Shown here: in pieces, positions 1 to 37,869 of the stretch | How positions within the stretch are numbered: the stretch's first letter is position 1 | Layout of the letters: the number at the start of each line of letters is the position of its first letter | NCBI GenBank assembly: GCA_964460495.1 | Contig: CAYWRF010000002.1 | Location: 1 to 37,869, forward strand | From: an uncultured Pseudomonadota bacterium | Lineage (GTDB): Bacteria > UBA10199 > JACPAL01 | Direction of reading: 5' to 3' | Length of the DNA stretch: 37,869 bases | The notes under the pieces: generated by a model | Databases searched by the model: none | The model's input: only the letters and a program-made list of their open reading frames with translations | What the model was told of the DNA's origin: nothing | Position numbers and translations under genes: made by a program

Positions 1-532
1 CGACACAGGGGGCGTCACACCGATGGATCTGATACTGGAGGCAGGGGCGGGTCCGGTTGATCAGCTCCTGATCGGAACAGGTCCGGAGCCGGAAGTGTGT
101 TTCAATAAAATCGACCGTCTCCCGACAGGCGACGGCCGAGGAGTACGGTCCAAAGTAGCGGGAGCCGTCCTTCCGGATCTGGCGTGTGACGTAGAGCCGC
201 GGGAACCTGTCTTTGATGGAGAGCTTCAGGGAGAGGTAGCTCTTGTCGTCCCGGAGCTGGATATTGTATCGGGGCCTGTTCTTTTTGATCAGCGTATTTT
301 CAAGGAGCAGCGCCTCTTTTTCATTCTCCGTTACGACACAATCGATATCCCTGACCTTCTTCATCAGAGAGGCGATCTGGTATCGCCCCTCCCTCTTCTT
401 GCCGAAGTAATTGGAGATCCTCTTCCTGAGGTTGACCGCCTTCCCGACATACAGAACCCGACCGCTCTCATCCTTCATCAGGTAGACCCCGGGTGTTGTA
501 GGGAATTGTGACGCTTTCTCTTCGAGTCTCAT
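1..532 (-). CDS. uvrC: excinuclease ABC subunit C (UvrC), N-terminal part; gene continues beyond window start
   Basis: Minus-strand frame open from ATG (revcomp of cat 530-532) to window edge; translation MRLEEKASQFPTTPGVYLMKDESGRVLYVGKAVNLRKRISNYF...RPRYNIQLRDDKSY = GIY-YIG nuclease domain plus Cys-rich UvrC region. Absent from the supplied ORF table because it has no stop codon in the window. Confidence 0.85.
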   Translation of the reverse strand, partial: MRLEEKASQFPTTPGVYLMKDESGRVLYVGKAVNLRKRISNYFGKKREGRYQIASLMKKVRDIDCVVTENEKEALLLENTLIKKNRPRYNIQLRDDKSYLSLKLSIKDRFPRLYVTRQIRKDGSRYFGPYSSAVACRETVDFIETHFRLRTCSDQELINRTRPCLQYQIHRCDAPCV

Positions 533-556
533 GTGGGGAGTATAGTAATGGGAGTG

Positions 557-575
557 GTAAGAGGCCATCTCTTAC
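557..575. promoter_or_regulatory. hairpin GTAAGAG-gccat-CTCTTAC flanked by direct GGAGTGG repeats, between the PilZ stop and the uvrC start
   Basis: 7-bp stem; GGAGTGG at 551-557 and 576-582; no U-tract. Confidence 0.25.
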
Positions 576-586
576 GGAGTGGGGAC

Positions 587-1063
587 TTAATGAAGGTACC
601 GCGACGGCGTTCTGTCTCCGCCGATGATCCGGGACATCTGGTCAAAGACAAACTGGAGAAAGCGTTTCTTGTCCTGTTCCTCCATCGTCTTGATCACCGC
701 CCCGGTCTCGAAGCTGGTCTCCGAGATTTGGGACTGCCAGACCACCTCCCCGACCGCCCGGATCGGGATCGACTCCTCATCCTCCAGCAGGATCTCAAGA
801 TGCAGGATCGACCCGTTCTCCAGCCGATGAGGGGTCATCAGCCTCAAGCCCCCTGCGCTGATGTCGTTGCTCAGGGTCTCGGAAAATTCGCTGATTCCCC
901 CCCCGGGTCCCTCGATCGCATAGCTGACTGAAAGGGCGAGATCGAGGCGCGCATGCCTTCGTCTCTCGATATCAATGGATCGTGTTTCCACCCTCAAAGC
1001 AAACCACTTATCGGAAGGGGCGTCAAGGAGTTGCGCGGAAAAGAAAAGGTGCAGGTTCACCAC
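587..1063 (-). CDS. PilZ domain protein (c-di-GMP binding type)
   Basis: 158 aa; RRRHAR and DISAGGLRL motifs match the PilZ RxxxR / DxSxxG signature. Confidence 0.65.
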   Translation of the reverse strand: MVNLHLFFSAQLLDAPSDKWFALRVETRSIDIERRRHARLDLALSVSYAIEGPGGGISEFSETLSNDISAGGLRLMTPHRLENGSILHLEILLEDEESIPIRAVGEVVWQSQISETSFETGAVIKTMEEQDKKRFLQFVFDQMSRIIGGDRTPSRYLH

Positions 1064-1098
1064 CTGCCCCTTCCTGATTTTGTAGACGGTCTCGCTTT

Positions 1099-1455
1099 TT
1101 ACCAGCGTTGACGTCCGCCAAAGTCATCGCGGCCACGGCCACCGCCGCCACCACCACGACCGCCGCGACCACCGCCACGGCCGCCGCCAAACCCGCCCTC
1201 ACGGGGGGCCTGGGGACGCGCCTCGGCGACTGTCAGGGCCCGGCCTTCGCAATCCTTCCCGTTCAATTGGGATATTGCGTTGGTCGCCTCCTCGTCTGTC
1301 GACATCTCGACAAAACCGAAGCCCTTGCTCCGGCCCGAGTATCGATCCATGATGACTTGCGCCGACTCGACCGTTCCAGCCCCAGCAAACATCTGCTGGA
1401 GGGTCTCATCGGTTGCACTGTAGGGGAGATTCCCTACGTAGAGCTTCTTACCCAT
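1099..1455 (-). CDS. glycine-rich RNA-binding protein with a single RRM domain
   Basis: 118 aa; RNP2 LYVGNL and RNP1 KGFGFVEM; C-terminal RGG/GGRGG tail; SD AAGGAGG before ATG. Confidence 0.9.
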   Translation of the reverse strand: MGKKLYVGNLPYSATDETLQQMFAGAGTVESAQVIMDRYSGRSKGFGFVEMSTDEEATNAISQLNGKDCEGRALTVAEARPQAPREGGFGGGRGGGRGGRGGGGGGRGRDDFGGRQRW

Positions 1456-1577
1456 ACGACCTCCTTAGCTTGGGGTGCCGCGGACGCTAAAGAGGCCCAA
1501 AACCACTTCGGTACTCTTACGGCGAGCGCACTCCAAAACAGCCCGATCATCCTATCCTGTGGTAAAAAAGTCAACTG

Positions 1578-1599
1578 GAGAATCACGGGAGAATCACGG
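1578..1599. repeat. perfect tandem 11-mer GAGAATCACGG x2 abutting the -35-like TTGACT upstream of the RRM gene
   Basis: Direct repeat with 11-bp period located 3-24 bp upstream (gene orientation) of TTGACT at 1570-1575. Confidence 0.5.
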
Positions 1600-1642
1600 G
1601 TGTGGAGGGCGATAGAAAGACAAAGAGTCCCAATTTCACGGG

Positions 1643-2779
1643 TCAGGGCCTCACGCATGTCGCAACAACATCAGAGATTGTGACAGGGCAGGCGCCCACC
1701 AAGCAGGAGTCAGATTCAAGATCCTCTTCATGCGCGAAGCGGTAAAGAATCCCCCCCGCTGAATTAATAGCTATTCTGCCATCACACGAGAAGTTTCCAT
1801 TTGTGTTGATCAAATTCAAGGAGCCATCGACATAGCGATAGAGATTACAGGAAGAGGTTACCAGAGACAGATTCCCGGCCGATTGCAAGACAACCAGGTA
1901 CAAATCTCCGGTCGTCTCATCAATGACGGAGCCTCGAATGCAACCTCCATTCAAAGATACCGGTTCTCGAATGTCACTGCTGCCTTCACGGACGAGGAGA
2001 GAGCAGACAGGAGGGCCACCCGAAGCCGTCAAGTCAATTCCACGGTTGATAGAGATGAAAAGCCTGTCCCGAACAGAATCATAGAGAAGAAGGGTAGCTC
2101 GGTTCTCTTCTCCAATTTGTTCCCAGCTCCCGTCATTAACACGGCAAGAAATGCCGGTGTTATGGCTGATACAGGTGAAAGGATCCGATCCCTTCGAGTA
2201 AGCGACAGCACTCTCTCCACGAAAATTGGTCGAAGCAGGTGAAATATCCTCCCAATCCCGCTCCGGCTTCTTTCGATAAAATCCAGATTGATAATTGGCG
2301 TTCAGACAGTTGGCATACAAAATATTCGTGTCCTTATCTAAGGTAGGAGTTCTGCAACCAAATGGCTGGCTCCCCGATGCGAGACTGGTCGCTGTTTTTT
2401 CGGAGAGGTCGAGTTCGACAATATCCGTCGAGGAGCCGAATAAATTCGATGTGCCGAAATAGAGCCTTGACCCCGAGGCGTCAAGGATCGCAGATTTTAT
2501 TGATTGCCCCTCCTCCCCCTCATATTCATACACCGTATCCCAATGACCGTCTCCACGGGTGCGGAAGATCTTGCGGCCAGCGACGTGGTACAAGAGGTCA
2601 CTTGTTCCATCGAACAGGAGAATCCCGTCGGTTAGACCTTGTTCAGCGACAGAAAGACTCCTGTTTGAATCGGCGTTATCGCAGAGGTTCGAAGCGGCAG
2701 AAGGAATGGGACCGGGTAGCCGATCTGCGTCTTTGCAGCCCAGGAATGAAAGCAGGATGAATAGTAATAGTTTTTTCAC
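1643..2779 (-). CDS. Cys-rich predicted lipoprotein, possible BNR/Asp-box-like beta-propeller; function unknown
   Basis: Best start is GTG at 2779, giving MKKLLLFILLSFLGC (lipobox LGC). The GTG overlaps the TGA stop of the upstream giant ORF (GTGA). Two DGxW motifs (RGDGHW, NDGSW). The supplied ORF begins at TTG 2797, inside the upstream gene. Confidence 0.7.
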   Translation of the reverse strand: MKKLLLFILLSFLGCKDADRLPGPIPSAASNLCDNADSNRSLSVAEQGLTDGILLFDGTSDLLYHVAGRKIFRTRGDGHWDTVYEYEGEEGQSIKSAILDASGSRLYFGTSNLFGSSTDIVELDLSEKTATSLASGSQPFGCRTPTLDKDTNILYANCLNANYQSGFYRKKPERDWEDISPASTNFRGESAVAYSKGSDPFTCISHNTGISCRVNDGSWEQIGEENRATLLLYDSVRDRLFISINRGIDLTASGGPPVCSLLVREGSSDIREPVSLNGGCIRGSVIDETTGDLYLVVLQSAGNLSLVTSSCNLYRYVDGSLNLINTNGNFSCDGRIAINSAGGILYRFAHEEDLESDSCLVGACPVTISDVVATCVRP

Positions 2780-5700
2780 ATCCTCACCAAACTGCAACCA
2801 CCAATCCCGACAAACTGGTAACGGTCGCCCTGGAGATCTCCCGACTCATCGGTCGCAGACGGTATTTCTGAGCCGACATCCGATGAAGCGGGAACGTCCT
2901 CTTCTTCTGTATCCGAGACAGACTCCAGCGTCGGCGTCTCCTGATTATTCGGTGTTGCCTCCAGTGTCGGCACCAAATTCCCTCCTACACCGGTATCATC
3001 GTAGACCTTCTCCGGTTCCGGTGAACTCCCCTTCAGTACCACGATGGTATTGACCCCTACAACGGTATTGGAGAGAACGCGGAGCGTCGCGTCATACTGC
3101 GCCGGTTCATTTGGAGCGAAGCGTACGGTCAAGCTTGCCGATTCTCCGGGAAGAACCGTCACAGAGGAGGGTCCTGCCGTAAAGGCAGATCGGCTGATCT
3201 CAAGACCAGTGACTTCCAACGGCTCATTGCCGTCATTCTGGATAGAGAAGATCCGTTCCGTTGAATCCCCCATCGCAACGGACCCGAAGTCGATTTCTGA
3301 CGTGGAAAGATGAAGTTCGGAATAAAAGGCATTCAAGACAACGACATGCACCGAATCGGTCGCGCTGTTTCCGGTCTGATCGGTGACGGTGACAAGGAAC
3401 TTCAGGAGTGTGTCAGCGGTCACGGAAGGTGCGGTAAAGACCGGTGTGGCAGAGGTCGGATCGTCCAGGGTGACCGTGGGGCCTTCCAGCTGCCTCCATT
3501 CAAATGTGAGGGTATCTCCCTCATTCGGATCGCCGCTGGCCGTTGCATCCAGGATGGTTGAAAAGCCCTCATCGGCACTCTGATCCGGACCGGCATCGGC
3601 CCTGGGGGCAAGTGCCCCATTCACGACGATGATGCTGACATCCTGACTGACGCTGTTTCCGTCCCGATCAGTTGCCGTCACGGTCAAGGTATGACTCCCC
3701 AGCGGCAATGTGACACCTAACGAATGGCCAGTTCCTAAGGGGCCCTCCAGGTCCGACTCCCACTGGATCGAATCGTCGGGGATGGGCCCATCCTCCGGAT
3801 CAAACGCCTCTGCCTCCAGGGTCACATTCGTTCCATTGAAGATGGTTTGCCCTTCTGCCGGTGATAGGATGACGAGCCTAGGGGGCTTTGAGGTAACACG
3901 AAAAGGCTGGGAATCGACCGAGGTCGTGTTGAAACCATCGGTCACGACGACCCGGACGACCGCGCGATCGCTTCCACCCAGTTTCGCTGTGTCGTACTGG
4001 AGGGAGGCTTGGTGCAACTCAACGCCAATCGTCTCAAATACCTCCCCCCCATTGATACTGTACAGCACCGAATAGCTTAATCGGTCACCATCTTCATCGG
4101 TTGCCGTCCATGCGACGTTCAGCATCCCCTGAACGAGACCTCCACCCTGAGGAGAGGTGAGGGTCACAACCGGTGCGTGATTCGTTTTGGATCGTTCAGC
4201 GATAACCTGCCCCCCTCTGATAAGCTGGATCTTTTCTACCCCCTCCAGATCCGGCAAGATCAGGTTAAAGGTAAAGGTTTTCTCATTGTTTCCCTCAAAG
4301 CCGGTCATCCCTCCCGCATCGACAAGCGGAAATTCAAAGATAAGATTGCCGCTTGCATCGATCGCGCGGACCAAGACAGAGTTTCCCTCCGAGGTTTCTT
4401 CAACAGAATCCGGTATGGAATCAGTTTGATAGATCGGCTGGATCTCTCCAGCCCCTTCGGGAGAGATCGAGCCGGCTACGAGCAGCGAGGGAATCGTTGC
4501 GACGCCGGTGCAGTTAAGGATGTGCCCACAGCCGCGGGCATTGGCGGGATCAGCAAGACGGGACCTCAGACGTTCAAAGAGAAACTGGTAGCGTTGCGGA
4601 TGGACCCATCGACGGTAATTGCCGGACTGTGACGGGTTAGTCGGCTTATAGGCCATGAAATCGATAGCTCCCGAACCGGGACAATTCGCAAGATTTGAAG
4701 AAGTGCAGGTAGACCAGTCAGCGGCTGACACTGGCAGGATCGTTTCTTTTTCCTCGGTATCAAAACCGACTTCAGAAATGGTTCCCATGTCGGTGGTGTG
4801 GTTGTCAGTATAACCACCGGGGCAATGTTCGCCAACAGACTTATGGGTATGACAGAGGCCGTAGGTATGGCCGATCTCATGGGCAAACATCTGCTCCGCG
4901 TCTGTCGGGTTGGACATGCCCATGCCGACTCTGCCGGGGATATCCTCGGCCCAACCTGATGCTGAATAATCAAATGGATACCAACCAAAGGTACGATCAG
5001 GTGGGGTGACATTACCAAGATGGGAGGCAAAGAAAAGTACCACCAATACCTTCTTATAATTACCGAGGGTAATGTCCCAGCCTACGGCTAGCGGAGGACG
5101 ACGGACATAGGTGATGCCGGAGAGCGGAAAGATCTTCTTGAAAAGCTTTGTCCCGTCCACCATGGCGGATACAGATGGAAGGGGACGGCCCAAAATTGAA
5201 AGAGGAATATAGTGAATTCTCGGCTGATAGTTGTTCCAAAACGTGGACGACCAGGCAAACAGATTATTTTGGTAATCACTCTCCAGATGACGGGCGACTC
5301 GAGCCCCAGTCGCCGGATTGATCTCTAGCCGGAATTCCACATTGACGGAGTCCGAACACGATCCGCACTGGGTCATATAGCCCGGCACGTGGAAGTTAAG
5401 CGTGTGGTTGACGGTTCCCCTGTCCGGATTGGGGACGACGTCGATCGGGCCGTTTTGCGATTGCAAGGGGGAGCCGTAAACCTCGTTTCCCGAACGAAAG
5501 ACGCGTAGAATCCCATCAACATTACGGATCGTATCATCGTCCATCGGCGCCATCCCGCCAAAGCTGTTTTGCCCGGCAAAGAGCTCTGCGTCGATAAAGA
5601 CCCGCACCTCGGTCGGTTTGCTCGCAACAAGGGGAAGGCTGTTATCGGTGGTTTGTATCGCCTGCGTCACCTCGAAATTCGAGACAGTCAAATCAAGTGC

Positions 5701-7656
5701 CGAGATCCCACGGCCGGCTAATGAGATCGTGCGAACAGGGAGATAGTAATCGTTGGAATATATCGTTAGCGCACCGCTCTGATCGCCAATGGCAGTCGGA
5801 CGGTAACGGACCTGTAACGTTCTTTCAGTGGCGGGGGGGACCGTAATGGTGGTACTGAGGGGGCTAAAGGCAGGGTGATTACTCTCTACATTTGAAATGG
5901 TGAGGGACTCGCCCCCATTGTTCTGAATAACGAGGGGGAGATCCAGTATCCCTGCATTACTCAGGTTACGAGGATCAACAGCGACGTTCTCGAAGTTGAG
6001 GGAATCAACGACGGAGATGCGCGGTGTAACACCTCGGCCTGTCAAGCCGATTGTGAGGCTCGGCAACTGCGGATCGTTACTCCTCACGATCAGATCCCCG
6101 CTCAAAGTCGTCTCTGAGGTCGGTGCGAAGCGAACCTCAAAGTCCTGAGAACCGCCGCCTGGTGCGATGGAAACAGTCGAGGGAGAGGCAGTTACGGCAG
6201 TCGACGGTGAAATAAAGCTCGTGATCGTCAATGTCGACGTCCCGTTGTTGGCAAGGTTCAAGACACGGCTGAGCGAGCCGCCCAGGTGAATGTCTCCCCA
6301 CGAGAGATTGAGTGTAGAGGGGTTGACGGAAGGTGAAACCCCCGTCCCCCTCAATGCAATGTTTGGAGAGGAGTTCGAGGGGTCATTCGAGTTCAGTGAC
6401 AAGTTATCCGTCTGGAAACCATTGACGGTAGGATTAAAATTCACCTGCACCGTCGCGGACTGACCCGGACTCAATGAGGTCACCGAGGGGCCTGTGAAGG
6501 AGAAGGCCCCGCCTGCCATCTGAAAGGAGCTTAGGTTGAGCGTGTTCGAAAAGGTGTTGTTGAGATTGGAAATCGTGATTGTTGTCGTGCGTACCTCCCC
6601 CAATGGGGTTGACCCGAAATTGTAACTCCCCGGAGCAATCTGGAGATAGGGTGCCACTCCTGTAACGCTCAGACCTAACGGGATTGTTGGTACATCCGGA
6701 TCGTTGCTGTCAATGGTCACCTGCCCGGTGAAATCACCCCTCGCTGAGGGTATTGCATTGATTGTAAACGACTGGGCGCTGCCGGGACCGACGCTCAACG
6801 AAGTCCCCGAGAGACTGAAAGGAGCGGAAATGTCAAGGCTCCCGGTCAGCGTCGCATCACCGACATTGCTGACCGACAAGATCCTCGATGAGGAACTATT
6901 GACCTGGAGCTGTCCAAAATCAAAGTCGGTGACATTCGTGGTGATATTTGGCTGGGGTTGATAGCCGACCCCCGCCAGAGAGACCTGAGGAATGGATACA
7001 AAGGCGCTCGAGAAACTGACGTTTCCGGAAAAGATGCCACCGGAGCCAGGGGCAAAGGTTACTGTAAATGACTGGGACCCTCCGGCGCCGATACCAAACG
7101 ATTGGGGAGAGACACTAAATGCCGAGCTCGAAGAGGCACTGCCTGCAAGCATCCCGCCGCCAGTGTTTCTCAACGTGAACGACCGTGTGGTGGAACCACC
7201 CACCGTCACGCTGCCGAAATCCAGGGTATCGGCACTGAGTGCTGGAACCGGTGTGGGTGGCGGAAGGCCCGATCCCGAAACTGAAACGGAGTCTGAACGC
7301 ATGCCACCGGTGAAACTGACCGTCATTGTTCCTGAATAGGTGACTGCAGAGGCAGGAGAGAAGGTAATCGTGACATCAACAACCTGTGCGTTCTCGATGG
7401 TAAACGTCGAGGGATTTGCCGAGAATCCGGGAGGGACCGAGATCGTGGCGACGACGGGTGAAGGGTAGACACAGCTCCCCAGATAACGGATGGTTGCTGT
7501 TCTGGTGGCCTGGCTTCCGACGATGACACTCCCGAAGCTGTAAGAAGAGGCGGTAAAACCGCCGGAGGGCTGGATGCAGAGAAAGGCCTCGCCCCGACCG
7601 GAGTGAAGGAAGAACAGAACGAACAGAAAGAAAATTTTTTTGCCCCAGCTCGACAC
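2776..7656 (-). CDS. giant secreted multidomain protein: signal peptide, repeated ASH/choice-of-anchor-D-like Ig domains, metzincin zinc-protease core (HEIGHTYGLCH), PKD/Big-like domains
   Basis: 1626 aa; GTG start with SD GGAAGGG; N-terminal signal peptide; repeats of the LxFGSVxVGxSxTxxFTLxNTG type; HExxHxxGxxH motif; AGPDQ...FEWRQLEGP...FTAP PKD-like segment and TATDEDGD / TATDRDG Big-like segments. Confidence 0.85.
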   Translation of the reverse strand: MSSWGKKIFFLFVLFFLHSGRGEAFLCIQPSGGFTASSYSFGSVIVGSQATRTATIRYLGSCVYPSPVVATISVPPGFSANPSTFTIENAQVVDVTITFSPASAVTYSGTMTVSFTGGMRSDSVSVSGSGLPPPTPVPALSADTLDFGSVTVGGSTTRSFTLRNTGGGMLAGSASSSSAFSVSPQSFGIGAGGSQSFTVTFAPGSGGIFSGNVSFSSAFVSIPQVSLAGVGYQPQPNITTNVTDFDFGQLQVNSSSSRILSVSNVGDATLTGSLDISAPFSLSGTSLSVGPGSAQSFTINAIPSARGDFTGQVTIDSNDPDVPTIPLGLSVTGVAPYLQIAPGSYNFGSTPLGEVRTTTITISNLNNTFSNTLNLSSFQMAGGAFSFTGPSVTSLSPGQSATVQVNFNPTVNGFQTDNLSLNSNDPSNSSPNIALRGTGVSPSVNPSTLNLSWGDIHLGGSLSRVLNLANNGTSTLTITSFISPSTAVTASPSTVSIAPGGGSQDFEVRFAPTSETTLSGDLIVRSNDPQLPSLTIGLTGRGVTPRISVVDSLNFENVAVDPRNLSNAGILDLPLVIQNNGGESLTISNVESNHPAFSPLSTTITVPPATERTLQVRYRPTAIGDQSGALTIYSNDYYLPVRTISLAGRGISALDLTVSNFEVTQAIQTTDNSLPLVASKPTEVRVFIDAELFAGQNSFGGMAPMDDDTIRNVDGILRVFRSGNEVYGSPLQSQNGPIDVVPNPDRGTVNHTLNFHVPGYMTQCGSCSDSVNVEFRLEINPATGARVARHLESDYQNNLFAWSSTFWNNYQPRIHYIPLSILGRPLPSVSAMVDGTKLFKKIFPLSGITYVRRPPLAVGWDITLGNYKKVLVVLFFASHLGNVTPPDRTFGWYPFDYSASGWAEDIPGRVGMGMSNPTDAEQMFAHEIGHTYGLCHTHKSVGEHCPGGYTDNHTTDMGTISEVGFDTEEKETILPVSAADWSTCTSSNLANCPGSGAIDFMAYKPTNPSQSGNYRRWVHPQRYQFLFERLRSRLADPANARGCGHILNCTGVATIPSLLVAGSISPEGAGEIQPIYQTDSIPDSVEETSEGNSVLVRAIDASGNLIFEFPLVDAGGMTGFEGNNEKTFTFNLILPDLEGVEKIQLIRGGQVIAERSKTNHAPVVTLTSPQGGGLVQGMLNVAWTATDEDGDRLSYSVLYSINGGEVFETIGVELHQASLQYDTAKLGGSDRAVVRVVVTDGFNTTSVDSQPFRVTSKPPRLVILSPAEGQTIFNGTNVTLEAEAFDPEDGPIPDDSIQWESDLEGPLGTGHSLGVTLPLGSHTLTVTATDRDGNSVSQDVSIIVVNGALAPRADAGPDQSADEGFSTILDATASGDPNEGDTLTFEWRQLEGPTVTLDDPTSATPVFTAPSVTADTLLKFLVTVTDQTGNSATDSVHVVVLNAFYSELHLSTSEIDFGSVAMGDSTERIFSIQNDGNEPLEVTGLEISRSAFTAGPSSVTVLPGESASLTVRFAPNEPAQYDATLRVLSNTVVGVNTIVVLKGSSPEPEKVYDDTGVGGNLVPTLEATPNNQETPTLESVSDTEEEDVPASSDVGSEIPSATDESGDLQGDRYQFVGIGGCSLVRM

Positions 7657-7694
7657 TGAATGATGCCCTTCCTATTCCCCGCAAAGATTTCATG

Positions 7695-7710
7695 AGCAAT
7701 TTGTATGCCA
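7695..7710 (-). promoter_or_regulatory. candidate sigma54 (-24/-12) promoter for the giant protease operon
   Basis: Minus strand reads TGGCAT-acaaa-TTGCT with exact GG/GC spacing against consensus TGGCAC-N5-TTGCW; sits 40-55 nt upstream of GTG 7656 with the SD in between. Confidence 0.55.
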
Positions 7711-7808
7711 TTCGGGACGGTCTGTTTTGATTCCGGAAATAAGATGAAAAAACAAAAGGAAACTGGCCTCTTATGCTGAAATCGGTTTTTTTGGTCTCCG
7801 AGGACGGG

Positions 7809-7822
7809 GCAACTTTGATTCA
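7809..7822. promoter_or_regulatory. candidate enhancer (UAS) site GTTCGAAATCCGGA about 100 bp upstream of the sigma54 -24 element
   Basis: The 14-mer TCCGGATTTCGAAC is identical (reverse-complemented) to the repeat at 20417-20430; a partial copy ATTTCCGGAA lies at 7732-7741. Confidence 0.4.
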
Positions 7823-7891
7823 GGGACCGTTCGAAATCCGGAATCAGCGAGTCTATTTTTCGGACGGTCAGGACTTGGCGGGCCAATAGAG

Positions 7892-9247
7892 TTATGAGAA
7901 AGGCTCTTCAAGCCTGTTATTCCAGAGGAATTTGCGTGTCATCTCGACAGTGACGCCGCTCAATGCGATCAGGGAGATAAGGTTCGGTATCGCCATAAGG
8001 CCGTTCGCGATATCGGCGAATGACCAGACGAGGGGGAGTGTTGCAACCGAACCTACCATCACGGCGGCGACCCAGAGGATCCGGTACGGGAGGATCACCC
8101 GATGCCCCAGGAGGTACTCCGCCGCCTTTTCGCCATAATAGGACCAGCCGAGGATTGTTGAGAAGACAAAGGTCAGGAGACCGAGGGTCAGGGCCGCGGG
8201 ACCGATAACAGGGAGATGGCTGAAGGCCGCCTTGGTCAGCGCCGCCCCTTTGAGGCCCTCCTGCCAATCGCCGGCGCTTACAATCACAAGACCGGTCATA
8301 GCGCAGACCACAACGGTGTCCCAGAAGGTGCCGGTCGAAGAGACGAGGGCCTGTCGGACCGGGTTACGGGTCTGGGCTGCTGCCGCTACAATCGGGGCGC
8401 TCCCCATCCCCGATTCGTTGGAAAAGAGCCCCCGCGCCACACCAAAACGGATCGCCTCCTTCATGCCGGCCCCCAGAAAACCGCCCACCGCCGCCTGTCC
8501 TGTAAATGCCGAATGGATGATCGTCTGAAGAGAGGGGAGGATCTGATCGGCATGCATCATCAGGATGACGGCACAGCCGGCCACATAAGAAATCGCCATA
8601 AAGGGGACAAGCCCCTCGCAGACACGGGCGATTGAACGGATCCCGCCGAGGATCACAAGTGCGGTCAAGGCGGTCATCACGACCCCGGTTGCCCAGGGAG
8701 AGACATGAAAGGTCTCGGTCATCATCTGGGCAATCGAATTCGCCTGGACCATGTTCCCGATCCCGAAGCCGGCTATCGCCGTGAAGAGGGCAAAGAGGAC
8801 CCCGAGCCACTTCAGTTTAAGTCCGCGCTCGAGGACGTACATCGGGCCCCCGGACATCGAGCCGTCCGGATTCCGGACACGAAAACAGACAGAGAGGAGC
8901 GCCTCCGCGTATTTTGTCGCGATTCCGAAGACGCCTGTCAGCCACATCCAGAGGATCGCCCCCGGCCCCCCGGCAGAGACCGCTGTGGCGACCCCGACGA
9001 TGTTTCCCGTCCCGATCGTCGCCGCAAGCGCGGTGGTCAGGGCGCCGAACTGGCTGATATCCCCCTCTCCCTCGGTTTCCCGTCTGAGCGAAATCCGGAT
9101 CGCCCGTCCCAGATACCTTTGGATAAAACGGAGACGGACCGTGAGGAAGAGGTGGGTACCGATGAGGAGTATGAGGAGAGGTGGCCCCCAGACCCAATCA
9201 CTTATCTTTGAGAGAGAGACCTCAAGGGACTGGAGAAGTGTCGGCAC
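7892..9247 (-). CDS. sodium:alanine symporter family (AGCS) transporter
   Basis: 451 aa polytopic membrane protein; GTG start; typical AGCS sequence (…GGPGAILWMW…, …FSNESGMGSAPI…). Confidence 0.88.
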   Translation of the reverse strand: MPTLLQSLEVSLSKISDWVWGPPLLILLIGTHLFLTVRLRFIQRYLGRAIRISLRRETEGEGDISQFGALTTALAATIGTGNIVGVATAVSAGGPGAILWMWLTGVFGIATKYAEALLSVCFRVRNPDGSMSGGPMYVLERGLKLKWLGVLFALFTAIAGFGIGNMVQANSIAQMMTETFHVSPWATGVVMTALTALVILGGIRSIARVCEGLVPFMAISYVAGCAVILMMHADQILPSLQTIIHSAFTGQAAVGGFLGAGMKEAIRFGVARGLFSNESGMGSAPIVAAAAQTRNPVRQALVSSTGTFWDTVVVCAMTGLVIVSAGDWQEGLKGAALTKAAFSHLPVIGPAALTLGLLTFVFSTILGWSYYGEKAAEYLLGHRVILPYRILWVAAVMVGSVATLPLVWSFADIANGLMAIPNLISLIALSGVTVEMTRKFLWNNRLEEPFS

Positions 9248-9268
9248 CAGGGATCTTTTATGTTCAAT

Positions 9269-11263
9269 TTACGCGGTCGTCAACCTTTCCCACAGCCGCT
9301 TGATCCGGTCACGGATCTCGGCCGCCTTTTCAAATTCCAGGGAGACCGCCGCCTTTTTCATCTCCTTCCTCAGGCGTTCAATCTCTCCTTCGATCTTGTC
9401 GGCCGGTACCTCTTCTTCCCCTTGCGGTTTAAGCGGCACCGTAACGTAATCCTTTTCATAGATCGAGTGCAGGGCATCACTGATATTTTTCTTGATGGAG
9501 GTCGGTGTTATCCCATGTTTCTTGTTGAAGAGAGACTGGAGTTTTCGCCGCCTCTCCGTCTCGGCAATCGCTTTTTTCATCGAGTCGGTCATCCGGTCTG
9601 CGTAAAGGATCACCTCGCCATTGATGTTTCGCGCCGCCCGCCCAAAGGTCTGGACGAGCGACCTCTCCGACCGGAGGAACCCCTCCTTGTCGGCATCCAG
9701 GATCGCGACGAGGGAGACCTCTGGCAGATCAAGCCCCTCCCGTAGCAGATTGATCCCGATCAGGATATCAAAGGAGCCGAGGCGCAACTCCCTTAAAATT
9801 TCAACCCGCTCGAGCGTCTCGATGTCGGAGTGGAGATATTTTACGCGGAGCCCCCTCTCCTGATAGTAACGGGTGAGGTCCTCCGCCATCTTTTTGGTCA
9901 GCGTCGTGACAAGGACCCGCTCGCCCCGTTCCACCCGTTTTCGGATCTCTCGCTCGAGATCCTCCACCTGACGTGAGACCGGACGGACGGTCGGTTTCGG
10001 GTCGATCAGCCCGGTTGGCCGGATGATCTGCTCGACAATCTCCCCCTTCGATCTCTCAAGCTCGTAGTCGGCCGGTGTCGCCGAGACGAAGAGACACTGG
10101 TTTACGGTGGTCTCAAACTCCTCGAACTTGAGCGGCCTGTTGTCCAGCGCCGAGGGGAGTCGAAACCCGTAATCGACGAGGTTCTGCTTCCGGCTCCGGT
10201 CGCCATGGTACATCCCGTTCAGCTGAGGGACAGTGATGTGGCTCTCATCAATAAAAAGGAGGAAGTCCCGCGGGAAGTAGTCGATCAAGGTCGGCGGTGG
10301 CTCACCGGCCCCCCTCCCGGTGATGTGGCGGGAGTAATTTTCAATCCCCTTGCAGAAGCCGATCTCCTCCATCATCTCGAGATCAAAGCGGGTCCTCTGC
10401 TCGAGCCTCTGGGCCTCGAGGAGCCTTCCGTTGATCCGCAGCTCCTTGAGCCTTTCCTTCAGCTCTTGTCGGATCGTCTCCATAGCCCGTTTCATCTGCT
10501 CCCTGGGTGTCACGTAGTGCGAGGCAGGATAGATCGTGATTTCATTTAAGGGGTGGAGTGTCGTCCCCTTCAGCGCTTCAATTTCCGTAATACGATCAAT
10601 CTCATCCCCGAAAAATTCTATCCGAACCGCCCGTTCTTCCTCATGCGCAGGAAAAATCTCCACGACATCGCCGCGCACCCGAAAGGCCCCCCGGTGGAAG
10701 TCATAGTCGTTTCTCTCATACTGGACCTTGATCAGGTCCTTCAAAAGGGCTTGTCGCGGGTATTCGGTTCCCTTTTTGATCGGAACGACCAGGCCGTGAT
10801 ACGCCTCCGGTGAGCCGAGGCCGTAGATGCAGGAGACCGAGGCAACGATGATCGTGTCCCGGCGCTCAAAAAGGGACCGCGTCGCCCCATGACGGAGCTT
10901 GTCGATCTCTTCGTTAATCGAGGAGTCTTTCTCGATATAGAGGTCCTGCTGCGGGACATACGCCTCCGGCTGATAGTAGTCATAGTAAGAGACGAAGTAC
11001 TCCACGGCATTTTCCGGGAAGAGTTCCCTGAATTCGGAATAGAGCTGGGCCGCAAGCGTCTTGTTGGGGGCGATCACGAGGGTCGGTCGCTGGGTATTGG
11101 CGATGACGTGGGCCATTGAGAAGGTCTTCCCGGATCCGGTGACCCCCAACAGGGTCTGGTGCCTTTTCCCCTCAATAACCCCCTCGGTCATCTGTTCGAT
11201 CGCCCCCGGCTGATCCCCCTTTGGGGTAAAATCGCTGACCAGCCGAAATTTGGTGTCTTTCAT
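9269..11263 (-). CDS. uvrB: excinuclease ABC subunit B
   Basis: 664 aa; GVTGSGKTF Walker A; helicase motifs; C-terminal UVR domain (…[13 protein letters not shown]…). Confidence 0.97.
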
Positions 11264-11285
11264 AATGTATTCTAAAAATATTTAT

Positions 11286-11336
11286 TATTAATGTTATTAA
11301 TAAATTTTATAAGTATTTACAATAGCTTAAATACTT
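11286..11336. promoter_or_regulatory. two AT-rich palindromes in the uvrB / TIGR02147 divergent region (candidate operator or nucleoid-protein sites)
   Basis: TATTAATGTTATTAATA (11286-11302, 16/17 symmetric) and AAGTATTTA-N8-TAAATACTT (11311-11336, perfect 9-bp arms) in a roughly 85% AT tract inside a roughly 60% GC genome. Confidence 0.3.
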
Positions 11337-11374
11337 TTATGAATTCTAATAATAATACATTAACAAAAAAACAG

Positions 11375-11403
11375 TAGACTCCACTCCTTGATCTCCCGAT
11401 AAT
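11375..11403 (+). promoter_or_regulatory. sigma70-like promoter TAGACT-N17-GATAAT for the TIGR02147-family gene
   Basis: Hexamers with 17-bp spacer; SD AAGGAAGGA before ATG 11426. Nearly the same hexamers recur at 12915-12943. Confidence 0.4.
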
Positions 11404-11425
11404 CATCTTAAGGAAGGACCCCTTT

Positions 11426-12262
11426 ATGCCTGATCTATTTAACTATCTCAACTATCGCCATTTTCTCAAGGATTACTACCGGGGGGAGAAGGAGAAGAAG
11501 GGGTCCCGCTTTTCATTCCGCAACTTTTCCCGTCAGGCCGGCCTCTCTTCCCCGAACTTTCTCCAATTGGTCATGGAGGGGAAGAGGAACCTGGGGCCTG
11601 ACGGGATCCGGGGTTTCATCAAGGCGCTTCATCTGAACAAGGAGGAGTCGGTCTTTTTTGAAAACCTCGTCCACTTCAATCAGGCGACAAGCGATGAGGA
11701 AAGGAACAGTTGCTATCAAAAACTCTCAACCTCGCGCCGTTATCGGGAGATCCGGAAGATCGAGAAGGATTACTTTGTCTACTACTCCCGCTGGTATTAT
11801 CCCGCGGTTCGGGAACTGGTCCTGCTCCCCGATTTCAGGGAAGACCCCGAATGGATCGCGAAGAGACTCTTCCCGACGATCACGGCGCATCAGGCGAAGA
11901 CCGCCATTGAACTCCTCCTCGAGCTCTCGTTTCTGAAGCGCGACGCCTCGGGCCGTCTGATCCAGTCTGAGCGGAATATCGCGACCGATCGGGAGGTCGC
12001 CTCTCTGGCGGTCTCGAATTTCCACCGGGAGATGATCCGGAAGGCGGCTGAGTCGATCGAGAAGACGCCGCGGGATCGTCGGGATATCTCTTCACTGACC
12101 CTCGCCCTCTCGCGGGAGAAATTCGAGGAGGCGAAGAGGCGGATCCAGGATTTCAGACGGGAACTGAATGTCCTGATGTCCGAGGAGGGAAAGCTCGACA
12201 CCGTTTATCAGATCAATTTTCAGATCTTCAATCTCTCGGAGGTCCCATGGCCTTCTCCTTAA
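11426..12262 (+). CDS. TIGR02147-family protein (Fibrobacter/Leptospira/Bdellovibrio-type paralogous family) with N-terminal HTH-like segment
   Basis: 278 aa; N-terminus NYLNYRHFLKDYYRGEKEKKGSRFSFRNFSRQAGLSSPNFLQLVMEGKRNL resembles the family hallmark; length matches the family. Confidence 0.6.
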   Translation: MPDLFNYLNYRHFLKDYYRGEKEKKGSRFSFRNFSRQAGLSSPNFLQLVMEGKRNLGPDGIRGFIKALHLNKEESVFFENLVHFNQATSDEERNSCYQKLSTSRRYREIRKIEKDYFVYYSRWYYPAVRELVLLPDFREDPEWIAKRLFPTITAHQAKTAIELLLELSFLKRDASGRLIQSERNIATDREVASLAVSNFHREMIRKAAESIEKTPRDRRDISSLTLALSREKFEEAKRRIQDFRRELNVLMSEEGKLDTVYQINFQIFNLSEVPWPSP

Positions 12263-12873
12263 GGAGTCTTTTTTTTCTCTATCTTGTTTGTATCCTCACG
12301 TCGTGTCAGGGGACAGAGACGGGAAACCCGTCTAGCCTCCCGTCGGGGGAACCGGTCGACTCCTCCCAGGAGGGTGCAGAGGCAACCTATGAGAGCTCGG
12401 CGGGTCCTGTGGAGGCTGAGTATGATTCCGCGTGGAGTGTCGAGGAGAAGCCGGCCGCCGGAGGCCCTGCGAAGAGCACGGGGGGCGAGGTTCCCGCTTC
12501 CCCTCCCTGTGCCAATTGTTTTTTCGCTGATGCCTTTGCGGAAGGGATAGACACCTCTGAGTCCCCCTTCACCGAATTTACTGATGGGACGAGCAAGGCG
12601 ACCCTCTTTTTTGTGACACTCGATCAAGAACCGGCGAGCCTTGAATCCTATCTCCAGGATTTTTTCCCCGGCCGGGGCTTCAGGTCCTTTTCCAACCGCC
12701 ATATTCCCGGATTCAGCTATGACAACCCCGAGTCAGGGGAAACGGGAGGGGATCGGCAGGAGTATTATTTCCTGAAGGATGAACTCCTCCTCTATCTCAT
12801 CACGGACCTCTACGACGCCAACGACGGCAGGGCGAGCTTCGAAATCCTGATCGATTCCCTGCGGTTCCTCTGA
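12247..12873 (+). CDS. hypothetical lipoprotein
   Basis: 208 aa; MAFSLRSLFFLYLVCILTSC signal with lipobox LTSC; SD GGAGG; overlaps the upstream gene by 16 nt. Confidence 0.6.
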   Translation: MAFSLRSLFFLYLVCILTSCQGTETGNPSSLPSGEPVDSSQEGAEATYESSAGPVEAEYDSAWSVEEKPAAGGPAKSTGGEVPASPPCANCFFADAFAEGIDTSESPFTEFTDGTSKATLFFVTLDQEPASLESYLQDFFPGRGFRSFSNRHIPGFSYDNPESGETGGDRQEYYFLKDELLLYLITDLYDANDGRASFEILIDSLRFL

Positions 12874-12878
12874 TCGGC

Positions 12879-12896
12879 TGTATTCTCCAGAATACA
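12879..12896. promoter_or_regulatory. 18-bp perfect palindrome TGTATTCT-CC-AGAATACA
   Basis: Begins 6 nt after the stop of the 12247-12873 gene; a 2-nt centre makes an RNA hairpin unlikely, so a dimeric protein site or DNA cruciform is more plausible. Confidence 0.3.
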
Positions 12897-12914
12897 AAAT
12901 CAGTCCCCTCTGAG

Positions 12915-12943
12915 TAGACATACTGGGGGACCCTGCCGATAAT
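12915..12943 (+). promoter_or_regulatory. sigma70-like promoter TAGACA-N17-GATAAT for the beta-propeller lipoprotein gene
   Basis: Shares AGTAGAC(A/T)-N17-GATAATC with the promoter at 11375; SD AAAGGGAGGGA before ATG 12967. Confidence 0.4.
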
Positions 12944-12966
12944 CGGGACATGAAAGGGAGGGAACC

Positions 12967-14913
12967 ATGAACAGAAAAAATAATCTCGTCGCCGTATTCG
13001 TTCTGCTTCTTCAGGCGGGATGCCTGCGTGAAGGAACATTGACTCCAGGATCGGTTCCAACAGAGCCCGAAACGGCGTTGGTTGATCCGGAACTGGCGGC
13101 ACTGAACTGCAAGCGCCTCGATCTCTATTGGGAAAAGGTTCAGCAGAAAATGAAGGATCGCAGGGCTTGGGAGATCCCGGTTAACGCTACCACCGATTCT
13201 GCCCCGGTGCTCCCTGCCGCAGAGGGTGAAGCGGTCTCTGCATCTGCCGAGGGATCGGGTCAGAAAACGACCATCGTCTCCGAGGCAGATTTCGTGAAGG
13301 CGGACCGGGATCTTTTCTTTCTCGTCCGCCCCGATACAAACCGGACAGGGGCAATCTTCTACGCCTTTGGGGTCAAGGAGACCGGCGAGATCCTGCTTCT
13401 CGATTCGGTGGAGCTTGAAGGGGTTCCGCAGGAGTTCCTCTACGACGGACAGAACGTACTTGTCATTGCACGAGAGACCGGTCCCGGTTCTTCTTATGGC
13501 ACGCTTCTGCACCGGATTTCGGTCAGGAATCCCGGAGAGTTGGCGGTCACCGGATCCCTGATCCTGAAAAATCAGTCCTATGTAACGTCGCGGCTTGTGG
13601 GAGGAACCGCCCACCTCGTGGTAGAGCATACCGTTCCCTTCTGGATCGAGGAATCTCCGACCGTTGATCTCGTTTTTGCCAAGTCACAGCCTCTCCACGA
13701 TGGAGGACCCGAGGTCCCAATCACCTCATGCGGGTGCACCTTTGTTCCTGATGAGGTCCTGGACCGAAATAGTGGACAGAATGTCATCACCGTTCTCTCG
13801 CTTCCGATCCGGCAGGAACAGTTCTCCCCCAAGGGGCACTCCGTCATCACCGCCTCCGGTCAACCGATCGTCTCCGTTGGTGCGAATGCACTCTATATTG
13901 GCGTCAGTTCTTCCTGGGGATCGGATTCGGAGATCTTCAAATTCAGCTTGAATCAGGGCGATGATGTCGCCCGATTTGCGGCGAAGGGGGAGGTCCCCGG
14001 CAGACTGGAGACCGCCTTTCAGGGGGGTGGCTACAACTCCCAGTTTTCCATGGATGAGCATGCCGGATACCTCCGGGTTGCGACGACCACCGGGGCTCTG
14101 TGGTGGGGAGGGGAGGCCGAGAGCTCGCTCTTTGTGTTGGCCGAGGAGGGTCGCGAACTCAAGGTCGTTGGGGAACTGCGCGATCTGCATCATGGGGAGG
14201 CGGTTTATGCGGTACGGTTTATCGGTGACAAGGGGTACGTCGTGACCTTCAAGAAGATCGATCCGCTGTTTGTCGTCGATCTTTCCGACCCGACCCGCCC
14301 CCAACTCTCGGGGCAGCTGGAGGTCCCCGGTTTCTCAACCTTTCTGATGCCGTTGGGGAATGACCGAATCCTCGGGATCGGCAAGGAGGCCGATGATCAA
14401 GGGGATTTTGCCTGGTATCTGGGTCTTAAGCTTTCGCTGTTTGATGTCTCCAATCCCTCCTCTCCGGCCCTTGTTCAGAGCGTGACAATCGGAGAACGGG
14501 GGACTGAATCAGAGGCGCTGACGGACCACCGGGCATTCAGCACCTTTCCCGAACGGAATTTGATCGCCTTCCCGGTCGACCTCGTTACTGAGATTTCGGG
14601 TGAGAGCGATATGGGATGGAGACCGATCGGCAATCCCGATCACTCCGAGGAGCAGATCTGGAAGGTCGATCAGGACGCCGGTTTTTCGCGAGTCGGTGCG
14701 ATCCGTCACGATGACCTTTCTGGCGATTCGTCGGATAAGATCTGTGACGATCTCTGGGAGTGCCCGTTTGACGGGACTCGGATGCGCCGCGCCTTCGAGG
14801 CAAACGGTTTTCTGATCACCCTCTCCGAGTCGGGCCTCAAGGCGCACTCCTTTGACGATTTTGAAACGGTCAGAGGGCTCTTCCAGATCCCAATAGAGGG
14901 ATATTTTTATTGA
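12967..14913 (+). CDS. secreted beta-propeller domain lipoprotein (Beta_propel/PF09826-like)
   Basis: 648 aa; signal with lipobox LQAGC; segment YVVTFKKIDPLFVVDLSDPTRPQLSGQLEVPGFSTFLMP resembles the PF09826 family. Confidence 0.6.
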   Translation: MNRKNNLVAVFVLLLQAGCLREGTLTPGSVPTEPETALVDPELAALNCKRLDLYWEKVQQKMKDRRAWEIPVNATTDSAPVLPAAEGEAVSASAEGSGQKTTIVSEADFVKADRDLFFLVRPDTNRTGAIFYAFGVKETGEILLLDSVELEGVPQEFLYDGQNVLVIARETGPGSSYGTLLHRISVRNPGELAVTGSLILKNQSYVTSRLVGGTAHLVVEHTVPFWIEESPTVDLVFAKSQPLHDGGPEVPITSCGCTFVPDEVLDRNSGQNVITVLSLPIRQEQFSPKGHSVITASGQPIVSVGANALYIGVSSSWGSDSEIFKFSLNQGDDVARFAAKGEVPGRLETAFQGGGYNSQFSMDEHAGYLRVATTTGALWWGGEAESSLFVLAEEGRELKVVGELRDLHHGEAVYAVRFIGDKGYVVTFKKIDPLFVVDLSDPTRPQLSGQLEVPGFSTFLMPLGNDRILGIGKEADDQGDFAWYLGLKLSLFDVSNPSSPALVQSVTIGERGTESEALTDHRAFSTFPERNLIAFPVDLVTEISGESDMGWRPIGNPDHSEEQIWKVDQDAGFSRVGAIRHDDLSGDSSDKICDDLWECPFDGTRMRRAFEANGFLITLSESGLKAHSFDDFETVRGLFQIPIEGYFY

Positions 14914-16340
14914 CCAGGCGATTTGATTCCCCAACTCGTCGTCCCGTCGGGGTTGTCCTTGAGCTCAATCCCGTGGGCGGCGAGCTCTTTCCGGATCTGA
15001 TCCGCCTTTTGCCAGTTTTTGGAATTCCTCGCCTGCTGTCTCCCGAGGATCAACCTTTCGATTTCCTCAGGTTGCAGATTCACCTGACCTAATCGTGAGG
15101 CCTTCTGGGACCCGAGGAATTCCTCTGGCCGCTGACCGAAGATGCCGAGGACCTCAAAAATCCTGCCGATCTCTTCTCTTAATATATTTTGGGATCCGGG
15201 ATTGATCTCCTTTTTCTTATCCATCCAGGAGTTCAGGCGACGCAGCCGATCAAAGAGGACCCCCAAAAAGGCGGCGGTATTGAAATCATCGTCCATCGCC
15301 TTTTCAAGTGCAGGGTAGAGATTCATATCCGGCAGCGTGCTCGTACCCGACTCGAGCGAATTCAACCGGTGGAGTGTCTCGTAGAACCGGCTGACGGACT
15401 CTTCAGCGGCGTCGAGGTTCTTCTCCGTAAAATTCAAGGGGCTCCGGTAGTGACTGGAGAGGAGAAAAAGCCGGATCGCCTCGCTTGACCAGCGCTGGAG
15501 CATCGAGGCGACTGTGCGGATATTCCCGAGCGACTTGCTCATCTTCTCTTCTTCGATATTCACAAAACCGTTGTGGATCCAGTATCGGGCGAGTATTTTC
15601 CCCGTGGAGGCCTCGCTCTGCGCAATCTCGTTTTCGTGGTGCGGAAAAATCAGATCCCTCCCGCCGCCGTGGATATCAAAAGATTCGCCGAGGTACCTCA
15701 TGCTCATCGCGCTGCACTCAATATGCCACCCCGGCCTCCCCTCTCCCCAGGGGGAAAGCCACTTCGGCTCGCCCGGTTTGGATCCCTTCCAGAGGACAAA
15801 ATCGAGCGGGTCCTGCTTTTTTTGATCGACCTCGACACGGGCCCCCGCCTCCAGTTCGTCGATTTTTTTGTGTGAGAGTTTCCCGTACGAGGCAAACTTC
15901 CGGATTGAGAAGACGACGTCATTTCCGGCCCGATAGGCGAACCCCTTCCTTTCAAGATCAGAAATAAGGTGGAGCATCTCGGGGATATGCTGTGTCGCTC
16001 GCGGCTCCTTTTGAGGGGGCTTGATCCCCAGCTGATTCATGACCTCCGTATAGGCACGGATATATTTTTCGGAGACCGCCTCGCAGGAGAGCCCTGTCTC
16101 CGCCGATTTTTTGATGATCTTGTCATCAACGTCCGTGAAATTTCTGACGTAATCGACCTTGAACCCTCGCTGCGAGAGATAACGGTAGATCACATCGAAG
16201 ACGACGGCGGCCCTCGCATGACCGAGATGGCTCTCATCATAGGCGGTTATGCCGCAGACATACATCCGCACCTCGCCCGGTGTTTGAGGGACAAATTCTT
16301 CCTTTCTTCGGGTCAGTGAATTGTAGATTTGCAGGGTCAT
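14907..16340 (-). CDS. cysS: cysteine--tRNA ligase
   Basis: 477 aa; HLGHAR (HIGH) and KMSKSLGN motifs. Confidence 0.97.
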
Positions 16341-16810
16341 TTTTCAGTCAGGAGGGCAATCACCTGGCAGACAACCTCATCTCCCTTTCCTACCGCGTCA
16401 ACCCCCTCCCCTCGCCTCGCCTTCAGGTTGATCCGCTCGATCGGGATCGCCAGGAGTTCCGAGAGGTTTCCCCTCATTTTTTCAAGGTGGGGAGAGAGAC
16501 GTGGGGATTCCAGAAGGAGGTTCGCGTCGATGTTGCCGATCTGGAACCCACGTTTTTGAAGAAGGGCGACTGTCTCCCGGATGAAAACCGCGGAATCGGC
16601 CCCCTTCCATCGTGCGTCCGTGTCCGGGAAATAATGGCCAATATCACCCAACCCCGCCGCCCCTAGCAGCGCCTCTGTCACCGCATGATAGAGGCAGTCC
16701 CCGTCCGAGTGGCCGACCGGTCCCTTGTCGCACGGTATCAGGACCCCTCCCAATCGGAACGATTTTCCTCCGATCAAACGGTGGATGTCATACCCCAATC
16801 CAACCCTCAC
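16337..16810 (-). CDS. ispF: 2-C-methyl-D-erythritol 2,4-cyclodiphosphate synthase
   Basis: Start placed at GTG 16810 (VRVGLGYDIHRL, compare canonical MRIGHGFDVHAF), overlapping the ispD stop as GTGA; the 3' end overlaps the cysS ATG (ATGA). Confidence 0.9.
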   Translation of the reverse strand: MRVGLGYDIHRLIGGKSFRLGGVLIPCDKGPVGHSDGDCLYHAVTEALLGAAGLGDIGHYFPDTDARWKGADSAVFIRETVALLQKRGFQIGNIDANLLLESPRLSPHLEKMRGNLSELLAIPIERINLKARRGEGVDAVGKGDEVVCQVIALLTEK

Positions 16811-17490
16811 CGGCTCATCTCCTTGTCCCGAAAGACCCACTCAAAGAAAACAAGATCCTCGGGGGTTGTAATCTTCACGTTGTAGGGATTTCCCTCCAAA
16901 ACCTTTACCGGGAGCCCCAGCCTCTCGACCAGCATCGCCTCATCGGTCCCCGTAAAGCGATCCTTCTCCGCCGCCTCAAGGGCTTTCTTAAGTATTTCGT
17001 ACTGAAACGCCTGTGGGGTTTGGATGTTCCATAATTTACTTCGATCCGTTGTTCGCGTCACAAACCCCTGGCTCACCTCTTTCAGTGTGGCTGTGACCGG
17101 AGTCCCCAGGACTGAGGCGCCATAACGGACTGCCGCATCGAGCGTCCTCCCGATCATCTCAGGCGTAACAAATGGGCGGACACCATCATGAACCACTACA
17201 CACTCGCAGGGGGGGATCGCGCGAAACCCCTTTTGAACAGAATATTGCCTTTCTTCACCTCCCGCGAGGATTCGCGATACCTTTTTAAATCCGCTCTTCT
17301 CTACGAGTTTGCGGCCTGACTCAATCTCCGCTTCGGGGAGCAGGAGGCAAACCCCTGCTATCTGGTCCGATTGCTCAAATGAGGACAGTGTCCACCACAG
17401 GACCGGCTTCCCCCTTATTTTCTGAAACTGCTTTGTCGTCCCGAAACGGCGTCCGAGGCCGGCCGCCGGAATGATTGCGAACGCGGTCAT
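16807..17490 (-). CDS. ispD: 2-C-methyl-D-erythritol 4-phosphate cytidylyltransferase
   Basis: 227 aa; AIIPAAGLGRRFG N-terminus; VVVHDGVRPF. Confidence 0.93.
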   Translation of the reverse strand: MTAFAIIPAAGLGRRFGTTKQFQKIRGKPVLWWTLSSFEQSDQIAGVCLLLPEAEIESGRKLVEKSGFKKVSRILAGGEERQYSVQKGFRAIPPCECVVVHDGVRPFVTPEMIGRTLDAAVRYGASVLGTPVTATLKEVSQGFVTRTTDRSKLWNIQTPQAFQYEILKKALEAAEKDRFTGTDEAMLVERLGLPVKVLEGNPYNVKITTPEDLVFFEWVFRDKEMSR

Positions 17491-17982
17491 CTACCCCTGG
17501 AAGAGCTTTTGGAGTCCCTTTAGGATTTCTTCCTCAGAAGAGCCTTGGGCAATTGCCAGCTCTTTCACGAGAAGACTCCGTGCCGTATCCAGCATCTTTC
17601 TCTCCCCAAACGAGAGTTCCTTTTCATACTTGAGGAGGGAGAGGTCCCTCAAAACCTCTGCGATCTCGTAGACCGAACCGGTCTTGATCTTGTCCATATA
17701 CTCCCGATAGCGACGGTTCCAGGTTTGGTGATCGATGGTGATGTCCCGTTCCTTCAGGATCTCGTAAACCTCATCAACCTGATCCTCATCGATGATCTCC
17801 CTCAAGCCAACCGACTTGACGTTTTGGGTCGGCACCATGATCGTCATTCCGTTATCGAGGATCCGAAGGATATAGAAGGTCTGCTTGTTGCCGGCGATCT
17901 CCCTCGTTTCTATCGATTGGACCTCTCCGACACCGTGAGCGGGGTAGACTGCCTTATCACCTGGTTTAAATTGCATCGGCAT
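17491..17982 (-). CDS. carD: CarD/CdnL family RNA-polymerase-binding transcription regulator
   Basis: 163 aa; FKPGDKAVYPAHGVGEVQSIE... CarD_CdnL_TRCF domain; carD-ispD-ispF-cysS synteny. Confidence 0.85.
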   Translation of the reverse strand: MPMQFKPGDKAVYPAHGVGEVQSIETREIAGNKQTFYILRILDNGMTIMVPTQNVKSVGLREIIDEDQVDEVYEILKERDITIDHQTWNRRYREYMDKIKTGSVYEIAEVLRDLSLLKYEKELSFGERKMLDTARSLLVKELAIAQGSSEEEILKGLQKLFQG

Positions 17983-18056
17983 GTTCTGGAACCTCCTTCT
18001 GAAAGGGGCTAAAAACCCGTTTAAAGTCGCGTCTGACTATCATAAATGACTCATTT

Positions 18057-18086
18057 GGTCAAAGTTTTTTTGACCTAATTTTTTTT
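18057..18086 (+). terminator. intrinsic-terminator-like hairpin plus T8 on the plus strand with no plus-strand gene upstream
   Basis: GGTCAAA-gtttt-TTTGACC followed by taa and TTTTTTTT. Confidence 0.35.
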
Positions 18087-18197
18087 GACTCTTCCCATCT
18101 CCCTGTACTAACGTCCCCGGCTATCCCGAGACCGGAGGGCCCTTTTTTGTCCATTCTTCAAGGGGTTGCCCCAACGGGGCGAGCCCCTCCTCAAGTC

Positions 18198-18270
18198 GGG
18201 CAGGTAGCTCAGTCGGTAGAGCGGCAGACTGAAAATCTGCGCGTCGGGGGTTCGATTCCCTCCCTGCCCA
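18198..18270 (+). tRNA. tRNA-Phe (anticodon GAA)
   Basis: 73 nt cloverleaf; acceptor GGGCAGG/CCTGCCC; D-loop AGTCGGTAGAGC; anticodon loop CTGAAAA; T-loop GGTTCGATTCC; discriminator A; CCA not encoded. Confidence 0.92.
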
Positions 18271-18271
18271 C

Positions 18272-18305
18272 AAAAAAATGGGGGATCCCTTTTCAAGGAT
18301 CCCCC
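18272..18305 (-). terminator. 9-bp GC-rich hairpin with adjacent A7/T7; terminator-like only for minus-strand transcription
   Basis: A7 then GGGGGATCC-cttttcaa-GGATCCCCC directly after the tRNA 3' end; on the minus strand the hairpin is followed by TTTTTTT. Confidence 0.35.
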
Positions 18306-18388
18306 GCCCCATCCAGCTTCCATTGAGCTTATCGGTGACCCCCCACAAAAGTTGCTATCCTTTTTCCTGAAATTCGGTAAAATACAGG

Positions 18389-19759
18389 ATGAAGGTCTTG
18401 CTCATGAAAATGGTCTCTTTGCTTTTGGCCCTGTTGGGTTTTTCCCTCTTACCGGTTGTCCCGAACCAGCTTGAAGCAGCAACCATCATCAAGTTTAAAG
18501 AGGGCGGCAATCTGCAGGCCCTTCAGGCGAAGACAAAAGGGGTCCGCTACCTGCCGAGTCTTGGATTGGCGATCGTCAAATCATCCCTCCCCCCCTCATC
18601 CCCTGACGTTGATTTTCAGGAGGATGACCAACCGATCGAGATGGCGGCGTTGCCGAATGACACCTACCTTGGAGAATCCTTTCACCTCGGCTGGGCCGAT
18701 GAGCTTCTCAATTACTCATCCGCCTGGGGCAAGACAACCGGGGCGTCCGATCTGGTTGTTGCGATCCTGGATACCGGAATTGATCTCTACCATAAGGATC
18801 TTCAGGGTAATATTTGGGTGAATTCGGGAGAGATCCCTTCCAACGGATCGGACGATGACCATAACGGGTATACCGATGATGTTACAGGATATGATTTCAT
18901 TAACGACGATATCGATCCCTCCGATGACTCCGGACACGGGACCCATGTCGCCGGGATCATCGGGGCGGTCGGGGATAACGAGTTTGGAATCGCCGGCATG
19001 AACTGGCGTGTCAGTCTGCTTCCCTTGAAGATTGCGGATGCCGAAGGGAATGGCCGGACATCCGCTGTTCTCGAGGCGATTGATTATGCGATTCGGAGTG
19101 GCGCCAGGATTATCAACGCCAGCTGGGTTGTACGTCCCAAAAAAGACGGCATGGTCTCTCTCGAGGCGATGCAACATGCATTTGAGAAACTGGAGGAGAA
19201 GGGGATCCTTGTCGTTGCCGCCGCGGGAAATGGCCGGGATGGTGAGGGGGGAAAGAACCTGTCGGAGGAACCTTTTTATCCCGCGAGCCTCCATCTCGGC
19301 AATTTTCTCGTGGCGGCCGCGGTGAATTCCGAGGGGAAACTCACTCCTGTTTCGAATTATGGATCGGAGTCGGTTGACCTCGGGGCCCCGGGTCATTCTG
19401 TCCTCTCCACCTATCCGGGCGATCGTTTCCAGCGCTCGAGCGGGACCTCTGTCTCTGCGGCCTTTATTACCGGCGCCGCCGGGCTGGTTCTGGCGCTCCA
19501 TCCGGAATGGAAGGCGGAGCAACTGGTTCAGGCGCTGAAGTCGACGGCAAGGCCGGTTGATGACCTTCAAGGCCGTGTCGGAACCGGTGGGGTGCTGGAT
19601 GTCGGAAAGGCTGTTGAGTGGCAACCGGTTCAAGTGACGACGGCGTCCGGGTCGACAAGTTCTCAGGCAAAGGATATACCGGTTGAGAAAAATAAGGAGG
19701 GAGCACCCCCTCCACCGTCTCGTGGCAGTGGAGGGGGGTGTTCCCGGGTGGGCTACTGA
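18389..19759 (+). CDS. secreted subtilisin-like serine protease (peptidase S8)
   Basis: 456 aa; signal peptide; catalytic triad motifs DTGID, HGTHVAG, GTSVSAA. Confidence 0.9.
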   Translation: MKVLLMKMVSLLLALLGFSLLPVVPNQLEAATIIKFKEGGNLQALQAKTKGVRYLPSLGLAIVKSSLPPSSPDVDFQEDDQPIEMAALPNDTYLGESFHLGWADELLNYSSAWGKTTGASDLVVAILDTGIDLYHKDLQGNIWVNSGEIPSNGSDDDHNGYTDDVTGYDFINDDIDPSDDSGHGTHVAGIIGAVGDNEFGIAGMNWRVSLLPLKIADAEGNGRTSAVLEAIDYAIRSGARIINASWVVRPKKDGMVSLEAMQHAFEKLEEKGILVVAAAGNGRDGEGGKNLSEEPFYPASLHLGNFLVAAAVNSEGKLTPVSNYGSESVDLGAPGHSVLSTYPGDRFQRSSGTSVSAAFITGAAGLVLALHPEWKAEQLVQALKSTARPVDDLQGRVGTGGVLDVGKAVEWQPVQVTTASGSTSSQAKDIPVEKNKEGAPPPPSRGSGGGCSRVGY

Positions 19760-20100
19760 GGGGTGGCCTTGGCGGCCGGGGCAGAGGGGGCTCGTCCCGT
19801 TGGGGAGAGCTCGTGGATCGTGGTAGGACCGGTTACCGTCAGATATTTTGAAACCTTCTCAAACATCTTCGGTCCGATTCCCTTCACTTCCTGAAGCTCA
19901 TCGACTGCCTTGAAGGGGTGGGCGCCCCGGAAGGCGACGATCGCGTCCGCCTTGGATTTTCCAATCCCAGGCAGGAGCATGAGCTCGGTGACACTGGCGG
20001 TATTCAGATTGACGAACCCTTCCACCGGTTTCACCTTTGCGAAGGCCGGTGAGAGGCTGAGTGTGAGGGCCACAAGGGCCATGATGACTGTGCGTTTCAT
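19753..20100 (-). CDS. comEA: ComEA-family helix-hairpin-helix DNA-binding (competence) protein
   Basis: 115 aa; signal peptide; VNLNTASVTELMLLPGIGKSKADAIV HhH motif. Confidence 0.85.
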   Translation of the reverse strand: MKRTVIMALVALTLSLSPAFAKVKPVEGFVNLNTASVTELMLLPGIGKSKADAIVAFRGAHPFKAVDELQEVKGIGPKMFEKVSKYLTVTGPTTIHELSPTGRAPSAPAAKATPQ

Positions 20101-20111
20101 GATGTTTCCTC

Positions 20112-20309
20112 CTATGGGTTAATGGGTTGTTTTTTGAACTGCCGATCACGAATATGAAGACGACCGTTGATAGGATACGCATCGAGGATCACGTTCAGTG
20201 AGTTGTCCCGATTGACGAAGCAGATACCGATCTTCGTCCAGCGATCCTTCTGTTCCGCTTCACGTTCGATCACTGTGTAGACATCCTTGATCATTACCGT
20301 TTCGTTCAT
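20112..20309 (-). CDS. hypothetical small protein (65 aa) immediately upstream of comEA
   Basis: SD AAGGA 5 nt before ATG; 11-nt gap to comEA; no family recognised. Confidence 0.45.
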   Translation of the reverse strand: MNETVMIKDVYTVIEREAEQKDRWTKIGICFVNRDNSLNVILDAYPINGRLHIRDRQFKKQPINP

Positions 20310-20356
20310 GACTTCATTCCTTTCTGTCCCCCCGCGGTGAGGACAAGGAAGGAACT

Positions 20357-20372
20357 AGCAATCGATGTGCCA
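20357..20372 (-). promoter_or_regulatory. candidate sigma54 promoter (perfect consensus) for the small-ORF-comEA operon
   Basis: Minus strand reads TGGCAC-atcga-TTGCT; predicted TSS near 20346; roughly 37-nt leader with SD. Confidence 0.6.
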
Positions 20373-20415
20373 TCTTGTTTTCTGCCTTGAAAAAGTCTGG
20401 AGAGGTGATCGGTCC

Positions 20416-20450
20416 GTCCGGATTTCGAACCGGCAGTCCGGAAATCGAAC
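20416..20450. promoter_or_regulatory. tandem 15-bp direct repeats GTCCGGATTTCGAAC / GTCCGGAAATCGAAC (20-bp period); candidate enhancer-binding sites
   Basis: Located 44-78 bp upstream of the -24 element at 20372; the first copy shares a perfect 14-mer with 7809-7822. Confidence 0.4.
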
Positions 20451-21430
20451 TAGTTTTGTCTTTCGATCACGTAATCGGCGAGTGAGAGAAGCGCTTCACG
20501 TTCGATCGAAGGTTTGAAAAGGGAAAGGGACTCCTTGGCTTGTGCCACAAATTTTTGGGCTCGGGTGTGGGTTCCCTTAAGACCGCCGTATTTCTCAATC
20601 ACCGAGACGATCTCCTTGAAGTGATTCTCTTCAAGCCTTTCGGCGATCAAGGCATCTTTGATCAGCCTCTTTTCCGGTTCCGTGGCCCTGGAAAGGGCAA
20701 TGATGAGGGGCAGGGTCAACTTTCCCTCGCGGAGGTCGGTCCCCCGGGTCTTTCCGAACTGGTTTGGATCCGAGATGTAATCCAGGATATCGTCCGCAAG
20801 CTGAAAGGCGCAGCCGACGGAGAGTCCGTAGGATCTTAAGGCGCTCAGGAATTCTTCCGAAATATTGCCTAGGATCCCGCCGATTTCACAGGAGGCGCCA
20901 ATTAGGACGGCGGTTTTTTGTTCAACGATCGAGAGGTAGTCTTCTTCCGTCGTCTGGAGGTCGTTTGACTTGGAGATCTCGAGGATTTCCCCCTCTGTGG
21001 TGATCCGCATCACGTTTGTGATCAGCCGGATGATTCGCATATTGCCTGTCCCGACCAGGAGACTGGAGGCGCGGCAATAAAAGAAATCGCCGACAAGGAC
21101 AGAAACCTGATTCCCCCACCGTGAATTGGCCGATTGTTTCCCGCGGCGGATATCCGCATCGTCGATCACGTCATCATGCATCAGCGTGGCGGTGTGAAAA
21201 AACTCCATCGCGGCGGCGCAATCAATGGTTTCGGGACCGCTCGCCCCCGCGAGGCGGGAGGACAAGAGGCAGAGGATCGGCCGGAGCCTTTTCCCGCCGT
21301 TGCGGGCAACGTACTCGGCAACATGGGTCACAAACGGAAACGAGGAGGCACATTTGGCCTGGATGACCTTTTCGATCCCTTGCAGGTCAGACTTGATCGG
21401 GAGACAGATCTCCTCCAGCGTCATGGACAT
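20450..21430 (-). CDS. ispB: polyprenyl (octaprenyl/heptaprenyl-type) diphosphate synthase
   Basis: Start moved to ATG 21430 (MSMTLEE…, 326 aa); the supplied 402-aa ORF carries a non-homologous N-terminal extension reaching the glpK promoter region; two DDxxD motifs (LMHDDVIDD, QLADDILD). Confidence 0.88.
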   Translation of the reverse strand: MSMTLEEICLPIKSDLQGIEKVIQAKCASSFPFVTHVAEYVARNGGKRLRPILCLLSSRLAGASGPETIDCAAAMEFFHTATLMHDDVIDDADIRRGKQSANSRWGNQVSVLVGDFFYCRASSLLVGTGNMRIIRLITNVMRITTEGEILEISKSNDLQTTEEDYLSIVEQKTAVLIGASCEIGGILGNISEEFLSALRSYGLSVGCAFQLADDILDYISDPNQFGKTRGTDLREGKLTLPLIIALSRATEPEKRLIKDALIAERLEENHFKEIVSVIEKYGGLKGTHTRAQKFVAQAKESLSLFKPSIEREALLSLADYVIERQN

Positions 21431-21499
21431 CGTGAGTTCCCGGTATGTCACTTCTGGTTTCTTGTCAAAAATTTTTTCCCGTGTTAACTGGGGGGATCC

Positions 21500-22969
21500 A
21501 TGAAGGATCTTATTCTGGCAATTGATCAGGGGACAACCGGCACGACGGTGGTGATTCTGGATCAGGGTCTCACGGTTATTGCCAAGGAAAATAACGAATT
21601 TCCGCAACATTTCCCTGAGCCAGGCTGGGTGGAACACAATCCGGAGGAGATCTGGCAATGCGTCCTGAAGACGATTGAGGAGTCGATACGGTCTGCCGAT
21701 ATTGACCCGTCAAGGATTGCCGGAATTGGTATCACGAACCAGAGGGAGACAACCCTCCTTTGGGACCGCGCGTCAGGACGCCCCGTTCATCCGGCAATTG
21801 TCTGGCAGGACCGGCGAACCGCCCCCCTGTGTGAAGCACTGAGGAAAAAGGGGATTGAAAAAAAGATCCGGTCAAAAACAGGTCTCGTCCTCGACCCCTA
21901 TTTTTCCGGCACCAAGCTCCACTGGCTTCTGGATCATTATAGAGAGGCGAGACAAAATCCCGAAAATTTCCATTTTGGGACCATTGACAGCTATCTCGTT
22001 TTCAAGCTCACTCGAGGGAGACATGTGACCGACGTCTCCAACGCCTCACGGACCCTCTTGATGGACCTGAAGTCGCTCGATTGGGATCCGGATTTGTTGA
22101 AGATTTTTCGGATTCCCCCCTCACTCTTGCCAAAAATCTGCTCTTCTTCCGAGGTCTATGGGGCGACAAAAAATGTGGAAGGATTACCGGACGGGATTCC
22201 GGTTTGCGGGATCGCCGGCGATCAGCAGTCCGCCCTGTTCGGTCAGGCCTGCTTTCGGGAGGGAGAGGCAAAGTGCACGTATGGAACCGGCTCGTTTCTC
22301 CTGATGAACACCGGTCAGAGAATCATCCGCTCTTGTTCCGGGATGTTGACAACCGTTGCCTGGAAGCTGGGGAGGGAGGTCTGTTATGCCCTCGAGGGGA
22401 GCGCCTTTGTTGCGGGGGCCGCCGTCCAGTGGGTGAGAGATGGACTCAAGGGGATCCGGGCCTCTTCCGAGATCGAGCAACTGGCTGCCTCCGTCCCGGA
22501 TGCCGGCGGCGTGATTTTTGTCCCTGCCTTCGTCGGGCTCGGCGCCCCCTACTGGAAACCGGAGGCCCGCGGGCTGATCTCCGGCATCACGCGTGGGACC
22601 TCCGCAGCCCATATCGCCCGCGCCACACTGGAGGGGATAGCCTACTTGCAGTATGACATACTCGAGGCGATGCAAAAGGATCTGGGGAGGCGCCTGAAGA
22701 TACTCAAGGTGGATGGGGGGGCCTCTCAGGACAATCTTTTGATGCAGTTTCAGTCGGATATCCTCGCAGTCGAACTTTCTCGTCCCCGGATTGTCGAGAC
22801 AACGGCGCTTGGCGCCGCCTTCCTGGCCGGTCTTGGGGTTGGCCTCTGGAAGAATAAAGAGGAGATCTCCGCCCATTGGCAAGAGGACCGCCGTTTCCGA
22901 CCCCAGATGAAGAAGAGAGAGATTGCCGAGCGGATCGCCCACTGGCGTGAGGCGGTCAAGAGGGCTTGA
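21500..22969 (+). CDS. glpK: glycerol kinase
   Basis: 489 aa; LAIDQGTTGTTVVILD N-terminus; FGGY kinase family; SD GGGGGA. Confidence 0.97.
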   Translation: MKDLILAIDQGTTGTTVVILDQGLTVIAKENNEFPQHFPEPGWVEHNPEEIWQCVLKTIEESIRSADIDPSRIAGIGITNQRETTLLWDRASGRPVHPAIVWQDRRTAPLCEALRKKGIEKKIRSKTGLVLDPYFSGTKLHWLLDHYREARQNPENFHFGTIDSYLVFKLTRGRHVTDVSNASRTLLMDLKSLDWDPDLLKIFRIPPSLLPKICSSSEVYGATKNVEGLPDGIPVCGIAGDQQSALFGQACFREGEAKCTYGTGSFLLMNTGQRIIRSCSGMLTTVAWKLGREVCYALEGSAFVAGAAVQWVRDGLKGIRASSEIEQLAASVPDAGGVIFVPAFVGLGAPYWKPEARGLISGITRGTSAAHIARATLEGIAYLQYDILEAMQKDLGRRLKILKVDGGASQDNLLMQFQSDILAVELSRPRIVETTALGAAFLAGLGVGLWKNKEEISAHWQEDRRFRPQMKKREIAERIAHWREAVKRA

Positions 22970-22970
22970 G

Positions 22971-23999
22971 ATGCGTGCGATCCGGATCCATCAGCATGGA
23001 GGTCCCGAAAAACTCCAGATCGACGAACTGCCGATTCCTGAGCCGGCCGCAGGCGAGGTCCTCGTCAAGATACGCGCGGCGGCACTGAACCATATGGACC
23101 TCTGGGTTCGAAACGGGATGCCGGGTGTCAAACTCCCCCTGCCGATCATCCTCGGATGCGAGGCAAGTGGTGTCATTGAGTCGGTTGGTCAGGGTGCCAA
23201 ACAATACAGAAAGGGGGACGAGGTGGTTGTCATCCCGAACCGGAGTTGCGGCGAATGCCCCTCCTGCCGGGAGGGAAACGACCACTTCTGCCCGCGGTTT
23301 GGGCTTTATGGGGAGACGGAGGATGGTTTGGATGCCGAATACAAGGTTGTCCCTGAAAGAAACCTGATTCTCAAGCCTGCCAGTCTCTCCTTTGAGGAGG
23401 CGGCCGCGATCCCCGTCACATTCATGACCGCCTGGCATATGTTGGTCGACAAGGCGAGGCTGAGTGAAGGACAGACGGTACTTGTCTTGGCGGCATCGAG
23501 CGGGGTTGGTTCTGCCGCGATCCAGATCGCCAGGCATTTTGGGGCAAAGGTCATCACGACAGTCGGGATCGATGAAAAGATGTCGCTCGCCAGGCGATTA
23601 GGTGCGGACTACGTTATTAACTATCGGACGCAGGGGATTGCCGATGAGGTCAAGAGGATCACGAACCGGCGAGGAGTCGACCTGGTTGTCGAACATGTGG
23701 GGGTGGCAACCTGGGAACAAAGCCTCAAGTCGCTTGCATTTGGGGGGAAGATCGTCACCTGTGGTGCTACGACCGGCGCCGATGTAAAAATCAACCTCGT
23801 CCATCTTTTTATCAAGCATCAACAGATCATTGGATCGACGATGGGGCCCTCAAAGACGCTCAAAGGTCTCCTTCATCTGGTGGCGGAGGGAAAACTTCAT
23901 CCCGTGATCGATCATGTTTTCAAATTCTCGGACGTCCAGGCGGCCCACCGCCGCCTCGAGGGGCGGGAACAGTTTGGCAAGATTGTTCTGATCCCCTGA
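22971..23999 (+). CDS. zinc-binding alcohol dehydrogenase / MDR superfamily oxidoreductase
   Basis: Start at ATG 22971 (MRAIRIHQHGG…), 1 nt after the glpK stop; structural-zinc Cys cluster CGECPSCREGNDHFC; GxGxxG AASSGVGSAA. Confidence 0.88.
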   Translation: MRAIRIHQHGGPEKLQIDELPIPEPAAGEVLVKIRAAALNHMDLWVRNGMPGVKLPLPIILGCEASGVIESVGQGAKQYRKGDEVVVIPNRSCGECPSCREGNDHFCPRFGLYGETEDGLDAEYKVVPERNLILKPASLSFEEAAAIPVTFMTAWHMLVDKARLSEGQTVLVLAASSGVGSAAIQIARHFGAKVITTVGIDEKMSLARRLGADYVINYRTQGIADEVKRITNRRGVDLVVEHVGVATWEQSLKSLAFGGKIVTCGATTGADVKINLVHLFIKHQQIIGSTMGPSKTLKGLLHLVAEGKLHPVIDHVFKFSDVQAAHRRLEGREQFGKIVLIP

Positions 24000-24203
24000 G
24001 GCAGGTCGAAAATTCGTCGCAACCGGAACCGGTTTTGACCGATAATATCATTGATGCAAGTCGACAGGGGCGATTATCCGTCAGATCGAGTCTCTCCCCA
24101 GACTGGGGTGATCGTACTCCAAAACGTCGCCAATAGGGGCTGGGTCTTTATAGAAAAATCTCTAATATCAAGTAGTTATGTTGTTGATTTGGCCATTGAA
24201 AGG

Positions 24204-24219
24204 TGGCGGAGATATTGCT
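24204..24219 (+). promoter_or_regulatory. candidate sigma54 promoter TGGCGG-agata-TTGCT
   Basis: Exact GG/GC spacing; 25 nt upstream of ATG 24244, with SD AAGGAG in between. Confidence 0.45.
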
Positions 24220-24243
24220 ACCATATCGATAAAGGAGCAAAGA

Positions 24244-24636
24244 ATGGTTGATAAATTTTCAGGGGTTACAGATCAGAAGCAGGCGGGAACGGTTACGGAT
24301 CCAGGTCGTGTCAGTCCCGCCGGTCCGGCTGGTTTACCGACTCCCGGTGGGGCACCCAAGCCGGTTGCACCTGCCCCCGATATTGCCAGGGCAGGCCAGG
24401 CGCTCCGGAATCTCGGTGGGTTAAACAAGGCGGTTGTAGCCCCCTTGCAGTTTCGTGCCGTTGCCGCGAGGGATTCGCTTCCGACAGATCTTCAGACTGC
24501 CTGCGACAAATTAAGAGGTCTTTCAGAGGGGGAGTTCGCCATATTGAAAAGAGAGGCAGGATCCTTAAGGGGAGATCTTTTGTTTCCGTTGGCCCGCAGG
24601 GGTCTCAACGTCCTTTTGAATGGAGCAGGGAAATAA
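24244..24636 (+). CDS. hypothetical protein with Pro/Ala-rich N-terminal region
   Basis: Start chosen at ATG 24244 (SD AAGGAG, 6-nt spacer) rather than 24178, which would cover the promoter; 130 aa; no family recognised. Confidence 0.5.
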   Translation: MVDKFSGVTDQKQAGTVTDPGRVSPAGPAGLPTPGGAPKPVAPAPDIARAGQALRNLGGLNKAVVAPLQFRAVAARDSLPTDLQTACDKLRGLSEGEFAILKREAGSLRGDLLFPLARRGLNVLLNGAGK

Positions 24637-24971
24637 TGACGCTCAATGAATTGATCTTGAAATGTCCGCGCCTCAAATGCCTGAAGGAGTCGGCCAGCTT
24701 TCTGTCCCTCCCGAAGGAGCGTCAGGATTACATGGTCGAGTTGATCGAGGATGCCCTCTTCTGGATGGAACTTGAAAACCGCCCGAACTCAAACGACGGT
24801 TTCAAATTTCTGGCGGCCACCTATGGGCTTCAAAATGCCGAGAGTGAGGCGAAGGAGAGGCAGCTCGATGGCAAGAACAAGGAAAAATTTATCCGACCCC
24901 ATCAGGATCTCTACACGATGTTCAATCCCTATTCCGGGAACGGCAACGAAGGCAAGAGTCCCAAGCGCTAG
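24636..24971 (+). CDS. hypothetical protein
   Basis: 111 aa; TAATG stop/start overlap with the upstream gene; SD AGGGA; no family recognised. Confidence 0.5.
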   Translation: MTLNELILKCPRLKCLKESASFLSLPKERQDYMVELIEDALFWMELENRPNSNDGFKFLAATYGLQNAESEAKERQLDGKNKEKFIRPHQDLYTMFNPYSGNGNEGKSPKR

Positions 24972-26728
24972 AATTCCGCAATCAGACTTGTCCTCAAACC
25001 CCACGCCCAGTTTGCCGTGTCGCTTCCGATGGAGTGGATCTGTGCCACATTGCTCGGATTGATGATCGGGGTATCCTGCTGAACCGAATAGGCGTCGCCC
25101 GGGAGCAGGTAGGCGGCGGTCAGATTCAGGACAAAGTGATCGAAGAATCTTCCTTCAAAACTCCCGTCGACCTCGAGCCCATACCACTTTTGGGACTGGA
25201 CAACCCGAGGGAGATCCGAAATCCCGATCATCTCCGAGAAGTCGAGATCGATGTTGTTCACCGGCGCCCAGGCGGTGATCACCTTCAGCCCCGCCTTGGC
25301 CGGTCCTGCCTTGGGTACCCACGATGACAGATCCAGATGATGCCAATAGCCGGCCGTCCCATAGAGGGCATTATTGATGAAGTTTCCGGTGACCGGAACC
25401 GCGCCGACCAGTTGCCGGCTCCCGTTTCCGTCGCTGTTCGCCTGGGTGATCCGCGGGGAGGTGCCGAGCGGGACATGGAACATCAAGAGGGCGATCTGGT
25501 AGTCGGGCCGGAACCCGAACTGTGTGATTCGGGAGGAGAGCGGTTGGGCATCGCCGGAGGCGTATCCCGACTGGATCAGGAACTCTCCGAAATCAAAATT
25601 TCCCTCAAATTCAGCGGCGCCCATATGGACCATCAGGGTATTTTGGGTCTCCACCTCGGCGGTGTTCGGATCGTCCGAGGGGAGTTCGATCGGTCCCCTC
25701 GATGCCGCCGGAAGGTTATTGAAGGCGATCGCATCGACTGCAAGACCTGTGGCGATCTTGCCGGTCATGAAGGCATACTCCAGCTCAAGTCTCCAGGGGC
25801 CGTTCTTGAATTTGAGGTAGGTGTCAGCGAAATAGATTAAGGTGTCTCCATCCCTTCCCGCAGGGATCGGATCTCCCAACTGGAAATTGTCGTGGTCATC
25901 AAGGACAGGATCCCCGTTGCCATCGACCAGGATCGGACGTGCCGTCGTTGTCGTCTCCCTTTCCGTCCCGTTCCGATAGCGGATTCCCGAAAAGGTTCCC
26001 AATGTCAGTTTTTCCTCCCAGTCGTAGAGAAGGAGACCCGCAAACTGGCGCATGTCTTCCGCCGGATAAGTGATTGTCCCGCCGAGTCCGCTGATTCGGG
26101 GATCGGTCTGTTTCGTAAAGGCAACGTCTGCGGCGGCTCCAAACTGGATCGTCCCGAAATTCTCCTTCTCAATCCCCGCGATCCACATCATCCGGTCCGA
26201 GGTGTCCCCAAAGTCGTCATGAATACCGTTCCCGCTGCTTTGAAAGATGCCGAGACCCCAATGGGAAGGCTGTCTCCCGATCCTGAATTTTCCGCCCGGG
26301 GTGAAGAGATCCATGTAAACACGCCGGACGTTCAGCGCCTTGTTTTCCCCTGCCTCACCCCCTGTGACGCCGATCGCCCCACCGGCCCCCGGAAGCTGGA
26401 TCGTCCCGACGATCGGGGAGAGAAAATCAATCTCCTTCGTCTCCTCCGTCCCGGCAATCACGTTATCGAGGATATCAAACTGGGTGTGGATCGAGATGTT
26501 GTCGTTGAGCTTCAGTGTCGGTTCGATACGGAGCCGCTCCTGGGTAAAGAGCATGCTGCCAAAACGGTCGTTATCCCCCAGCCCCCCCTGATCAATCGTC
26601 GAGGGTCTTTGGGTGTCCAGATCATGGTAATGGACGAGGCGTGACCGCAGGTAGCCCGGGGTCGAAAATTCCAGGGCATAACCGGAGAGCGGCGTCAATA
26701 AAATGGATAAGACAACAATCCGGCGCAA
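24968..26728 (-). CDS. outer-membrane beta-barrel protein (porin-like), family not assigned
   Basis: 586 aa; signal peptide RRIVVLSILLTPLSGYA; C-terminal …LIAEF with terminal Phe; alternating amphipathic strands. The supplied ORF starts at TTG 26728; an in-frame ATG with SD exists at 26770. Confidence 0.7.
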   Translation of the reverse strand: MRRIVVLSILLTPLSGYALEFSTPGYLRSRLVHYHDLDTQRPSTIDQGGLGDNDRFGSMLFTQERLRIEPTLKLNDNISIHTQFDILDNVIAGTEETKEIDFLSPIVGTIQLPGAGGAIGVTGGEAGENKALNVRRVYMDLFTPGGKFRIGRQPSHWGLGIFQSSGNGIHDDFGDTSDRMMWIAGIEKENFGTIQFGAAADVAFTKQTDPRISGLGGTITYPAEDMRQFAGLLLYDWEEKLTLGTFSGIRYRNGTERETTTTARPILVDGNGDPVLDDHDNFQLGDPIPAGRDGDTLIYFADTYLKFKNGPWRLELEYAFMTGKIATGLAVDAIAFNNLPAASRGPIELPSDDPNTAEVETQNTLMVHMGAAEFEGNFDFGEFLIQSGYASGDAQPLSSRITQFGFRPDYQIALLMFHVPLGTSPRITQANSDGNGSRQLVGAVPVTGNFINNALYGTAGYWHHLDLSSWVPKAGPAKAGLKVITAWAPVNNIDLDFSEMIGISDLPRVVQSQKWYGLEVDGSFEGRFFDHFVLNLTAAYLLPGDAYSVQQDTPIINPSNVAQIHSIGSDTANWAWGLRTSLIAEF

Positions 26729-26788
26729 CGGTTTCTCTCTTGTTTCCCCCTCCTGCGGAATAAGTCATTTAGGGCCTCTGAGTCAAAG

Positions 26789-26821
26789 AAAAAGGGGCGA
26801 GGTCACCCTCGCCCCTTTTTT
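26789..26821 (-). terminator. bidirectional rho-independent terminator downstream of groEL
   Basis: AAAAA-GGGGCGAGG-tcac-CCTCGCCCC-TTTTTT; perfect 9-bp GC stem. Confidence 0.8.
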
Positions 26822-26845
26822 GGGTACAGAAACCGAACAACTCTC

Positions 26846-28486
<1,641 letters not shown>

Positions 28487-28511
28487 TTACTTAATGATTA
28501 ACGAACAACCT

Positions 28512-28829
28512 TTATGACTCTAAGACTCCCAACACATCCTCTTCCTTGACGATCAAATGCTCTTCCCCCTCAATCTTGACCTCTGTCCCTGAGTATTTGC
28601 TGAAGAGGATCTTCTCGCCGACCTTGATTTCCAGAGGAACGACCTTCCCGTCATCGAGGACCTTCCCCTTTCCGATCGCCACAACCCTTCCCTCTTGAGG
28701 TTTCTCCTTGGCGGTATCCGGGATGATAATCCCCCCCTTGGTCTTCTCCTCTTCGTTCAATCTTTTAACAAGGATCCGATCCTGAAGCGGCCGGATCTTC
28801 ATCTTTTTTTGATTCTGGTTTGTTGTCAT
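28512..28829 (-). CDS. groS: co-chaperonin GroES
   Basis: 105 aa; [14 protein letters not shown] core preceded by a 9-aa N-terminal extension; SD AAGGAGG before ATG 28829. Confidence 0.95.
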
Positions 28830-28913
28830 GGAACGCCTCCTTTACTTAAGTTATTGTTAATAAAAAACTTTTCTGTTGACCGAATCGCCCATTTCTCCTT
28901 CAAAAGCGGCGGG

Positions 28914-28941
28914 AATATAGTCATTTTAACCGCCTTGTCAA
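28914..28941 (-). promoter_or_regulatory. groES promoter TTGACA-N16-TATATT
   Basis: The -35 sits inside CCCCTTGACA (also sigma32-like CCCTTGAA); leader roughly 80 nt; no CIRCE-like inverted repeat (TTAGCACTC-N9-GAGTGCTAA) found in the leader. Confidence 0.5.
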
Positions 28942-28953
28942 GGGGTGATCTGA

Positions 28954-29040
28954 CAGGTTGTTGATAAAGGCCCATCTGCGGCGCCTTGCATCTGGGACCT
29001 TTCTCAACAGCCTGGAGAATCATCGTTTGTCAACAAACTT
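28954..29040. mobile_element. internally deleted copy of the 150-bp MITE-like element
   Basis: CAGGTTGTTGATAAAGGCCCATCTGC-ggcgccttg-CATCTGGGACCTTTCTCAACAGCCTGG-agaatcatc-GTTTGTCAACAAAC = both subterminal inverted-repeat ends plus the terminal 14-mer, with the internal region missing. Confidence 0.6.
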
Positions 29041-29073
29041 GCCAGGATGGGTGATATGACAGTAAGTAACTAA

Positions 29074-29223
29074 GAGGTTGTTGACAAAGTGGGTATGAAA
29101 GGATGTTGAGAAAGGTCCCAGATACGAGGCAGGCCGCTGAGGCGCGACGCAGGCGTACTTGACAGTACGTCGAGGAGCGACCGAGGCGGCCAACGAAGTA
29201 GATGGGCCTTTGTCAACATCCTG
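29074..29223. mobile_element. 150-bp MITE-like element copy, flanked by 4-bp direct repeat CTAA
   Basis: CTAA at 29070-29073 and 29224-29227; ends GAGGTTGTTGACAAAG … GGGCCTTTGTCAACATCCTG; same architecture as copies at 33890 and 35901; ends 6 bp before the mnmE ATG. Confidence 0.7.
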
Positions 29224-29229
29224 CTAAGG

Positions 29230-30588
29230 ATGAATATCAGTTGTGAGGGTACCATTGCGGCGATAGCGACGGCGCCGGGGGCTGGGGCGATCGGGGTGAT
29301 CAGGCTTTCGGGAACTAAGGCCCTCGATATCCTTAAGACTATCTGGAGGGGGAAGACCGACCCGGGGCGATTTGAGGCAGGTCGGGTCTATGTCGGTTCG
29401 GTTGTCGATCCGGTCGATAGCTCCGCCTTGGATTCTGTCCTGGTCTTCTGGATGAAGGGGCCACACTCCTATACGGGTGAGGATCTGGTTGAGATTCAGG
29501 CCCATGGTGGACGCACGATACTAGAAACCCTCCTGGAGAAACTGGTTCAGGCGGGGGCGCGTCTTGCCCACCCCGGGGAGTTTACCAGGAGGGCCTTTCT
29601 GAACGGGCGTCTCGATCTCACACAGGCAGAGGCGGTGGCCGATCTCATTGCTGCCTCGAGTCGTGAGGCGGCCCGACTGGCTGAAAGTCAACTCTCCGGT
29701 TCCCTCTCCCAATATGTCAAAAAGCTCAAGAATGATCTCACGGTGCTTCGTGCCCAAATGGAGGCGATGATCGATTTTCCTGAGGATGAGGATCTGCAGG
29801 GTCTCCATGATGATGAGATCGGGGAGAGGATCGGTCGGGTCAGGGGATCGATTGCAGGCCTTCTTGCGACTTATCGTCAGGGGCACGTCTTTCGGGACGG
29901 AGTTCGGGTGGCGATCGTCGGCAAGCCGAACGTCGGGAAATCGAGTCTCCTGAACGCCCTGTTGGGTGAGGATCGCGCGATTGTCCATCCAACCCCCGGG
30001 ACCACACGAGATCTGATCGAGGAAACGATACTGATCGATGGACTTCCCGTTCGGTTCATCGATACCGCAGGTTTAAGACAGGGGGCGGAACCGATCGAGG
30101 CGGAGGGGATTCGGAGGACGCGTGAACGTATTTCCGGGGCCGATCTGGTCCTGGCCGTCTTTGATTCCAGCCGCCCTTGGGAGGTGGAAGACGACGATCT
30201 CCTCAAGACGGTTTCCGGCAAGGAGGTCTTCCGCCTCTATAACAAGGAGGACCTTCCACCCTCGTTTGACCTGAAGATCAACGGGATTAAAATATCGGCT
30301 AAGGAAGGGACGGGGATCCGGGAACTCAAACAGGCGATCTTCTCCCATTTTGTCCGCCGCGAGACACCGGCCGAGGTTGTGTTGACCAACGTCCGACACA
30401 AGGTGGCGTTGGAGAAGGGGTTGCAAATGTTGGAAAAGGTTGCCGAGAGTGCCCATCAAAAGATCTCTCTTGAATTCCTTGCATCCGACCTCCTGATCGC
30501 CACCCATCATCTGGCCGAGATCACCGGGGAGATCACAAATGATGAGGTTTTAGGCGAGATCTTTTCCCGATTTTGCCTTGGGAAGTGA
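29230..30588 (+). CDS. mnmE: tRNA modification GTPase MnmE (TrmE)
   Basis: 452 aa; TIAAIATAPG N-terminus; G-domain GKPNVGKSSLLNAL; C-terminal CLGK. Confidence 0.95.
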   Translation: MNISCEGTIAAIATAPGAGAIGVIRLSGTKALDILKTIWRGKTDPGRFEAGRVYVGSVVDPVDSSALDSVLVFWMKGPHSYTGEDLVEIQAHGGRTILETLLEKLVQAGARLAHPGEFTRRAFLNGRLDLTQAEAVADLIAASSREAARLAESQLSGSLSQYVKKLKNDLTVLRAQMEAMIDFPEDEDLQGLHDDEIGERIGRVRGSIAGLLATYRQGHVFRDGVRVAIVGKPNVGKSSLLNALLGEDRAIVHPTPGTTRDLIEETILIDGLPVRFIDTAGLRQGAEPIEAEGIRRTRERISGADLVLAVFDSSRPWEVEDDDLLKTVSGKEVFRLYNKEDLPPSFDLKINGIKISAKEGTGIRELKQAIFSHFVRRETPAEVVLTNVRHKVALEKGLQMLEKVAESAHQKISLEFLASDLLIATHHLAEITGEITNDEVLGEIFSRFCLGK

Positions 30589-31537
30589 GGGCGGTCTTCA
30601 GCTCTCGATGCCATCTTGCCTTCTTTTGATCTCTGCTGAGCGAAGCGTGGGCCGGGCTGGTGGAGGGGAGTCTGACAAATCGAAGTTTTTTGACCCTCTC
30701 CCCTAAATTGTTTAATATCAGTTTTGTAAAAAGCTGTTCCGCCTTTTGCCCATTAAAAAAGACGGAATGGATCATCGGATGTTTGTCAAAAAAAGCTCCA
30801 AAGGGATTCGGTGTCACCTCTCGAATATTGGAATCGAGGCTCCCATTCCGGCGGCATTGGAACGCGACGTCCCAGAGGGCGATACGATTCTCTTTCAGGA
30901 CTTGAAGTCTCTTTTCATATTCCAGTTGACGGCCGGCACCGAAAAAACAGCCCATCAGACCCCAAAACGAATTGTGAGGGTGGGCATAATACTGCTCCGC
31001 CTCCAGCGATTTTTGTCCCGGCATCGAACCGAGGATCAAGATCAGGGCGTTGGACGAAGAGATATACGGAAAACCCTGCCGCAACTGGCCCCTCTTCCGG
31101 AGAAAGTCGGTAAAGACGAAGCCGTCTCTCTCGACAGTTTCACCCTGGCGGATCGGGATCTCTTTTTTGAAGATCGGTCCCCCATGCGTGAAGGTATGAA
31201 ACTCGCCATTCTCGCCGCAAGGGTCGACCTCTTGAGGGAGGTCCGCCAGGAGTGATTCATCAAAGGCCCGGCCGGAAAAATCTTTGGGGAGTTTCTTGGG
31301 GTCAATCGAGCAAATTCGGGGGATACGGATCTTCTCCAGGGGAATCCCGGCCGCCTCGGCCTGAAGATCCAGAAGTTCCTCGCGTACCCCATGCATGCTG
31401 ATTCGATGGTAATCATCGGTCACCGTTGTCAAAAGGGAGACAACCTCAAACTCCGATTTCTCGCGGAGGGTATGCAGAGTGAAGGCGCTGTCCTTTCCGC
31501 TGCTCCAGGAGAGAACGGTTTTTGTTCTTGGTGCCAT
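30533..31537 (-). CDS. fusion protein: N-terminal Dph6/MJ0570-like PP-loop ATPase domain (shortened) + C-terminal hypoxanthine-DNA glycosylase (UDG family 6)
   Basis: 334 aa; SWSSGKDS PP-loop and CGENGEFHTF (DUF71-like ends, middle about 90 aa absent); then LILGSMPGQKSLEAEQYYAHPHNSFW and LPSTSPAH (UDG-fold motifs); 56-bp convergent overlap with the mnmE 3' end. Confidence 0.65.
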   Translation of the reverse strand: MAPRTKTVLSWSSGKDSAFTLHTLREKSEFEVVSLLTTVTDDYHRISMHGVREELLDLQAEAAGIPLEKIRIPRICSIDPKKLPKDFSGRAFDESLLADLPQEVDPCGENGEFHTFTHGGPIFKKEIPIRQGETVERDGFVFTDFLRKRGQLRQGFPYISSSNALILILGSMPGQKSLEAEQYYAHPHNSFWGLMGCFFGAGRQLEYEKRLQVLKENRIALWDVAFQCRRNGSLDSNIREVTPNPFGAFFDKHPMIHSVFFNGQKAEQLFTKLILNNLGERVKKLRFVRLPSTSPAHASLSRDQKKARWHRELKTALTSQGKIGKRSRLKPHHL

Positions 31538-31554
31538 TTTTTATCCGGGTTGCT

Positions 31555-32802
31555 TTACCTACGGTGTGATCCTCTCCACTGCGAATGGCCATGTCGCTGT
31601 GGAGCGTGACCATGCCGTTGCGGCGGGTGACGCGGCACGTCCGGCTTTGGTTTTTTATAATTAAAATCAGGAAGCGTCACGCGCGGCAAGGCCTGTTTCA
31701 GCAACCGTTCAATATCCCGAATCAACGGCTCCTCCTGGCGGTCGACCAAGGTAAATGCATCCCCCGTCGCATTACCACGCGCCGTACGACCGATCCGATG
31801 GATGTACATCTCGGCCACCTCCGGGACATCCAGATTGATGACATGTGTGATCTCTTCCACATCAATCCCTCGTGCCGCAACATCCGTGGCAACCAAGATC
31901 TGGCTTCGTCCATCCCGGAAATCCTTGAGCGCCCGAAGCCGTTGATTTTGATTTCGGTTGCCATGGATCACAGAGGCCACAAAACCTCTCTTTTGCAGTT
32001 TAAGGCAGAGCCGATCGGCGTTGTGTTTGGTGCGGGTGAAAACCAACACCGATGTCATCCCTTGCCCCCGCAGGATCTCGATCAAAAGTTCTGTCTTCAG
32101 GTGGCGCGGGACCGGATAGATCGCATGCCGGATCCCGGCAGCGACAGAAGATCTTTGTCCCACTTGAACCGTTACCGGATTGACAAGGATCTTGTGCACC
32201 AGGCCTGACATCTGATTGGAGAGCGTTGCCGAAAAAACCAGGTTTTGCCTTCGAGCAGGAAGGAGCCGGATGATCTGTTGAATGGCGGGAAGAAAACCCA
32301 TGTCCAACATCTGATCCACTTCATCCAGCACAAACGTTTCTATCTCGGAAAGTTTCAGGCGGCCCGCCTCCACATGGTCGAGCAAGCGGCCGGGTGTCGC
32401 CGAAAGAATGTCGATCCCGTGCTGGATCGCCGAGATTTGCGGCTGAAATGAGACGCCGCCGAAGATCGCGGTTCCCTTTAAATGAACAAAACGGGAGAGC
32501 GCCTTGAGATGATCCATCGATTGGAGGGCCAACTCGCGCGTCGGTGCCACAATGAGTGCCCGCGGCATCTTGCGCGAGGGTGACTGCAACAGGCGATGGA
32601 GGATCGGCAAAACGAATGCCGCGGTCTTTCCGGTGCCTGTCTGGGCAAGCCCGATGACGTCCCGACCCTCGAGGATCGGTGGGATCGCCTGGGTCTGGAT
32701 CGGCGTCGGCCTTAAGAAACCTAAATGGTGGATCCCCTTTAAAAGATTGGGGTGAAGTTTGAGTGTCTCAAAACCGGCACCGTCACCTTCAGATGTTTTC
32801 AC
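31555..32802 (-). CDS. DEAD-box ATP-dependent RNA helicase (RhlE-like)
   Basis: 415 aa; Q motif, AQTGTGKT, DEVD (DEAD variant), SAT, HRIGRTAR; basic RG/His-rich tail. Confidence 0.93.
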   Translation of the reverse strand: MKTSEGDGAGFETLKLHPNLLKGIHHLGFLRPTPIQTQAIPPILEGRDVIGLAQTGTGKTAAFVLPILHRLLQSPSRKMPRALIVAPTRELALQSMDHLKALSRFVHLKGTAIFGGVSFQPQISAIQHGIDILSATPGRLLDHVEAGRLKLSEIETFVLDEVDQMLDMGFLPAIQQIIRLLPARRQNLVFSATLSNQMSGLVHKILVNPVTVQVGQRSSVAAGIRHAIYPVPRHLKTELLIEILRGQGMTSVLVFTRTKHNADRLCLKLQKRGFVASVIHGNRNQNQRLRALKDFRDGRSQILVATDVAARGIDVEEITHVINLDVPEVAEMYIHRIGRTARGNATGDAFTLVDRQEEPLIRDIERLLKQALPRVTLPDFNYKKPKPDVPRHPPQRHGHAPQRHGHSQWRGSHRR

Positions 32803-32864
32803 AAGTCTCCTGATCTCAAAGTCCCGACTGGGTACCTGAATAAAGAGGGGAGGTCAATCTTCCC

Positions 32865-33401
32865 TTATCGTAGTCTTGTGGCCTCCCCTTCCTCCTCCCA
32901 ACCGATCTTTTCCAGGAAATCATCGTAACTGCCGTTAAAAACTTCCGCCGTCCCGTGTTGGAACAGCACGAGGCGCGTAGGAATCTCCCTCAGGATCATT
33001 TCGCTGTGGGTGACAATGACGACGGCCCCCTCAAACTCCTTGATCCCTTCAATGAGTGCCTCAATCGATTGCATATCCAGATGGTTGGTCGGCTCATCGA
33101 GCAACAGGAGGTTAGGGCTGGAAACCAGGACCTTGGCCAGGTTCAGCCGGATCTGAAAGCCGCCGGAAAAGGTGGAGGGTGGCTTCGCCATATCCTCCTC
33201 GACAAAACCCAGCCCAAAGAGGATCCGCTCCACTTTGTAGTGGTCCCACTCTTCCCCTTCCGGCAGACCGAGACACCCCTCTTCCAGAACGGTCGGTTGC
33301 GTAAAATGGATGTGCTGGGCCAAATGCCCAATCCGGTAGTTACGGGGGACGGAGATCTTTAAGGATTTGAGGGCCGTAGGATTTGTAGAGATTCTGAATG
33401 C
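32865..33401 (-). pseudogene. 3' remnant of an ABC-F family ATPase gene (C-terminal part of an ABC domain only)
   Basis: Frame open from the TAA at 33402-33404. It encodes …RIGHLAQHIHFTQ… (Q-loop), FSGGFQIRLNLAKV (signature), LLLDEPTNHLD (Walker B) and VTHSE (H-loop). No Walker A and no upstream coding frame. The supplied ORF begins at an internal TTG. Confidence 0.6.
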
Positions 33402-33416
33402 TTAACATGTGATTTA

Positions 33417-33785
33417 CTACACTTCGGAGAATCGTTCGGTCAGGAAGCGGATAATATCGGCGGATTCATACATCCACTGCGCGGTGCCATCCTCCTTTTC
33501 AATTCGAAGACAGGGGACCATCGATTGTCCTCCCTGTTCGACAAGTTCCTTTTTGTATTGGGGATTGTTTTTGGCATCTCGAGTCTCAATATTGAGACCC
33601 AGCCGTTTTATTGTAAAACGAACCTTCACGCAAAAAGGACAGGCCTTGAACTGATAGAGGGTCAGTCGCGCGGTTTGTTGATCTATCTTCACCTGTTCTT
33701 CAGGAGAACGCCGAATCCCATTCGGTGAAAAAAGCACCTCGATGAGCAGGATAATTCTTCCCAAAATCCAGCGGATAATTTTCAT
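33417..33785 (-). CDS. membrane-anchored glutaredoxin-like protein (CPFC active site)
   Basis: Start at ATG 33785 (MKIIRWILGRIILLIEVLF TM segment); CPFC; GGQSMVPCL; the supplied ORF begins at an upstream GTG. Confidence 0.7.
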   Translation of the reverse strand: MKIIRWILGRIILLIEVLFSPNGIRRSPEEQVKIDQQTARLTLYQFKACPFCVKVRFTIKRLGLNIETRDAKNNPQYKKELVEQGGQSMVPCLRIEKEDGTAQWMYESADIIRFLTERFSEV

Positions 33786-33850
33786 GAGGCGAGCCCTATA
33801 TCCCGCGGATTCAGAGAAGGCAAGTGACGTCGACGTGCCTGGCACCGAGT

Positions 33851-33889
33851 ATTAGGGGACACATTAGGGGACGTTGTTCACCAAGTTAA
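33851..33889. repeat. left arm of a long imperfect palindrome: ATTAGGGGAC x2, GTTGTT, GTTAAC
   Basis: The reverse complement matches 34064-34103 (ACAACGTCCCC[T/C]AAT..GTCCCC[T/C]AAT plus GTTAAC); the two arms enclose MITE copy B. Confidence 0.6.
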
Positions 33890-34039
33890 CAGGATGTTGA
33901 CAAAGGCCCATCTGCTGCGTTGCCCGCGGCAGGCCCTCCTTGCGGCGTACAGCAAGTACGCCTCAGTCGTGCCTTTGCGGGCGCCTTGCATCTGGGCCTT
34001 TCTCAGCATCCTGGGAAAACATGGTTTGTCAACAAACTG
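33890..34039. mobile_element. 150-bp MITE-like element copy B, flanked by TTAA (GTTAAC reconstituted on both sides)
   Basis: CAGGATGTTGACAAAGGCCCATCTGC … GCATCTGGGCCTTTCTCAGCATCCTGG-gaaaacatg-GTTTGTCAACAAACTG; TTAA at 33886-33889 and 34040-34043; 146/150 identical to the reverse complement of copy C. Confidence 0.75.
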
Positions 34040-34063
34040 TTAACTTAAATAGGATTTGAGTTA

Positions 34064-34103
34064 GTTAACGTAGTAAACAACGTCCCCCAATCCGTCCCCC
34101 AAT
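34064..34103. repeat. right arm of the long palindrome (GTTAAC, ACAAC, GTCCCCCAAT x2) in the bcp 3' region
   Basis: See 33851-33889. Confidence 0.6.
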
Positions 34104-34106
34104 CCC

Positions 34107-34556
34107 CTAAAGTTCCCGCAGCAGCTTGAGCGATTCTTCGACGTGGCGGGCAGGGTTCCACTGGGAGGAAAAGGAGTTCCGGACCACCCCGTTCCGGTCG
34201 ATCACCAGGGTCACCCGGCCCGGGAGCAGACCCCAGGTTTTTGGAATCCGATAAAGTTGCCGGATCTTGCCCTGCTGGTCGCTCAGCAGGAGAAAAGGCA
34301 ACCGGTGTCGCCCCGCGAATTTTTTGTGGGTTTCGGGGGGATCAGAACTGATGCCGATCACCTCGACCCCCGCCTTTTGAAACTGTTCATAATGATCTCG
34401 AAACGTGCAAGCCTCTTTGATGCAGCCGGGGGTCTCGTCCCTGGGGTAGAAGAAAATCACCACCGGGCGCTTCCCTTTGAAATTGGAAAGTCGCGTCAAC
34501 TTGCCATCAGCCGATGGTAGTTCAAAATCAGGCGCCTGGTCTCCCTTCTGGATCAT
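34107..34556 (-). CDS. bcp: thiol peroxidase Bcp/PrxQ (peroxiredoxin)
   Basis: 149 aa; PVVIFFYPRDETPGC (peroxidatic Cys context); thioredoxin fold. Confidence 0.9.
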   Translation of the reverse strand: MIQKGDQAPDFELPSADGKLTRLSNFKGKRPVVIFFYPRDETPGCIKEACTFRDHYEQFQKAGVEVIGISSDPPETHKKFAGRHRLPFLLLSDQQGKIRQLYRIPKTWGLLPGRVTLVIDRNGVVRNSFSSQWNPARHVEESLKLLREL

Positions 34557-34580
34557 TTTAACGGGTGGATCGCTGCCCCA

Positions 34581-34596
34581 TTCGACTTACGTCGAA
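34581..34596. promoter_or_regulatory. 16-bp palindrome TTCGAC-ttac-GTCGAA in the bcp / zinc-ribbon divergent region
   Basis: 25-40 bp upstream of the bcp ATG; candidate operator. Confidence 0.3.
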
Positions 34597-34745
34597 TGCG
34601 GACCCCATCCCCCCGTACCCCTTTCGTTCGGACCGGCGAAGCCGGTTCCTCACTCACATGGCAACCCCACTTAAATCACTTGGCACCGATTTTCACTACC
34701 TTTTTGTCTTGATTCTTTTTCACGGGACACGCAGCATGCCGAGCC

Positions 34746-35000
34746 GTGAAGCTGCTATTGATCCTCCTGATTCTTTACGTTTTCTACCGGCTCTTTCTCC
34801 GGTTTCTGCCGGGGTTGATTCGTCTTGGGATGAAAGGGGTCCTAAAAAAGGGGGGTGAGTCACGGCAGGGGGAGGCACACGATATGGCCCCCTGTTCCCG
34901 TTGTGGAACCTACATGAGCCGGGACCTCGCGCTTGCCCAGTCGGGGGAATACTACTGTAGCGAGAAATGTCGGAATGAGGGCTCGACAATCGCCCCCTAA
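34746..35000 (+). CDS. small membrane protein with C-terminal zinc-ribbon (CxxC…C…C), PP0621-like
   Basis: 84 aa; GTG start; TM helix KLLLILLILYVFYRLFLRF; CSRCGTYMSRDLALAQSGEYYCSEKC; SD AAGGAG lies downstream before the SPFH gene, so the two likely form an operon. Confidence 0.5.
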   Translation: MKLLLILLILYVFYRLFLRFLPGLIRLGMKGVLKKGGESRQGEAHDMAPCSRCGTYMSRDLALAQSGEYYCSEKCRNEGSTIAP

Positions 35001-35048
35001 AGGCTGTAGGACACGCTCGGTCTTCAAACAAACCAAAAGGAGAACGCT

Positions 35049-35900
35049 ATGAATGGAAATGGCGAAATCATCGATTTGCAGAATGCAATGAAGAAACTGA
35101 TTCCAAAGGGAAACAAGAAGCTTCTCATCCTGGCGGCCATCCTGGGCCTCTTGATAATACCCAAGTCGATCACCGTGATTCCGGCAGGGCATGTCGGGCT
35201 CAAGGATTTCTTTGGCAGGGTATCGGATGAGACGCTCCCGGCCGGATTGCACCTCGTCAACCCGTTGCTCAGAATTCATAAGATGACGATTCGAACGCAA
35301 GAACTCACGGAAGAGGCGAACGTTCCCTCTAAAGAGGGTTTGAGCGTGCATCTGGATATCTCGCTCTTGTTCAGCCTGAATCCCGATAAGGCGGCGCAGG
35401 TTTATAAGACGATCGGCCCCGACTACATTCGTGTGGTGGTTGTGCCACAGCTTCGGTCGATTGTACGGGGGGTCACCGCCAGCTACGAGGCCAAGGCGCT
35501 CTATACGGCGGAACGGGAGGCGATTTCCACCGAGATGTTTTCGCACCTGCAGGCACCCCTGCTGGAGCGTGGGATGACGGTGGAAAAGGTGCTGTTGAGG
35601 AGCGCCACCCTGCCGGTCATTCTCGCCACGGCGATCGAGAAAAAGCTGGAGGCGGAACAGCAGTCGGAGCAGATGAAGTTCGTCCTGAATAAAGAGACCC
35701 AAGAGGCGCAGCGGAAGAGGATTGAGGCGCAGGGGGTCGCCGATTTCCAGAAGATTGTGACGGCGGGACTCAACGATGCATTCCTCCGCTGGAAGGGGAT
35801 CGAGGCGACCGCCAAGCTGGCCGACAGCCAGAATAGCAAGGTAGTCGTGATCGGCAGCGGCAAGGATGGATTGCCGATCATCCTGGGGGGAAATCCCTAG
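35049..35900 (+). CDS. SPFH/band-7 (prohibitin/HflC-like) membrane protein
   Basis: 283 aa; N-terminal TM then SPFH domain; coiled-coil C-terminal part; SD AAGGAG. Confidence 0.85.
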   Translation: MNGNGEIIDLQNAMKKLIPKGNKKLLILAAILGLLIIPKSITVIPAGHVGLKDFFGRVSDETLPAGLHLVNPLLRIHKMTIRTQELTEEANVPSKEGLSVHLDISLLFSLNPDKAAQVYKTIGPDYIRVVVVPQLRSIVRGVTASYEAKALYTAEREAISTEMFSHLQAPLLERGMTVEKVLLRSATLPVILATAIEKKLEAEQQSEQMKFVLNKETQEAQRKRIEAQGVADFQKIVTAGLNDAFLRWKGIEATAKLADSQNSKVVVIGSGKDGLPIILGGNP

Positions 35901-36050
35901 CAGTTTGTTGACAAACCATGTTTTCCCAGGATGTTGAGAAAGGCCCAGATGCAAGGCGCCCGCAAAGGCACGACTGAGGCGTACTTGCTGTACGCCGCAA
36001 GGAGGGCCTGCCGCGGGCAACGCAGCAGATGAGCCTTTGTCGGCATCCTG
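35901..36050. mobile_element. 150-bp MITE-like element copy C, flanked by CTAG
   Basis: CAGTTTGTTGACAAAC-catgttttcc-CAGGATGTTGAGAAAGGCCCAGATGC … GCAGATGAGCCTTTGTCGGCATCCTG; CTAG at 35897-35900 (contains the SPFH stop TAG) and 36051-36054. Confidence 0.75.
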
Positions 36051-36072
36051 CTAGAAACCGAGGGGTACCTTG

Positions 36073-36804
36073 ATGCGAGTCAGTAGCGTCGTCTTGGTCT
36101 CCCTCCTTTGGATCTCCGCAAGCGCTTGGGCTGGGGGAGTCAAACCAAAGTACGGTCTCCACGCGACGGTCCTTTCAGAATCCCATGACTTCTTTCGTCG
36201 AAACAAGGCACCCGACTTCTGGGCCTTGATCCCGCATTATGCAGCGCAAATCAACGAAAGGGCCTGTTCGGTTGCGAGTGTCGCGATGGTGATCAACGCG
36301 GCCCGTGCCGGCCAGGACCTTTCTTCAGACGAGAGGCTGGTGACTCAGCAGGAACTCCTGCAAAGAGTCGACGGCCCGTTTTGGAGAGAGGCGGTCGGGT
36401 CCTCCGGTCATGGAGTCACGCTCGCCCAGCTGGGAGCCCTGGTTGCAAAGGCGCTCAAGGCCTACGGACTGAAGGGGTCAGTGGAGGTTGTCACGATAAA
36501 AGACACTTCCAACTCCTCAAAAAAGGCCTTCCGCGAGGCACTCAAGGTCAATGAGATGTCGGCGGGCGGCTTTCTGATTGCCAATTTTTTGCAGGGGTCA
36601 CTCACGGGTGACGCGATGGTGGGGCATATCGCCCCGATCGGCGCCTACGATCAAAAGAAGGGGGCTGTCCTGATCCTCGATCCCGATCGGGAGTGGTACG
36701 AGCCGTATTGGGTCGGAGAGGAAACGCTCCTTTCTGCGATGGCAACCCGGGATGAGCGGTTTGGCGAATATCGCGGCTACATCATTCTTTATATCCCCTT
36801 GTAG
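36073..36804 (+). CDS. secreted phytochelatin-synthase-like papain-fold protein (bacterial PCS/C83-type; likely glutathione-processing)
   Basis: ATG 36073 (the supplied ORF starts at TTG 36070); signal peptide; CSVASVAMVINA (catalytic Cys context) and GHIAPIGAYDQKKGAVLILDPDREWYEPYWV, matching PCS GHFSPIGGY…LILDVARFKYPPHWV. Confidence 0.65.
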   Translation: MRVSSVVLVSLLWISASAWAGGVKPKYGLHATVLSESHDFFRRNKAPDFWALIPHYAAQINERACSVASVAMVINAARAGQDLSSDERLVTQQELLQRVDGPFWREAVGSSGHGVTLAQLGALVAKALKAYGLKGSVEVVTIKDTSNSSKKAFREALKVNEMSAGGFLIANFLQGSLTGDAMVGHIAPIGAYDQKKGAVLILDPDREWYEPYWVGEETLLSAMATRDERFGEYRGYIILYIPL

Positions 36805-36834
36805 TTTACGGCAAGTTTGCATAGTGTACAGGGT

Positions 36835-37869
36835 ATGCGGCCTTCCGCCTTTTATAAAGGGTACCATTGGCCCCATATCCTCTTTTTTGGGTTCACACCG
36901 CTCCTTGCGGCCGGCGGGATTGTCTGGGTTTTTTTGGCGGGCGGCCCCCATGGGGCCACTTGGGTCCTGACCCTCTTGATGTTCCTCGCCTGCGGGATCA
37001 GCACAACCGGAGGGTATCATCGATGTTTTTCCCATCAAAGTTATTCGGCCACCCTTCCCGTACGCCTCTTTTATCTTTTGTTTGGGGCGGGGTCGTTTGA
37101 GGGATCGGCCCGGTGGTGGGTTTGTCAGCACCGCTATCATCACCTTTATACGGATACGGAAAAGGATCCCTACGGAATCAATAAAGGGTTCTGGCACGCC
37201 CATATCGGATGGCTCTTCAACAAGGATCAGAATCCTCCCAGTTTTGACAATGTGAAGGATCTGGATCAGGACCTTTTGTTTCGGCTTCAGCATCGTTTCT
37301 TTCCGGTTCTCGCGGTTGGGGTCGGTTTCCTTCTGCCAACCGCGGTTGCTTCGCTCTGGGGAGACCCCTGGGGCGGCTTCTTTTTTGCGGGATTAGGAAG
37401 GATGGTCATCAATCATCATGCCACCTTCTGCATTAATTCCGTTTGCCACTACGTTGGAAAGCAGCCCTATTCGGATGACGAACATAGCGGGCGTGACAGC
37501 TGGATTGCGGCCCTTCTGACTTACGGAGAGGGGTATCATAACTTCCATCACACGTTTCCGCAGGATTTCCGGAACGGGATTCGAGCCTTTCACTGGGATC
37601 CGACAAAGTGGTTTATTCAGATCCTTGGGCTGACCGGTTTAGCCGGAAAGTTTTGCCTCGCACAAAAGGAAAAAATTCTGGCGGCGAAGCTGATGATGGA
37701 ACAAAAACAGTTTGTCCGTTCCCTTCGACATCAACCGGAGGCGATAAGACAGAAGGCGGAGGAGATGATCCGCTCCGCAAGAATCCGTCTTCAAGGTGCC
37801 TCTGTCCGGTTTGCAGAGATTCAGAAAAACTTGCAGGAGGCGCGTCGGGCCCGCGTGGCCTCATGGAAC
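36835..37869 (+). CDS. acyl-CoA (delta-9-type) fatty-acid desaturase; partial, runs off the window end
   Basis: ATG 36835; His boxes HRCFSH, HRYHH, HNFHH; 4 TM segments; not in the ORF table because it has no stop in the window. Confidence 0.85.
   Translation, partial: MRPSAFYKGYHWPHILFFGFTPLLAAGGIVWVFLAGGPHGATWVLTLLMFLACGISTTGGYHRCFSHQSYSATLPVRLFYLLFGAGSFEGSARWWVCQHRYHHLYTDTEKDPYGINKGFWHAHIGWLFNKDQNPPSFDNVKDLDQDLLFRLQHRFFPVLAVGVGFLLPTAVASLWGDPWGGFFFAGLGRMVINHHATFCINSVCHYVGKQPYSDDEHSGRDSWIAALLTYGEGYHNFHHTFPQDFRNGIRAFHWDPTKWFIQILGLTGLAGKFCLAQKEKILAAKLMMEQKQFVRSLRHQPEAIRQKAEEMIRSARIRLQGASVRFAEIQKNLQEARRARVASWN

Follow-up and report, generated by a model that had tools for sequence, protein, structure and literature searches.

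A rare accessory operon of two genes in an uncultured, deltaproteobacterium-like lineage appears to encode a giant zinc protease that is secreted, along with a lipoprotein partner. We consider it fairly probable that this operon is driven by sigma-54, is activated from upstream dyads, and produces an exported metzincin together with a lipoprotein that docks it. Every feature of the locus is carried by the minus strand of the window, as we call the whole 37,869-nt stretch of DNA analysed, and coordinates refer to that strand unless indicated. The first gene (2776..7656) has a GTG start and codes for a metzincin-like protein of 1626 aa, predicted to be secreted or surface-located. The second (1643..2779) codes for the lipoprotein (378 aa, 13 Cys), and the JGI gene call is concordant with this ORF. 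The lipoprotein GTG (2779-2777) overlaps the TGA of the giant gene (2778-2776) in the sequence GTGA, as stated in a first-pass annotation of the DNA, and the overlap suggests that translation of the lipoprotein is coupled to that of the giant gene. The operon comprises two genes in the window and three in two other genomes (L060 and L061), where the third encodes an OmpA-like protein; this gene is absent from the window. Relative to the related contig L059, the protease-lipoprotein module is an accessory insertion.

Promoter and upstream dyads

A sigma-54-type -24/-12 promoter (TGGCAT-acaaa-TTGCT, 7695..7710) precedes the giant gene; it matches the consensus and occupies the same place in L060. 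The sequence, TGGCATACAAATTGCT, lies 39-54 nt ahead of the giant-gene GTG, and TGGCATacaaaTTGCT constitutes a -24 GG/-12 GC element with correct spacing, co-directional with the gene. Two perfect matches to TGGCAY-N5-TTGCW are observed in the window compared to 0.05 expected, an over-representation of about 40-fold, and none of 100 shuffles reached this number. Both are intergenic and oriented in the direction of the next gene. Further perfect matches are located in related contigs, at 14978 and 16397 in L059 and at 5612 and 12475 in L060. In total, about 95 kb of related contigs contain six perfect sites, each of them intergenic and co-directional.

The element is also found at the orthologous loci. 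In L060, TGGCACaccccTTGCT aligns with the window element and matches the consensus perfectly, about 40 nt before the ATG. The L061 ortholog is preceded by TGGCACgccgaTTGAT (TGGCAC-N5-TTGAT), with a deviant -12 part that reads TTGA instead of TTGC. The intergenic DNA around the promoter has diverged in both genomes.

The promoter described in the first-pass annotation was thus recovered, and the enhancer-dependent control proposed there is supported by comparison of the three loci. The 14-mer on which this proposal rested, GTTCGAAATCCGGA, occurs exactly at 7829-7842 on the plus strand and at 20417-20430, with a two-mismatch copy at 20437-20450. Its presence upstream of the promoter was confirmed, at 119-132 bp from the -24 element rather than at about 100 bp. 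The tandem arrangement reported at the 20357 promoter consists of one exact and one imperfect copy, and resolves into a more general motif, in which two 15-bp dyads (GTYCG-N5-CGRAC) stand in tandem at a spacing of 20-22 bp and the 14-mer accounts for one half of the pair. Its membership of a dyad explains why the 14-mer faces opposite ways, relative to the gene, at the two window promoters.

Upstream of the giant gene, the predicted distal activator-binding dyad (GTCCGAAAAATAGAC, 7851..7865) matches GTYCG-N5-YRRAC, and its centre and the -24 GG are about 150 bp apart. The predicted proximal dyad (TTCCGGATTTCGAAC, 7829..7843), which contains the 14-mer, is separated from it by 22 bp centre-to-centre. 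The distal dyad aligns with the first dyads of L060 (GTTCGGAATCCGGAC) and L061 (GTTCGATTTTTGGAC), and the proximal dyad with CCGGATTCCGAAC and TCGATTTTCAAAC, respectively. The complete pairs read GTTCGGAATCCGGAC-N5-GACCGGATTCCGAAC upstream of TGGCACaccccTTGCT in L060, and GTTCGATTTTTGGAC-N6-GTTCGATTTTCAAAC upstream of TGGCACgccgaTTGAT in L061. Each of the three orthologous giant genes is preceded by tandem dyads, amid diverged flanks, as is the second window promoter; the dyads were counted at four to five promoters in three genomes with differing neighbours. Their distances from the -24 element fall into two fixed classes, about 150/128 bp at the giant gene of the window and its L060 ortholog, and about 72/51 bp at the L061 ortholog and the second window promoter. 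A further element, TCCGGAATCA (7728..7737, no strand assigned), is a perfect 10-nt inverted repeat of 7837-7846 and precedes the -24 element by about 25 bp. It has no conserved counterpart in L060 or L061, and its role is uncertain.

The second promoter, of the same putative regulon, spans 20357..20450, with dyads at 20436-20450 and 20416-20430 and TGGCACatcgaTTGCT at 20357-20372. The genes that it would drive (19753..20309) are a 65-aa ORF (20112-20309) and the gene (19753-20100) for a secreted, ComEA-like helix-hairpin-helix protein.

From these features we infer the following scheme. Transcription would start at the sigma-54 promoter at 7695-7710 and would depend on a predicted AAA+ enhancer-binding protein. 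Dimers of this activator would occupy the two 15-bp dyads, located upstream at about 128 and 150 bp from the -24 element, and would contact the closed complex through DNA looping. The same dyads may act at one or more other promoters of the window, at least that of the 65-aa ORF and the ComEA-like gene, which suggests that a small set of genes for exported proteins forms a regulon. The design of this control is conventional, with a textbook architecture. It resembles NtrC-type sigma-54 promoters with tandem activator sites such as glnAp2, in the exactly spaced -24 GG/-12 GC element, in the two dyad sites about two helical turns apart and 50-150 bp upstream, and in the AT-rich intervening region. 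Unlike in NtrC-type systems, the targets in the window are exported proteins of an uncultured lineage, and we know of no named activator whose site matches GTYCG-N5-CGRAC. Tandem dyads and sigma-54 promoter form a conserved cis-code that could reveal the activator and its regulon, given a complete genome.

Alternatively, the dyads might be ordinary repressor or activator sites or the 3' ends of upstream genes, the operon being read by a sigma-70-type polymerase or from the upstream symporter gene. Dyads do occur just past upstream stop codons: position 20450 abuts the stop of a polyprenyl synthase gene, and the L061 dyads directly follow a TAA. No terminator was found between the symporter gene and the operon, so that read-through transcription is possible; the -12 part of L061 is non-canonical; and neither rpoN nor a gene for an enhancer-binding protein (Sigma54_activat domain) was seen in the window or the retrieved flanking sequence of L059-L061. 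However, perfect matches are enriched and, in four related contigs, all intergenic and co-directional, and the position of the -24/-12 element is kept between the window and L060 despite the diverging flanks. Searching 7500-8000 yielded no sigma-70-like site. The dyad stems are only 5 bp long with no U-run, and the leader gave no Rfam match and no significant fold (z-score +1.3). Moreover, the dyads lie 50-150 bp from the -24 element, the typical distance of enhancer sites for NtrC-type activators. We regard this alternative as unlikely. A far smaller chance, close to negligible, is given to the GTTCGAAATCC-type repeats being remnants of tRNA T-arms, that is, integration scars of mobile elements with no regulatory role. 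The repeat motif resembles the T-arm/B-box sequence, GGTTCGAATCC, and the insertion of the module relative to L059 would agree with such an origin. However, ARAGORN and Rfam detected no tRNA or tRNA fragment at the repeats, which are tandem dyads phased at 20-22 bp and held at fixed distances from -24/-12 elements, at several promoters and in three genomes with different neighbours.

Architecture and predicted catalytic core of the giant protein

The first product of the operon would be exported by the Sec pathway and would carry, in order, a stalk of six ASH domains, a metzincin domain, further Ig/PKD/ASH modules, an acidic linker and a Cys-containing tail. The N-terminal sequence of this product, VSSWGKKIFFLFVLFFLHSGRGEA|FLC, has the appearance of a Sec signal peptide (aa 1-24, 7585..7656) with cleavage after GEA. 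The orthologs have equivalent AxA-type sites (..ADA|TLC and ..VRA|YPFLC), and signal peptides on the proteases and lipoboxes on the lipoproteins are present in all of them. The signal peptide is followed by six tandem ASH/HYDIN/choice-of-anchor-D Ig repeats (aa 36-635, 5752..7551), delimited with a self-HMM domain table; a seventh is C-terminal (aa 1452-1530, 3067..3303). These seven copies match PF15780, PF22544 and NF012200 with E-values of 1e-54 to 1e-88 (seven stretches each for PF22544, 2.6e-69, and NF012200, 5.5e-88). The first-pass annotation had counted at least eight such repeats, a number lowered here to seven. Its assignment of a signal peptide, PKD/Big-like modules and an acidic C-terminus agrees with our analysis. 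The Ig/PKD region (aa 1156-1442, 3331..4191) matches the C-terminal region of NF038112 (2.3e-26) and a K319L-like PKD domain (1.3e-12). The 83-aa S/E/G/D-rich tail of the protein includes an acidic S/E/D/T/P-rich linker (aa 1544-1614, 2815..3027), the sequence of which varies among orthologs. Orthologs of the giant protein were found in L060 (about 61% identity), L061 (about 47%) and, as a partial sequence, L001.

Family alignments locate the protease core at aa 640-1140 (4237..5739), where a β-rich N-terminal segment precedes the metzincin-like catalytic domain. The zinc-binding motif HEIGHTYGLCH, already recognized in the first pass, is at aa 926-936 (4849..4881), and all 24 family members share the H, E, H, G and H of HExxHxxGxxH without exception. 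A candidate Met-turn, DFMAY (aa 999-1003, 4648..4662), follows after the third His. Judged from sequence only, its M1001 is invariant among the same 24 members and D999 is conserved in at least 90%. A profile search against the PDB matched serralysin at 3e-5, and also fragilysin, MMP and ADAM, with only about 60 residues aligned. In Pfam, the core scored 24.2 bits with Reprolysin_4 (cut-off 22) and 21.7 bits with M66 (cut-off 20.6). No curated Pfam or NCBIfam model covers the domain of this family, which has dozens of members, mostly in Planctomycetota, and which, like the lipoprotein family, is uncharacterised. The AlphaFold2 model of the catalytic region was of low confidence (pLDDT 44) and was not used. 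These data support the prediction that the core is a metzincin-type zinc endopeptidase of an unclassified family.

The predicted catalytic domain shares with the serralysin and astacin metzincins (MEROPS M10/M12) the HExxHxxGxxH motif and a Met-turn that continues with Tyr (DFMAY against S-x-M-S-Y); in the profile search, the alignment of about 60 residues takes in the strand that precedes the active-site helix. Unlike serralysin, the giant protein has a Sec signal and not an RTX/T1SS signal. It also differs from serralysins and astacins in that the catalytic domain forms part of a multi-Ig protein of 1626 aa, has in the window subfamily a Cys-rich insert between the third His and the Met-turn, and falls outside every Pfam and NCBIfam family. 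The match to NF038112 relates the Ig/PKD region to myxosortase-dependent M36 metallopeptidases, whereas the catalytic domain is not M36.

The partner lipoprotein

The lipoprotein carries the lipobox FLGC in the window, FLSC in P0135, LFGC in P0136 and GAGC in L001. Ten of its 13 cysteines are kept in all three full-length homologs. It gave no match in Pfam, NCBIfam or the PDB; weak sequence matches were to NHL, Kelch and WD40-type proteins. The AlphaFold2 model is all-β with low confidence (pLDDT 46), and its Foldseek matches were propellers only, with TM-scores of 0.2-0.43. The fold is probably that of a disulfide-rich β-propeller. The protein is nearly an orphan: among 1.84 billion representatives the family consists of P0007, P0135 and P0136, to which the L001 fragment is added, so that it is known from only four loci. 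Every detectable homolog is encoded directly after a protease ortholog, at -4 to +17 nt, and the protease-lipoprotein coupling noted in the first pass is co-conserved at all four loci where it is visible, including the two other genomes, L060 and L061. These two also co-encode the OmpA/TraB-like protein, the best NCBIfam match of which is TraB, with a score far below the family cut-off.

We infer that the lipoprotein may dock or hold the protease at the outer membrane, jointly with the OmpA/TraB-like peptidoglycan-binding protein in L060 and L061. In coupling an exported or surface-located protease to a dedicated lipoprotein, the putative operon resembles that of Treponema dentilisin. Dentilisin, PrtP with PrcA/PrcB, is a serine protease with no sequence relationship to the window proteins. 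In L060 and L061, a probable propeller gene adjoins the gene of an OmpA_C protein, as in TolB-Pal and PorE-type modules. However, the similarity to these modules is confined to the OmpA domain, the gene of which is the one missing from the window. Nothing found at this locus overturns current understanding.

The tight coupling and strict co-occurrence of the two genes would equally suit a lipoprotein that acts at the periplasmic face as an inhibitor, immunity factor or chaperone and keeps the protease inactive in transit, a role played for serralysins by the Inh/AprI inhibitors. The many conserved disulfide cysteines would befit a stable periplasmic binder. However, the lipoprotein resembles no known protease inhibitor, its size and propeller-like fold are unlike those of known metzincin inhibitors, and the OmpA/TraB-like envelope protein that two of the three genomes co-encode speaks for an envelope complex. 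A role in transit is the less probable of the two, with a chance that is appreciable all the same. Doubt may also be directed at the protease itself, if the giant protein were mainly an adhesin or a surface-layer component with a metzincin-like domain devoid of endopeptidase activity. Ig-like modules account for over two thirds of its length, similarity of the catalytic domain to known families is limited to about 60 residues, and the structural model is poor. However, the invariance of the zinc ligands, the catalytic Glu, the Gly and the Met-turn Met across 24 diverse members indicates selection for catalysis, and an inactive domain seems very unlikely.

The C-terminal tail

After the variable linker, the giant protein ends in a conserved tail, FVGIGGCSLVRM (2779..2814), which is kept in L060, L061 and L001 and follows the pattern G-G-C-[SAQ]-[LR]-x-x-x, then a stop codon. 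Like MYXO-CTERM surface proteins (TraA/TraB), it places Gly-Gly-Cys near the C-terminus after a variable linker, and the TraB-like OmpA protein of L060 and L061 is a second point of likeness. MYXO-CTERM is tripartite, with a Cys signature, a transmembrane helix and an Arg-rich cluster over about 34 aa (10.1101/2023.06.07.544157). The tail was rejected as a signal of this type: only 5-6 residues follow the Cys, with no transmembrane helix or Arg cluster, and the NCBIfam search gave no match to TIGR03901. It could be an undescribed minimal sorting or lipidation signal of a Myxococcota-like lineage, a CAAX-box-like version of MYXO-CTERM without the transmembrane and Arg parts, with the propeller lipoprotein (and the OmpA/TraB-like protein where present) docking the protease; we advance this as a speculation, itself rather improbable. 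The tail is the most intriguing loose end of the locus. Short GGCS-type tails are also found on an S8 subtilisin of the window and on a DUF4215 protein of L059, and may represent a C-terminal signal of a new type, short and Cys-containing, carried by secreted proteins.

The giant protease and its C-terminal tail

The giant gene (2776..7656, minus strand) starts with GTG and encodes a protein of 1626 aa. The first-pass annotation had proposed a signal peptide and an acidic C-terminus, and both are borne out: the N-terminus has a Sec signal with an AxA-type cleavage site that is kept in the orthologs, and S, E, G, D, P and T abound in the last 83 residues. Pfam and NCBIfam recognised repeats of the ASH/HYDIN/choice-of-anchor-D kind and a PKD module of K319L type; such repeats and a PKD module had been noted at first pass. 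The repeat count of at least eight was slightly high, since a self-built repeat HMM finds seven significant copies, of which six span aa 36-635 and the seventh lies at aa 1452-1530. NCBIfam matches residues 1156-1442 to the C-terminal Ig/PKD portion of NF038112 'myxosortase-dependent M36 metallopeptidase' (2e-26).

The protease core assigned to the HEIGHTYGLCH motif was borne out by weak metallopeptidase matches around it in Pfam and NCBIfam; within the core (aa 640-1140) the only Pfam families above cut-off were Reprolysin_4 and M66, both marginally. The core represents a sparsely populated family, with only 6 homologs among 5.8 billion clustered proteins in a word-indexed search. Pattern scans of genomes and metagenomes with core alignments gave at least about 50 loci at 23-31% identity; among the matches listed, these were distant relatives only, Planctomycetota/Phycisphaerae accounting for most and Nitrospirae, Nitrososphaera and others for a few, and none had a conserved lipoprotein gene downstream, unrelated genes following instead. 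Exact look-ups of the giant protein and of proteins P0001 and P0012 returned no record. In a 24-member alignment, H287, E288, H291, G294 and H297 (core numbering), which make up HExxHxxGxxH, are invariant, as is M362, and D360 is at least 90% conserved. M362 supplies the Met-turn looked for in a metzincin and equals M1001 of the window protein, within DFMAY. Among metzincins, a Met-turn with a following Tyr is a trait of serralysins and astacins, and DFMAY has the same arrangement. Against the PDB, the core-family profile matched serralysin (3e-5), fragilysin, MMPs and ADAMs, with the alignment confined to the strand and helix that surround the zinc site. AlphaFold2 runs on the core and on the lipoprotein gave pLDDT values of 44-46. 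The sequence tests point to a metzincin and no curated family covers the core, which we file as metzincin-type, its family being unclassified.

The tail FVGxGGCSLxxx is kept among the giant protease orthologs: it lies at 2779-2814 (minus strand) in the window, and at ~9950-9983 and ~9960-9996 in L060 and L061, the loci of two other genomes that carry the same gene pair. Similar tails end the S8 subtilisin of the window (..GGGCSRVGY, 19730-19759, plus strand) and a DUF4215 protein of the related long contig L059 (..GGGCQLITR, ~18600-18627). A variable Pro/acidic linker precedes the element that these unrelated secreted proteins have in common, G-G-C-[SAQ]-[LR]-x-x-x and then the stop. The Cys is shared with MYXO-CTERM, but the transmembrane helix and Arg-rich cluster that define the latter are absent, and membership was therefore rejected. 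The tail may represent a new minimal sorting or lipidation signal.

The lipoprotein and the conservation of the gene pair

The lipoprotein gene (1643..2779, minus strand; 378 aa) begins with a GTG that overlaps the TGA of the giant gene (..AGG ATG TGA AAA..), which confirms the GTGA coupling noted from the sequence; JGI annotates an identical metagenome contig with the same 4-nt overlap. The protein has a lipobox, FLGC, and 13 Cys, 10 of which are kept in all three full-length homologs. It matched nothing in Pfam or NCBIfam, and its profile found nothing significant in the PDB. The AlphaFold2 model is all-beta, at low confidence (pLDDT 46); Foldseek with this model returned beta-propellers only, at low TM-scores that make the result suggestive, and the weak sequence matches are propeller proteins. 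Together these observations make a beta-propeller the likely predicted fold.

By its sequence the lipoprotein is close to an orphan. An exhaustive HMMER search of 1.84 billion representatives with the lipoprotein as query, the sole source of the informative orthologs, gave only two real homologs, P0135 (53% identity) and P0136 (28%). Their genes each lie immediately downstream of a giant protease ortholog. In L060 (NCBI GCA_964471095.1) this ortholog has 1438 aa, is ~61% identical and is separated from the lipoprotein gene by 17 nt; in L061 (JGI 3300045950) it has 1502 aa, is ~47% identical and the distance is 4 nt. A fourth, truncated giant ortholog in L001 is followed 3 nt downstream by a lipoprotein gene of weak similarity. 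Since lipoprotein homologs adjoin protease orthologs, the lack of co-conservation that would speak against a functional pair is not observed: the pair recurs in L060, L061 and L001. L060 and L061 have a third gene, for an OmpA_C protein that probably has an N-terminal barrel and whose top NCBIfam match, TraB, is far under cut-off. The window has no OmpA-like third gene; downstream of its lipoprotein gene come genes for RRM and PilZ proteins and uvrC.

The window is a complete 37.9-kb contig from a population that JGI and ENA metagenomes also contain. No other UvrB is more than 79% identical to the one encoded here, and among named relatives the nearest are uncultured 'Deltaproteobacteria bacterium' MAGs. 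The symporter, giant and lipoprotein genes (1643-9247) stand between uvrB and RRM-PilZ-uvrC. In L059, the closest long contig (UvrB 79% identical), uvrB is two genes from the RRM gene and all three genes are missing from that position (10001-12585). This absence, together with the different neighbours of the module in L060 and L061, marks the protease-lipoprotein module as accessory. Between the lipoprotein gene and that of the RRM RNA-binding protein is a spacer of 187 nt, in which the direct repeat GGAGAATCACG occurs twice (1577-1598). Elsewhere in the window, a TIGR04551-family protein gene (24968-26728, minus strand) adjoins groES/groEL, and three genes at 11426-14913 (DUF4423, an unknown gene and Beta_propel, PF09826) keep their synteny with L059.

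Sigma-54-type promoters and tandem dyads

The sigma-54-type promoter proposed for the giant gene was recovered as TGGCATACAAATTGCT at 7695-7710 (minus strand), 39-54 nt upstream of the GTG. The window holds two perfect matches to TGGCAY-N5-TTGCW against 0.05 expected, and two or more occurred in 0/100 shuffles; both lie between genes and are directed towards the next one. Near-matches at 15713 and 37408 were dismissed, both being within coding sequence. No sigma-70-like site was found upstream of the giant gene, its leader showed no Rfam family and no significant RNA fold, and a search of plasmids with the promoter region gave no match, an uninformative outcome. The L060 promoter, TGGCACaccccTTGCT, lies ~40 nt upstream of the ATG of the giant ortholog and aligns with that of the window in a three-way alignment with L061, where the -24/-12 element is TGGCACgccgaTTGAT. 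The two sigma-54-like promoters of L061 (5377-5392 and 15585-15600) have TTGA rather than TTGC at -12, which may be a lineage-specific variant or else mark weaker sites.

Related contigs carry further perfect consensus sites, each intergenic and co-directional with a gene, which indicates, from sequence, sigma-54 use in the lineage. Neither rpoN nor an activator gene was found within the window or the fetched flanks. In L060, the interval directly upstream of the operon (2815-5413) encodes an ABC-type substrate-binding protein, a 67-aa HisKA fragment and a 693-aa protein that ends in a response-regulator receiver domain and is interrupted by an N run. A two-component system may thus lie close to the operon; no AAA+ activator domain was seen in that interval.

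The 14-mer described at first pass, GTTCGAAATCCGGA, is exact at 7829-7842 (plus strand) and 20417-20430 (minus strand), and a third copy with two mismatches lies at 20437-20450 (minus strand). In the three-way alignment the dyads align amid diverged surrounding DNA, and on this basis the 14-mer is read as belonging to one of two tandem 15-bp dyads, whose consensus is GTYCG-N5-CGRAC. For the giant gene, the minus strand gives GTCCGAAAAATAGAC (7851-7865) as the distal and TTCCGGATTTCGAAC (7829-7843), 22 bp away, as the proximal dyad. The L060 pair, GTTCGGAATCCGGAC-tgaca-GACCGGATTCCGAAC, is situated ~130-150 bp further upstream than the promoter, and the L061 pair is GTTCGATTTTTGGAC-ccgagg-GTTCGATTTTCAAAC. 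Measured from the dyad centres to the -24 GG, two classes of distance occur, ~150/128 bp for the window giant gene and ~150/130 bp for that of L060, and ~72/51 bp for the L061 giant gene and ~72/52 bp for the second window promoter. Phasing, dyad symmetry and position are familiar traits of NtrC-type activator sites, and by these traits the dyads fit putative binding sites for a dimeric enhancer-binding protein. Within the giant gene of L060, a dyad-like 14-mer (7320) codes for VPNPE and is considered coincidental.

The second promoter and a possible regulon

The second perfect sigma-54 site of the window (20357-20372) is preceded by tandem dyads, GTTCGATTTCCGGAC and GTTCGAAATCCGGAC, 20 bp apart (20416-20450; whole region 19753-20450, minus strand). 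Downstream are a 65-aa ORF without family match and a gene for a secreted ComEA-like helix-hairpin-helix protein; homologs of both are absent from the fetched loci. The shared elements suggest that these genes probably belong to the protease-operon regulon.

The observed sequence features, with their statistical excess and the co-conservation of genes and cis-elements, can be set in a working model. An AAA+ activator would bind the tandem dyads and activate the sigma-54 closed complex at 7695-7710. From the transcript, a Sec-exported protease and, by translational coupling, the lipoprotein would be made. The protease would be displayed on, or released from, the outer membrane, and the lipoprotein would help it to dock or assemble, together with the OmpA-like protein in genomes that encode one. 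The same activator would co-regulate further exported proteins, the ComEA-like DNA-binding protein of the window and possibly a TSP_3/DUF1565 protein of L061; this co-regulation suggests a regulon for handling extracellular macromolecules. The regulatory layout follows the standard sigma-54/enhancer design, and its operator sequence is an unrecognised one.

In L061 an extra perfect palindrome, GGTTCGATTTCCGAACC, lies upstream of TGGCATagagaTTGAA and the gene for the secreted TSP_3/DUF1565 protein; this promoter, or else the annotated start, is doubtful, as just 14 nt separate it from the annotated ATG. Perfect sigma-54 sites also precede genes for small or secreted proteins in L059 (14978-14993 and 16397-16412) and L060 (12475-12490). 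As these sites lack GTYCG dyads, exported proteins of the lineage may be controlled by several activators. Finally, a perfect palindrome that fits the dyad consensus, GTCCGGAATCCGGAC, lies inside the Na:alanine symporter gene of the window (8864-8878), ~1.15 kb upstream of the protease promoter, and could be a remote site or a chance occurrence.

Follow-up and report, generated by a model that had tools for sequence, protein, structure and literature searches.

Four repeat copies between the genes of the window

The window, by which we mean the whole 37,869-nucleotide stretch of DNA under analysis, carries three full copies of a 150-bp repeat, all of them intergenic. The first (c1) has the groES promoter on one side and mnmE on the other, the second (c2) fills the interval from the bcp stop codon to the glutaredoxin start, and the third (c3) lies immediately 3' of an SPFH/Band_7 gene, with a phytochelatin-synthase-like ORF 19 bp further on (genes by Pfam). 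These three copies had been predicted at exactly these positions from inspection of the sequence; a fourth, shorter copy (c0) was found in addition. The copies and the direct repeats that bracket them are as follows.

28953-29039, plus strand: c0, short copy of about 87 bp, internally deleted (nhmmer; CM 62.6 bits)
29070-29073, unstranded: left target-site duplication of c1, CTAA, the same as 29224-29227 (read from sequence)
29074-29223, minus strand: c1, full 150-bp copy, beta subfamily (nhmmer 153 bits; CM 137 bits)
29224-29227, unstranded: right target-site duplication of c1, CTAA (read from sequence)
33886-33889, unstranded: left target-site duplication of c2, TTAA (read from sequence)
33890-34039, plus strand: c2, full 150-bp copy, alpha subfamily (repeat comparison, nhmmer, CM)
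34040-34043, unstranded: right target-site duplication of c2, TTAA (read from sequence)
35897-35900, unstranded: left target-site duplication of c3, CTAG (read from sequence)
35901-36050, minus strand: c3, full 150-bp copy, alpha subfamily (repeat comparison, nhmmer, CM)
36051-36054, unstranded: right target-site duplication of c3, CTAG (read from sequence)

The element is about 60% G+C and is bounded at both ends by imperfect 15-nt terminal inverted repeats, CAGNNTGTTGACAAA, with 0-2 mismatches in all full copies. Counted from one extremity (the A end), its first 124 nt form an imperfect hairpin, the outermost stem of which consists of the A-end repeat and an internal inverted copy of it (A'). 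The remaining 26 nt are a spacer of 11 nt and the B-end repeat of 15 nt, the B end being a third copy of the end motif. In c1, for example, the A end (CAGGATGTTGACAAAGGCCC) is at 29223 and the B end (GAGGTTGTTGACAAAG) at 29074. This anatomy is close to the one originally predicted: the subterminal inverted copy of the motif is present, beginning 26 nt inside the B end, and the ends do read CAG(N2)TGTTGACAAA, with small deviations in c1, where the B end begins GAG, and in c3, where the A end is CAGGATGCCGACAAA. The predicted internal hairpin GGCGTAC-N6-GTACGCC likewise exists, if not to the letter, the loop being N5 in c2 and c3 while c1 has N6 followed by GTACGTC. The motif TGTTGASAAAGG, with at most two mismatches allowed, was counted 21 times in the window where 5.3 would be expected, and none of 100 shuffles got to 21. 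The element has no coding capacity; the ORFs that cross it are mechanical and differ between copies.

As predicted, a perfect 4-bp direct repeat (CTAA, TTAA or CTAG) surrounds each of the full copies, and it is precisely at the 150-bp limits and these repeats that the similarity between copies ends. Across 156 nt, c2 and c3 show 96% complementarity, and c1 shares 77% identity with both. The right duplication of c1 stops 2 nt upstream of the mnmE ATG (29230; mnmE by Pfam), c2 sits inside an older inverted repeat of 40 nt, in its loop, and the TAG stop codon of the SPFH gene (35898-35900; ORF 35049-35900) is inside the left duplication of c3. The short copy, c0, retains the A end, the A' arm, the tail and the B end and has lost some 63 bp of the central hairpin, the deletion being bordered by TGCG microhomologies; its ends are degenerate (B end ...AACTT) and its flanks, CTGA and GCCA, show no matching duplication.

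A dispersed family with YTAR target duplications

The original prediction of a dispersed, MITE-like repeat with YTAR duplications called for further copies to be sought and each to be examined for such duplications. Exact-pattern scans of public sequences, which picked up the family in a related MAG (MGSF01) and in many metagenome contigs, followed by nhmmer and flank analysis, favoured this reading, as they returned about 30 further distinct insertion sites in two organisms, that is, in metagenome contigs of the same organism and in MGSF01. A YTAR tetranucleotide flanks the A side at 26 of 30 distinct sites and the B side at 18 of 21 (85-87%). Fifteen non-redundant copies have perfectly matched 4-bp flanks on both sides (CTAA, TTAG, CTAG, TTAA, plus one GTAG) and, because ten of these fifteen matched flanks are non-palindromic, the flanks are genuine direct repeats rather than a continuation of the inverted ones. 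Copies of the alpha subfamily are 97-99% identical to one another and nevertheless differ in their matching flanks, which places the flanks outside the element and excludes a duplication of TA only; this near-identity is the mark of recent activity. In the beta subfamily, c1 is 100% identical to one metagenome copy (L072) and 89-91% identical to the copies of MGSF01. The groEL genes of the two organisms are just 72% identical, and this comparison suggests that the element system may have spread horizontally.

Four copies (L006, L072, L030 and L043) have mismatched flanks, and at least two contigs join flanks that belong to different copies: L043 combines the left flank of L023 with the right flank of L013, and L063 the left flank of L072 with the right flank of c1. 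These joins are the product of chimeric assembly or recombination. The repeat accounts for the fragmented assembly of this organism, in which contigs break at it.

The recurrent context of the insertions is the stop codon (8 of 21 copies): since YTAR contains TAA or TAG, the stop codons that are hit through this targeting are also regenerated. All window copies had been described as intergenic and next to stress genes; the first part is correct, while we found no support for the stress-gene neighbourhood being meaningful. No CIRCE element was found upstream of groES in the window, and a search for outward-facing hybrid promoters gave just one weak match, at 34026-34055, antisense to bcp. Relative to the neighbouring genes the copies show no orientation bias (7 forward versus 7 reverse). 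Look-ups via GroES, Bcp, SPFH and MnmE recovered no pair of filled and empty states at one orthologous site: contigs with the window's own genes all come from the same strain (99.9%) and have filled sites, and in relatives with an SPFH homologue of 83-89% identity the gene is not followed by the element, the downstream synteny not being conserved.

A probable non-autonomous transposon and its likely partner

The repeats are very probably copies of a non-autonomous DNA transposon, or MITE, because (i), they are shorter than about 300 bp and non-coding, (ii), they have terminal inverted repeats and duplications of fixed length and, (iii), they occur as multiple dispersed copies. A further hallmark of MITEs, an autonomous partner with the same ends, was not found in the window, the fetched loci or the viral contigs; many accepted MITE families, such as Correia, are likewise without a known partner. 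We propose that a DDE-type transposase encoded elsewhere would bind the A and B ends, excise or copy the element and join it to a YTAR tetranucleotide by a 4-bp staggered cut, repair of which would leave the 4-bp direct repeats. The element is of an ordinary kind, and the unusual part is its well-conserved long hairpin body. A poorly known uncultured deltaproteobacterial lineage gains a MITE family that is well documented, comprises two subfamilies and has undergone a recent burst.

That the element is mobilised in trans, as originally proposed, is supported by a second element. This one, 154 bp long, lies at 7276-7429 of contig L008 and has the same ends, its first 17 nt being identical to the alpha B end. 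It also has a CTAG/CTAG duplication, whereas its interior is unrelated; the combination points to one transposase acting in trans. The transposase itself was sought in several ways. Among the sizeable ORFs of the window, Pfam detected none with a transposase domain, in agreement with the prediction that it holds no transposase gene, and a phmmer search with the E. coli IS5 transposase InsH gave zero matches among 3168 six-frame ORFs from about 0.8 Mb of fetched loci. None of the fetched loci had inverted end motifs spaced as in an IS, and the partial copies in L011 and L020 adjoin ORFs of ordinary genes. A 20-mer had 0 matches in viral contigs, and a full-text literature search for the end sequence returned unrelated primers only. 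Two sets of candidates were rejected: the 23 matches of YTAR plus end motif in viral contigs, all of them phage promoter-like TTGACA sites without an inverted partner, and the plasmid blastn matches, which were chance matches only, including a recurrent one in Rhizobium that the covariance model rejected.

The partner would most likely be a transposase of the IS5 group. Because no transposase was found, this attribution, unproven as it is, draws entirely on the length and the sequence of the target, both of which are documented for the IS5 group of the IS5 family. The end of IS903 (TTTGTTGA.AA) may resemble the ends of the element. The IS5-type label of the original prediction holds for a target of 4 bp that conforms to YTAR; it does not extend to a partner gene or to the ends, which show no significant or convincing similarity to those of E. 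coli IS5 (GGAAGGTGCGAAYAAG, not recognisably like CAGNNTGTTGACAAA). One end of the element carries an additional, subterminal copy of its end motif, which is not known as a feature of IS5. The two do share inverted ends of about 15 nt, and IS5 in E. coli duplicates a 4-bp YTAR with the spectrum CTAA, TTAG, CTAG and TTAA (PMC5009759), the very tetranucleotides observed here.

The dissimilarity to the ends of IS5 itself also leaves some room for a partner from outside the IS5 family, an IS701 or an IS630/Tc1-like enzyme, which we regard as possible if rather unlikely. The element termini, 5'-CAG...CTG-3', together with the central TA of the target, are presumably reminiscent of IS630/Tc1. The co-variation of the outer bases of the tetranucleotide on both sides of copies that are 97-99% identical nevertheless excludes the TA-only duplication of IS630/Tc1. 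As to IS701, it makes duplications of exactly 4 bp, as seen around the element, and its end consensus (---YACT-Y--YR) is not fitted by CAGGATGTTGAC, although this consensus does not cover the whole family according to the paper that published it (PMC2266710). IS711, a member of the IS5 family, targets YTAR, yet duplicates TA alone (PMC2266754). The match of all four tetranucleotides to the IS5 spectrum argues against a partner of another family.

Several known systems may be compared with this MITE. Among eukaryotes, the Tourist-like MITEs (PIF-Harbinger) are short, hairpin-forming, inserted at TA-centred targets and mobilised in trans by a superfamily related to IS5; they differ from the element in their 3-bp TWA duplication. 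ERIC/IRU and REP/REPIN repeats are not known to duplicate their target, and REPINs are associated with RAYT genes. Like the element, they are long imperfect palindromes found between genes or 3' of them, with compensatory changes that keep the stems; the element differs in its clear 4-bp duplications and DDE-style ends. The Correia elements of Neisseria (CREE/NEMIS) insert at TA-containing targets, duplicate TA only and form a hairpin from 26-bp terminal repeats, whereas the element described here duplicates 4 bp, makes its hairpin from one end and an internal copy, and has no sequence similarity to them. The likeness to Correia lies in the size of about 150 bp, in the existence of variants shortened by internal deletion (104-157 bp, PMC3184786), in the many intergenic copies, in the long hairpin potential and in the lack of an autonomous partner in the same genomes. 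Finally, Chunjie of Geobacter uraniireducens is also a deltaproteobacterial MITE with intergenic copies and a very stable predicted fold. It is A+T-rich and 178-235 bp long, with terminal repeats of 21 bp and direct repeats of 9 bp (PMC3184786, PMC10969869), against 150 bp, about 60% G+C and 4-bp repeats in the element; membership of the same family was rejected on the size and the direct repeats.

The conserved hairpin body

In the 124-nt body, 95.9% of the cells are paired and 20 of 33 pairs have changed on both sides, which none of 500 shuffles equalled; the internal loops are invariant and pyrimidine-rich. Such strong covariation combined with conserved loops is not predicted by a purely selfish DNA model. 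Four more hairpin families (f2-f5), with unrelated outer stems, have the same fold and the same internal-loop sequences; their members are located as follows.

L026, 8630-8752: hairpin of families f2-f5
L061, 8223-8348: hairpin of families f2-f5
L011, 652-778: hairpin of families f2-f5
L020, 4337-4459: hairpin of families f2-f5
L067, 9946-10073: hairpin of families f2-f5

All the hairpin families share an invariant CGTTGCCC at 28-29 nt and an identical 3x3 internal loop. They also have a mismatch near position 12, with AAA after it; a U.G pair is invariant, and the apical stem is mostly conserved. The geometry is fixed across families, with 28-29 nt between the base of the hairpin and the invariant CGUUGCCC. 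Families f2-f5 show no obvious duplications. A search of Rfam 15 gave only tRNA at the gathering score and nothing overlapping the elements at E<=10. The hairpin body is probably selected as a structure, in the form of single-stranded DNA or RNA, and would not be mere filler. Compensatory base changes had been named beforehand as the observation that would speak for a structured RNA gene in place of a dispersed repeat; they are partly borne out, in that the hairpin covaries strongly, and they do not cancel the evidence for mobility.

It could be argued from this covariation, and from an architecture shared by f2-f5 despite unrelated outer stems and in the absence of obvious duplications, that the repeats are primarily structured non-coding RNAs or single-stranded DNA hairpins of the REP/REPIN type, maintained for their function and spread by a hairpin-recognising enzyme (e.g. 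a RAYT-type Y1 transposase), YTAR being a mere site preference. We consider this improbable for the 150-bp family: Y1/HUH elements duplicate no target, while matching and variable 4-bp repeats surround this element at 15 sites, and the L008 element uses the same ends and duplication with an unrelated interior. The even orientation relative to transcription and the lack of an Rfam match also argue against it. There is next to no chance that the similarity of the copies stems from local segmental duplication or an assembly artefact, as might be imagined from c2 and c3 being only 1.9 kb apart in inverted orientation and from metagenome contigs that break at the repeat and are sometimes chimeric across it, because the similarity halts exactly at the element boundaries and their 4-bp repeats and because the approximately 30 distinct flanks come from independent assemblies (JGI, ENA, Logan and NCBI) and include a second organism.

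Within the MITE interpretation, it is tempting to speculate, although we are doubtful of it, that the 124-nt body is itself a functional, structured module, common to at least five repeat families of this lineage. Different mobile "chassis" would then have taken up the module or evolved with it at their core, the 150-bp family being the form that is moved by a YTAR-targeting DDE transposase. The module would represent a new class of structured mobile element, acting as RNA or single-stranded DNA, and might provide a protein-binding or processing site of benefit to the host or to the element. The hairpin is conserved, with covariation, across families of unrelated ends, and whether it is a structured module of RNA or DNA can be tested. 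A copy that is co-transcribed would give the 3' or 5' untranslated region a stem-loop of very high stability; the RNA fold of c2 reaches -78.8 kcal/mol (z -6.4).

Copies, ends and target duplications

The window holds three copies of exactly 150 bp at the coordinates of the original prediction, each bracketed, as had been claimed, by its own perfect 4-bp direct repeat (CTAA, TTAA or CTAG); a fourth, deleted copy had been overlooked. Strand is set by placing the A end (CAGGATGTTGACAAAGGCCCATCTGC), one of the two terminal inverted repeats, first.

Copies of the 150-bp element (family 1) in the window and their flanking repeats
29074-29223, minus strand: c1, 150 bp
29070-73 and 29224-27: c1 flanking direct repeat CTAA, perfect, 4 bp
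33890-34039, plus strand: c2, 150 bp
33886-89 and 34040-43: c2 flanking direct repeat TTAA, perfect, 4 bp
35901-36050, minus strand: c3, 150 bp
35897-900 and 36051-54: c3 flanking direct repeat CTAG, perfect, 4 bp
28953-29039: c0, deleted copy

Element positions 1-124 form a single long imperfect hairpin, the outermost stem of which pairs the A end with its internal inverted copy A' (CCTTTCTCARCATCCTG), while positions 125-150 consist of an 11-nt spacer and the 15-nt B end (…TTTGTCAACAAACTG), a third copy of the motif. Because the duplications bracket the 150-bp unit, A and B are the functional ends. Folded as RNA, the whole element is predicted to reach -78.8 kcal/mol (z = -6.4), with an equally good predicted fold for the opposite strand. 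Copies c2 and c3 (subfamily alpha) are 96% complementary across 156 nt; c1 (subfamily beta) is 77% identical to them. The deletion in c0 runs between TGCG microhomologies and removes about 63 bp of the central hairpin; the two ends, the internal arm and the tail remain, and no intact duplication flanks the copy. The window has 21 occurrences of the end motif TGTTGASAAAGG with at most 2 mismatches, where 5.3 are expected.

With an exact 20-mer, scanning one genome per species placed the family in one further MAG, MGSF01, the other matches being coding or chance, and scanning metagenome contigs yielded 52 loci; profile searches with flank extraction yielded about 20 non-redundant full copies. 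The original prediction had proposed looking for further copies with YTAR duplications: identical 4-bp flanks were found in 15 non-redundant copies (CTAA four times, TTAG five, CTAG three, TTAA twice, GTAG once). Ten of these 15 pairs are non-palindromic, which marks the flanks as genuine direct repeats rather than outward continuations of the inverted repeats. When copies with only one side, cut off by a contig end, are counted too, 26 of 30 distinct flanks on the A side and 18 of 21 on the B side are YTAR. The alpha copies c2, c3, L059, L027 and L030 are 97-99% identical, yet carry different matching tetranucleotides. Four copies have mismatched flanks (L006, L072, L030 and L043). L043 joins the left flank of L023 to the right flank of L013, and L063 that of L072 to the right flank of c1; such joining of flanks from different copies points to chimeric assembly or recombination. 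In assemblies of this organism, contigs break or become chimeric at the repeat, and most of those with window genes are shorter than 5.5 kb.

The partner transposase

A 154-bp MITE (L008 7276-7429, also L028 and L061) has the same ends as family 1, its first 17 nt being identical to the alpha B end, with a CTAG/CTAG duplication and an unrelated interior. Two different cargoes with the same 15-nt ends and the same type of duplication argue for a single transposase, which would recognise CAGNNTGTTGACAAA. The interior of the 154-bp element has a predicted fold of -66 kcal/mol, and its short modules CATGTACGTGT... and CCCCTCTTTA... also occur in small palindromic insertions inside the MGSF01 copies L023, L048, L051 and L037.

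As anticipated, no ORF of the window carries a transposase domain. No partner was found among ORFs adjoining partial copies, from paired end motifs at IS-like spacing, by searching all fetched loci with IS5 InsH, or in viral contigs or plasmids, so that the IS5 attribution rests on the target. IS5 makes 4-bp duplications with the same YTAR spectrum (PMC5009759), and the ends of E. coli IS5 do not resemble those of family 1. IS701 elements duplicate exactly 4 bp, and family-1 ends do not fit their published end consensus (PMC2266710). IS711 also targets YTAR, but duplicates TA alone (PMC2266754); a TA-only duplication with element-borne outer bases is excluded by the differing matched flanks of the near-identical alpha copies. 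We retain the MITE reading of the repeats with high confidence, while the transposase family originally named is unproven: provided that the MITE reading holds, an IS5-group partner has about an even chance.

Among known elements, family 1 has its target in common with IS5-group-type MITEs, its size, deleted variants, hairpin and absence of a known partner with Correia elements, and a hairpin kept by compensatory change with ERIC and REPIN repeats. It differs (150 bp, 4-bp repeats) in size and repeat length from Chunjie, a described deltaproteobacterial MITE of 178-235 bp with 9-bp repeats (PMC3184786, PMC10969869). Searching the literature for the end sequence returned nothing relevant.

The hairpin body

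The interest of these elements lies mainly in a conserved hairpin module and in their possible horizontal spread. Family-1 stems covary (alpha GCCCGC/GCGGGC to beta GGCCGC/GCGGCC and, in a second stem, CTGC/GCAT to CTAC/GTAT), and searching with a covariance model of 15 sequences brought up four other hairpin families as well, f2-f5, in MGSF01-like contigs.

Hairpins of other families found with the covariance model
L026 8630-8752, L061 8223-8348 and L013 280-450: f2
L011 652-778: f3
L020 4337-4459: f4
L067 9946-10073: f5

The outer stems of f2-f5 are unrelated in sequence, but these hairpins share the family-1 fold. An invariant CGTTGCCC lies 28-29 nt from the base of the hairpin, one mismatch near position 12 precedes AAA, and the 3x3 pyrimidine-rich internal loop recurs, as do an invariant U.G pair and a mostly conserved apical stem, GGCGTAC-loop-GTACGCC. 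In the model alignment 95.9% of cells are paired and 20 of 33 pairs show both-side changes, a level reached by none of 500 shuffles. Covariation alone cannot separate terminal repeats from structure, because inverted repeats bound by one protein covary too; selection on a folded single strand accounts better for the conserved asymmetric loops and the fixed geometry across families whose ends differ. We consider such selection on the hairpin body a secondary and rather unlikely reading, which leaves the MITE explanation in place. Relative to neighbouring genes, 7 copies lie forward and 7 reverse, which argues against a strand-specific RNA role; Rfam reported a tRNA alone in the window, with nothing on the elements at E<=10. 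Among the few examples of f2-f5 there are no clear duplications. The f5 hairpin, f2 in L026 and f4 seem to have a tail as well, with the terminal arm of each occurring a third time. Other, more G+C-rich organisms carry a hairpin with family-1-type outer arms, without B tail or 4-bp duplication (L053 57-182), and a longer, divergent version (L033 204-392).

Insertion sites and spread

Eight of 21 non-redundant copies (from the window, L006-L008, L010, L013, L023, L025, L027, L030-L032, L048, L051, L052, L059, L069 and L072) abut a stop codon contained in the duplication, since YTAR contains TAA or TAG and duplication regenerates the stop. One example is c3, which directly follows the SPFH gene, whose stop lies in the CTAG duplication; 19 bp beyond c3 begins a phytochelatin-synthase-like ORF. 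Relatives with an SPFH protein 83-89% identical have no element after SPFH or within the surrounding 20 kb, but are not strict empty sites because downstream synteny is lost.

The beta copy c1 is identical to the L072 copy and 89-91% identical to the MGSF01 copies (L006/L010), versus only 72% for groEL/groES DNA (window 26847-28799 against L013), which suggests that beta elements have spread horizontally between the two organisms or are under strong constraint.

The spacer that separates a near-consensus groES promoter (28914-28941, minus strand; sigma-70-type, TTGACA-16-TATATT, 11/12 match), which adjoins c0, from mnmE, whose ATG is 2 nt past the right duplication of c1, contains both c0 and c1; it may have taken several separate insertion hits. 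Within the 34 bp separating c0 and c1, 29043-29060 (CAGGATGGGTGATATGAC) resembles a decayed extra A-end motif. No CIRCE operator occurs anywhere in the window; the MGSF01 groES orthologue has a perfect one (L013 1017-1043, TTAGCACTC-N9-GAGTGCTAA), and some 150 bp upstream of this operator a family-1 copy, at a site different from the window's.

Flanked by the bcp stop on one side and a glutaredoxin gene on the other, c2 occupies the loop of an older, 83% complementary 40-nt inverted repeat (33851-33890 / 34064-34103). This repeat directly follows the bcp stop codon and may be either a hairpin of terminator type or a small repeat of another kind. Each arm has a tandem ATTRGGGGACR, found nowhere else in the window at 0 mismatches. 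Unrelated to the element, 2776-7656 (minus strand) encodes a 1626-aa protein with six HYDIN/ASH-type Ig-like repeats and a weak metallopeptidase motif. A 152-aa ORF at 32865-33323 (minus strand), matching the ABC_tran profile only in its C-terminal half (74-137 of 137), looks like a truncated ABC ATPase gene or pseudogene.

Follow-up and report, generated by a model that had tools for sequence, protein, structure and literature searches.

Two inverted MITE copies around bcp and an SPFH gene are probably separate insertions of a young subfamily, with no dedicated inversion machinery

Invertible DNA segments such as fimS, the hin/gin-type segments and the Bacteroides invertons are bounded by short dedicated repeats, rely on a tyrosine or serine recombinase encoded nearby, and in most cases flip a promoter or the alternative ends of a gene. 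The locus that we describe here, in a window of 37,869 nucleotides from an uncultured Pseudomonadota bacterium (the window being the whole stretch of DNA that was analyzed), resembles them in that inverted repeats flank a DNA segment. Unlike invertase-driven segments, however, it has dispersed transposon copies as its repeats, no recombinase in the open reading frames (ORFs) scanned, and one orientation seen. The locus also resembles chromosomal inversions mediated by IS or MITE copies, where inverted mobile-element copies are longer than the minimal recombination segment; those inversions, on the other hand, are sporadic rearrangements, and none is documented between the two copies at this locus, which we call B and C.

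Among the small mobile repeats of bacteria, Correia and RUP duplicate TA. The repeated element at our locus has a small size, terminal inverted repeats, target duplications and a stable hairpin in common with Chunjie (Geobacter uraniireducens), Correia/CREE (Neisseria), ERIC and RUP and, as in those families, there are many intergenic copies, size variants, and insertions beside or inside operons (PMC10969869). On the other hand, it has no detectable sequence relationship to any of them: a search for known RNA families in Rfam gave no match, whether at the gathering threshold or with the limit set at E ≤ 1. It also differs from known bacterial MITEs in its three-end architecture, a hairpin plus a tail that carries a third end motif. 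With the IS5 group (IS5 family), whose target-duplication motif is 5'-YTAR-3', it shares a 4-bp duplication of the YTAR type, here TTAA, CTAG, CTAA and TTAG (PMC5009759); in contrast to that group, the copies here are without a transposase gene, and the search for an autonomous element with such ends yielded none. Small size without a transposase gene, terminal inverted repeats, fixed-length target duplications and multiple dispersed copies place B and C in a MITE family, apparently undescribed, which is a further one of the bacterial kind and has an IS5-like YTAR target.

The element is 150 bp long and consists of an imperfect 124-nt hairpin and a 26-nt tail. Its terminal inverted repeats (left end CAGGATGTTGACAAAGG; right end, as the reverse complement, CAGTTTGTTGACAAACC) are the outer arms of the hairpin, CAGGATGTTGACAAAGGCCCA and its complement, and a third, internal copy of the end motif, CAGnnTGTTGACAAA, sits in the tail. 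The RNA fold of copy B has an energy of −78.8 kcal/mol (z = −6.4), and the hairpin of the element is very stable (z = −6.4 and −7.4). In 20 copies from several MAGs and metagenomes, the hairpin is retained via compensatory changes at 6 pairs, and substitutions track base-pairing, not codons. The element contains only short ORFs of 42–49 aa, which begin within the conserved end motif; none is a transposase gene. Hairpin-only variants also exist (e.g., L015). A promoter and terminator scan of the elements gave no signal above shuffled expectation.

Copy B aligns to the reverse complement of copy C with exactly 4 mismatches in 150 positions (8, 9, 19 and 117 of B), the number given in the original prediction for this locus. 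Their match inside the window has a BLAST E-value of 4.6e-74, an inverted-repeat search pairs them as 156-nt arms that are 96% complementary with a spacing of 1855 nt, and they have perfect blocks of 97 bp (the longest) and 33 bp in common. Each copy has a matching duplication on both sides, which bears out the earlier claim that B and C have their own target duplications (TTAA versus CTAG) and are independent insertions, not a composite transposon. The gene content proposed for the 1.86-kb segment between them, with bcp on the minus strand and the zinc-ribbon and SPFH genes on the plus strand, was confirmed by Pfam, the zinc-finger matches being only weak (Table 1). A glutaredoxin (grx) gene lies on the left flank of B and a phytochelatin-synthase-like (PCS) gene beyond C; the look-up of the latter protein returned no record.

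Table 1. Coordinates of the MITE copies, their target duplications and the neighboring host features in the window.
Feature	Position	Strand	Remarks
MITE copy A1	28954..29040	+	Internally deleted 87-bp derivative; no recognizable target duplication; upstream of groES
Target duplication of A2, left	29070..29073		CTAA
MITE copy A2	29074..29223	-	150 bp; older subfamily, ~77–80% identical to B; ends 6 nt before mnmE start codon
Target duplication of A2, right	29224..29227		CTAA
Host hairpin downstream of bcp, left arm	33851..33885		Copy B lies within the loop
Target duplication of B, left	33886..33889		TTAA
MITE copy B	33890..34039	+	150 bp; hairpin 33890–34013 (124-nt); tail 34014–34039 (26-nt) with third end-like sequence GTTTGTCAACAAACTG
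Target duplication of B, right	34040..34043		TTAA
Host hairpin, right arm	34064..34103		Hairpin interrupted by B; ends 4 nt from bcp stop codon
bcp-type peroxiredoxin (AhpC/TSA)	34107..34556	-	Pfam PF00578, E = 5e-40; 3' end toward copy B
Divergent intergenic (promoter) region of bcp/zinc-ribbon	34557..34745		Inside the segment
84-aa Cys-rich (CxxC...CxxxC) small protein ("zinc-ribbon" gene)	34746..35000	+	Pfam zinc-finger and metallothionein matches weak, below curated cut-offs
SPFH/Band 7 (prohibitin/HflC-like) gene	35049..35900	+	Pfam PF01145, E = 1.6e-27; copy C adjoins 3' end
Target duplication of C, left	35897..35900		CTAG; TAG is the SPFH stop codon
MITE copy C	35901..36050	-	150 bp; orientation opposite to B; tail 35901–35926; hairpin 35927–36050
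Target duplication of C, right	36051..36054		CTAG; 18 nt upstream of phytochelatin-synthase-like gene (ATG at 36073)

Perfect 4-bp direct repeats, all YTAR, flank 6 of the 7 complete copies checked: TTAA at B, CTAG at C, L038 and L032, TTAG/CTAA at A2, and CTAA at L014. The remaining copy, L020, is flanked by CTAA/CTAG. An uninterrupted target paralogous to B's site, AAGTTAACTTA, occurs in L023 at about 2915–2985. No orthologous empty site for B or C was found among the loci of SPFH homologues at 83–89% identity (P0002, P0003, P0005, P0008 and P0019), because the loci of those relatives lose synteny beyond the zinc-ribbon/SPFH pair. The flanks were also considered as TA duplications (IS630/Tc1-like), a reading that we rejected because the bases beside CAG...CTG differ among near-identical copies and match as 4-bp repeats (in A2, the non-palindromic TTAG/TTAG).

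How would such an element move? Its insertions fall into 4-bp YTAR sites and duplicate them, which implies a DDE transposase that an autonomous element would supply in trans. An IS5-like transposase is the putative mobilizer, an assignment for which the target duplication is the sole basis. The element ends begin with CAG, unlike the GG/GA that we take to be usual for IS5-group elements. A search of ~400 kb of loci (no long-spaced end pairs), plasmids and viral contigs found no autonomous partner with matching ends. Since YTAR contains TAA or TAG, insertions frequently fall on or beside stop codons, and the duplication restores the stop. Such a target permits insertion at gene ends and inside operons without loss of reading frames. 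Copy C came to lie exactly at the SPFH stop codon in this way; B landed in the loop of the hairpin just downstream of bcp. This host hairpin is inverted repeat I4 (40-nt arms, 83% complementary), and its region folds at −50 kcal/mol when B is removed in silico. With bcp and the SPFH operon divergent, one insertion took place at the 3' side of each, and the inverted arrangement is a matter of chance, as two independent insertions end up inverted in 50% of cases. The arrangement of the pair is probably neutral.

The window contains 4 family members, where chance would give zero matches to the family pattern. Every copy is intergenic, and many adjoin stop codons or gene 3' ends. Furthermore, the B-type subfamily occupies at least 9 distinct sites (distinct right flanks) in the same population, each copy 0–3 changes from one consensus, and the contigs that carry these copies match the tetranucleotide signature of the window (r = 0.87–0.97). 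Copy B is one change from the subfamily consensus (A117G) and copy C has three private changes (T8C, T9C and C19T), so the four B/C differences are one change private to B and three private to C. To judge from these comparisons, the near-identity of B and C is the product of a recent transposition burst from one master sequence and not of exchange between B and C, because so many sites lie so close to one consensus and the differences are private to one copy or the other. Recent transposition or gene conversion had been proposed as its cause; the star-like sites speak for transposition, while conversion between B and C is not seen, the diagnostic sites being unmixed and each copy having gained a further private SNP in other samples (33949 in B and 35988 in C). 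We put a probability of roughly 85% on B and C being two separate insertions of a young non-autonomous (MITE) subfamily, near-identical through a burst and with no dedicated inversion machinery. They are an ordinary pair of MITE insertions, unsurprising to mobile-element specialists. Many metagenome contigs of this lineage end inside the repeat, and the family is thus a repeat that breaks metagenome assemblies of this lineage.

Could recombination between B and C invert the segment? The minimal recombination segments are 23–27 bp for RecBC and 44–90 bp for RecF (PMC12074656), and the inverted repeats contain perfect blocks above them; MITEs are, in addition, recognized recombination hot spots (PMC10969869). 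Given 97 bp of perfect identity in the longest block, nothing physical stands in the way of a rare RecA-dependent inversion; this potential is real but generic, and no flip was observed. The original prediction was right that the repeats are long enough to serve as substrates for homologous recombination; the flip that it expected to follow did not appear, as the contigs hold only the native orientation. Two contigs span both copies (L001 and L002), two span C (L003 and L004), and one joins the left flank to the B alleles TT/C/G (L057), all in the native arrangement. Every contig that covers an entire copy has this one orientation, across four samples, although these are consensus assemblies from which a minority inverted subpopulation could escape. 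The four diagnostic B/C SNPs are unmixed in all informative contigs, with each copy gaining SNPs of its own. The recombinant junction (left flank of B, 146–154 nt, inner flank of C) had 0 matches in metagenome contigs, a search of low power because the family scan showed what seems to be only one partial contig of the locus in that collection. One feature could point the other way: C8 of copy C and G117 of copy B would pair within one copy, which a past crossover of compensated and master copies could explain. G117, however, is also present in copies at two other sites (L025 and L031) and is therefore a subfamily variant, not a crossover product. On balance, it is quite unlikely that RecA-dependent recombination between B and C flips the 1.86-kb segment in part of the population. 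A programmed phase-variable element, driven by a site-specific recombinase, is exceedingly improbable, as it has only the geometry of inverted repeats around genes in its favor. No recombinase, integrase, invertase or transposase Pfam domain was found among the 30 scanned ORFs, which take in the long ORFs of the whole window, the repeats are a dispersed multicopy element with its own target duplications and not short dedicated sites, and all assemblies have a single orientation. Moreover, the segment contains the divergent promoter region, which is not at a boundary; therefore, a flip would neither activate nor silence these genes. It would presumably alter only the downstream read-through partners, with bcp reading toward the phytochelatin-synthase-like gene and the SPFH operon toward the glutaredoxin gene. 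The possible invertible segment of the original prediction thus finds no confirmation, and the annotation is rid of a false lead, a phase-variable switch around bcp and the SPFH gene.

The other alternatives concern what B and C do together with their neighbors. MITE-bounded composites are known, e.g., TIME-COMPs (PMC13367494), and mobilization of MITE-flanked stretches can occur (PMC10969869), but there is next to no chance that B and C bound a composite transposon that moved the bcp, zinc-ribbon and SPFH genes as one unit. The outer flanks differ (TTAA left of B and CTAG right of C) and form no one shared duplication, each copy being matched on both sides by its own. A second copy of the 1.86-kb unit was not seen, and the pairing of the Cys-rich and SPFH genes is conserved without MITEs in a relative (L053). 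Another reading is that the hairpins were co-opted as 3'-end RNA elements (stabilizers or terminators) of bcp and the SPFH operon, their placement being selected. In its favor, both copies lie just past stop codons and face the same way with respect to the gene upstream, many other copies adjoin gene 3' ends, and the very stable hairpin is maintained by compensatory changes. Nevertheless, the stop codons within the YTAR target alone account for placement at gene ends, and the compensatory changes in palindromic transposon ends can stem from transposase recognition or intrastrand repair. The orientation relative to the upstream gene is tail-first in 14 copies and hairpin-first in 6 (our own tally, an automated count of 13:6 plus copy C, which that count missed), a bias that is not significant by our own calculation. 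In addition, the hairpin has no T-run following it, none of the elements gave a hit in the terminator scan, and, with C placed 18 nt upstream of the following gene in what looks like an operon, termination there would do harm. We therefore regard a selected 3'-end role as very unlikely.

Beyond the separate insertions that we favor for B and C, the recent burst and the presence of the family in several uncultured lineages make it a possible marker of strain history and horizontal exchange. A broader idea, unlikely in our estimate, is that the 124-nt hairpin is more than selfish DNA and may be under structural constraint, having spread by horizontal transfer among distant uncultured lineages and been kept beside gene ends; B and C could then recombine from time to time, with bcp and the SPFH operon trading their read-through partners. 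Hints in this direction are the six compensated pairs, the copies that this genome shares at 90–91% identity with a MAG in which groEL is only 72% identical, and the family members that also occur in MAGs labeled Nitrospira and Deltaproteobacteria.

We observed that the two near-identical inverted copies of the repeat, B and C, do bracket the bcp, Cys-rich (zinc-ribbon) and SPFH genes, as first described, the genes being confirmed with Pfam. Copy B differs from the reverse complement of C at only 4 of 150 positions (8, 9, 19 and 117, counted along the unit in the B orientation). The match has an E-value of 4.6e-74 (BLAST within the window), and for this pair an inverted-repeat search of the window gave arms of 156 nt with 96% complementarity and a spacing of 1855 nt. 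The view that B and C are independent insertions also held, as each copy has its own target duplication, TTAA at B and CTAG at C; a composite transposon was rejected on the same ground, its outer flanks being unlike. Two independent insertions come to lie in inverted arrangement in half of cases. A 152-aa ORF (32865-33323, minus strand) matches just the C-terminal half of the profile for an ABC ATPase domain (positions 74-137 of 137) and may be a truncated gene or have a mis-called start.

Features of the B/C locus and of the other family copies in the window
Feature	Coordinates	Strand	Flanks, setting or basis
Copy B	33890-34039	+	TTAA both sides, 33886-33889 and 34040-34043
Copy C	35901-36050	-	CTAG both sides, 35897-35900 and 36051-36054
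AhpC/TSA (bcp-type) peroxiredoxin	34107-34556	-	Pfam
84-aa Cys-rich protein	34746-35000	+	Pfam, zinc-finger matches, all weak
SPFH/Band 7 protein	35049-35900	+	Pfam
Glutaredoxin-like gene	33417-33845	-	outside the B/C pair
Phytochelatin-synthase-like gene	36073-36804	+	outside the B/C pair
Copy A2	29074-29223		150 bp, groES-mnmE intergenic region; CTAA both sides
Copy A1	28954-29040		groES-mnmE intergenic region; internally deleted

In the 150-bp unit, an imperfect hairpin of 124 nt (folding as RNA at -78.8 kcal/mol, z = -6.4; opposite strand z = -7.4) is followed by a 26-nt tail that includes GTTTGTCAACAAAC. One motif occurs in three versions: CAGGATGTTGACAAAGG at the left end, CAGTTTGTTGACAAACC at the right end on the opposite strand, and CAGGATGCTGAGAAAGG internally. 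The family pattern matched four times in the window, against none expected by chance, and a scan of public collections recovered 33 metagenome loci and 8 loci in three MAGs ('Deltaproteobacteria bacterium RIFCSPLOWO2_02_FULL_50_16', 'Nitrospira sp. Bin_29_2_1' and a groundwater 'Deltaproteobacteria'). Given its small size, terminal inverted repeats, fixed-length target duplications, lack of coding sequence and many dispersed copies, the element is a MITE, and it works like the classical bacterial MITEs Chunjie, Correia, ERIC and RUP (reviewed in PMC10969869). The one defining feature not found is a matching autonomous IS; none with matching ends turned up in the recovered loci, plasmids or viral contigs. 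Rfam gave no match for the element region, even at E <= 1, and we found no published description of this particular family. Variants include a hairpin-only form that has no 26-nt tail (L015, 3018-3145; flanks TTAG/CTAA), a ~154-bp form with a tail-type motif at each end (L011, 7276-7429), and a diverged relative that keeps the family core and has different termini, GAAACCTCTCAAAAAGTCCCA (L014, 287-443).

RNAalifold, run on 20 aligned copies (from the window, three MAGs and several metagenomes), found 33 pairs. Compensatory double changes occur at 6 of these (for example, A-U/C-G at columns 5/128, G-C/A-U at 25/107 and C-G/G-C at 34/99), showing that the palindrome is maintained. This upkeep is compatible with any of three readings: recognition of the two ends by the transposase, transposition or repair that depends on the hairpin, or a role at the RNA level.

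Perfect 4-bp direct repeats flank six of the seven complete copies checked (TTAA, CTAG three times, TTAG/CTAA, and CTAA), and the seventh is flanked by CTAA/CTAG. All seven conform to YTAR, reported as the target-duplication motif of IS5 (PMC5009759), so that the element shares its target duplication with the IS5 group. A TA duplication was excluded because the bases adjoining CAG...CTG differ among near-identical copies and match as 4-bp direct repeats; the match persists at the non-palindromic A2 flanks. A paralogue of the sequence interrupted by B, with uninterrupted AAGTTAACTTA, is present in L023 (one of the recovered loci, numbered L) and supports insertion of B into TTAA. Since YTAR includes TAA or TAG, stop codons lend themselves as insertion sites, and duplication of the target restores the stop. 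The SPFH gene ends at the TAG supplied by the left CTAG of C, and several further copies begin 0-7 nt from a stop codon. With C removed, only 18 nt separate the SPFH stop from the ATG of the next gene, so C inserted within an apparent operon. Copy B occupies the loop of a hairpin with 40-nt arms, which starts 4 nt past the bcp stop (arms 33851-33885 and 34064-34103, with tandem ATT(A/G)GGGGAC motifs). This hairpin may represent another family of small repeats, as L023 carries a ~60-nt paralogue of the left arm plus loop (~2915-2985) upstream of a HipB/HipA-like pair. Relative to the gene upstream, the family's copies split 14:6 in orientation (computed as 13:6, with copy C, where a spurious ORF overlapping the SPFH gene had hidden it, added by hand), a bias that is not significant by our calculation.

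Could recombination between B and C flip the segment, as the original prediction proposed? Five metagenome contigs that encode an identical SPFH or bcp protein align collinearly with the window (99.85-99.92% identity). Of these, L001 and L002 run through both copies and L003 and L004 through the whole of C; in L057 the glutaredoxin flank continues into B positions 1-120, which have B alleles at all four diagnostic sites. The arrangement is native in 5/5 contigs and B and C alleles are never mixed, in consensus assemblies that are compatible with a minor inverted subpopulation. A search of JGI metagenome contigs for recombinant-junction patterns gave no match, a weak negative since that collection seems limited to one partial contig of the locus. 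Recombinase, integrase, invertase and transposase domains were absent from the 30 ORFs scanned, among them the long ORFs across the window. The pair differs from invertase-type switches: a recombinase and dedicated short repeats are both missing, and a single orientation is seen. The invertible segment is unsupported. The segment itself encloses the divergent bcp/zinc-ribbon promoter region (34557-34745), so a flip would leave the bcp and zinc-ribbon/SPFH genes unswitched; we infer that it would merely exchange the downstream read-through partners, glutaredoxin versus phytochelatin-synthase-like gene. What stands is that the repeats are long enough to serve as substrates, although the flip itself was seen in none of the five contigs. 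Their perfect blocks measure 97 bp and 33 bp, and the minimal segments quoted for RecA-dependent recombination are 23-27 bp and 44-90 bp (PMC12074656). With the longer block above these minima, and MITEs being recognised recombination hot spots (PMC10969869), a rare B/C inversion could in principle occur, as it could between any two inverted copies of a mobile element.

The near-identity of B and C had been ascribed to recent transposition or gene conversion, and the data favor the former. B-type copies occur elsewhere (L020, L024, L025, L031, L035, L037, L038 and L041), in samples that also yield 99.9%-identical copies of the window, and, with B and C included, have at least nine distinct right flanks. 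The tetranucleotide signatures of most of these contigs correlate with the window at r = 0.87-0.97 (0.69 for the short contig L024), compared with 0.5-0.78 for other MAGs. Each copy is 0-3 changes from a single consensus: B carries one (A117G, common to L025 and L031) and C three private ones (T8C, T9C and C19T), so that the four differences are 1 + 3 independent changes in a star-like tree. In other samples, B gained 33949 A>G and C gained 35988 C>T. Judged from these changes, B and C are diverging independently, and their near-identity points to a recent burst from a single master sequence, not B-C conversion. Positions 8-9 of C are CC at 36042-36043 (33897-33898 in B), and position 117 of B is G at 34006 (35934 in C). 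C8 and G117 within one copy would form a compensated pair, whereas the actual copies are mismatched there (C·A or U·G). This pattern could be the trace of a past crossover, but G117 is present at two further loci, which makes coincidence more likely.

A2-type copies (window 29074-29223; L014 733-889; also L011, L013, L016, L017 and L018) are 90-91% identical between the window genome and the RIFCSPLOWO2_02_FULL_50_16 MAG, the groEL of which is just ~72% identical at the DNA level. Each genome has one A2-type copy, flanked by a CTAA duplication, upstream of groES, and the far flanks are not syntenic; this comparison suggests that the element spread horizontally or is under strong constraint. 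Upstream of groES the relative carries a canonical CIRCE operator, TTAGCACTC-N9-GAGTGCTAA (L014 ~1020-1050); none was found at 28830-28953 of the window, even with 3 mismatches allowed. A sigma-70-like TTGACA-N17-TATATT, judged by eye, adjoins copy A1. In L040 (Ga0209399_10012012), positions 1-3681, the groES-A1-A2 stretch of the window (28603-29227, 100% identical) is joined to sequence flanking a different A2-type copy (that of the L048 locus), and the first 280 nt are unrelated sequence fused within groES. Chimeric assembly through the repeat is the most likely origin of L040, though the contig may reflect real recombination between A2-type copies. Many metagenome contigs of this population (L020-L050, from sample Ga0114945 and others) end inside the element, examples being L024, L025, L031, L035, L037, L041, L045-L047 and L003-L005, which makes the MITE family a main cause of assembly breaks in this organism.
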